A stretch of 32,000 nucleotides of DNA from Candidatus Saccharimonadota bacterium. Its GTDB lineage: Bacteria > Patescibacteriota > Gracilibacteria > BD1-5 > UBA2023. Positions 1 to 32,000 of the stretch are shown piece after piece (within the stretch, counting starts at the first letter, position 1; each line of letters begins with the position of its first letter). The DNA lies in assembly GCA_963706795.1 (NCBI GenBank), contig OY970170.1, forward strand, positions 540,001-572,000. The letters are read 5' to 3'. The position numbers and the translations under genes are program-made. The notes below the pieces were generated by a model, which was not told the DNA's origin, did no database searches, and saw nothing but the letters and a program-made list of their open reading frames with translations.

Positions 1-198
1 TATGGAAATACCACCATTTCTACCTTTTTGCGAACGAATAATATTCGCATGTTCAAGATCATTCGCAATTTTTCGAATGAGGGACTCCGAGATCGCCATT
101 TCTTGAGCGACGACCGAAATTTTTAGAATTCCATCATGTGCGAGGAGATAACGAACGAGCAGCATTGCATACTCGCCACGCGCAGAAATCTTAAGCAT
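1..198 (-). CDS. Rrf2 family transcriptional regulator (5' part only; gene runs off the window start)
   Basis: Minus-strand translation from the ATG at 198-196 gives MLKISARGEYAMLLVRYLLAHDGILKISVVAQEMAISESLIRKIANDLEHANIIRSQKGRNGGISI. This is a winged-HTH with the Rrf2-type G-R-x-G-G signature. The start overlaps the era stop by 8 nt. Confidence 0.75.
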   Translation of the reverse strand, partial: MLKISARGEYAMLLVRYLLAHDGILKISVVAQEMAISESLIRKIANDLEHANIIRSQKGRNGGISI

Positions 199-1030
199 GC
201 GGGAAGAGTGAATCCACAATATATGCGTTCTTACGCCAATTTGGTGTTACTTTTGCGCGCAAGAAGAGATGAATTGGACGATCTAAAATATCTGTCAAAA
301 TCAGACGTGATGCCGTACTGATTTCTTGGATTTTTGCACCTCACTTCCCAATCAGGATCTTCTTTTGCGAATCACGCTCTACATGAACATACGCAAGGAC
401 TCGAAGCCCCTTTGGTGTCTCATCGAGGCTTTCTACTTCAACAAAAAGTGCGTGTGGGATTTCTTCTTCGAGAAGCAAAAATGACTGTTCACGAATGACT
501 TCCGAGATACGTGTATAGAGGTCTTGATCTGTATAATAATCCTCATCATAGAGCATCGGCCCCTCAGGGAGAACATGCGCGATTTCAGCAAGAAGTTGGT
601 CATATTCGCCATCTTTGTCAGACACGACAATCGCGTCACTCGGGAGTTTACGCGCTTTAGGAAGATCAGATTTCGTGTAGATTGTAATGACTGGTTTTGT
701 AACCTTTGAAAGAAGCGTATCAATACGAGCATCTTCTTCTCAAGCAGTACGACTCGCATCGATAAGGCGCAAAATAACGTCTGCCTGATCGAGTGATTTT
801 CGTGCCTGTGCATTGATTGCCTCGATGAGCAATTCACCTCCTTCATGGAGACCAGGGGTATCTAAAAAGATTGCCTGCATTTCACTGTCTGTAAAAATAC
901 CGCGAATCGTTTTACGAGTAGTTTGCGGTGCTGCCGAAACAATAGATACCTTCTCGCCAATAATAGCATTGAGAAGGCTAGATTTACCAGTATTTGGTCT
1001 TCCTACGAGTGCTACGAAGCCTACTTTCAT
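191..1030 (-). CDS. era: GTPase Era
   Basis: ATG at 1030. The gene joins across in-frame TGA at 740-742 and 341-343. It carries the G1 motif GRPNTGKSSLLN, DTPG, and a C-terminal KH domain ILIGK-G(TGA)-GAKIQEI. It ends at TAA 191-193, giving 279 aa. Confidence 0.9.
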
Positions 1031-1287
1031 GATTTTTTTTGAAATGATTTTTTTAATTCTTGGATCCTACGCGCAAGCTCTTCACTCGACTTTACGGGAT
1101 TCATATAGGAATACATCGTGCCATCAAAGAGAACCGTTGGACTTTGCTTGCAATTTGCCTGGCAGAGACATGTGTCGAGCTCAACTCCCTTATATCAGAG
1201 CCTTTCAACATCTCACTGGAGTCGCATCATTACATACTTTGATCACCGCTCACTACAACTTTTACCGTTACATACTGAGATTTTCAT
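1021..1287 (-). CDS. thioredoxin-like (NuoE-type) [2Fe-2S] ferredoxin, 88 aa
   Basis: It is absent from the ORF track because it contains four in-frame TGA. Translation is MKISVCNGKSCSERGSKYVMMRLQGDVERLGYKGVELDTCLCQANCKQSPTVLFDGTMYSYMNPVKSSEELARRIQELKKSFQKKSGK. The Cys spacing C-x4-C ... C-x3-C followed by P-x-V-x-F is typical of this ferredoxin family. The start overlaps the SOR 3' end by 20 nt, and the TAG stop at 1021-1023 overlaps the era start by 10 nt. Confidence 0.65.
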
Positions 1288-1753
1288 AATTGATTCATTT
1301 CCAAATACCGTGTTCTATACAGGATGCCCTAATTTCTCATACTTCGTCCAAATCGACTGCAAAATGAGCAATCGGCTCATCTGTGGGTGCAAAATACATG
1401 CGTTCGATGAGATCGCCCGCCGTATCTCGAGCCTCTATCCACTCGATAAAATGTCATTCTTCTTGTGGGTGTTCATCGCCATAGGCACCAATAGTTACGA
1501 CCACTTCATCATCAATCATGCGATAGATTGGAGCATGTTGGGATTCCATTTCGGTCATATCTTCAAGATCCGATATTTCTACCGCTTCTTCGACAACTTC
1601 GACAAATTGGTCTTTTGTTGCCTCACAATGAGGGCAATTAAATGTCGTTTCGTCTATGTATTCAAAAGGAGTACCTGGCATAATACCGAGTTCTTCAATC
1701 CCCATTTTGGAGTCATAGATGTAACGGCACTCGGTGCAAACAGCTCTGGACAT
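1268..1753 (-). CDS. rubredoxin-superoxide reductase fusion protein, 161 aa
   Basis: I place the start at ATG 1753; the track ORF begins at an upstream TTG at 1771. The N-terminus is rubredoxin-like (CTEC ... CPHC with GTPFE). The C-terminus is a neelaredoxin/SOR core: HAPIY, EHPQEE-G-HFIEWIE and SCIEHGIWK (His/Cys iron-ligand motifs). It has three in-frame TGA and stops at TAA 1268-1270. Confidence 0.75.
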
Positions 1754-1887
1754 ATATCTTGTATAGACCAAAAGCCAAAAAACGCAAGCATGGCCGGGTA
1801 ATTGACTTTTCCGTACTTTCAGTACGATGAATCAAATCCAAGAATCGAAATCGCCTTCGGGGCGCCACTACTCATAAAAATAATTTC

Positions 1888-3420
1888 ATGCCGCAATTGC
1901 TCATCTGACTCCTCGCCTGAGGGGTTGTCTCGGGTATTCTATCGTTTGTTATCATAACAAAGAAGATCCGATCACTCGCCGTTCAAGAAGAATCCAAAGC
2001 TAAAAAGATTATCCAAGATGCCGACGACCGAGCTCGTAGTATTACTACCGAAGCTCACCGCAGAGCCGAGGAAGAACGATCAAAAATCTTCGAAGAACGC
2101 CGTGAATCCAAAGAACGAGAACGTCGAATCCAAGAACTCGAAGAGAAATTCCTCCAAAAAGAAGACCGTATCGAAAAGAAGCTCGAAGAAATCGAGACCC
2201 GCATGGAAACTGTACGCACCAAAGAATCCGAGCTCGAAGATCGCAGAAGAAGCCAAGAAAAAATCAATGATGAACTCCGCGAAGAACTCGCAAAGGTATC
2301 ACGTCTTTCAGAGACAGAAGCACGCGATCTCCTCATGAAACGCACAGAAGAACGCTACGAAAAAGACATCCTTGGACTCATTGAAAAGAAACGTGTCGAT
2401 CTTAAAATCCGTGAAGCAGAGCTTTCAAAAGAGATTCTTATCAAGTCAATCCAGCAATATGCTGGTGATGTCACTGGTGAAACAACACAGACCCTCATCC
2501 ATCTCGAGTCCGATGATGTCAAAGGAAAGCTCATCGGAAAAGAAGGTCGCAATATCATTGCTTTCGAGCGTGCAACGGGAGTTTCGCTCATTATCGACGA
2601 CACACCAGACACGGTATTTATCTCAAGTTTTGACCTCTTCCGTCGCTATATAGCAAAGAAATCTCTCGAAGAACTCATCGAGGATAAGCGCATCCAGCCA
2701 GCTCGCATCGAAGAAATTGTCGAAGAAAATCAAAAAGAAGCCGAAAAACTCATCTATGATCTCGGACAAAAAACCCTCAATGAAATGGGAATTGTTGGGA
2801 TCCCTGAAGAAATCGTACCACTCATAGGTAAATTTCGATTCCGCACAAGCTACGGGCAAAATATCCTCATGCACTCAAAAGAAGTTGCCTATATCGCAGA
2901 ATCCATAGCCAAGCTCATTGGTGCGGATTCTTCACTCGCTTTTAAGGGAGGACTTCTCCATGATCTTGGCAAATCGATGGATCACGATATCGAAGGATCT
3001 CACCCTGAAATCGGTGGGAAAATCGCTCGCAAATATGGTCTCGATGAAAAGCTCGTCAATATCATCGAAGGTCACCATGACGGAGTGCCACAGATCTGTA
3101 TCGAGACAAAGATCGTTCAAATCGCTGATGCCATCAGTGCAGTTCGACCATGAGCACGCCGAATGAATGCCGAAGAATACGTAAAACGTATCGTCGAAAT
3201 GGAAAATATCGCCATGAGCTTCTCTGGAGTTTCCAAGGCCTACGCACTCTCAGCAGGACGCGAAGTTCGTGTGTTTGTTGATGCCGAAACTATCTCGGAT
3301 CTCGCAGCCGAAAAACTCGCCCAAGAAATTGCCGGTTCCATCGAAGCGAACCTCAGCTATCCAGGAGAAGTAAAGGTTAATCTCATCCGAGAAAGACGCA
3401 TTATAGAATACGCTCGCTAA
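1888..3420 (+). CDS. rny: ribonuclease Y
   Basis: ATG at 1888. It has an N-terminal TM helix (LIGLLAGGVVSGILSFVII), a K/E-rich coiled coil, a KH domain (GKLIGKEGRNIIAFE) and an HD domain (LLHDLGK, EGHHD). In-frame TGA occur at 1906, 1918 and 3154. The TGA at 3154 sits in the conserved SAVRP-G-ARR. It gives 510 aa and stops at TAA 3418-3420. Confidence 0.92.
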
Positions 3421-3429
3421 TATACGTTT

Positions 3430-4206
3430 ATGTATCCAGAGATCATACTTCCATTTTTAGACATCAAGATATTTACCTTCGGACTGGCGCTTTCGCTAGC
3501 ATTCGGACTTTTCTTCTTCATGCTCTACAAGCTCTCCGTCAAGACAGGAATTAATTCAAATTTCTTCTTCGGAAGTGCATTGCCGCTTGTCCTCTCAACA
3601 TTTATATTTGCACGACTTGTATTCATTTTCTCACAGTGGCGAGATTACAAATATCTCGTAACAGACCGCTTCCTCCATTTCTTTTTAATGAATGATTATA
3701 ATCTCTCATTCATTGGAGGGGTGATTGGATTTGTCCTGGTTCTCGGCTACAAGCTCATTCGCTTTAATCAGCCACAAGAAAAATATGTCGATACAGTGGT
3801 TCTTGCCTTTTTGTTTGCGGCAGTGATCGGATATATTGGTGCATTCCTCGGCGGTCAGATTTATGGTCGACCAACCGAACTTGCAATCGGGATCGTCTAC
3901 AAATACGAAAATGCTAATGTTCCCTATACATCGGCGATCATTCCTCTTGCTGTTTTCTATTCGATTGGATGTTTCTTTCTATTCTCAGGACTCTATATTC
4001 TCCGCGAGATATTTAAGATAGATGGATTTGTCGGATATATTGGAATTGCCTTCTTTTCACTTATGCTCCTCGTTTGAGAATTTTTCTCAGGCTCGGATGA
4101 TATTCTCAGTAACACACTCTATCTTAATTTCACCCAGATTGGCGCGCTCTTGGGTCTGATTTTTGCTATCAGATGACTCCTGCGTCTTTCAAAAAAACAC
4201 TCCTAG
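3430..4206 (+). CDS. lgt: prolipoprotein diacylglyceryl transferase-like membrane protein
   Basis: Polytopic membrane protein. The segment GAFLGGQIYGRPTELAIGIVY resembles the Lgt G-x-x-x-G-R-P-T core. Two in-frame TGA lie near the 3' end, and it stops at TAG 4204-4206. The assignment rests on a motif only. Confidence 0.55.
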
Positions 4207-5654
4207 GAAAGGGAATATACTTCTCCGTTTTTAGTATCTGCTTGCTCCTGTCGATCGGGTGTATTACTAGCTGATTTTACTACGGAGTGATATGACTCGC
4301 ATGTATTGTTCTCAGTATGTTCTGAGTACGATGAATGCGAGTTTTATGATCTTTAGCACTCTTCTGAGTATTTTTAGGAAGCGGTATTTCCTTGTATTTT
4401 AGCCATCAATACGAACAGGATCGAAGCGAGCTTATAGCTCTTTTAAGTGAAAAAAATACCCATCAAGCAGAAGTTATCTCCATTCGCTGAGACAGAAATG
4501 GACAACTTCGACTCATGCTTAAAATCATATATTGATCAAAAGAATACTTCTTCGAATCATCCTTTACCAGCGGACTGAAGATTATTCCTTGAAGTATTCT
4601 CACCCTCGAAAAGCTCACCCGCAAACGCGAATCTCTCGAATATCTCTATTCACAAGGTCTTCTTGCTAGTTTGCAATGAAATATCACAGATATTCTTGCC
4701 CCTCAAGTCATTTCACCATTCGCACGGATTCGATCGGGCGTCAATACTGGACTCATTGCCATCCTTCCAGAGAATGAAGCTGCACTTGCCGCAGGCATGC
4801 TCGTCTGAGAAAAATCCCTCTTCAGTGATACACTCTATGCTGGCTACCAACGCATTGGACTCTCTCATCTCATCGTCGTAAGTGGGAGTAATATCGCTCT
4901 TGTTCTCATTACTCTTCTCGTCTTTACGAGATGGATGTGACGAAATATTCGCTTACCGTTACTTATAGCGCTCACTGTAGGGTACATCATTTTAGTTGGC
5001 GGGGATGCACCCGTAATACGAGCTGGTATCATGGGTCTCATTGCATACAGCTTTGTCGAATTTGGCAATCGTGTCGATGCAGTAAGAACCTTACTCTTTG
5101 CTTCGGTGATTCTTTGTATTATCTCACCCTATAGTTTGCTCTATGATGCAGGATTTCAACTCTCGGCACTCGCGACTCTGGGGCTTATTTGTGCGAGTCC
5201 GGATATCAAGAGATTTCTGGATTGGATACGTACTCCAAAGTGGCTTGGTGAAATTATCGCGACGAGCATGGCTGCTTCTCTTTTTACACTTCCCATTACA
5301 CTTTCGATTTTTGGTTCGACACATATGGCGAGTATTCTCGCCAATATCGTCATCGCACCATTTGTAGGGATATCACTCATTGGATGAGTGATTGCACTTA
5401 TTGCCAGCATAATCTGACATGGAATAGGCTATGCGCTCGGTTATATCGGATTTTGGCCCATCTACCTCTGTAATACCATCGCTCTTTGGTTTTCAGATTT
5501 CCCCTGACAGGTCACCCTTCCGCTCGGAGAATGGCGAATTTGGGTAGGAATGATCTTTTGATCGATAGATATACTCTGGATTCTCTTTTTTCTTGTTTCT
5601 AGAATTCCTCCAATTTCGTCCGTCGCAAACGCTTCTCAACCTCATCCAGGATAA
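4173..5654 (+). CDS. comEC: DNA internalization competence protein ComEC/Rec2 (competence domain only, ~493 aa)
   Basis: ATG at 4173 overlaps lgt by 34 nt. The frame is open through many TGA. Motifs are GLSHLIVVSGSNIALV, APVIRAGIMGLIAY and DAGFQLSALATLGLI. It stops at TAA 5652-5654. No C-terminal metallo-beta-lactamase domain is present. Confidence 0.8.
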
Positions 5655-6267
5655 ATCGGGTATAGGCTTCGGATTTTTTTGTTTCAATAATAAATCCTGC
5701 CTCTGACAGGAATATCTCAAAAAAGCGTGCCATTGCTACAATAATCTCGTTTCTCAGTGGTGAATCCAACTGCGTAATGAGCTTCTTGGTAAGCAAAACC
5801 GAAATATTGCTTGTCAGGGACGAAAAAAGAATTTCTACCCAGAGATTGATGTAGCTTCTTTCATCGTCACTGAGGAGTTTTTCATCAAAGTGCACAGGAA
5901 TATCGCGCTTTTGAGGTACTGGTATTTTTACAGCGAGCGAAAGATGATCCGCGAGTGCTCGAAGTCCTTTATCAAATGAGATTGCCGAAAAAGCAAGCAC
6001 AGCAATAGAGGGGACATCATTTTTAAGCAAAAAGAGGAGTCCATCTACCACATGATCATATTTTGCGTCTTTGAGCAGCTCAATCAAAATTCCCGCAAGC
6101 ACATCTGAGTGCTTACGAGCTCTTGATTCGTCTTTTCGGGATTTTTGAATACCAGCTAGGGCCTTACTCGAGCGTTCACGTTGTTTTTCACTCGATTCCT
6201 TCGGACCTTCGGAAGGTCCTTCTGGAGCACCTGTGTCGCCAGTATCAAAATTGTCTAAACTGTCCAT
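5599..6267 (-). CDS. hypothetical protein, 222 aa
   Basis: The ORF is uninterrupted. It has a charged, disordered N-terminus (DTGDTGAPEGPSEGPKESSEKQRERSSK) followed by a helical body. Its ATG overlaps the glyA stop by 13 nt, and its 3' end overlaps the convergent comEC 3' end by 56 nt. I recognised no motif. Confidence 0.6.
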   Translation of the reverse strand: MDSLDNFDTGDTGAPEGPSEGPKESSEKQRERSSKALAGIQKSRKDESRARKHSDVLAGILIELLKDAKYDHVVDGLLFLLKNDVPSIAVLAFSAISFDKGLRALADHLSLAVKIPVPQKRDIPVHFDEKLLSDDERSYINLWVEILFSSLTSNISVLLTKKLITQLDSPLRNEIIVAMARFFEIFLSEAGFIIETKKSEAYTRFILDEVEKRLRRTKLEEF

Positions 6268-7499
6268 AAATCTTTGTCCAAATAGATAGGAAACTCTTTA
6301 CAGAGAGTTCGAATTTGATTTTTGAGTGTATTTTGTATCTGTATATCTCATGGATGCGAAAGTGCTTCGTGCATAATATCAGCGAGTATTTGCATTTCAT
6401 TTTCAGTCATTCCGCGCGTGGTAACTGCGGGTGTTCCTACGCGAATCCCCGATGGATCCATAGGTTTACGTTCATCAAACGGAATCATATTCTTGTTCAC
6501 AGAAATTCCAATATTCTCAAGAATGATTTCTGCTTCTTTGCCTCCCAAATTATAGCTCTTTGCTACATCTAAAAGTAATAGATGATTGTCCGTGCCTCCA
6601 GAAACAACACGCACGCCATGCTTTATGAGTGCATTCGCGAGAGATTGTGCATTCGTAATTACTTGCTTCGCATAGGTTTTAAATTCAGGCTTTAGTGCTT
6701 CTCAAAATGCGATCGCCTTGGCAGCAATCGTATGTTCGTGTGGGCCTCACTGACATCCAGGAAATACAGCACGGGCAATATCTGCGCCGTAGCGTTCTTT
6801 TGAGAGAATAATCGCACCCCGTGGTCATCTCAGTGTCTTGTGCGTCGTAGTCGTAACTACATCACAATACGGAACTGGATTTTGAAGCACTCCAGCCGCC
6901 ACAAGTCCGGCAATATGTGCCATATCAGCTACCAGATATGCACCTACTTCGTCTGCAATCGCACGGAATCCTGCCCAATCAAGATCACGAGAATATGCAG
7001 AAAATCCCGTGACGATCATCTTTGGTTTGAATTCTCTTGCCAACTTTGCCACTTCTGCCATATCGATCAATTCCGTCACCGGATCGACTCCATAAAATTC
7101 AAAAGTATAGAGCTGTCCTGAAACACTCAGTTTATGACCATGCGTCAGATGTCCACCATGATCGAGTCGAAGCGAGAGTATTTTATCTCATGGAACCAAG
7201 AGTGCACTATATACAGCAAGATTCGCGGGAGAGCCTGAGAGTGGCTGAACATTTGCATATTCTGCACCAAAGAGTTCTTTAGCGAGATCGATCGCCTTAT
7301 TTTCTATGAGGTCGATATATTTCTGACCGGCATAGTAACGCTTTCATGGGTATCCTTCAGAATACTTATTAGTGAGTATCGATGCGTTCGCTCGGAGAAC
7401 ATCAACAGAGACATAATTTTCACTGGCAATGAGCTCGATTTCTTCTTCTTGGCGTATACGTTCTTGGTCTATAAGTTTGAATATTTCATCTCGAATCAT
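6255..7499 (-). CDS. glyA: serine hydroxymethyltransferase
   Basis: ATG at 7499. Motifs are [35 protein letters not shown] (PLP lysine region) and [12 protein letters not shown]. It has six in-frame TGA, stops at TAG 6255-6257 and gives 414 aa. Confidence 0.93.
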
Positions 7500-7502
7500 G
7501 GT

Positions 7503-8825
7503 CTACTGGGTAATGGGTTTTTGGAAATGGTCGATGGTTTCTTTTCTGAGTTTTCCAGAAAGTTGGTATTCAATGATTTGCTTCGCTGTATCAAGCACTC
7601 TATCAAATCGATTTGTGAGATCTTCTGGTAAAAGCTTGATGGCGACATCTGGATTGATTCAGAGTTTATCAATTCATTTTCCATTCGGTGTATACCATCG
7701 TGCGACAGTAATTTTAATCTCAGAAGTACCATTGAGATGGAACGCCTCTTGCACAGATCACTTACCATATGATTTAGAACCGACGACGATAGCTATACCA
7801 TAATCTTGAAGCGCACCTGCAGTAATCTCTGATGCTGATGCTGAATTTTCATTAATAAGTACAATGATTGGAAGTGTTGGTCTCTTACCACCTTCGGCAA
7901 AATATTTTTGATTGTGGTCCTCATCTATTCCACGAGTCTCGACGAGGAGCTTGCCACTATCGACAAAATTCGACAACATGGTCACAGAAGTCCCCAGAAG
8001 ACCTCCTGGATTATCTCTCAGATCTAGGACGAGTGCTTGCATTCCTGATGCAGTGAGCGAATTATATGCACGATTGAATTCTTCGGGCGTAGTTTCTCCA
8101 AAGATACCAACCGTAATAAGTCCTATTTTTGTCTTGTCGATCATTTTAGAAATCACCGAAGGAACCTGAACATGACGACGTGTAAGCTTTTTTTCAAACT
8201 TTTCGTTTTTTTGTGAAGGACGCATAATTGCGAGTAGAACCTGACTTCCTGCTGGACCTCGGATTTTTTTAACAGCATCTTCTATACTCAGATCCTTTAT
8301 AGCCTCACCATCAACCTTTTCGATTATATCACCCTCAGTAATTCCTGCTTCTTTGGCTGGCGAGCCTTCAAATGTCTGTTTTACCAGGATTCCGCCATCC
8401 GTTTTGCCAACGTATGCACCGATTCACTCAAAATTCCCAGAGAGGGCTTCATTAAATTTTTTGGTTTCATCCTCATCAAAATATACTGAATGTGGATCAC
8501 CAAGTGAATCAACCATTCCTCGGATCATACCGGTGACTAAAGCATCTTTTGTAACGGTCGAAAATCCATAATATTTCTGTGAAACCATATCATAGGCTTC
8601 CTTAAGCCTCGAGAGTGGGATCTCAGAATCAAATTTTCGTGCTCAAATGATTCAAAGACTCGTATCTTGACCAGAGCTCGTTGACATGAGTTTATCAAGA
8701 ATAGTCCCATTCGGAATATGAGGCGGAGAAAGGGTTGCTACGATAAATCCAATAACAAAAGCGAATACAATTGTGAGAAAATATCTTGTGGTAGTAGAAA
8801 AAATAGGCCGATTGTGTTCGTGCAT
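7503..8825 (-). CDS. ctp: carboxy-terminal processing peptidase, family S41
   Basis: ATG at 8825. It has an N-terminal TM anchor (YFLTIVFAFVIGFIVA), a PDZ region (GIGAYVGKTDGGILV ... GSPAKEAGITEGDII) and an S41 core (LVLDLRDNPGGLL, LINENSASASEI). It has six in-frame TGA. The TAG stop at 7503-7505 lies 3 nt before the glyA ATG. Confidence 0.85.
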
Positions 8826-9077
8826 GCGTAATAATGTGAAAAAGCTCTAATTCCGTTTTATCAAAGTTATCCTAGGTGTTTTCGAAGGAAAGACAAGAAA
8901 AAGGCTCCATTATTTTACGGTAGAAAGAGTGTTTAAAACCTTGTGAGTTTCCTTTTATAATGAGATTACCTTGGCAAGAAGTTTTTTTGAATGTTAAAAA
9001 CAAACTCAAAGTTTGTATCGTGTATCATAAATTACAAAACAACATTTTCTATTTATAATAAGTACTAAATTAAATTT

Positions 9078-9099
9078 TATATATCTATTATATATCTAT
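9078..9099. repeat. perfect 2 x 11-nt tandem direct repeat (TATATATCTAT)
   Basis: Positions 9078-9088 and 9089-9099 are identical. The repeat ends 9 nt upstream of the ATG at 9109, inside a 283-nt AT-rich divergent intergenic region. Confidence 0.8.
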
Positions 9100-9108
9100 A
9101 CTCCCTGT

Positions 9109-9411
9109 ATGTTGTTTTCTCGAATCCTCGAAAAATATAGAAAAAAGAAAGAGCGACGACTCATTGTTCGTGAGTTGATTCTTTCTTTGCGCGTGGATGA
9201 ACGTCAGAGAAGTCTCTTCTTGGAATCACTCGATATTCTCGATGAGCCAGGAATGCTCGCGCTCTATGAACGTCTATTGCAATTTGTAGAGAGTATCGAA
9301 GATAAAAAACTACATATTTCCAAGGACAAAATCAGTACCATACACGAAAAAGAGCGTCTCGACCGACAAAAAGATGCATGAAGTTTCAATTTTTTGCTGG
9401 ATAATGTATAA
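9109..9411 (+). CDS. hypothetical helical protein, 100 aa
   Basis: ATG at 9109. The track ORF (9109-9381) continues through TGA 9379-9381 to TAA 9409-9411. It is a charged helical protein with no recognised motif. Confidence 0.45.
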
Positions 9412-9418
9412 TACAAAT

Positions 9419-9556
9419 ATGAACATGGATATTATCGATCGCGTTCCCAATTCTGAGGAAACACTCAAGACTGATCTTTTGCGATCATGAGAGTTTGCGA
9501 GTGCGAATTCCAAAGCACTTCAGGATTTTTTTAAAAAAACCTTGAACGTTGCATAA
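9419..9556 (+). CDS. small hypothetical protein, 45 aa
   Basis: Translation is MNMDIIDRVPNSEETLKTDLLRSGEFASANSKALQDFFKKTLNVA with one internal TGA. The TAA stop directly abuts the ATG of the next gene (TAAATG). Support is from gene packing only. Confidence 0.3.
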
Positions 9557-10930
9557 ATGAGATACTTTCAGGTCGTCGCCGCCAAAAACAACGAGCGCGT
9601 CGAACTCGTTGTAAAGTACGAAACCGAGCACGAGGCACGGGAGAGTTTGCATGCGCAAGGCTACTCCATTATCGAAATACGAGAAACTAATGCCGATACC
9701 GAAAAACGAACGGGATCGATTTTTTATTTTGATGTCCGTATTTCTGGGCAGAAAAAAAGCGGACAGATTTCTTCGGATGATATATTCCGAGCTTATAAAA
9801 AACTCGTAGATGATCTTGGTTATGAGGTCCTTGCCATCTATACAACTAAAGATGCCAATGACGAAGAGAAAATTTTTACAACGAGCAAAGTTCGAGAAAG
9901 TTACGCTGCATATGCACAAGTAAAAAAAGAATCTGCACCAGCAAAAGAAATCCCACAGACTCAAGAACAAAAAAAAGAGAAAGATAATCACCAGATTCTT
10001 GAGATCGATACCGTTCTCGGTCGTGAAATAGCGAGATATCAAGGATTGATCATGCGCGTCTACGAAAAAATTGAAAATATTCTCGTAACCTATGCGACTG
10101 AGATTTCAGAAGAACGAAAGCTCAAACTCCAAAATCTTCTTGGAAGTCTCAGACAGATCAGACAGATAACTAATATCGATAAACTCAAGCTCATTGGTGA
10201 GGCTTCGCTCATAAAAATTGGAGAACTCGAGATGGAGCTTGCAGGAAGTCGTTCTGATATCAAACGCTCTGATTTTCTGAAAGATACGAATAAGCTCCTG
10301 AAGAATTTTTGATCAAGTAAAAAGATTGGTTCGGAAACCGATGAATTTAAGGCAAAGCTCAAATTTATTTTTACGTCGCTCATCGAGGATTTTAATACGA
10401 AGGCAGATGCTTCTGATGAGGCTAAAAAATCGGCCGTAGATACATCCGGGTATGTCTATTATAAAAATCTCAGAGAGCTTGGAATTTACAAAGAAAAACT
10501 CCGAGAACTCAATAGGGAAATTCTCAAATCATTCTTCGCTCCAGTCGAAAAAAAGAATCGTCTTGCCCTCAAAAAGCGACTCCTTATTCAAAATATCTCG
10601 CTCATCCAAAATCGCATTGAGAGCAAGAAATTCTCATATACACGGATTGTAAAAGGCTTCGAGTACTACGAAGATGTACTCTTCTATGTGCTGCGATCTA
10701 CCTCTGATTTTGTACTCTATGTACTCTTATTTGTGGGTGTATTTTTGATTATGCGAGATGCACTTACTCCATTTGTAAATGTTGGTGGAGATATTGGTGA
10801 AATTCTCTTGCTACTGACTCTTTTGTCATATTTCGCACTCCTTTTTAATGGAGTTCGTACGCTCTTTGCAACAGGAATGGCCACGACTATCTTTGCCTGT
10901 ATTGTACTGGCTCTCGAAATTAATTTTTAA
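9557..10930 (+). CDS. hypothetical coiled-coil membrane protein with two PilC/GspF-N-terminus-like modules, 457 aa
   Basis: Track ORFs 9557-10312 and 10688-10930 share one frame across TGA 10310-10312, with no TAA/TAG between them. It has two N-terminal ~45-aa modules (MRYFQVVAAKNNERVELVVKYETEHEARESLHAQGYSIIEIRE and SIFYFDVRISGQKKSGQISSDDIFRAYKKLVDDLGYEVLAIY). These are followed by a long K/E-rich coiled coil and hydrophobic C-terminal helices. Confidence 0.6.
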
Positions 10931-10932
10931 AA

Positions 10933-12153
10933 GTGTTTGTACTCTTCTTTCTCGTTCATATTTTTTTTGCAGGAGCCTTTTTTTTGTTGAATGCTTATGT
11001 AGAAGCAGGTGGGTTTGTACTTTTGGGGATTATTTCACTCTTTTTGTTTGGTCCTTTCCGTTTTTGAAGTGCTTCAGGACAGTCTGAAGACCAAAAAGAT
11101 GCAGCAAGTCAGCTCGATAATATCAGATCAAAGCTCAAAGAGCAGACAATTTCGTTTTTTAAACGCGGTATATTTCCCCTCTCAGTAGGGCTTTTTTATA
11201 TTGCGATTTTTGGAATAGTTTGGAGTCTTTCAGGAACGCTCCATATAGCATTGTCAGCTTTTGCACATGATCTCGCAATTGTGGTATCTTTGCTTTTAAT
11301 TGTCGCATTTTTTACTCCGCTGAGAGAAAAATCTATTCTCTTAGAGCTTGGTCGTGCCAATATTCTCGTGCTTTCACTCCTCGAATGAGGCATGCTCGTG
11401 AATCATCTTTTTTCTGCAGAAATTCCGTCATTTCATTTGATTATCGCGGTATTCATCCTGATTGCCGCCATCGTGGTCACATTTATTGAAGAATATCGCA
11501 GATCGGCTGCATTTTCACACTCATTTCTACTTTTTTTCTTTATATTTGTTTACCTCTTCTCGACTCTACTCTTTTTGAGTGGTTCATGATTTGAAGAGGG
11601 AATTTGGGTATATTGCATGATGGCAATCGTGCTCTGAACAGGCTTTTTTGAGATCGTTTCAAATAAAATATTCAGAGAATGTAGGATATTTGTCAGGCTT
11701 TTTTCTATATTATTTGTATATGCCTGAACCATTGGCCTCATTGGCCTCTATACTTTTTGACTTGTGGGTCAAGGGGTGATTGTACTCTTGCTTCTCTCGT
11801 TTTTTTTCAATGTGTATGTTCATCAACGATTTGAAAATTATCTCAGTCTCCTCTTTTGTTTGCTCGTTCCGATTGCTATTTTTGAACGTATTTTTGGAAT
11901 ATCAGAAAACTTCTTCTTAACCCTAATTTCGTGAGGGGTTCTCTCCTTTGGGCTCGTTTTTGGTTCGTTTATGCTCAAAAGTTCGCATAAATTTGATGAA
12001 TATTTTTTCCAGGCAACTGCTATTATTGCGGCACTTATACACTTCGCAGCATTCGGGATTGTATATGGTATGATGGGGCTTTTGTATTTTTCTATACTTT
12101 TGCTCTTTTTTTCGGCGTTGCTTTTTGTAAGCTATCTCCGTATTGCTAAATAA
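10933..12153 (+). CDS. hypothetical polytopic integral membrane protein (~406 aa)
   Basis: The frame is open from 10924 to TAA 12151-12153 and passes through seven TGA. There is no in-frame ATG before 11392, so I propose GTG 10933 as the start, but this is uncertain. The protein is highly hydrophobic and Phe/Leu-rich with many predicted helices. Confidence 0.55.
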
Positions 12154-12157
12154 ATCT

Positions 12158-13552
12158 ATGATTCACACACAATTTACGCCAGATATGGTGTCTTCTTTTC
12201 AGTCTGTTGTTACTGAACACTTTGTGTTTGTGTTATGAAATTTGGATTCTCTTCCTGAATATATCAAAACTCCATCACTTCTTCGAGTAATTGAGTCAAA
12301 AAGATCGACTAAGAAAGGATACTCACTTCGTATAGACGCTTTTTCCGAGAACATTGAAACAGTTCATATTCTCGGACTCGACAGTAAAGAAGATATTTCT
12401 TCTCAGATTGCGGAATGTGTGCGTGCTCTCAAAGGATCAATCACGCTTGCTGTGGGCGAAAGTGTGAATACCTCAGTAGCAGTAGAGGCTCTTGGACTCT
12501 GAACGTATTGTTTTCAGGCATATCTTACTGAGAAGAAAATCAGAAAATTTCAAATCCTCTCTGTATGATCGTCAGACATCGATCAGTCTGTCGAACGGGT
12601 CAATGCTGTCTATTTGGCTCGCGACCTCGTGAATATGCCTCCAAATGAGAAATTTCCACAAAAGCTAGTCGCTCTTGTCGAATCACTTCCTTGGAAAAAT
12701 ACAAAAATCCGTGTACTTGGTAAAAAAGAGCTCGAAAAAGCAGGATTTTGAATGTTTCTTGCAGTCTCTGCTGGTTCAGATAGTGAGCCTCAGGTAATGA
12801 TTTTTGAGCGTATTGCTAAAAATGAGTCACCAAAATACGCATTTGTTGGAAAAGGTGTAACTTTTGACTCGGGTGGTATCCAGATCAAGCCGGATGATGC
12901 AATGCTTGAAATGAAAATGGATATGGCAGGGGCTGCTGCAGTGATAGCTACCATGTGGCATCTCGATAGTCTAAATGATATCCCACATGGTATTGTCGGA
13001 GCTATCTGACTTGTCGAAAATATGACAGGCGGATCAGCTGCTAAGCCGCTTGATATTGTCCGTGCTCATAATGGTCTCACTGTTGAGATTCATCATACTG
13101 ATGCGGAGGGGCGACTCGTGCTCGGAGATCTCGTATCCTACATGTCACAGGAATATAAACCTACAAATGCTGTGACTATTGCGACACTTACTGGAGCATG
13201 TATTTATGCACTAGGATTCGATTATGCAGGAGTTATGTGAACAGCCGATGTACTGGTAGATACCCTTTTTGAAAATTCGAAGAAACTTCCTGAAAAACTC
13301 TGGAAACTTCCAGTGGATGCAAAAATGCTCGAGGCCACCAAGGCGACTATCGCTGATCGTAAAAATCTCACAAAGAGCATGAAGGCTGGATCGAGTATGG
13401 GTGCAGCATTTATTGCACAATTTGTACCAGAGAACGTAGCTTACGCACATCTCGATATTGCAGGACCGGCCTATCGTGATAAAGCAGATGGAATATTCCC
13501 ATCCGAAGCGACAGGATTCGGATTTTATACGCTGTCGAACTTGGCGAAATAA
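12158..13552 (+). CDS. pepA: leucyl aminopeptidase, family M17
   Basis: ATG at 12158. Motifs are VGKGVTFDSGGIQIKP, MKMDMAGAAAV, HTDAEGRLVLGD (a variant of the NTDAEGRL signature) and HLDIAGP. It has six in-frame TGA and stops at TAA 13550-13552. Confidence 0.88.
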
Positions 13553-13553
13553 C

Positions 13554-14201
13554 ATGTGGCGACTGCTACTACAAGAAGTTTTTTGAGTTCAATTGAGAGA
13601 ACCACTTGCCCTTCATGATGGCCTCGCGGATGCCACGGAATATTACCGTGAACATCTAAAAGACTGTGCTTTTGATCAGATTATTGTGTGTTCCGAATAC
13701 GAATGATCCGTCGAAGCAGCGATCTACCGTATGAAATACGATCGAATCAGAGAAGAATCTGAAGTCTTTATGCCGCTTCTCTCTGGTGCGATGAGCTATT
13801 TGCGAATAAGAACTTGAGTGGACGAAGAATTTATTTGTACCTGGGTCCCCATTGGTATGATGCGATTTTTTGCACGAGGTTTTAATCAGTCAGCAATTTT
13901 GGCCAAGAGTCTTGCAAAACGTGAGCAGCTTACCACTCTCAGAACTCTAACGCGCACAGGCTCTTGAAAGCATCAGGCGAGATTGACTGCCGAAGAGCGT
14001 ATGAACAATGTTGTCTGAAAATTTCGTGCCAGGAAGAATATACAAAAGTCAGTAGTGGGTCGCCACTTGATCCTCATCGACGACGTAATTTCTACAGGAT
14101 CAACAGCAAATGAATGTGCAAAGATTCTTAAAGAGATGTGAGCTCGTGAGGTTACCGGAATCTTTTTAGCAAGATCACGAATACTGAACTCGTCCCTCTA
14201 A
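13554..14201 (+). CDS. comF: ComF family protein (phosphoribosyltransferase-fold competence protein)
   Basis: The ATG lies 1 nt after the pepA stop. Motifs are GFNQSAILAKSLA and the PRTase motif HLILIDDVISTGSTANE. It has six in-frame TGA and gives 215 aa. It was invisible in the standard-code ORF track. Confidence 0.8.
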
Positions 14202-14309
14202 AGACATATTTCGTCGATCTGTGAAGCGAATTGTTTTGCTTCTTCTTGGACTCTCAGAATTTTCTGTTAAAATCGGCCGGTTATATTTCCAGTCGATTTT
14301 TTGTAGAGC

Positions 14310-17168
14310 ATGTCAGAATTTCTTTCCATCTCAGGGGCAAAGACCCACAACCTCAAAAATGTGTCCGTCGATATCCCCAAAAATTGCCTGGTAGTTGTTA
14401 CCGGTGTTTCTGGTTCTGGAAAATCTTCGCTCGCCTTTGATACCATCTATGCCGAAGGGCAGAGACGGTATCTTGAGAGTCTTTCGACATATGCTCGGAT
14501 GATTATTTCGTCGATTAATGACGATACAAAGGTTGATGAAATTCGAGGGCTTTCGCCTACGATTTCGATTAATCAAAAGACGGTTTCTTCAAATCCTCGC
14601 TCAACGGTGGGGACAATTACCGAGATTTATGATTATTTCCGTCTCCTCTATACGACAGTAGGAGTCCAAAAATGTCCAAATCATCCAGAAATCACTCTCA
14701 AAAAAGACACGGTTGCGAGTATTCTCTCGATGATTAAGGCTCTTCCAGAGTGAACAAAATTCCATGTGCTTTCTCCCATTAGATCAGGAGAAGCGGATCG
14801 AACACTTGCAAATGTTGGTAAACAGATACTCGATCGTGGATTTATCCGATATCAGGTGGGCGATATGGTATTTTCGGTTGGTGATACTCCACCCGAAAAA
14901 ATCCTCGCCGAATGAGATCAGGCCTTTATCGTAGTCGATCGTCTCGTGGCGAAAGCTGGCGAAGAATTCGAAAAACGCTGTCGAGATTCGATCGAACTTG
15001 GCTACAAAGCAGGAGAAGGTCGACTCTCTATTTATCTTTTGGATACGAAAGAAACCTCCGAATATAGTGCAACTGCTGCCTGTCCAGAATGTGGTTACAA
15101 TCTCCAGGATCTTACGATTTCGAACTTTTCGTTTAATTCTCACTACGGTGCCTGCGAGAACTGTCACGGCCTCGGTACTGAGGTAGCGTTTTTAGAAGAG
15201 CGTGTTATTAATCCACGCCTTACTCTCGAAGAATGAGCGATTCTCCCTTGGGCGGGTCATCCGTACTATGCAAAGGTGCTTGAGGTTATGTGCGAACGCC
15301 ACAAAATCCCGATGAATGTGCTCTACAAAGATCTCAAAAAAGCTCAGCAGGATAAAATCCTCTACGGAACGCCAGGTGAGCATTACGAAGTTGCTCCCGA
15401 TGTAAAATACCGCGAAGAAGGCAAAATATACCGCACAAAATACGAAGGTGTTATTACAATACTTACGAGGCGTTATCGTGAAACGGATCCAGGTGACCCA
15501 TTCATGAAGCGTATTTCACAATATGTCACTGAGGTGGCTTGTCCCGTATGTGACGGATATCGACTGAAAAAAGAATACCTCCATGTCTTCATTGATGGTC
15601 TTCATATCGGACAGCTCTCAGATCTCTGTGTTCGTGATACGCTCATCTTTGTAAAAAATCTCAAATTTTCGAAGAGTGAACAAAAGATCGTTACCCCGAT
15701 CATGAAAAATATCCTCGAGCGCCTGGAATTTCTCTCGGGAGTTGGACTCGACTATATGTCACTTTCTCGTCGCGCGAATACGCTCTCTGGTGGAGAATCT
15801 CAGCGAATCCGCCTCGCGACTCAGATCGGTACACGGCTCGAAGGTATTATCTATGTCCTCGATGAGCCGTCTATCGGACTTCATCCACGTGATAATGACA
15901 TGCTCATTACCAATATCAAAAAGCTCGCGGCGATTGGCAATACTGTCATCGTTGTCGAACATGACGAAGATATCATGGAAGCCTGTGACTATATCGTCGA
16001 TATTGGTCCTAATGCTGGTAAGCATGGAGGAGAGATCATCTTCGCTGGAACCTACGAAGAAATCTGTCGAGATAGCAAATCTGAAACCGGTGCCTATCTC
16101 TCAGGTCGCAAAAAAGTACTCGTCAAAAAGGTGAAGCGAGAACCTATTGGATTTATTGAAGTCCTCGGTGCGACTGAGAACAATCTCCAAAATATTGATG
16201 TAAAAATCCCGCTAGGACTTATGACCGTAGTGACGGGTGTTTCAGGCTCTGGGAAATCATCGCTCGTGATGGATATCCTCGCGAATTCACTCATTCGCCA
16301 TTTTGGTAATATGTCTGACGAACCTGGCAAACATAAAGAGATCAAGGGAATGGACCAGCTCGATAAAGCTATCATCATCGATCAGTCTCCTATCGGTAAA
16401 ACCCCGCACTCCAATATTGCTACCTACACTGGACTTTTCACATTTGTGCGTGAAGTCTTTGCTGGCTCACTCGAAGCACAAAAGCGTGGATATGGACCAG
16501 GGCGATTTAGCTTTAATACTCGAGGTGGTCGCTGCGAAATCTGTGAAGGATCTGGTGTGAAAAAGATCGAAATGCACTTCCTTCCCGATGTTTTTGTTGA
16601 GTGTGAATCATGTGGTGGAACCCGTTATAATCCTGAGACACTCGAGGTGAGATTTAAAGGGAAAAATATTGCCGAAGTCCTCGCAATGACCTGTGAAGAG
16701 GCACTCGAATTCTTTACGGCATTTCCACGCATTGCGCGAATTCTCTCAGTGCTCGTGGATGTAGGACTTGGATATATCACCCTCGGGCAATCTGCTCCGA
16801 CACTCTCTGGAGGTGAAGCTCAGCGTATCAAGCTGGCATATGATCTCTCAAAGCGTTCGACTTCTAAAACACTCTATATCCTCGACGAACCCACTACAGG
16901 GCTTCATTTCTCGGATGTTCAGAAACTCCTCGATATCCTCGATAAGCTTGTTGAAAAGGGCAACTCAGTACTCATTATTGAACATAACCTCGACATGATC
17001 GCCAACTCTGACTATCTCATTGATATCGGACCCGAATGAGGCGACCGTGGCTGAAAACTCATGTTTGCTGGACCCACTAAAAATATCCTCAAATGTAAGG
17101 AATCTTTCACCGCCCAAGCACTCGAAAGATATTGGAACCGACCTCAGATCGCCGTATGAAAAAATTAG
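14310..17168 (+). CDS. uvrA: excinuclease ABC subunit A
   Basis: Track ORFs 14310-14753, 14946-15236 and 15276-17039 lie in one frame. Two Walker A motifs are present ([14 protein letters not shown] and [13 protein letters not shown]), with ABC signatures [12 protein letters not shown] and [12 protein letters not shown] and Zn-finger Cys pairs. The C-terminus reads IDIGPE-G-GDRG-G-KLMF. It stops at TAG 17166-17168 and gives 952 aa. Confidence 0.95.
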
Positions 17169-18103
17169 TTATTATTACCGGAGGAACTGGCTCAGAACGA
17201 GCAGTTTCTCTCAGATCAGCAGAAGCCGTAAAAAAGGCTCTGACTCTCGGTGGATACGAGTGCGAGGTTTTTGATTTCCCACAAGACCTCGAACGTTTTC
17301 TTGCTGCCCCAAAACCAACATTCGCATTTGTCATGATTCATGGCCAGGATGGCGAAGATGGCAAAATACCCGCGATGCTTGAGTTACTTGGTATCCCATC
17401 GCAGTGAGCGGATTTTACAACGCATGCTCTCTGTATAGATAAAATTCGTACAAAGGCAGTTTGGAGATCTGCGGGTATTCCGGTTGCGAACGATATGGTA
17501 TGCTTCGTCAAAGAGCATGACACACATACTTTTGCTACGAAGATCGAGGAAGACATTGGTTTCCCCTGTGTGATCAAGATTCCTAACGAAGGATCGAGTA
17601 ATGGTGTATATATTTTAAATTCTCGAGCTGATTTGGAGAGTGTTTGGCCACAGCTTTGAGGCTACGATGGACCGCTTCTTATTGAGCAATTTATTGAAGG
17701 TCGTGAATTTACAGTGAGTATTCTTGAATTACCAGACGGCAATACGTTAGCACTCCCTATTATTGAGATCATTCCTCCTGAAGGCGAAGGATTTGATTAT
17801 GATAATAAATATAATGGAAAGACCCGTGAGATATGCCCTGCTCAGATTCCTCCAGATCTTGCAGATACTCTTTCAAAAATCTGCCTCAAAGCCTATCGTC
17901 TCCTTAGAGTTCAGGGCTATGGTCGCATAGATGTTATGGTTACTCCAACAAATGACGTGCGGCTTCTTGAGCTCAATACGATCCCAGGTTTTACGGATCA
18001 GAGTCTTTTCCCGCTCGCGGCCAAAACCTATGGACTTTCTTTTGTCCAGCTTCTTGAAGTTCTTATGGAGAGAGGAATACATAATTTTAAAAATCGCCAG
18101 TAA
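17156..18103 (+). CDS. ddl: D-alanine--D-alanine ligase
   Basis: ATG at 17156 ([10 protein letters not shown]) overlaps the uvrA end by 13 nt. Motifs are GGTGSERAVSLRSA, HGQDGEDGKIPAMLELLGIP, the ATP-grasp EGSSNGVYIL, GYGRIDVM and LELNTIPGFT. It has two in-frame TGA. Confidence 0.9.
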
Positions 18104-18105
18104 GC

Positions 18106-19020
18106 ATGCCTCCAGGATTTCTTTCAATCGATCACGATATTTCTCTTCTCTCAGCATTTAAAACGCCAGCAAAGACGCGTTATTTTTTTGAAGTAAAAGA
18201 AGTTACGGATCTTGTTCGTCTAAGGGAGGCTCATGATTTCGCAACACAGAACAATCTCCCAATCATCTATCTCGGAAGTGGCACCAACTGTCTCTTTGCC
18301 TTTGATGAATTCGACGGACTCGTTATTAAAAATAGCCTCAAAGGTTGGGAATTACGAGAAGACGATACTGGAAAAACACTTCACGCCTACTCAGCTGAGC
18401 TTATTTCGCCAATTTCGACAGCGCTGTACAAGACCCACAATATTTCACTTTTTCTCCCGTGGGTTGGACTTCCTGGTACAGTGGGCGGAGCAGTTGCTGG
18501 GAATGCATGATGCTTTGGACTCTCTGTCTCTGACGTGCTTATAGAGGTCGAACTCTTTGAGTTTGCGACGGGCCAACGTATCATCAAATCTGCCTCTGAG
18601 CTCGGATTTCACTACCGTGAGTCTCTTCTCAAAACAAATACTGAGTATTTTATTGTCTCTGCAACCTTTGATCTTGAGAAGGTATTCCCCGACAATATAT
18701 ATATGTCGAAGGATCCTGAAGAAATGCAACAGATCCGTCGCTCAAAGCAACCACCAGGACTCTCCTGTGGCTCATATTTTAGAAATCCACCCTGAGATGC
18801 TGCTGGCCGGATCATCGACCAAGAGCTTCATATGAATGGTACAAAGGTCTGAAGCGTTCAAATATCGGAGCGTCATGGTAATTTCTTCCTCGCGCCGATG
18901 GGGGCTGATTGGCGAGATGTGCTGGCACTTGCCGAAATGGTCAAAAAGAACGCCCGCGAAAAACTCGGAATTGAATTAAATGAGGAAGCACGCATTATTC
19001 GCAGCAGTTCACAGTTATAA
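18106..19020 (+). CDS. murB: UDP-N-acetylenolpyruvoylglucosamine reductase
   Basis: The ATG lies 2 nt after the ddl stop. Motifs are YLGSGTNCLF, GLPGTVGGAVAGNA-G-CFG and SCGSYFRNPP. It has three in-frame TGA and stops at TAA 19018-19020. Confidence 0.85.
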
Positions 19021-19042
19021 ATAGAATTTTCCATACTATAGA

Positions 19043-19762
19043 ATGAAACTCCAAAAATTCCTCGCTCAAGCAGGTATCGCCTCACGTCGCAAAGCCGAAG
19101 ACTTCATTATCCGTTGACTCGTAAAGGTCAATGGCGAGCTTGCGCATATTGGTCAGGTGATCGATCCAGAGGTCGACAAGGTCGAAGTTTCTGATGAGGC
19201 GGTTACCGAAACTGAAAACTTCGTCTATTACAAACTCAATAAACCACGAGGTGTTGTAACAACGTGTGTATCTCGAGGCGAGACGGGTATTCTTGATATC
19301 ATTGATATTAAGGAGCGCGTATTTCCAATCGGTCGACTCGATAAAGACACAAATGGACTTATTCTTCTCACAAATGACGGTCGACTTTCGAACTTCCTCA
19401 TGCATCCGCGCTATGAGCACGAGAAGGAATACCTCGTCGAAGTCTACGGCCGTATCGAAGACTATGCCCTCGAGCAGATGTCTCTCGGAGTCCTCGATAT
19501 CCTCGGAAAGCGCGTACAACCCGCAACTGTAAAGCGTGCCTCGTCTGGAAAATTCACAATTATTCTCAAAGAAGGGAAGAATCGACAGATCCGTCGTATG
19601 GTCGAAGCGGTCGGACATGATGTTAAAAAACTCAAGCGTATCCGCATCGAAAACGTGCTTTTATGATCACTCGAAGAGGGTGAATATGTGAAACTTACCG
19701 CACAGGAACGCCAAGAACTCCTTGAGCGTACAGTTTTTGCAAATGCCAAAAATATAGAGTAA
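19043..19762 (+). CDS. rluB: pseudouridine synthase, RsuA/RluB family
   Basis: It has an S4 domain (MKLQKFLAQAGIASRRKAEDFI), the catalytic motif GRLDKDTNGLILLTNDG, and GKNRQIRRM. It has two in-frame TGA and gives 239 aa. Subfamily assignment (RsuA, RluB or RluF) is not certain. Confidence 0.85.
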
Positions 19763-20010
19763 ATTTCCGAAGCCCCTATTTATAGGGAAACCCCGCTTTG
19801 TGAAAAAAGTGTGAAGAGACCTGCATTGCGTTTGACTTCACTCCGTTCTTCATATAATTCGAGGCACGGAAAGGTAGCTGCAAATCTCCTTTTCACGTTC
19901 GTTAACACTCTTATACTCTTTCGCTTGTTCAAAAGTGAAAGGGGTATGTTGTTTACAACGTGCAAGTTTTTTTGAACTCCAAACTTTCCCTTCTAGTAGC
20001 TAGATTTTAC

Positions 20011-20052
20011 GAGAGGACGTGGTTTTTGTATATACAAAGGTCGCGTCCTCTC
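20011..20052 (+). promoter_or_regulatory. 42-nt imperfect hairpin with central 14-nt palindrome upstream of the S-layer gene
   Basis: GAGAGGACG (20011-20019) pairs with CGTCCTCTC (20044-20052). The interior contains the perfect palindrome TTTGTATATACAAA. No U-run follows on either strand. A TATAAT hexamer lies at 20099-20104, and the S-layer ATG is at 20201. Confidence 0.4.
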
Positions 20053-20200
20053 GTTATGTCAAAACTAACAGAGGTTAAAGCTTTAACTTCCCAGGAAGTA
20101 TAATCCTGGACGTACTACTGTCTGTAATACTGAGAATCGGCAAATCTCTCTAGAACATTCGAGGAAATACGGTTTTTACATTTAACTTATAGTTATTCCT

Positions 20201-23200
20201 ATGAGTACTCTTCTCAAGAAGGTTACTTCAACGGTAAGCGTTCTTTCGATCGCTGTAGCTGCTGTTAGCTCAACGCTTACAGTTTCTGCTGCATCTGAAT
20301 TTGCTGCTTCTGCTGAATTAGTCGCTCAGGCTGGTATTATTAATACTCAAGCAACTGAAGCCGGATACCGTCTCGGTGATAATATCACACGTGCGGAAAT
20401 GGCAAAAATCGCTGTTAAGCTCTCAGGGAGCGAAGCAGGAAGCTGTGCAGGTAATGTCTACTCAGATGTTACTTCAAAGCTTGGTGATCTCTGTGGATTT
20501 ATTGAAGCTGCGGCTGACGCTGGTATTGTCTCAAAGGCAAATGCTAAGTTCCGCCCTTCTGACCTCGTAACTCGAGCAGAAATGGTAAAGATGCTCCTCG
20601 CTGCCAGTGGAGTAGCTCCTACTGATGTTTCTGCTGGATTCTCTGACGTTTCTGCATCTCTTGGTGACCTTGCCGGGTACATCAATGCAGGAGTTGAAGA
20701 GGGTTGCGTTAAGGCAGGTGCAACATTCCGACCTAATGCTACTTCCACTCGTGGTGAAGCATTCAAGGTTACGGCTTGTGTAGCTGGTCTTACTGACACT
20801 ACTCCTACTACTCCACCTACTACTGGTACTGGAACTACAACTCCTCCTACTACTGGTACAGGTACTACTGTTCCTCCAGTTGTGATTGCAACAGGTGACC
20901 TCACGGCTACCCTCAATCCTGCAACTCCGGCTGCGACAACTCTTCCTACTGGTTCTGCTTACAACAAGGTTCTCGCTGTAGATCTTACAGCTGGTTCTGC
21001 TGATGCTGCAGTTACAGGTTTCGAAGTTACACGTACTGGTCTCATCTCTAACACAAACATCTCTGGTGTTTCTGCTTGGGTTGACGGTGCACGTCTCGGA
21101 AATGTAGTTCAGTCTCTCTCTGCTGATGGTAAGGCTACCGTTTCTTTCGGTAACACTCCACTCACTATTAAGGCTGGCACAACAAAGACAATTACTTTCG
21201 CGGTTAATATCCGTTCTGGAAATTATTCTGGTACAGTTGGTCTTACTCTCTCAAAGGTAATTGCAGGTGGTACTGTTACTGGTACTCCAGTTACATCTAA
21301 CACTCACTCAGTAGTTGATGGTTCTTCTTCACTCGTTTCATACGATGTTGGTTCTATCGCTGTTGGTGGTGTTGCTACTTCTATTGGAGCTTCTGCTCCA
21401 GTGAGTCCTACTCTTCTCGACATTGGTCAGACGACTGAAGTTGCTAAGGTTAAGATTACACACAACAACTCTAAGGAAGATCTCTCTATTGAAGGTATGA
21501 ATATCTTCATTGATGGATCAGTTTCAGACTCTGACCTCTCTGGTTTCGAAGTTTGGTCTCAGGAAGGTACGAAGCTCGCTTCAGCTGATGTTGCTAGCGG
21601 ACGCTACGTAAACTTCAAGTTTGCTACTCCTTACGTTATTGCTCAGGGTGGTACTCGCTACATGACTATTAAGGCTACTGTAGCTACTGGTAAGTACAAT
21701 TCAGGACGAAACTTCTCAGTTCGCATCCGTGATGATTTCGATATCGTTGCACGTGGTGTTACTACTGGAACATACATCCTCCCAAACAATCCTAACACTC
21801 TTCTCGGTAACCAGTACTGGTTCGGGATTAATGCAGGTAACCTCACTATCTCTAAGGCTACAGATTCTCGCAGCCAGAACATCGGTGCTAACGCAGACGA
21901 TCTCGTTCTCGCTACATTTGACGTAAAGGCTTCAGGTGAAGATATTGAAGTTCAGAAGGTTAACTTCTGTGTTACTAAGGCAAGTGGTGCAGTTGACCTC
22001 CGCGGAACTATTAAGATTACCGCTGGTGGACAGACTGTATTCTCTACAGATGCTTCTAATGTTAATAACTATGGAACTGTCCCTTGTACTGGTGGAAACA
22101 CTGGATACCTCAGTTCATACGTAACAATCAAGGCTGGTACTACTGCTAAGTTCAACGTTATTGCATCTACTTCTTCTTCAGCTGTTGCTGCAAGTTCGTA
22201 CGTTGCTTCAATCTTCAACTTCTCATACAAGCTCACTTCTTCTAACACTATTACAAACAGCACATCAGTTTACACTGGTAATACACTCGCTGTTGAAGCT
22301 ACAACTCTCACTGTTTCTGCAAACGGAGCGTTCAATCCTTCAAATATTGTTAAGGGACAGAGCCAGGCTAAGATTGGTTCATTCAACATCCAGGCATCTA
22401 ATGCTGACGATGTAAACGTAAACACTGTTATCGTAAACGTTGCTGCTACAGGTGGTCTCACTGGTATCAACAATCTTACACTTAAGTCTGGTGCTAAGCA
22501 GCTCGGAAATGTTATCTCAAATCCTGCCGCTACTGGAAACTCATTCTCAGTAAATTCTGGTGACCTCAAGGTTGCTAAGAACTCTACTGTTACTATTGAC
22601 GTATACGCTGACATTACTTCTGCTGTTACTGCAACTGCTATCTCTGTTAATATCGGTACAAACGGTGTTACAGGTGTTGGTGCTACTAACTCAGTAAGTC
22701 TTTCAGCTCCAGTTTCATCTGTTGGTGCTGTTGCACTCACAGTAGTTGGAAATGGTTCACTCACTATTGCTAGTGACTCTCTTACTCCAGGTAAGCAGAT
22801 TCTTACTGCTGGTCTTACTAACAAGGAAGTTTTCCGCTTCCAGGTTAAGGCTGACAACAAAGAAGATCTCCGCCTCGACAAGATTACTCTCGGAAGTTAC
22901 TCTACTGGTACGACCGTTACAGATCTTGGTAAGAACTTCCTCAATGTTAAGATCTACGACGGAGCAACTCAGCTCGGTGGTTCAGTTACATTCGTAGGTG
23001 GTGCTGCTAAGTTCACTGGACTCGGTTATGTTGTACCTAAGGGTGCTAACAAGACTCTCTCAGTTCGTGTTGATACTGCAACTTCAGGTGTTCTCGAGAA
23101 TGCAGCAACTGTTCTTCTTACTCCAACACAGGTAGAATATACTGGTGTTGCAGGTGGACAGCTCTCTGCTCTTGCTGCTCCTTCAGGTGTAGCTATCTCT

Positions 23201-23701
23201 AACAGCATGCTCCTCCAGGATGTTAAGGTTGTCCTCGCGTCAACTATGGCATCTCCAGCATCTAAGACAGTAGGATCTACAAACCAAGATATTGGTGCGT
23301 ATACACTTACTGCTGACGGTGTTCGTGATATCACTGTAACATCTCTCAAGGTGAAGCTCTCTGGTAGCGCGTTCTCTGGTTCTGCTGTTTCTAACGTACG
23401 TCTCCGATACAACAATACTGACTACGTTGGTACACTCTCTGGTTCTGTTGTAACATTCTCAACTCCGATCAATGTTACTTCAGGAAGCGCTATTAGTTTC
23501 ACAGTTCGTGCTGATACATCTGCTATTTCTGCAGGTGCTAACTCAACACTTACTCTCGGAACTTCTATCGAAGGTGTTTCTGGAATTGTAGATCCTACAA
23601 ACTCAGTTACATACAGCTATACAGACGTAAATGGTAACCCATTCACTGGCGTTACAACTTCTGACAGCTATCCAGTTGCAGGTGCAGTTCTTAGCTACTA
23701 A
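20201..23701 (+). CDS. S-layer-type surface protein: signal peptide, three SLH domains, Thr/Pro linker, six tandem ~155-aa beta-rich modules (1166 aa)
   Basis: Single uninterrupted ORF. The signal peptide is MSTLLKKVTSTVSVLSIAVAAVSSTLTVSA|ASE. SLH motifs are YSDVTSKLGDLCGFIEAAADAGIVSKANAKFRPSDLVTRAEMVKML, FSDVSASLGDLAGYINAGVEEGCVKAGATFRPNATSTRGEAF and a degenerate first copy. The body is Thr/Ser/Gly/Val-rich. A strong intrinsic terminator follows. Codon bias is strongly T-ending and there is no TGA codon. Confidence 0.8.
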   Translation: MSTLLKKVTSTVSVLSIAVAAVSSTLTVSAASEFAASAELVAQAGIINTQATEAGYRLGDNITRAEMAKIAVKLSGSEAGSCAGNVYSDVTSKLGDLCGFIEAAADAGIVSKANAKFRPSDLVTRAEMVKMLLAASGVAPTDVSAGFSDVSASLGDLAGYINAGVEEGCVKAGATFRPNATSTRGEAFKVTACVAGLTDTTPTTPPTTGTGTTTPPTTGTGTTVPPVVIATGDLTATLNPATPAATTLPTGSAYNKVLAVDLTAGSADAAVTGFEVTRTGLISNTNISGVSAWVDGARLGNVVQSLSADGKATVSFGNTPLTIKAGTTKTITFAVNIRSGNYSGTVGLTLSKVIAGGTVTGTPVTSNTHSVVDGSSSLVSYDVGSIAVGGVATSIGASAPVSPTLLDIGQTTEVAKVKITHNNSKEDLSIEGMNIFIDGSVSDSDLSGFEVWSQEGTKLASADVASGRYVNFKFATPYVIAQGGTRYMTIKATVATGKYNSGRNFSVRIRDDFDIVARGVTTGTYILPNNPNTLLGNQYWFGINAGNLTISKATDSRSQNIGANADDLVLATFDVKASGEDIEVQKVNFCVTKASGAVDLRGTIKITAGGQTVFSTDASNVNNYGTVPCTGGNTGYLSSYVTIKAGTTAKFNVIASTSSSAVAASSYVASIFNFSYKLTSSNTITNSTSVYTGNTLAVEATTLTVSANGAFNPSNIVKGQSQAKIGSFNIQASNADDVNVNTVIVNVAATGGLTGINNLTLKSGAKQLGNVISNPAATGNSFSVNSGDLKVAKNSTVTIDVYADITSAVTATAISVNIGTNGVTGVGATNSVSLSAPVSSVGAVALTVVGNGSLTIASDSLTPGKQILTAGLTNKEVFRFQVKADNKEDLRLDKITLGSYSTGTTVTDLGKNFLNVKIYDGATQLGGSVTFVGGAAKFTGLGYVVPKGANKTLSVRVDTATSGVLENAATVLLTPTQVEYTGVAGGQLSALAAPSGVAISNSMLLQDVKVVLASTMASPASKTVGSTNQDIGAYTLTADGVRDITVTSLKVKLSGSAFSGSAVSNVRLRYNNTDYVGTLSGSVVTFSTPINVTSGSAISFTVRADTSAISAGANSTLTLGTSIEGVSGIVDPTNSVTYSYTDVNGNPFTGVTTSDSYPVAGAVLSY
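20810..20869 (+). repeat. 2 x 30-nt tandem repeat encoding the TPPTTGTGTT linker
   Basis: Positions 20810-20839 and 20840-20869 both encode TPPTTGTGTT, with a few synonymous differences. The repeat lies between the SLH region and the modular body. Confidence 0.8.
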
Positions 23702-23732
23702 TTCTTAGTAGTCGAGTCTCAGCTCAGCTAAC

Positions 23733-23768
23733 AAAAAATCCCCTCCTGCAAAGGAGGGGATTTTTTTT
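23733..23768 (+). terminator. rho-independent terminator of the S-layer gene
   Basis: The stem ATCCCCTCC (23738-23746) pairs with GGAGGGGAT (23753-23761) around the loop TGCAAA. It is followed by T8 (23761-23768) and preceded by an A6 tract. It lies 32 nt after the stop codon. Confidence 0.88.
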
Positions 23769-23903
23769 GTTGGTTTTTTTCTGATCTTTTTCCGTCTTTT
23801 TCGTTCAAATGAGAAGTAAACTGGTTTAGTTATTTTTTAATATTTTGAAATACAGTAATCAGTTATTTTTGAATTTTCTATTCGTTTTTTTAAATATATA
23901 TTT

Positions 23904-25313
23904 ATGTCTTTGTCTTCTAAGTTGTCTATCGTTTCTCTAAAACGAATCCTCTTTTGTCTGAGTCTTCTAATCGGTATTTCTATCAGTGATCAGATCGCAC
24001 TTGCGGCCCCACTTTGTCCGGACGATTACATCTCTATACGACCAACCCCACCTACTGACTCTTGATACTATGCTATATTTAATGATGTACCTTGAAATGC
24101 AACGTCACTTGTATGAATCTACGAAGGAGATAGTAAGGCAAAGGATATTGCATACTTTAATAAACTGAGCTGAGTAGTTTGTTATAAAATTATAGATCGC
24201 ATTAATTTTCAGGGGCTTGGATATAGTTGGAATGGCACCGTATGGACATATGTACGCGCTGAGTGATCGACGGGTGGAGCTAAATACGATTTTAAGAACT
24301 CAAGCCTTGTTGCGCCTGTCGTCAAAACCATGACCTGATCCAACTTTATTTTGCCAACCAATTCAGGTTCAATTAGCCTTACGCTATCTGGGATTACAGA
24401 TCCTGACGAATGACAGACACTTAGTTATAAATACCAATGGAACTGAACTGGGGGTGCGTGGATAAATTCTGGACTCACTAGTACAACGCCTAAATTAAAT
24501 TGAGTCGAAACCATATCAGTCTTTGGCGGATATCCAAATTTGCCCGAGGGTAGCAACACTCTGTATGTTCAAATTAGTGATTCTGAGCAGTACTCAAATA
24601 TATACTCAGTATTCTTTATAAAAGCTGTTAACAATCCGTTGATGACAGTTGTAAATCCAGATGCTAATTATGCAACATCCAAAACTGTAACGCTAACAGG
24701 AACATATCTAAATAATTTTACGCTGAGTTATAATATTAGTACATCGTCTATTTGTGATAAGAGTGGTGTTTTTACGCCGTATGCACCAGTTGTAATTAAA
24801 TCTACTTCAGATAATGGAAAATATGTTTGTTTTCGTGCAATGGATAGCTTCTGAAATGCTTTATATACAGTCTCAGATAAGGTCACATGAATAGTTACTG
24901 GTCGTGATAGCACCTCAAAGACTTCACCAGTTAAAAATTCTGACCTCTTTGCAAATTACTCTGAATGGTACAAAGGTTCGCTGCGGGATTATGACCCAAT
25001 TTTCATCCTTGTTAAGTCACAAGTCTCACAGTCAACTAATCTATCCTATACATGAAGTACTTTTAGTTATCCAAACCTTATTACCGATATAAATGGAGAT
25101 GGTCTTCCTGATCTCATAGTAACTAATTTCTCTATACGCCCAGAACCATACATGGTTAATGGGCAACAATTTATAGATTATAGTTATACAAACTCATACG
25201 GTTTGTTGCTTAACAGGGGAAATATGGATTATGAAGTAACATACAGATGTGTTCGCTACCAATCAAGCATTTATACGGGGAACAATGGCTACTACGGTGA
25301 CTGTGCTCAATAA
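23904..25313 (+). CDS. secreted Ig-like repeat / FG-GAP (VCBS)-motif protein, 469 aa
   Basis: ATG at 23904. The frame was checked codon by codon and contains 12 in-frame TGA and no TAA/TAG until 25311. The signal peptide is MSLSSKLSIVSLKRILFCLSLLIGISISDQIALA|AP. Two Ig/PKD-like segments are present (ITDPDEGQTLSYKYQWNG and KYVCFRAMDSFGNALYTVSDKV). One FG-GAP/VCBS-type motif is present (ITDINGDGLPDLIVTNF). Confidence 0.65.
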
Positions 25314-25355
25314 AAGAGCATGTCTTGACCTTATACCCAGTTACCATTTACCGTC

Positions 25356-28300
25356 ATGAAGAGTTTATTTTCTGTCATACTCCTATGACTCTTTTATGCT
25401 GCCTGTACGCCGCTTTGAGTAAGTGCAGATACTCAGGGTGGTGCGGGTTCGCAAGCTGCGCAAACGAAGCAATGAATTGATAAAAACAGTTCGTCATTTC
25501 AAAATGACCTCTTTTCGGGGGTTGCCGCATATTCCTATGATTTTGTCTTTCCGGCGGGACAACGAGGGCTCACTCCAAAGCTTGGGGTGAGCTATAACTC
25601 AGCAACGACTGATTCGCTCGCAGATGCTGGATACGGATTTTCGCTCGGAGTTTCGTCTATTTTCCGAGCTACACGCAAGGGGAATGACAAACTCTATACG
25701 CTCAATGAATTCGCTATAAACGCGGATTTTGGAAGCAACGAACTGCTTGAAACTGGTTCAGGAGTCTATATGGGTAAAAACAACAATGATCTTACTCAAT
25801 ATGGCTTCGCAGATGAAGCATGGACTGTTCGCGACAATCAGTGAAATACATATGTATTTTGAGGAAGCGATGTCTACCGACAAATCAATCCAGACAACAG
25901 CAAGACTTTTCGCTGGCTACTACGGGAGAAGCGGGATGCTTTTGGGCACAAAATCGCCTACGAATACGACAAAAAGGATAACAATATCTATCTTTCAAAG
26001 ATCTCATACGGCTTTTTCGGAGCTAATCCGCTCTATACGATACAAATCAACTACCTCGAGCGTACATTTTCGGCGCTGAGTTATATCTATGGCTTCAAGC
26101 TCGAAAATCATAGGCTTGTAAGTTCGATCGTTGGTAGTGTGTGTGATACGCAACCATGTCGAGAAATCAAACGATATGCGCTCAATTACAGCGACATCGA
26201 AACTGCCTTCCCAAAGCTTGTGACTATCTCTGAGAGTGCGGGAAGTCTTTCAAAGCCAGATAATTCCTTTGAATATTACAAAGACGGTATTGGGGTGAAT
26301 CTTCTGAAGACCATTCATAATGGGCGAGGAGGCGATATTGGACTCGAGTACAAATCTTCTACTGCGTACAAAAATACGACTGTACCGTTTGTCATTAAAA
26401 CACTCTATAAGGTCAGCTTTATAGATAGCGTAACAGGACTAAAAAACACAAAAACCTATGACTATATTGGTGGAAATTTTTACTTTGATCCCACCAATAT
26501 CTTTCAACGTGGCTACACGGGATTTAGCAAGGTGCGCATTATCTCGGACAACGGCACCTACACAGAGGATTCATTCCATCAATCGGAATCGGATTCCAAT
26601 AATGTACAAAATGCGACCCTCGGTGAGTTTGATGATCACATCAGCAAAAAAGGGAAAATCTACCGAGAAGAAAATTTTGATGCAAGTGGAAGCGTATACA
26701 CTTCACGTATTACTAAGTGGGTCAAAAGTGCCCGTGGAAACGGTGCATTCTTCGTATATCCAGAACAAAAGACGAACATCCTCTGGAATGGTAGTGGATC
26801 TCATCTAGATAGCGCGGAGAGCTTTGTATATGATAGGCTTGCTAATACGACGCACCATACATCGTATGGGCTCGTCACTGCAAATACGAGCAATGGAAGC
26901 TTCACGGATATTCCTGGTGATACTATCAACGAGGATGTGAGCTATGCTACGGACGATACAAATATTTTTGTTTCGCTTCCGTGCAGGTCATATAGCACAG
27001 ATATCAATTGAAAGGTCTATAACGACATTCGTTATACCTACGATACACTGGCAAATTGTCGTGTTACATCAGGGCTTCTCTCAAAAAAAGAGCAATCTTT
27101 TGCTGAAGAATCGCGCTTGATCGGTGAATCATACACCTACAACACAGGCTGACTCATGAGCCAAAAAACCGATCCACTCGGCAACACTACAAAATATGAG
27201 TACGACGCATACTGACTCTTTCCGATTACGGTCACCAATGCCAAGGGCTTTATTAATAGATTAAGCTACGACTATGGTATCCAGGCGCCCGTACTCTCGA
27301 CGGATCCAAATGGCGTAAAAAGCAAATCCGTCTATGACGCATTTGGACGCATGCTCGAACAGAGACTCATTGATACAAATGGTGCCGAGGTGCTGCTGAG
27401 TAAAAATCGTATCAGTGATGCTACGTCACCAAATTATGTTGAACAAACCCTTATCTTTGATGGCACGTCCTCAAAAGTAAGCCGAAGCCACTTCGATGGA
27501 TTTGGTAAGCAGATCGAAACAAAAACTTCCTCAAAGGATTCGAATGTCTTCTCGACAGCAAAGCAACGCTATGACACAGAATGAAATACCGTCTTTGCGA
27601 CACATGAGAGATTTGAGCCATCGCTCGACTATACTCCGATCGATGCGAGTGAACTTGGTAATACATTTACCTTTGACGCGCTCAATCGACTCTCGAGTCA
27701 GATCAACAAAGATGGGAAAACATCGTTTTCGTATGCCCTCCTTAAGACAACCGCCACCAACCAAAATAATATTCCAAAGTCATTTACCAAGGATATATTT
27801 GGCAATCTTGTCCAAGTTGACGAAGTTGCCTCGGGTAACACTTTTGTTACAAAATATGAATACCTCCAAGGCAACAAACTTGCCCGCATGACGGATGCAA
27901 AAAATAATACCCGAAGTCTGAGCTATGACAGTCTCGGTCGACTTACAAAAATGGAGGATTTACATGCCCAGAGCAATCTTACGCCTAAGTCGGTAACGCT
28001 CACCTATAATGATAATTCCCAGATCGCATCAAGAACATGACTCTCTGGTGAAAAAATCAGTTATACCTACGACTCTCTCGGGCGAGCCACCCAAGAAAAT
28101 GTCGCAGGGAAGATTGTGATATATGAGTATGATACAGGCTCGTATGGTCTCTGACGACTGAGCAAATTCACCAAAGATGGCTACGCAGAAAGCTATGCCT
28201 ACGATGCATTTGGGAGAAAGTCACAGGAGCAAAAAATATATTCTGACAAGACATACTCTCTCGGATATACCTATGCTACTGATGGCAGCGTACTGACCAT

Positions 28301-30140
28301 AACATATGACGATGGCAGCAAGGTAAATTACAGCTACCAAAACGGATATCTAGGTGCGATGAACTATGCTGGAAAGCCGATCCTGAATAATATCATCTAC
28401 GCAGATAACAATACCGCAAAACGCTACGAATATGCCAATGGTGTAACCACCGAAGATACACTCGACTACACCCATGGATACCGAATCATAGCTCGCAAGG
28501 CAACGTCAGGAAGTGGTATGCTTCAAAATCTGAGCTATGGCTTTGATACGCTCGGAAATATCACAGATATCAATGATGCTGCGGATACCATTCTCAAGAA
28601 GCAGAGTCATTTTGTCTATGACGACATTGGACGACTCGTAAATGCAAGCTTCACCAACACGGGTGGAACAAATGCCTATAGTTACGCATATGACGCGATA
28701 GGGAATATTACGAGCCAATCTGGCGTTGGGAACTATCTCTATGATGGCATCTATCCACATGCAGTAACTGCTGTAGGTGGTTCGCCACTTGCGTATGACA
28801 ACAATGGAAATGTCTCTCGCGAAGGATCAGGAATGCTCGTGAAAACATATGTATATAGTCCAAAACAAGAGCTCTTAAGCTCTCATAGTCCATCAAGCGA
28901 TGCTCAGTATCTCTACGATGCCTCTGCTGTACGAGTGCGAAAAGATAGTGTATCTGCTAATTCACAGTCGAGCACGAACTATGTTGGAGATGTCTACGAA
29001 GAACAAACTACCAAGCTCCTCAACGCGAGCGGGGCAGTTACGAGCACAAAAATTCTCCGTACCAAATATCTCTTTGCTGGTGGTATCAAGATCGCGAGTG
29101 TTCTCACGACTGATGGCGGACCAGAAAATATCACGTACCACCTCAGTGACCACCTTGGAGGTGCGAGCATAGATATTTCGCAGAGTTGAGCAGTTCTGCA
29201 ATATGCGGATTATCTGCCATATGGTGCTAATCGTATCCTCTCTCGTACTGGTAACTACAAAAATGCCTATCTCTTCACAGGCAAGGAAAAAGATGACGAG
29301 AGCGATCTTCAGTATTTTGAAGCGCGCTACTACTCTCCAACAAATGGACGATTCTATTCGCAGGACCGAGTTTTTTGGGAGATTGGACAAACTAAACGAG
29401 GACTTGGTACCTTGTCTGATCCACAGAAACTCAATGCATATTCTTATGCACGAAATAATCCGATTGTGTATAGTGATCCTACGGGAGAATACGATACGTC
29501 TGATTTTCAGCAAGCACTTAACGTGTGATGGGCTAATCTAAAAGATGGTGCTACACAGGTAACAAATCAAGTACAGCAAAAGGCAGATCAGGCAGCAACA
29601 ATGGCTGTTGATGTTTTGCATACAGTTGCAAGTATGATGCCAGATTCCCGACAAGTATGACAGTGACTCGTGTCAGCTGGAGGTGCAGTAGCAGCCTATA
29701 CAGGTCCAGCCTGTGCAGCTTCCGTGCAGATTAGTGGTGGTTGTGCGCTCGTTTGACTCGCTTGATGATGAATTCCTACTCTGGCTTGTACGCCACTCGC
29801 AGCGTCTGCTGGTGGTATATGTGGAGCTACTGCTGCTGGTATATGAGTTGCTGGTGTGGGTAACTATATGATGAGTCAGGGTGGAGGTAGTAATAACCAA
29901 AATCCTTCAAAATCTTCAGGAAAACCTCAGTATAAAGATACAAAGTCTTGATTAAGTTGAAAAGAAGGTGCAAAAGACACTCCAAGTTGGGCGAAATGAG
30001 AAAGACCATATGTTTGAGAATCATGAAAAGACTATGCAAAAAGATTGCTTGATTGAAAATTTGGACCATGAAACTACAGAACTTGACCAGAAAGTGATTT
30101 TAGTAAGATTAAAAAATATGGGGATCGTAACTTTAAATAA
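25356..30140 (+). CDS. SpvB-N / RHS (YD-repeat) polymorphic toxin, TcB-TcC-like, with signal peptide and variable C-terminal toxin tip (1594 aa)
   Basis: One frame was verified from 25356 to TAA 30138-30140 with 28 in-frame TGA. An alternative upstream ATG exists at 25320. The signal peptide is MKSLFSVILLGLFYAACTPLGVSA|D, and it contains a lipobox-like YAAC. An SpvB/TcaC N-terminal signature is present (GVAAYSYDFVFPAGQRGLTPKLGVSYNS ... FRWLLREKRDAFGHKIAYEYD). There are many YD repeats (YTYDSLGR, YAYDAFGR, FVYDDIGRL, YAYDAIGNIT, LAYDNNGNV). The Rhs core end reads ARYYSPTNGRFYSQD ... NAYSYARNNPIVYSDPTGE at 29475-29489, followed by a 216-aa tip. Confidence 0.9.
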
Positions 30141-30141
30141 T

Positions 30142-30552
30142 ATGAAAGTCATTTTTCTGCTCAAACACACTAATTATACAAATTTTGATGGCAAAAATAT
30201 AGGCTATTTCTCGTCTTACGAAAAAGCTCGGTCTGCGTGTTTGACTGTATCACATCAATTAGGCTTTCGAGATTATCCAAATGACTTTGAGATCATTTGT
30301 GTACCACTTTATCATCAAAAAGATCAACTACCTAAGCATGCATATGAACTGGTTAAATCAACAGAATTGGATGATGTAGAAAAAACGTATTATCTTGGAA
30401 TATTTTGAAAACGTGTAGATGCTGAGCGACACAAAAAAGGGATTTTAAAAGAGAAAAAATCCCAACTTGGTGTATATCGCATAGAAATTGATCGAATCTA
30501 CTGGGAGGAAGGATTTATCAGTGTGGAAGAAGCATCGAGTGAGTTTTTGTAA
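30142..30552 (+). CDS. putative cognate immunity protein, 136 aa
   Basis: The ATG lies 1 nt after the toxin stop. Translation begins MKVIFLLKHTNYTNFDGKNIGYFSSYEKARSACLTVSHQLGFRDYPNDFEIICVPLY. It has one in-frame TGA (30406-30408) and stops at TAA 30550-30552. The role is inferred from its position directly after an Rhs toxin tip; I recognised no family. Confidence 0.55.
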
Positions 30553-30566
30553 GGATATTACGTTTA

Positions 30567-30863
30567 ATGGCATTTATGAAAATTTCTCTAAATAGTAGAA
30601 TTCTTTGCTGTAGTGTACTCTTGATAATCGGCCATTTTTTCCTCTATGACCAACTGACAGTATTAACCGATACTCAAATGCGAGAAGTCGCTGATATGAA
30701 TGTAATAAACAACTGAGGCAGTATAAGGCCTCAGTTGTTAGAAGTAGAAGAATGAATCTCCGGCAGCAAAATTTTCACTTATATCATCTCGTATCACAGA
30801 TATACAAGACAGACTATCGAAGTCGATAGAAAGTGATACTGTGACACATCGGCCATTTACTAG
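30567..30863 (+). CDS. small hypothetical protein with N-terminal hydrophobic anchor, 98 aa
   Basis: Translation begins MAFMKISLNSRILCCSVLLIIGHFFLY. It has three in-frame TGA and stops at TAG 30861-30863. It contains a perfect 12-bp inverted repeat, which lowers confidence that it is coding. Confidence 0.35.
30708..30739. repeat. perfect 12-bp inverted repeat (hairpin, 8-nt loop)
   Basis: AACAACTGAGGC (30708-30719) is the exact reverse complement of GCCTCAGTTGTT (30728-30739). No U-run follows. Confidence 0.75.
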
Positions 30864-30870
30864 ATACTGC

Positions 30871-31227
30871 ATGAAAACCTATTTTTCTGATATTAAAGGT
30901 GTCCTCAAGATTTATCTAATAGAGCGATTTGTTTACGCTCTCTGGCTTATGTTTGTTCCTGGCCCAGGATCTATGACGCGATTACCATACTTTTCATTTC
31001 TCGAATCATTTTTTTGATATAACTACTCTCCAATAATCGCTCTCATCTCAAGCATAATCGTTATTCCCACTTTATTTTGGTTATACGAAAAGTTTCTAAA
31101 GAAAACCATTGCATTGTCGTATAGAACCTTATATATCTTAATTGGATACATAGCTTTCCTTCATCTATTTTTATACCTACATAGGGCATTTTTTGGATGC
31201 ATATCGTATTGTCTAGCCTTCCATTAA
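30871..31227 (+). CDS. small hydrophobic membrane protein, 118 aa (possible immunity protein)
   Basis: ATG at 30871, 7 nt after the previous stop. Hydrophobic segments are FVYALWLMFVPGP, IIALISSIIVIPTLFWL and LYILIGYIAFLHLFLYL. It has one in-frame TGA and stops at TAA 31225-31227. Confidence 0.45.
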
Positions 31228-31242
31228 AAATCCTCAACAACT

Positions 31243-32000
31243 ATGTCATATCTCGGACTTTCATTTTTCTCAAAGAGTGAGTATATTACCATACCTCAGG
31301 ATAACTATCACATATATACAAAGCTCTTTAGTAACTGTTTTTGAGCTATTAAAGTGCCCGATGTACGAACTCGGGGATACGGTCAAGATAATTTCTTGAA
31401 CATTTGGCTAACGACTGGTCCAAGTCTTCCAATAAATAGGGAGGCTTGGGAGTGATTTATGGAACTTCTCGAGTGAGATCATTCAATAGTACCTTGATTT
31501 CAACTCAGAGATGCAGTCATGATTGGTCACATAGATTGGGAACACTATTTGGTGCTTGAATCGCCATTAAATATTGAACAAATAACAAAGAACCAGTCAT
31601 TCATAGAATTTGTTTATCTACCAAATAAACAAGCATCTAGCATTTGAGGTATTTTTGATTTGGCGCAAGACGATATCATGCGTGATATTATTCAGGGCAA
31701 ATACGGTGCTTTATTTCTTGGTTTAAAGTCCTATCCAATACCGAGCTTTACATGCCCATGCTGCGGATTTATAACCCTCCATGAGGATCATCATGTATAC
31801 GAAATATGTGAAGTCTGTGACTGGGAAGATGATCCAGTGCAATTTGAATTCCCTGATTCTCCATCTTGAGCTAATAAGTGATCCCTTCGACAGAATCAAA
31901 ATTCTTTTCTTTCCACCCAATTTTCCGATCAGGAAAACTATCTTGGTTATTTAAAGGACAAAAATTGGAAACCTCTTTCTCCAACTAGTGCACCGAAAGA
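31243..32000 (+). CDS. CPCC-family cysteine-rich domain protein (3' end beyond window)
   Basis: ATG at 31243. The frame is open to the window end through seven TGA. Residues FTCPCCGFITLHEDHHVYEICEVCDWEDDPVQFEFPDSPSGANKGSL match the Cys-rich CPCC domain pattern (CPCCG ... EIC.VC.WEDD ... GAN). The N-terminal ~140 aa are unassigned. Confidence 0.7.

Follow-up and report, generated by a model that had tools for sequence, protein, structure and literature searches.

The wall-associated YD/RHS toxin WapA of Bacillus subtilis is exported by Sec and paired with the immunity protein WapI. The beta-propeller of TcB, reportedly the TcA-docking element (Gatsogiannis 2018, as cited in PMC7861908), closes or gates the TcB cocoon and docks TcB on TcA. 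The TcdB/TcaC class of polymorphic toxins combines a signal peptide, SpvB, an integrin-like beta-propeller, RHS and a C-terminal toxin, and is accompanied by immunity genes (Zhang et al. 2012; PMC3482391). The code-25 CPR lineage is absent from the lineages listed in that survey (PMC3482391). WapA of S. suis is the subject of another paper (PMC12704120).

The locus described here lies in the window, i.e., the whole stretch of 32,000 nucleotides that was analysed. Its core is a three-gene polymorphic-toxin operon, g2-RHS-d1, with an unrelated SLH gene upstream (Table 1). An earlier note on this DNA had proposed an undescribed system, but the arrangement signal peptide-SpvB-RHS-toxin is already that of the TcdB/TcaC class (PMC3482391). 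Besides the tip domain and its immunity family, treated below, two features are new: a secreted single-FG-GAP module accompanies propeller-less SpvB-RHS loci, and the RHS protein and its CPR relatives lack the propeller that gates TcB and anchors it to TcA.

The source bacterium belongs to a CPR lineage, and its use of genetic code 25 (TGA = Gly) was confirmed. When TGA is read as sense, ORFs of 150 aa or more account for 20,454 residues instead of 6,115; in the SHMT gene, five of the six TGA codons align with Gly of PDB 3pgy. Code-25 translation and Pfam bore out the proposed order of leader, SLH protein, secreted Ig/FG-GAP protein, 1594-aa RHS protein and small genes, and all genes of the region are on the + strand, as claimed. 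Every domain call was upheld in Pfam and NCBIfam profile searches, with FG-GAP alone staying below threshold. Pfam on some ORFs and a reading of the sequence for the rest showed, as the note had also said, no PAAR, VgrG, LXG/WXG or TcA-like gene in the window, and likewise no T6SS or T7SS gene. The remaining ORFs are housekeeping genes or have no Pfam match.

Table 1. Features of the locus, in positions of the window
Feature	Nucleotides	Strand	Residues	Basis or remark
Structured 5' leader of SLH gene	19763..20200	+		438 nt
SLP, SLH-domain S-layer-type protein	20201..23701	+	1166 aa	Pfam SLH
Intrinsic terminator of SLP	23733..23766	+		15-bp stem, 6 GC pairs, then T-run
g2, secreted partner	23904..25313	+	469 aa	AF2, Foldseek, subthreshold FG-GAP
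g2 signal peptide			aa 1-35	
g2 two FN3/Ig-like domains	24351-24878		aa ~150-325	AF2, Foldseek
g2 conserved C-terminal module	24891-25310		aa 330-469	~140 residues
RHS protein, Sec-exported TcB-TcC-type fusion	25356..30140	+		Pfam, NCBIfam, PDB profiles, hydropathy
RHS protein signal peptide	25356-25427			Hydropathy
SpvB-like region	25497-26276			
Site of missing beta-propeller	26274-26303		aa 319-328	
TcdB_midN	26295-26573			
RHS shell	26574-29210			
Rhs core	29211-29486			Ends in PIVYSDPTGE (aa 1381-1390, nt 29460-29489)
Variable toxin tip	29490..30137	+	aa 1391-1606	Relatives homologous up to aa 1390 only
Tip linker			aa 1391-1442	
Tip hydrophobic segment	29646-29873		aa 1443-1518	Composition: almost uncharged, Gly/Ala-rich, 4 Cys
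Conserved basic C-terminal domain of tip	29940-30137		aa 1541-1606	66 aa
d1, probable cognate immunity protein	30142..30552	+	136 aa	DUF7336-like, no hydrophobic segment
d2	30567-30860	+	98 aa	Doubtful ORF; N-terminal hydrophobic segment
d3	30871-31224	+	118 aa	Doubtful ORF; several hydrophobic segments (hydropathy)
d4	31243..32000	+	at least 252 aa	Cys_rich_CPCC; runs off the window

The RHS protein and its secreted partner

The SpvB/TcaC N-terminus, the YD/RHS shell and the Rhs core end read earlier from the sequence were all recovered by profile searches. In Pfam, the RHS protein scores 81 bits for RHS_repeat, 37 for SpvB and 36 for TcdB_toxin_midN, and the NCBIfam Rhs core model TIGR03696 gives 63.9 bits against a cut-off of 32.5. 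A profile of the N-terminus matches YenB (6.9e-15) and TcdB2 (1.5e-13), and SpvB is also among the PDB profile matches. The Asp-protease motif is a variant, with DPQK, 15 residues and DPTG instead of DPxG-18-DPxG. Translation may start at M13 (25356; 1594 aa) or at the ATG at 25320 (1606 aa). The signal peptide attributed to the toxin is present by hydropathy, and signal peptides were found in proteins of the window and in relatives.

The relatives P0001-P0007 are homologous to the RHS protein (38-49% identity in BLASTP), and only up to aa 1390. Residues 53-319 of the window protein align with 44-320 of P0010, and residues 328-1390 with 682-1737. Collinear alignments skip residues 320-682 of P0010, as well as 326-840 of P0014, and the skipped segments carry six FG-GAP repeats. 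No FG-GAP stretches are present in P0001-P0007, and about 380 residues of YenB are without counterpart in the RHS protein. The stretch absent from this protein and its CPR relatives is the FG-GAP beta-propeller, roughly 360-510 residues long. The earlier description as a TcB/TcC-like cocoon is sound for SpvB, TcdB_midN, RHS shell and core, but the label needs qualifying, since this protein has lost the TcB beta-propeller.

As for g2, the description as a secreted Ig-like/FG-GAP protein is right in its signal peptide and its FN3/Ig fold (pLDDT up to 95 in AF2; FN3 matches in Foldseek), and a region of low AF2 confidence lies between the two. The FG-GAP assignment, however, is below the Pfam thresholds (FG-GAP 19.4-20.8 bits against 22.1; FG-GAP_3 21.9 against 26.9). 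The conserved C-terminal module contains a single FG-GAP-type DxNGDGxxD loop together with two conserved cysteines, C449 and C467, and is modelled by AF2 with moderate confidence only (pLDDT 73-79). Five related RHS genes are directly preceded by a gene that matches the module at 35-46% identity. In an exhaustive search, the module was C-terminal in every case, and a signal peptide was always ahead of it. FN3/Ig domains, along with weak Laminin-G or ConA-like signals, are seen in the long variants of the partner, but minimal partners of 130-175 aa consist of signal peptide and module only, so the conserved partner function sits in the module. The conserved partner is only the C-terminal ~140 residues of g2, and the Ig-like part is optional.

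The loci found via the RHS protein alone comprise seven propeller-less ones (the window, L002, L004, L006/7, L008, L019 and L020) and two propeller-bearing ones (L021 and L022). The module lies beside 7/7 of the former and 0/2 of the latter. L011 and L012, which were found via the partner and not via the RHS protein, have the module directly upstream too. Over all loci examined, a small sample, it accompanies 9/9 propeller-less and 0/2 propeller-bearing RHS genes. The gap between the two genes is 14-42 nt where both gene ends are known; in L020 the order is reversed, and the partner follows the RHS gene instead of preceding it.

We consider it fairly probable that the operon encodes a Sec-exported antibacterial polymorphic toxin and, as we infer for the last step, that the missing propeller function is supplied in trans. 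The partner could instead be a mere adhesin, a receptor-binding accessory or an unrelated neighbour, with the shell closed and opened by the RHS protein's own features. The adhesive domain types of the long variants fit such a role, as does the Laminin_G_3 protein, without module, encoded upstream of propeller-bearing P0014; internal plugs are known to seal T6SS Rhs shells (PMC10684867). This is unlikely given the minimal partners, a module that holds the same repeat type as was lost from the RHS protein, and its occurrence, in a small sample, only with propeller-less fusions.

The variable tip and the downstream genes

The variable tip after the Rhs core was correctly recognised: homology to relatives stops at aa 1390, and beyond it the tips of all relatives are unrelated sequences. 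The hydrophobic segment has a single charged residue in 76 and is followed by a polar linker and the basic domain, whose motif is SGKEGAKDxPSWAKGERPxVGESGKDYAKRLLDxKFGxGNYxTGPxSDFSKIKKYGDRNF. No match to the tip was found in Pfam, NCBIfam, PHROG or PDB sequences. Its 50 homologues occur on RHS, WXG/LXG and orphan modules. Most of them carry comparable Gly/Ala-rich stretches, which are poorly conserved, and the C-terminal domain keeps 53-69% identity between phyla. In the AF2 model of the proxy P0059, this domain reaches pLDDT 95-98, and Foldseek finds no PDB fold match for it. As far as sequence comparison indicates, the tip ends in a widespread, unannotated basic 66-residue domain, which is new. 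With no match for the toxin domain in Pfam, NCBIfam or the PDB, by sequence or by fold, its toxicity is predicted from position and association.

The ATG of d1 is one base past the RHS stop codon. The protein is DUF7336-like, with an insertion of ~52 aa, and in L016 and the Salmonella Rhs locus L017 the tip homologues are followed directly by DUF7336 genes. Against a profile of four such DUF7336 proteins, d1 scores 35.4 bits (E 1.3e-9), and the best of 2000 shuffles reaches 8.5 bits. Pairwise matches also link d1 to DUF7336 proteins; Pfam's own DUF7336 model does not report it. d1 is the probable cognate immunity protein of the tip. Its membership in a DUF7336-like family encoded beside the 66-residue domain elsewhere, including Salmonella, is new.

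The proposed immunity tail of three to four small genes is upheld for d1. In contrast, d2 and d3 have no family matches and no homologues in related loci, and were not called by the independent Logan gene caller. As for d4, Cys_rich_CPCC (PF14206) scores 69.7 bits at aa 170-223, and the N-terminal 167 aa have no match. Its GC content is 0.38 versus 0.44 in the RHS shell, and a role as a further immunity-type gene, or an orphan one, is possible.

The tip might also be a membrane-depolarising pore former of the Tse5/Tse4 type, with the 66-residue domain as an accessory and d3, predicted to span the membrane, as a possible second immunity factor. The hydrophobic segment and its counterparts in most homologues speak for this, and Rhs-encapsulated pore formers such as Tse5 are known (PMC10684867). 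We regard it as quite improbable, since conservation favours the C-terminal domain over the hydrophobic stretch, the immunity family travelling with that domain is small, soluble and without signal peptide, and d3 is neither conserved nor called as a gene.

In the preferred reading of a toxin completed in trans, g2 and the RHS protein would both be exported by Sec, and the Rhs core would cut off the tip, which would stay inside the shell. The partner module may attach to the shell at, or close to, the position that the propeller has left and serve there as cap, gate or docking element, and the optional N-terminal FN3 or lectin-like domains could add adhesion or target recognition. Upon contact with another bacterium, the tip would be released; its uncharged Gly/Ala-rich segment would enter the target membrane and thereby bring the basic domain to a target in the cytoplasm. 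This domain would be neutralised by d1 in the producing cell and its kin.

The neighbouring SLH gene

The S-layer-type SLH protein was rightly identified (Pfam SLH 46.4 bits, cut-off 20.8). Its signal peptide is followed by three SLH motifs, a Thr/Pro linker and a long stretch rich in beta structure, and TRAE/TRGE occurs three times, at aa 63, 124 and 183. TGA accounts for 0 of its 121 Gly codons and GGT for 84. Its leader has an MFE of -131.6 kcal/mol versus -97.3 +/- 5.1 for shuffles (z = -6.76), contains a perfect 21-bp hairpin at 20009-20054 and matches no Rfam family. The leader is part of the neighbouring S-layer unit and not of the toxin system.

The model that follows from the earlier note makes a single surface-displayed island of SLP, g2, the RHS protein and the downstream genes, with a cocoon mounted on or in the S-layer that would attack the host or prey cell of an epibiotic predator. 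The genes share a strand, all products have signal peptides, the window encodes no other delivery system, and relatives with the same code are epibionts or predators, with a fibrous surface in Vampirococcus (PMC8080830). This model is nevertheless quite unlikely. The strong terminator, within a 205-nt gap, separates SLP from the g2-RHS operon. An SLP homologue was absent from all 8 related RHS loci in BLASTP searches. Pfam shows no SLH or other wall-binding domain in g2 or in the RHS protein. Moreover, the same toxin domain occurs with its immunity family in Salmonella T6SS-type Rhs loci and also on actinobacterial WXG/LXG proteins, both settings of interbacterial competition, and the Vampirococcus paper names no Rhs or SpvB protein (PMC8080830). 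SLP is an independent neighbour gene that is probably highly expressed.

Comparison with known systems

The T6SS Rhs effectors RhsA (7Q97), Tse5 (8CP6) and Vibrio Rhs (8H8A) share shell and core homology with the RHS protein (E 1e-11 to 7e-11) and an encapsulated toxin, and the same 66-residue domain is found in a Salmonella Rhs locus of T6SS type. They depend on a T6SS and a PAAR, VgrG or DUF6531 N-terminal plug, none of which is present here.

Like WapA, the system does without a dedicated secretion machine: a Sec signal peptide precedes an RHS shell, the envelope is of monoderm type, and an immunity gene lies next to the polymorphic tip. WapA, however, is not known to have an SpvB/TcB-like N-terminus or a conserved partner gene, and a recognisable wall-binding domain is missing from the RHS protein here.

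The Tc BC subcomplex (YenB/YenC, TcdB2-TccC3; PDB 4IGL, 4O9X) has a homologous TcB N-terminus with TcdB_midN and an RHS cocoon whose C-terminal core encloses the toxin. Here, in contrast, B and C are naturally fused, there is no propeller gate, no TcA is found in the window or in the relatives' flanks, each protein has a Sec signal, and there is an immunity gene, implying that the target is bacterial. That the locus supplies the BC part of a classical ABC toxin against eukaryotes, with TcA encoded elsewhere in the genome, is very improbable despite the homology of SpvB and TcdB_midN to YenB and TcdB2, given the absent TcA-docking propeller, the lack of any annotated TcA-type domain in the 5-10 kb around those related loci that were examined, the adjacent immunity gene, the antibacterial relatives of the tip and the small genomes of the group (here ~1.27 Mb).

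With TcdB/TcaC toxins, the locus shares the signal peptide, SpvB-type N-terminus, RHS shell, Rhs core, variable toxin and downstream immunity gene. It differs from them in that the RHS polypeptide has no beta-propeller and a separate secreted single-FG-GAP protein is encoded alongside.

Gene map and the SLH gene

When TGA is read as sense, the residues in long open reading frames of the window rise from 6,115 to 20,454 aa, and five of the six TGA codons of the serine hydroxymethyltransferase gene stand opposite conserved glycines in an alignment to PDB 3pgy. The window therefore uses code 25, which the earlier note had taken for granted. The end of the housekeeping run and the common strand of all later genes were also read correctly there: the housekeeping genes era, rny, glyA, an S41 peptidase gene, pepA, uvrA, ddl, murB and rluB lie before 19.8 kb, and from 19,763 every gene is on the plus strand. 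Three open reading frames are without confident assignment (9557-10927, +; 10924-12150, +; 5602-6297, -). One encodes a 457-aa protein, by eye a coiled coil with C-terminal membrane segments and without a Pfam match, the second a multi-pass membrane protein, and the third a 222-aa acidic protein for which Pfam gave no match either.

Coordinates of the genes from the SLH gene to the end of the window
Feature	Position	Strand	Basis
SLP (SLH-domain surface protein)	20201-23698	+	Pfam SLH
g2 (secreted partner)	23904-25310	+	sub-threshold FG-GAP; FN3/Ig-like model
RHS gene	25320 or 25356 to 30137	+	Pfam, NCBIfam and PDB profile matches
d1	30142-30549	+	DUF7336-like by custom profile
d2, d3	between d1 and d4	+	doubtful genes
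d4	31243 to past window end	+	Pfam Cys_rich_CPCC, 69.7 bits

The S-layer-type protein SLP has the expected SLH domains (Pfam SLH, 46.4 bits), three TRAE/TRGE motifs spaced about 60 aa apart and a hydrophobic, signal-type N-terminus. An identical copy of the protein occurs on a 28.8-kb Logan contig, and the size of the contig under study (1,267,896 bp) is in line with the small genomes of the group. The 438-nt leader of the gene folds well beyond its shuffled versions (z = -6.8), a terminator with a 15-bp stem and a T-run lies 3' of the stop codon, and the 121 glycine codons comprise 84 GGT and no TGA. Leader, terminator and codon bias are marks of a highly expressed single-gene unit, and high expression of SLP is suggested by these indirect signs.

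SLP had been placed with the downstream genes in one antagonism island. The terminator separates it from them, and BLASTP detected no SLP homologue in the flanks of eight related RHS loci, where the upstream neighbours include a response regulator, murA and methyltransferases. SLP as a component of the system is rejected on both grounds. Gene order in the relatives preserves the pair of partner and RHS gene but not the S-layer gene.

Several other features were seen around the SLH gene and at a related locus. Its leader (19763-20200) contains a perfect 21-bp hairpin at 20009-20054 without an Rfam match, which may be an mRNA-stabilising or processing element. Opposite the gene, 1128 codons on the minus strand (20321-23704) are stop-free under code 25, most likely a by-product of its extreme codon bias. 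In a Gracilibacteria contig, the partner-RHS pair is preceded at a distance of about 3 kb by the gene for a secreted protein of 1366 aa (L006 1358-5455), which contains many 'DG.YIYY' repeats and has no homology to the SLH protein.

The RHS protein and its partner

Profile searches support the fusion that had been proposed for the RHS protein (1606 or 1594 aa), with an SpvB N-terminus, a YD/RHS shell and an Rhs core ending in PIVYSDPTGE. Pfam reported SpvB (37.3 bits) and TcdB_toxin_midN (36.2 bits), and a profile of the N-terminus matched YenB (6.9e-15), TcdB2-TccC3 (1.5e-13) and the SpvB N-domain (4.8e-12) in the PDB. The shell repeats were recognised by Pfam RHS_repeat (81.1 bits) and TIGR01643 (57.9 bits), and Rhs structures were matched in the PDB. 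TIGR03696 detected the core at 63.9 bits (cut-off 32.5); PIVYSDPTGE lies at aa 1381-1390, and the Asp motif before it deviates from the usual form (DPQK, spacing 15). According to hydropathy, SLP, g2 and the RHS protein alike begin with a hydrophobic signal-type segment. The putative signal peptide of the RHS protein is MKSLFSVILLGLFYAACTPLGVSA, followed by DT; aa 15-28 form its hydrophobic core, and the N-termini of the relatives are equivalent. Since a signal-type N-terminus precedes the SpvB domain, the toxin is predicted to carry its own signal peptide, as claimed previously. The close relatives P0001-P0007 are 38-46% identical (search output; up to 49% by BLASTP) over the whole length minus the tip, the part after PIVYSDPTGE. 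Alignments to five of them stop at aa 1389-1390, and the tips beyond are unrelated, in agreement with a variable tip.

The beta-propeller of TcB closes the cocoon and serves as the TcA-docking and gating element. Pfam found neither FG-GAP nor VCBS in the RHS protein. Its alignment to the longer SpvB-RHS fusions P0010 and P0014 is collinear and skips residues 320-682 and 326-840, respectively. Each skipped segment holds six FG-GAP stretches, and P0001-P0007 have none. Compared with YenB, profile positions 184-265 correspond to YenB 162-245 and a weak third stretch, 346-426, to YenB 707-791, so that about 380 YenB residues have no counterpart in the profile. Judged from these alignments, the TcB propeller is missing from the RHS protein. 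No TcA gene was found in the window, and the annotated flanks of related loci (5-10 kb) contain none either. Neither in the RHS protein nor in g2 did Pfam detect a wall-binding domain.

At each P0001-P0007 locus examined, the gene directly upstream of the RHS gene encodes a protein ending in a module 35-46% identical to g2 residues ~330-469. The module is a stand-alone protein of 168-169 aa at three loci (L002, L004, L008), and it follows other domains in the window (469 aa), at L006/7 (514 aa) and at L011 (604 aa). The partner-RHS pair also exists in standard-code Peregrinibacteria (L019, L012). Scans with the partner profile yielded seven genome loci and at least one metagenome locus. Among loci found via the RHS protein alone, the partner lies beside 7/7 propeller-less vs 0/2 propeller-bearing RHS genes (Fisher p ~0.03); two more propeller-less loci, found via the partner, carry it too. 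The conserved unit, as gene order indicates, is the pair of partner module and RHS protein. Upstream of the propeller-bearing fusions, prepilin-type (N_methyl) genes (P0010; L021 2701-4916) and a Laminin_G_3 protein (P0014; L022 3292-4977) were seen.

A read-through or fusion of g2 and the RHS gene was also considered, the two being in the same frame in the window with only TAA and two codons between them. It was rejected: L002, L008 and L019 have the two genes in different frames, and a separate signal peptide begins each protein.

g2 had been described as an Ig/FG-GAP protein. The first half of this description holds: its AlphaFold model shows two FN3/Ig-like domains (pLDDT up to 95) with fibronectin-type Foldseek matches. 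The FG-GAP half scores 19.4-21.9 bits, under the cut-offs of 22.1 and 26.9. Structure predictions were made on the proxies P0109 and P0059. In the Foldseek search with the g2 model, the FN3 domains dominated the matches and nothing was obtained on the C-terminal module. A PDB profile search with the module found only integrin alpha-5 and XAC2610, matched weakly through the FG-GAP loop (E >= 0.086). Many multi-repeat FG-GAP proteins align to g2 aa 375-415, and integrin alpha blades align there with weak scores. The invariant residues of the module make up a single putative FG-GAP-type calcium loop (TDINGDGLPD), after which comes an "LLLNKGN" strand; with this single unit, the module forms no propeller on its own.

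A word-indexed protein search with g2 returned only g2 itself (table-4 translation), and the module family was defined by an exhaustive search from this table-4 copy. Proteins with the module form about 25 clusters and are either 130-175 aa long or longer and equipped with FN3 domains; the module is always C-terminal and is accompanied by a signal-type N-terminal segment every time. W355, D364, D395, N397, D399, D403, Y447, C449, Y464 and C467 are invariant in 21 members, and the pair of conserved cysteines would be in keeping with an extracellular protein. Partner-like genes also occur in tandem: a Doudnabacteria contig has three and a Peribacteria contig two to three (loci L015 7393-9093, L012 2744-3968 and L020 13018-13656). 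There are two-module proteins as well (see also P0153, P0255 and P0257). Both observations hint that several single units could assemble together.

The putative toxin tip and the probable immunity gene

After PIVYSDPTGE, the tip consists of a linker, a Gly/Ala-rich segment of 76 residues with one charged residue and four Cys, a polar linker and a basic C-terminal domain of 66 residues. Autoproteolytic release and toxicity are predicted for the tip, and its hydrophobic Gly/Ala-rich segment is likely an aid for membrane crossing. Some 50 proteins have a C-terminus that is 53-69% identical to the 66-residue domain. The carriers of the domain are RHS proteins, WXG/LXG proteins (T7SS) and small orphan modules, with Salmonella and Nocardia among the sources, and it is also found under Rhs-family-annotated genes in Pseudomonas phage records and a Moraxella plasmid. 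No match was obtained in Pfam, NCBIfam, PHROGs or PDB sequences. The model of its proxy P0059 (two helices, pLDDT 95-98) gave no PDB fold match in Foldseek, and full-text literature searches for the tip motif were negative.

Twice, in contexts unrelated to each other (L016 and L017, the latter a Salmonella Rhs orphan cassette), the tip homologue is followed directly by a DUF7336 gene. d1 matches a profile of four DUF7336-annotated tip neighbours at 35.4 bits (E 1.3e-9; 2000 shuffles reached at most 8.5), and no other open reading frame of the window does. The Pfam model DUF7336 (PF24024) reported nothing for d1, with its insertion removed or not. d1 starts one base past the RHS stop codon and has no hydrophobic segment. 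Its position, profile match and lack of a hydrophobic segment make it very probable that d1 is a cytoplasmic protein and the cognate immunity factor, in agreement with the immunity gene postulated downstream of the toxin. A cytoplasmic d1 in turn implies that the target of the 66-residue domain would be intracellular and bacterial. The domain and DUF7336 look like a new toxin-immunity family pair; no paper found mentions DUF7336. The toxin-domain motif PSWAKG...GESGKDFAKRL...KKYGDR was seen to travel with DUF7336 (window 29940-30137, L016 4001-4831, L017 4001-4787).

Further downstream, the Cys_rich_CPCC assignment of d4 is upheld by Pfam, and a blastx search of 30.5-32 kb revealed no remnants of orphan toxin or immunity genes. 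The G+C content is 0.34-0.38 in d1-d4 (30100-32000) vs 0.42-0.45 upstream, and the Logan contig with this locus stops near window position 31,850, within d4. Both fit a variable, exchangeable tail.

The use of TGA for glycine is uneven. Besides its absence from the SLH gene (0/121), it amounts to 36/309 glycine codons in nine housekeeping genes, 12/122 in the RHS shell, 12/40 in g2 and 16/35 in the tip, where eight fall inside the conserved 66-residue domain (tip vs shell, Fisher p 7.7e-6). This pattern may reflect expression level or a barrier to toxin expression in standard-code cells.

Explanation and relation to known systems

The best explanation is a Sec-exported antibacterial TcB-TcC-type RHS toxin with a trans-encoded partner and a DUF7336-like immunity protein. 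Its polymorphic-toxin core is firm. We infer both the delivery route and the role of the partner, which would supply in trans a function formerly given by the propeller and may act as cap, gate or dock of the RHS shell. A bacterial target is indicated by the probable immunity gene and by the tip's antibacterial relatives; sequence does not separate host or prey from competitors. The observation made in the earlier note is confirmed, and its interpretation is supported in part only.

A bolder and rather improbable proposal is that, in Gracilibacteria, Absconditabacteria and Peregrinibacteria, the propeller was replaced by a small, disulphide-bonded protein that is secreted separately, has one FG-GAP unit and may form a detachable propeller-like ring or dock as a cap. 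Displacement of the partner at the target surface would then open the cocoon without TcA. If true, ultrasmall epibionts would possess a minimal Sec-dependent, TcA-independent Tc-type delivery device against neighbour or host bacteria.

The Tc/RHS cocoon is among the few known protein-encapsulation devices, and the beta-propeller gate is central to the model of its opening. A lineage that lacks the gate but has a small trans FG-GAP-type protein offers a simple test of gate function, and a gate-less cocoon allows cargo delivery without TcA, T6SS or T7SS to be tested. To our knowledge, the means by which recoded-UGA bacteria harm or compete with other cells are mostly unknown; for CPR biology, the locus provides a concrete set of toxin, partner and immunity genes. 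As a by-product, a widespread unannotated 66-residue domain is paired with DUF7336 as its likely immunity.

Literature searches gave no study of Rhs or SpvB toxins from Gracilibacteria or Absconditabacteria. Neither kind of protein is mentioned in the paper on the Vampirococcus genome (PMC8080830), and a survey of Tc toxins counted only TcC genes adjoining TcA or TcB (PMC7861908). The locus shares with RHS/YD-repeat polymorphic toxins the shell repeats, the core, the variable C-terminus and, with d1, a putative downstream immunity gene. With Tc (ABC) toxins, it shares the SpvB-type N-terminus and the TcdB middle region of TcB, but the propeller is absent from the RHS protein, and TcA was found neither in the window nor in the flanks of relatives. 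The RHS protein would work like WapA (Sec export and a monoderm-type envelope) and like a Tc BC cocoon; unlike WapA, it has no wall-binding domain in Pfam searches. The closest described class is that of the "TcdB/TcaC" polymorphic toxins, which combine a signal peptide, SpvB, an integrin-like beta-propeller, RHS repeats and a C-terminal toxin and occur in many phyla (Zhang et al. 2012; PMC3482391). Contrary to the suggestion of an undescribed system, an architecture of this general kind had thus been described before. A putative signal peptide followed by an SpvB domain is common to both, whereas here the propeller is lost, one putative FG-GAP unit resides in a separate, conserved partner encoded in trans beside the gene, and the lineage is new for the class.

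Follow-up and report, generated by a model that had tools for sequence, protein, structure and literature searches.

UGA-glycine codons are absent from a putative S-layer gene of a code-25 Gracilibacteria-type bacterium

Glycine codons of the S-layer gene and the genetic code of its host

Why does a gene with 121 glycines contain no UGA when the genes around it read UGA as glycine and use it freely? We addressed this question for a 1166-codon open reading frame (ORF) within a 32,000-nucleotide stretch of DNA (the window), counting only TAA and TAG as stops. The glycine codons of this ORF are GGT (84), GGA (32), GGG (3), and GGC (2), an exact match to the hand count of 121 GGN and no TGA in the original prediction. 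The counts it gave for nearby genes were also reproduced: 12 TGAs in the 469-codon gene downstream; six each in glyA, ctp, and pepA; and 28 in the RHS gene from the start called in L001, or 29 if the first possible start is used. Pooled over the 20 remaining window genes, TGA accounts for 119 of 696 glycine codons (17.1%; range 0-43%).

The binomial probability of finding 0/121 TGA is 1.4e-10. A beta-binomial fitted to the between-gene spread of TGA fraction in the window gives P = 1.6e-4, placing the gene outside the normal gene-to-gene spread. Related code-25 loci provided 209 ordinary ORFs with 30 or more glycine codons; two of these had TGA fractions of 2% or less, and both encode unlabelled S-layer-family proteins; none of the remaining ~207 fell this low. 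These control genes are automatic ORF calls, which agree with the curated genes of the window (TGA 16.7% versus 17.1%).

In this DNA, UGA encodes glycine and not tryptophan. Four of the six TGA positions in GlyA align to glycines that are invariant in solved SHMT structures, and none of the six aligns to tryptophan; in-frame UGA thus occupies conserved glycine positions of a conserved protein, as in code 25. When table 11 is used, ORFs are broken up across the window, the S-layer gene being the sole exception. As to the mechanism of decoding, published work shows that all BD1-5 genomes lack prfB (PMC6851277) and has detected, by proteomics, mistranslation of UGA at a low level (PMC4032931). 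The window contains no tRNA gene, and 1.1 Mb of related loci yielded no tRNA-Gly.

The encoded protein begins with an N-terminal secretion signal, a low-confidence segment in the AlphaFold model (residues 1-31) that is kept in homologs, followed by three SLH repeats (Table 1). The SLH domains that had been noted were recovered with Pfam PF00395 in two stretches (E = 3.9e-12), and residues 35-198 were modeled as three helical repeat units. Block pLDDT values for the body are mostly 75-93, and comparison of the body with the PDB returned generic Ig-like-chain matches only, with no solved S-layer structure closer. Full-length homologs occur in Gracilibacteria/Patescibacteria MAGs at 30-76% identity. 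Firmicutes also have SLH-anchored S-layer proteins, such as Sap and EA1 of Bacillus anthracis. The protein resembles these in its signal peptide, its anchor of three SLH repeats, and its large self-contained body, but the body sequence is unrelated and Firmicute matches end at about residue 230. SLH domains bind pyruvylated secondary cell-wall polymer, the partner system being CsaB. The annotated genes of the window include no csaB-like gene.

Table 1. Features of the S-layer locus, in window coordinates
Feature	Position	Strand	Basis or remarks
Conserved upstream box TGTGAAAAAAGTGTGAAGAG	19799..19818	+	~14 nt 5′ of the -35 hexamer; aligned relatives
Promoter-like site, TTGACT-15 nt-TATAAT (putative function)	19832..19858	+	Read from sequence; near-consensus
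Long structured leader/5′ UTR, ~340 nt	19859..20200	+	Putative transcript ends
Terminator-like hairpins in leader	19916-19963	+	Within 19859..20200
Long hairpin in leader	20009-20054	+	Within 19859..20200
Invariant palindromic core GAGGTTAAAGCTTTAAC, 17 nt	20071..20087	+	Inside leader
Hairpin in leader	20091-20109	+	Within 19859..20200
Whole coding sequence	20201..23701	+	1166 codons; 121 Gly; extreme codon bias
Signal peptide, residues 1-31	20201..20293	+	Hydrophobic N terminus ending VSA/ASEF
Cell-wall anchor, three SLH repeats, residues 35-198	20303..20794	+	Pfam and AlphaFold model
Disordered linker, Thr/Pro/Gly-rich, residues 199-230	20795..20890	+	Sequence TTPTTPPTTGTGTTTPPTTGTGTT; pLDDT about 30
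S-layer body, chain of beta-sandwich (Ig-like) domains, residues 231-1166	20891..23698	+	All-beta model
Intrinsic terminator, 15-bp stem AAAAAATCCCCTCC/GGAGGGGATTTTTT, loop TGCA, then T-run	23733..23780	+	Terminator scan

Codon purging in homologs and ribosomal-protein genes

The absence of UGA is a property of the gene family. Together, 39 S-layer homologs in code-25 genomes contain five TGAs among 3,560 glycine codons, where ~730 would be expected, and the TGA fraction is below that of the neighboring genes in 39/39 loci. The five leftover TGAs are scattered singletons at non-conserved positions. The TGA:GGA ratio is 0.004 in S-layer genes and 0.61 in their neighbors, so that TGA is 145-fold lower relative to GGA, which fills 34% of glycine sites in S-layer genes.

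Ribosomal-protein genes also avoid UGA, a check that the original prediction had called for: their TGA fractions are below those of controls in 17/17 code-25 loci (p = 7.6e-6). In L162, none of the 235 glycine codons in 18 ribosomal-protein genes is TGA, nor is any of the 47 in SecY. Among all sense codons in moderate-GC genomes, TGA ranks first in depletion when pooled over the family, with a 131-fold depletion in S-layer genes and 16-fold in ribosomal-protein genes. The size of the purge is graded with genomic G+C. In very AT-rich code-25 genomes, TGA makes up 19-54% of glycine codons in ribosomal-protein genes, and UGA decoding is therefore not intrinsically prohibitive. In Mycoplasma and relatives (code 4), which have lost RF2 and have AT-rich, reduced genomes, UGA encodes tryptophan and is the dominant tryptophan codon, highly expressed genes included. 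Both are bacterial UGA reassignments in AT-rich, reduced genomes with RF2 lost, and the Mycoplasma pattern is closer to that of the very AT-rich code-25 genomes than to that of the moderate-GC source genome.

UGA is not the only codon that is missing. The S-layer gene contains no ATA (0/59), no AGA (0/24), and neither TTG nor CTG (0/78), and makes little use of AAA (2/50) and TTT (4/34). The proposed purge of TGA thus stands but needs refinement, since other codons are purged too, with TGA the most strongly affected in the family pool. The bias to T-ending codons was likewise borne out, with third-position T at 0.505 in the S-layer gene versus 0.24-0.41 in other genes. Four-fold boxes prefer T (GGT 69%, GCT 63%, ACT 62%, GTT 69%) and two-fold pyrimidine boxes prefer C (TTC 88%, TAC 77%, AAC 58%, CAC 2/2). 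AAG and CAG are used more than AAA and CAA, and the A-ending codons GGA, GCA, ACA, and GTA are still common.

We compared this usage with that of ribosomal-protein genes taken from the closest relatives (L161 and L162) rather than from the source genome. Codon fractions of the S-layer gene correlate with those of these ribosomal-protein genes at r = 0.93 and with those of its own neighbors at r = 0.45, and codon enrichments over background in the S-layer and ribosomal-protein genes are also correlated (Spearman 0.86). The ribosomal-likeness score is +0.30 for the S-layer gene and between -0.06 and -0.62 for every other gene in the window. With L161 and L162 as reference, the gene therefore has the codon usage of a translationally optimized gene, like ribosomal-protein genes and unlike average genes, and its bias exceeds that of the ribosomal-protein genes. 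Across the 20 ordinary window genes, TGA fraction is weakly related to ribosomal-like bias (Spearman -0.35, p = 0.13).

Translational selection on synonymous codons is classically seen in highly expressed bacterial genes (Ikemura; the codon adaptation index of Sharp and Li). As expected for such adaptation, the S-layer gene shares the preferred codons of ribosomal-protein genes, in stronger form, and the rare codons ATA, AGA, AGG, and CGG are purged. What differs is that a reassigned stop codon belongs to the avoided set and is the most strongly avoided of all.

The reading that we favor, with a probability of roughly 85%, is that the S-layer gene is native, vertically inherited, highly expressed, and under translational selection in a code-25 host of the Gracilibacteria type. 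The original prediction had offered, as one of two readings, that highly expressed genes are purged of UGA; the ribosomal-like codons, the nearly TGA-free ribosomal-protein genes, and the purge in all 39 homologs support it. The ORF would encode the major SLH-anchored S-layer protein and would rank with the genes that the cell translates most heavily, placing its synonymous sites under strong translational selection. Such selection would favor third-position T in four-fold boxes and third-position C in two-fold pyrimidine boxes and would remove every poorly decoded codon, acting most strongly against UGA-Gly while tolerating GGA, one synonymous transversion from UGA, at about a third of glycine sites. 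The cost of UGA most likely lies in slow or error-prone decoding by a single dedicated tRNA-Gly(UCA). Its possible sources include scarcity of this tRNA, competition with the near-cognate tRNA-Trp(CCA), and a ceiling on tRNA(UCA) activity because U34 could misread UGG; UGA/UGG ambiguity through U34 wobble has been considered possible (PMC8629427).

High expression is suggested by the codon bias, by the signals that flank the gene, and by the metaproteome of a different MAG. In this 43%-GC Gracilibacteria MAG, an SLH-domain protein, at most a candidate ortholog of the one described here, has 106 counts versus 1-8 for the other proteins of the bin (PMC11452946 Table S8). The flanking signals consistent with high expression are a near-consensus promoter and a structured leader, both conserved, and the strongest terminator in the window. 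The 15-bp stem and T-run of this terminator lie at 23733-23766, and, in line with the strength claimed for it, no terminator-like site in the window has a longer stem. The promoter-like site lies ~340 nt upstream of the ATG and is conserved in L002, L004, and L005; a consensus promoter scan missed it because its spacer is 15 nt. In 39 of 48 loci, TTGAC[TA]...TATAAT is matched 326-485 nt 5′ of the ATG, and 35 of the 48 S-layer loci carry the box TGTGAAAAAAGTGTGAAGAG with at most three mismatches, always at the same distance from the promoter.

The proposed long leader is plausible, with the promoter-like site recurring in relatives, and is itself conserved. Blocks of it are shared between genomes whose S-layer proteins have only ~61% identity, and folds computed sequence by sequence reveal a recurring architecture. 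Within the largest subfamily, a downstream hairpin whose loop reads CUGACCN shows compensatory changes in 9/9 pairs. No Rfam family matched the leader. The core GAGGTTAAAGCTTTAAC, which folds as an 8-bp hairpin with loop AGCU, has a single site in the window, where 0.02 are expected by chance, and as a palindrome matches both strands. About 55 code-25 loci each contain it once, at a distance of 110-270 nt 5′ of the S-layer ATG where the ORF is labelled, and it was never found elsewhere in the fetched loci, ribosomal-protein loci included. Some S-layer mRNAs, such as that of Lactobacillus slpA, have long structured 5′ leaders that confer high stability. Like the slpA leader, the putative leader places several hundred nucleotides with stable hairpins 5′ of an S-layer gene; it differs in having a 17-nt palindromic core that is invariant in ~55 genomes and in belonging to no Rfam family. 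The conserved, structured leader is a lead separate from the codon purge.

Alternatives to translational selection

If heavy transcription biases mutation by strand, for instance by turning C to T on the non-template strand, third positions could become T-rich, with TGA lost incidentally. T is indeed overrepresented on the coding strand (AT skew between -0.08 and -0.19 along the gene) and at third positions. However, C exceeds T in two-fold pyrimidine boxes, opposite to a C-to-T bias, and the combination of T-preferring four-fold boxes with C-preferring two-fold boxes is not explicable by simple strand mutation bias. Further, A-ending codons in four-fold boxes are common, yet TGA is strongly depleted relative to GGA; AAG and CAG outnumber AAA and CAA; and ribosomal-protein genes at other loci show the same preferences. 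We consider a mutational origin improbable.

The gene could also be a relic of codon capture: if UGA-Gly arises only by mutation after reassignment, slowly evolving genes might still lack it. Ribosomal proteins, which evolve slowly and are also without TGA, fit this scenario. The S-layer protein, however, evolves fast, with 58-76% identity among relatives whose L2 proteins fall in one 90% cluster or whose uvrA identities are 74-89%, and its synonymous sites are therefore saturated. In addition, the one-step precursor GGA is abundant, and singleton TGAs do arise at non-conserved positions but never spread. Persistence of an ancestral state is thus also improbable.

A UGA-free state might instead be selected so that the gene works in standard-code cells, which is how TGA-free phages predicted for Gracilibacteria hosts have been interpreted (PMC10746230). 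This explanation is very improbable here: a chromosomal structural gene in conserved synteny has nothing plausible to gain, the purge reaches ribosomal-protein genes and SecY, and many standard codons are purged as well, which code neutrality does not predict.

The other reading of the original prediction, recent transfer from a standard-code SLH donor such as a Firmicute, with the gene still unameliorated to code 25, did not hold up, and we regard it as highly unlikely. SLH domains are best known from Firmicutes, Bacillus, Halobacillus, Clostridia, and others give weak matches confined to SLH, and a TGA-free gene is readable in both codes. Yet the Firmicute matches, at 27-33% identity, do not extend past residues ~4-230 and leave the body without homology, and the best matches outside the CPR are likewise restricted to the SLH region at this identity. 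Full-length homologs occur throughout Gracilibacteria/Patescibacteria MAGs, and nearly every Gracilibacteria locus fetched has a homolog. Dozens of Gracilibacteria genomes preserve the syntenic block around the gene, and the gene diverges in step with its neighbors (uvrA 89% down to 59%). Its G+C of 0.43-0.46 is close to the window mean of about 0.42, its codon usage is that of native ribosomal-protein genes, and its promoter and leader are conserved lineage-wide. With 39/39 homologs purged, dozens of independent recent transfers would be needed. The gene thus has neither the atypical composition, broken synteny, and patchy distribution nor the close donor homologs of a foreign gene.

Finally, the chance that a 121-glycine gene without TGA is part of the normal spread is close to nil, for although TGA fractions vary widely in the window and one small gene also has 0/9, the beta-binomial P is low despite allowing for this spread, none of the ~207 ordinary ORFs is comparable, and the pattern is replicated in every homolog.

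Implications for a reassigned stop codon

A similar pattern is known from eukaryotes with reassigned stop codons. In Blastocrithidia (PMC12153298) and the ciliate Oligohymenophorea sp. PL0344 (PMC10553269), reassigned stops have a non-random distribution and are depleted from strongly expressed genes, among them those for cytosolic ribosomal proteins, which the authors attribute to translational burden. These organisms have reassigned UAR to Glu, Gln, or Lys or UGA to Trp, and in part retain a competing release factor. In contrast, our case is a bacterium in which UGA is glycine, with a presumed dedicated tRNA(UCA) and with RF2 reported lost in the lineage (PMC6851277), and the depletion is near-absolute within one gene family. 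The bacterial example is new. Both codon adaptation and the avoidance of reassigned codons by highly expressed genes are established ideas, and our result extends them without adding a new principle.

More tentatively, UGA-Gly may be more than a rare codon, being selected against more strongly than any other sense codon in the heavily translated genes of moderate-GC code-25 bacteria. If so, a reassigned stop would keep a specific decoding cost long past reassignment, whether in speed, through Gly/Trp ambiguity, or from a limit on tRNA(UCA) activity set by UGG misreading. Lineages would have relieved this cost to differing degrees, providing a natural series for the maturation of a captured codon, and TGA-free phages of code-25 hosts may be codon-optimized and not dual-code generalists. 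Since the effect is large, spans dozens of genomes, and is graded with G+C, the cost of reassignment is measurable from sequence alone.

In practice, long TGA-free ORFs in code-25 MAGs could serve to mark highly expressed genes, and they are the few genes called correctly when such a MAG is mis-annotated with code 11. By the same token, absence of TGA is not evidence of foreign origin or of a dual-code lifestyle, for example in phages (PMC10746230). As for how a reassigned stop is tolerated, UGA-Gly in this lineage is used freely in ordinary genes and would be excluded from the most heavily translated ones, a codon that is functional but second-class.

TGA is absent from the S-layer gene of a code-25 genome

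With translation table 11, ORFs are short throughout the window, the sole exception being 20201-23701. When TAA and TAG were used as the only stops, we obtained a normal gene array consisting of era, rny, lgt, comEC, glyA, ctp, pepA, comF, uvrA, ddl, murB, rluB, the S-layer gene (20201-23701, plus strand), a 469-codon gene, and an RHS/Tc-toxin gene. Comparison of GlyA with solved serine hydroxymethyltransferases placed four of its six TGA codons at invariant glycines and none at tryptophan, and therefore the genome uses code 25, in which UGA is read as glycine.

The product of the S-layer gene is an SLH-anchored S-layer protein, and its family is restricted to the Gracilibacteria-type lineage. 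Pfam detected SLH repeats, and an AlphaFold model using 21 homologues (mean pLDDT 79.7) has four parts, which are listed in the table. A PDB fold search with the protein returned only generic Ig-like chains (TM ≤0.15). Relatives of the protein are labelled Gracilibacteria or Patescibacteria.

The original prediction was that all of the roughly 121 glycines in this 1166-codon gene are encoded by GGN and none by TGA. This count proved exact (GGT 84, GGA 32, GGG 3, GGC 2, TGA 0), as did the predicted use of TGA by its neighbors: the gene that follows has 12 such codons, the RHS gene has 28-29, and glyA, ctp, and pepA have six each. Of the 696 Gly codons in the other 20 genes of the window, 119 are TGA (17.1%, range 0-43%). 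For a gene with 121 Gly codons, the probability of having no TGA is 1.4e-10 under a binomial model and 1.6e-4 when a beta-binomial is fitted to the spread among genes. As the secreted protein and the RHS toxin encoded downstream both use TGA, a role at the surface or as a toxin is not enough to bring about its avoidance. TGA codons are very dense over the last ~170 residues of the RHS protein.

The purge goes beyond TGA. Other codons that are missing or rare in the S-layer gene are ATA (0/59), AGA (0/24), TTG and CTG (together 0/78), AAA (2/50), and TTT (4/34). The predicted bias to T-ending codons was also evident, with third-position T at 0.505 versus 0.24-0.41 elsewhere in the window. The gene prefers T-ending codons in four-fold boxes and C-ending codons in two-fold pyrimidine boxes. 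Together, these two preferences are the classical mark of translational selection and cannot arise from one strand-specific mutation bias, and a transcription-linked mutation bias was rejected because the two-fold pyrimidine boxes prefer C. We also rejected a codon-capture relic and selected code neutrality as causes. Among the 20 ordinary genes of the window, TGA share varied with ribosomal-like codon bias in the expected direction, without reaching significance.

Under code 25, a 989-codon antisense ORF containing 33 TGA codons overlaps the S-layer gene. Rather than being a gene, this ORF results from codon bias: TTA (1) and CTA (0) are purged from the sense strand, leaving few antisense stops, and the 39 sense TCA codons of the S-layer gene read as antisense TGA. 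Gene callers run with code 25 or 4 could mistake the antisense ORF for a gene.

TGA in S-layer homologues and ribosomal-protein genes

A scan of species-representative genomes found an S-layer homologue in ~60 code-25 loci, and we counted codons in the 39 homologues whose neighbors use >8% TGA. These contained five TGAs, all scattered singletons, among 3,560 Gly codons, compared to 730 expected. The TGA share of the homologue was below that of its neighbors in 39 of 39 loci; this repetition, together with the beta-binomial probability, led us to reject chance. GGA, which is one synonymous transversion from TGA, made up 34% of the homologues' Gly codons, and the TGA:GGA ratio was 0.004 versus 0.61 in neighboring genes. 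Among 209 ordinary ORFs that have 30 or more Gly codons, only two had ≤2% TGA, and both encode unlabelled S-layer-family proteins.

When all sense codons were ranked by depletion, TGA came first both in S-layer genes (131-fold, followed by CGG at 44-fold and CCC at 23-fold) and in ribosomal-protein genes of moderate-GC genomes (16-fold, followed by AGG at 15-fold and CGG at 7-fold). CGG is also missing from the S-layer gene of the window (0/24). Since reassignment of CGG to Trp is predicted in Absconditabacteria and some Gracilibacteria (Shulgina & Eddy, PMC8629427), the Gracilibacteria-type lineage may avoid this codon because its decoding is ambiguous or changing.

To ask, as originally proposed, if ribosomal-protein genes also avoid UGA, we examined the S10-spc operons of two cluster-mates, the related loci L161 and L162, in place of the source genome. 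L162 is from the same MAG as locus L002; the S-layer proteins of L002 and of the window share 76% identity. Eighteen ribosomal-protein genes in L162 had no TGA in 235 Gly codons and SecY had none in 47; only rplX carried two. The TGA share was lower in ribosomal-protein genes than in neighboring genes in all 17 code-25 loci with enough data (p = 7.6e-6). At 37-46% G+C, ribosomal-protein genes used 0-2% TGA, compared to 9-22% in neighbors; at 24-30% G+C, the values were 19-54% and 47-81% in ordinary genes. This high usage in very AT-rich genomes indicates that the cost of UGA differs greatly among lineages with the same code. In metagenome contigs L089-L109 (24-30% G+C), SecY also fell within the 19-54% class.

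Codon fractions of the S-layer gene correlated with those of its relatives' ribosomal-protein genes at r = 0.93, versus 0.45 with its own neighbors. The two gene classes share preferred codons, and the preference is stronger in the S-layer gene. TGA is purged from the S-layer gene, and the purge is linked to classes of genes that are heavily translated. Ribosomal-protein genes keep a few TGA codons, and these recur at particular sites (see table), where slow decoding may be tolerated or even useful.

Searches of the fetched code-25 loci with E. coli sequences of EF-Tu, GroEL, DnaK, and EF-G found none of these proteins. We left out an EF-Tu match in L060 (OZ252287.1, a 1.37-Mb chromosome labelled Candidatus Altimarinota), as it shares 79% identity with the E. 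coli protein and the locus is almost without in-frame TGA (2.8%). L060, which also carries a 3478-residue protein with an SLH-like region, looks standard-code, and its label may not mean a code-25 Gracilibacterium.

Native origin and expression of the S-layer gene

The alternative originally offered to a purge in highly expressed genes was recent acquisition from a standard-code donor with SLH domains. Firmicute proteins do match the S-layer protein, but in the SLH region only and at 27-33% identity. The gene adjoins uvrA-murB-rluB or ctp-glyA-comEC-lgt-rny in dozens of genomes, the identity of its product drops from 76% to ~30% in step with that of its neighbors, its G+C is typical of the window, and its promoter and leader are kept throughout the lineage. 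Recent transfer is therefore not supported; the gene is native.

As predicted, the gene has a probable long leader, with a near-consensus promoter-like site (TTGACT-15-TATAAT) ~340 nt upstream of the ATG, and the strongest terminator, a 15-bp hairpin with a T-run that is the longest-stemmed terminator-like site of the window. A 17-nt palindrome in the leader, GAGGTTAAAGCTTTAAC, does not vary among ~55 genomes, including some whose proteins are only ~30% identical. Within the fetched loci, it occurs upstream of S-layer genes and nowhere else. Hairpins lie on both sides of the palindrome. In a fixed-register alignment of 30 loci, one downstream hairpin (loop CUGACCN) had compensatory changes at 9 of 9 pairs. 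When the leader core was aligned with MAFFT, the hairpins on either side were out of register, and RNAalifold found only the invariant one; an Rfam search returned no family and only sub-threshold microRNA noise. A leader GAGG can pair with an upstream CCUC or a downstream CYUC, forming mutually exclusive helices. The leader might stabilize the mRNA, serve as an operator to which a protein binds, or work as a switch.

From the codon bias, promoter, conserved structured leader, and strong terminator, together with the metaproteome of another MAG, we infer that the S-layer gene is highly expressed. In that 43%-GC Gracilibacteria MAG, an SLH-domain protein, linked here as such and not as an orthologue, had 106 protein counts versus 1-8 for the bin's other proteins (PMC11452946, Table S8). 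Hanke et al. (2014) list no S-layer entries in their supplement.

Features of the S-layer gene region, its product, and related loci
Feature	Position	Location	Detail
Conserved promoter box and ~340-nt structured leader	19799-20200	upstream of S-layer gene
17-nt palindrome	20071-20087 (core)	in leader
Same leader element, example loci	L002:9870, L017:9855, L018:2977	related loci
Antisense ORF	20318-23287 (-)	overlaps S-layer gene	989 codons
Terminator hairpin	23733-23766
Secreted protein, 469 codons	23904-25313	directly downstream of S-layer gene	TGA 30% of Gly
RHS/TcdB-type toxin, 1600 codons	25320-30140	downstream of S-layer gene	TGA 18% of Gly
Signal peptide	residues 1-31	S-layer protein	AlphaFold model
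Three helical SLH units	residues 35-198	S-layer protein	AlphaFold model
Disordered Thr/Pro linker		after SLH units	AlphaFold model
Chain of beta-sandwich domains	up to residue 1166	S-layer protein	AlphaFold model
Residual TGA, rplX	L162:11794-12133	L24 N-terminus	two (MKIHSgDIVRVIAgK)
Residual TGA, rpsS	L018:14949-15212, L037:14768-15031	S19, same KKgP position in two genomes	one

The cost of UGA and its meaning

UGA may be costly because its decoding is slow or because it is inaccurate, and both fit. All BD1-5 genomes reportedly lack RF2 (PMC6851277), which makes premature termination at UGA unlikely. Proteomics of a BD1-5 bacterium revealed rare non-Gly readings of UGA, Trp among them (PMC4032931). 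A tRNA(UCA) with U34 is in danger of reading UGG (Shulgina and Eddy, PMC8629427), and such misreading could cap the activity of that tRNA. A tRNA-Gly(UCA) gene was not found in the window or in 68 code-25 loci.

An opposite view holds that dense TGA is optimal in code-25 hosts; TGA-free phages predicted for Gracilibacteria/Absconditabacteria were taken to suit either code, and TGA-dense prophages to have optimised codons (PMC10746230). As the most strongly selected host genes are TGA-free, the absence of TGA from phages could instead reflect optimisation to the host.

In the papers examined here, we did not find depletion of UGA in highly expressed genes described for code-25 bacteria. Reassigned stop codons are depleted in highly expressed genes of Blastocrithidia (PMC12153298) and of a ciliate (PMC10553269), resembling their scarcity in the S-layer gene. 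Depletion of UGA in the S-layer and ribosomal-protein genes would extend a pattern known from eukaryotes to code-25 bacteria.

Follow-up and report, generated by a model that had tools for sequence, protein, structure and literature searches.

The RHS gene near the downstream end of the window (the window being the whole 32,000-nucleotide stretch of DNA that was analyzed) raises a question about the use of a reassigned codon. UGA is read as glycine here, and the toxin tip at the 3' end of the gene is crowded with this codon, whereas the long shell that precedes the tip in the same reading frame uses it sparingly. The contrast could reflect a function of UGA within the toxin, the history of the tip as a segment of DNA, or simply the variation in UGA usage that exists among the genes of the window.

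The gene runs from 25356 to 30140 on the plus strand, within a frame (25314-30140) that contains a single TAA or TAG, at 30138. The ATG at 25356 is the gene start, as it is in the publicly available gene call for a Logan contig of identical sequence. The protein matches RHS_repeat (Pfam PF05593, E=5.6e-23, in two stretches), SpvB (2e-9) and TcdB_toxin_midN (4e-9), and is an RHS polymorphic toxin of the TcB-TcC type in which the last 216 codons are a putative exchangeable C-terminal toxin module. The boundary of this module is marked by a DPxGx motif, NNPIVYSDPTGE at 29475-29489, which aligns with NNPVIYVDPSGE in five relatives and is followed by complete sequence divergence; DPTGE is predicted to be the autoproteolysis or cleavage motif of the RHS core end. 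The parts of the locus are as follows.

23904..25313, plus strand: upstream partner gene, whose last ~140 residues have a conserved counterpart directly ahead of the RHS gene in each of the five relatives.
25356..29381, plus strand: RHS shell with native-like codon usage; signal-peptide-like N-terminus, SpvB, TcdB_toxin_midN and RHS repeats; TGA/Gly about.10, GC3.43.
29382..29489, plus strand: conserved RHS core end up to DPTGE, which holds the codon-usage change-point and with it the putative site of recombination; highly conserved with the five relatives.
29490..29942, plus strand: tip part 1, a helical linker and then a Gly/Ala/Cys-rich hydrophobic segment; 8/24 Gly codons are TGA, including the triple TGA; GC3.245.
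29943..30137, plus strand: terminal tip domain of about 60-65 residues; 8/11 Gly codons are TGA; GC.33, GC3.17.
30142..30552, plus strand: probable immunity gene, DUF7336-like with two tandem repeats, starting one base past the RHS stop codon; GC.34.

Several observations show that UGA specifies glycine in the window (code 25). Each of the 18 clearly coding genes is terminated by TAA or TAG, with no TGA stops, and the SHMT gene has in-frame TGA on invariant or conserved glycines of its motifs. Within the terminal domain of the tip, eight TGA columns are predominantly glycine in 31 standard-code homologues, and at four of these columns (G21, G34, G40 and G43) glycine is invariant or present in at least 90% of the sequences. 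The alignable TGA columns of the Gly-rich tip segment are likewise mostly glycine in six homologous tips. A reading of UGA as tryptophan in the tip (code 4) was ruled out, because the TGA columns align with conserved glycines. No tRNA-Gly(UCA) gene was found in the 32-kb window. Reassignment of UGA to glycine has been described in the Gracilibacteria and Absconditabacteria (PMC4032931, PMC8629427), and code-25 genomes span.21-.53 GC (PMC8629427). The present genome resembles those of the code-25 Gracilibacteria and Absconditabacteria in its TGA at conserved glycines, its exclusive use of TAA and TAG stops and its CPR-like contig of ~1.27 Mb. It differs in being comparatively rich in GC (~42% for the host DNA in the window) and in using UGA for only ~12% of its glycine codons.

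A recount gave exactly the numbers that a first-pass annotation had reported. The tip contains 16 TGA in 216 codons (29490-30137; 7.4%) and the preceding RHS codons 12 in 1378 (0.87%); three consecutive TGA are present at 29763-29771, reading LA-GGG-IP; and TGA encodes 8 of the 11 glycines among the last 65 residues. With the stop at 30138 as the single in-frame TAA or TAG, a counting or frame error was ruled out. Glycine is about twofold more frequent in the tip than in the shell (16% versus 9%), and the annotation had named the possibility that UGA density merely tracks glycine content. Glycine richness alone was excluded as the cause, in that the UGA/Gly ratio is itself raised, at.46 against.10-.12: TGA accounts for.457 of the glycine codons in the tip (16/35), while the shell has a share of.098 (Fisher P=7.7e-6 against the tip) and the background of the window one of.123 (binomial P=1e-6).

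How unusual is such a share within this genome? The genes of the window differ greatly in UGA share, from 0 to.43 (heterogeneity chi-square P=2e-8), with values of 0 for the S-layer gene (0/121 TGA/Gly),.07 for UvrA (6/84),.30 for the upstream partner gene at 23904 (12/40),.32 for ComEC (16/50) and.43 for ComF (6/14). Among the other genes and ORFs tabulated, 16 of 18 contain TGA, the exceptions being the S-layer gene and gene 5599-6267. The annotation had been right that the S-layer gene is free of UGA. This S-layer-like gene (20201-23701, plus strand) has a weak SLH match and uses GGT 84 times, and the probability of its containing no TGA at the background rate is 1e-7. It is presumably very highly expressed, and the difference between its zero and the heavy use of UGA in ComEC and ComF suggests translational selection against UGA as a glycine codon. 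The ORF at 31243-32000 (plus strand), which runs off the end of the window, has a Cys_rich_CPCC domain (PF14206, E=2e-19) and atypical codon usage, uses TGA for 7 of its 18 glycines, and belongs to an AT-rich stretch that lies 3' of the RHS gene.

Because ComEC, ComF and the upstream gene are also UGA-rich, a high UGA share is by itself no proof of foreign origin. When the spread among genes is fitted by a beta-binomial distribution, the tip (16/35) lies in the upper tail with P=.018, making it an outlier at about the 2% level, and it does not differ significantly from the neighboring AT-rich accessory ORFs (24/78 TGA/Gly, P=.14). The UGA excess of the tip is a real but moderate signal once overdispersion is taken into account. 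One reading of the excess is that the tip just happens to fall in the upper tail of an overdispersed distribution. This reading draws on the tail probability given above and on the fact that the region was chosen by eye among some 25 gene-sized segments. We nevertheless judge it improbable, since an independent signal, the GC3 of non-glycine codons, shifts at the same place (permutation P<1/300), and since the codon-usage score of the tip is the lowest of all segments tested.

This second signal is a sharp one. GC3 drops from.43 to.22 at a maximum-likelihood change-point of 29382 (support interval 29331-29439, LLR 21). This places the change within the conserved core end, 12-48 codons before DPTGE. 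A likelihood ratio as high was obtained in 0 of 300 permutations, and the position of the change-point is unchanged when all glycine codons are removed. Codon usage was also scored by comparing the window's own synonymous usage with that of low-GC code-25 relatives, in nats per codon, with positive values meaning window-like. All 17 background genes tested, the RHS shell included, score as window-like, from +.26 (the atypical gene 23904) to +1.05; 16 of the 17 lie between +.47 and +1.05, and the shell, at +.73, scores like housekeeping genes. The whole tip scores +.09 (+.12 without glycine codons) and its last 65 codons -.30 (-.19 without glycine codons), while the immunity gene, three downstream ORFs and the upstream partner gene score +.22 to +.31. 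Since the non-glycine codons shift too, the excess of UGA is one facet of a switch in the whole of codon usage, and it points to the history of the segment rather than to a purpose of the codon.

One such history would have taken place entirely within this genome. The tip and the accessory ORFs would be native sequences under weak synonymous selection, in which AT-biased mutation has converted GGA to TGA and lowered GC3, and UGA would have been purged from strongly expressed or constrained genes. The per-gene UGA shares do fall in a plausible order of expression, from the S-layer gene through UvrA to ComEC and ComF, and, as noted above, the tip cannot be distinguished statistically from the accessory ORFs. 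Several observations count against this drift in place. Shell and tip form one ORF on one transcript and are thus equally expressed, yet the switch between them is abrupt. Furthermore, local GC3 is no predictor of UGA share among the other genes of the window, and a regression of TGA on local GC3 confined to the window leads one to expect 4-6 TGA in the tip, against the 16 observed (P<=1e-4); when a model takes in the low-GC relatives as well, the expectation becomes 15.5. Finally, the strong conservation of the terminal domain as a protein shows that it is not a decaying sequence. We consider drift in place unlikely, though it is the most credible of the alternatives to the explanation favored below.

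The relatives of the gene provide a different standard of comparison. The five closest RHS proteins share 38-46% identity with its product over 97-99% of the length of that product, and their contigs (L003, L004, L005, L007 and L008) use code 25 and have a GC content of only 20-24%. In these five loci TGA makes up.80-.84 of the glycine codons in the shells,.77-.91 in the tips and.72-.92 in neighboring genes; expressed per codon, the density of TGA is 7.4-11.8% in the tips and 4.9-6.4% in the shells. In low-GC code-25 genomes of this kind, an RHS tip with 7.4% UGA is nothing out of the ordinary, and the unusual element in the present case is the UGA-poor host background that surrounds the tip. 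The first-pass annotation had raised the question of whether toxin tips in code-25 genomes are systematically enriched in UGA over their shells. Such enrichment is absent in the five closest code-25 RHS genes, where the pooled values are 77/89 (.865) for tips and 382/467 (.818) for shells (P=.36; MH odds ratio 1.4, not significant). A scan of a genome collection with the C-terminus of the shell returned as its sole match an Omnitrophica locus that is 31% identical.

The similarity with the relatives extends to the gene upstream. The partner gene at 23904..25313 is 35-40% identical (blastp, E 1e-21 to 1e-44) to the genes that lie upstream of the RHS genes in the relatives (L003 1510-1980, L004 1-621, L005 9469-9978, L007 585-2129 and L008 1587-4013). 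The N-terminal parts of these proteins are variable and the C-terminal domain of ~140 residues is conserved, with weak FG-GAP matches. To judge from this conservation, the upstream gene and the RHS toxin gene look like a two-gene unit. A possible mosaic structure within the upstream gene (10/28 versus 2/12 TGA) was considered and dropped, as the difference is not significant. In the public protein collection, the proteins of code-25 genes have tryptophan wherever the gene has TGA (which gives the RHS proteins P0051-P0055 86-101 Trp each) or are truncated at the first TGA, and homologues of code-25 proteins are thereby hidden or their similarity depressed.

Homologues of the terminal domain of the tip were found far outside these relatives. 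The domain has the sequence SGKEGAKDxPSWAKGxRPxVGESGKDFAKRL...GPGSEFNKIKKWGDRxF, and 50 homologues were recovered (P0001-P0050, best E 4e-26), in which it is joined to RHS, WXG100/YukE or portal-like proteins. Its identity with tips from Salmonella, Nocardia, Clostridiales, Moraxella plasmids, Pseudomonas phages and Acaryochloris is 45-73%; the hosts of the family further include Methylorubrum and Enterococcus, with the Moraxella copy on a small plasmid and the Pseudomonas copies in two phages. The annotation had asked whether relatives of the tip would turn out to be confined to code-25 lineages, and this list of hosts answers in the negative. The arrangement of linker, Gly-rich segment and terminal domain also recurs at the ends of other RHS proteins. 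Tip part 1 aligns with the Gly-rich segments of the standard-code RHS tips P0002-P0005, in which four of its TGA columns are mostly glycine; the other four, located in the linker and (one of them) in an insertion, are gapped or variable in these proteins.

Sequence and profile searches of Pfam, NCBIfam and the PDB found no match for the terminal domain, an AF2 model of one homologue (pLDDT 89) has no fold neighbor in the PDB by Foldseek, and a literature search with its motif found nothing. Its C-terminal position in RHS, WXG100-type and other carriers would fit a role as a toxin, and it looks like an undescribed, putative polymorphic-toxin domain that is paired with DUF7336. That pairing comes from the gene immediately downstream. 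Gene 30142-30552 is homologous to small genes found directly 3' of tip homologues, on the Logan contig L009 (where the product belongs to Pfam DUF7336), in the Pseudomonas phage L010 and on the Moraxella plasmid L011. Both halves of the gene match those DUF7336-type genes, and it is a tandem duplication. The gene thus resembles the small DUF7336 (PF24024) proteins in lying 3' of the same tip family, and differs from them in that the copy in the window consists of two tandem repeats and is below Pfam detection. From its position, it is probably the immunity gene of the toxin. A search among 1.84 billion protein representatives recovered the immunity protein itself and 19 distant matches, including distant tandem relatives, and the eight of these 19 that were read look like products of the standard code (normal Trp content); no code-25 relative was found in this database, which translates TGA as Trp.

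The immunity frame can be read back without a stop through 62 codons ahead of its ATG (29956-30141), where it overlaps the end of the toxin gene, and one public call (P0089) starts there; the public collection contains this one immunity gene under two differing calls, P0089 and P0090. The conserved N-terminus of the family supports the ATG at 30142 as the likely true start. The overlapping frame was also considered as a constraint on codon choice in the tip and rejected, as the choice between TGA and GGA there alters only the third codon position of the immunity frame.

The immunity gene is of particular interest for the idea that UGA serves a purpose in the toxin. Despite a GC content of.34, only 1 of its 8 glycine codons is TGA and 3 are GGC, which differs from the 8/11 TGA of the toxin domain (P=.02). 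According to this idea, the lethal domains of code-25 organisms would be loaded with UGA beyond what is seen in their immunity genes and beyond what composition dictates. The codon would act as a firewall, making the domain impossible to express in standard-code recipients or prey, or as a translational brake, slowing translation of the tip for its loading into the RHS shell. The contrast between toxin and immunity gene is in its favor, as is the lower UGA share of the accessory class (.31), and the tips of the five relatives are slightly above their shells, by a margin that is not significant. Against it, the comparison of 8/11 with 1/8 uses a window of the "last 65 residues" that was picked after the data were seen, and no significant enrichment was detected in the five relatives. 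The parallel shift in non-glycine codons is not predicted by selection that is specific to UGA, and a donor would gain no obvious benefit from protecting recipients. Moreover, the standard code already blocks the full gene from codon 11. We regard such loading as very improbable; if it were true, the contrast between toxin and immunity gene would be the first hint of it.

The same fact bears on the proposal, made in the first-pass annotation, that the UGA codons of the tip lock the toxin to code-25 hosts. This is true of the allele as it stands, and it is trivial in that TGA first occurs at codon 11 (25386), the shell holds 12 TGA of its own, and most other genes of the window have TGA as well (16 of the 18 tabulated); the additional TGAs of the tip add no containment to the full gene. 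The accompanying statement that the tip is no recent import from a standard-code donor holds up well, since conserved glycines that are of necessity GGN in the standard-code homologues are TGA here. Over longer times the boundary between the codes appears to have been crossed. The tips of L004 and L005 have counterparts in P0057, and the tip of L008 in P0059, that are carried on standard-code RHS proteins and are 40-48% identical. As judged from these homologues, tip families cross the genetic-code boundary over long time-scales and are then recoded.

The explanation that we favor, and consider probable, is that the UGA-rich tip is the compositional footprint of an import from a code-25 donor of lower GC, by displacement of the Rhs C-terminus. 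The presence of TGA at conserved glycines of the terminal domain implies a prolonged stay of the segment under code 25, combined with strong AT pressure. Such a stay fits a donor like the low-GC relatives and not the host genome, with its ~12% UGA among glycine codons. As the likely donor we envisage a different code-25 genome or a mobile element, lower in GC and with most of its glycines written as UGA. Homologous recombination in the conserved core would have brought the tip into the RHS gene together with a short piece of the core end, and the imported segment would not yet have drifted to the low UGA usage of its host. Rhs tips are known to be exchanged by displacement, with incoming tips carrying a fragment of the core and with a GC signature in the tip that differs from that of the core (Jackson et al. 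2009, PMC2935791).

Two observations argue against an import. First, a cassette that arrived jointly should look alike throughout, yet the immunity gene and the toxin domain differ in UGA usage as described above. Second, the apparently native ComEC and ComF genes and the syntenic upstream gene are UGA-rich as well. The comparison with native usage, moreover, draws on 32 kb of host DNA. Searches for the source were negative within their scope. A search with the tip, its UGA codons rendered as Trp in keeping with how the database stores code-25 proteins, gave no matches, and neither a donor nor a close relative using code 25 came to light; a search with the DNA pattern of the tip matched the window and nothing in viral contigs; and a search for displaced orphan tips with a core fragment gave no second core-end match in the window (read in code 25, with 1.9 kb downstream of the gene covered).

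Two known kinds of toxin come closest to this locus. Like the Rhs/YD-repeat toxins (PMC2935791), it has an RHS shell, a core end with DPxGx, a variable tip and then a probable immunity gene, and tip and core differ in composition, the switch between them falling within the conserved core end. It differs in that the host uses code 25, so that the contrast in composition appears as a jump in UGA(Gly), and in having an N-terminus of the TcB/SpvB type that includes a signal-peptide-like sequence, rather than that of a PAAR- or VgrG-linked T6SS protein. With the TcB-TcC cocoon of the Tc toxins it shares the combination of SpvB, TcdB_toxin_midN and RHS in one polypeptide and the placement of the C-terminal cargo after an aspartyl-protease-like DPxG motif. 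It differs from the Tc toxins in that no TcA partner is seen, the upstream partner in the window being an unrelated protein with an FG-GAP-like domain, and in that its cargo is a small unclassified domain.

What the locus displays is most likely mosaic evolution of the sort already known from Rhs toxins, which an unusual codon has brought into view, with no new mechanism involved. There is a practical lesson in the way that such genes are stored, in that public protein sets with tryptophan at UGA, or with proteins truncated there, mask the homologues of code-25 proteins. More generally, the sharing of toxin-tip families across the code boundary, followed by their full recoding, indicates that a reassigned codon is a leaky rather than an absolute barrier. 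The share of UGA among glycine codons can act as a sensitive tracer of the history of DNA segments in code-25 bacteria, and here it exposes a mosaic RHS gene. The implication would be that a pool of toxin and immunity cassettes circulates among code-25 lineages that differ widely in GC content.
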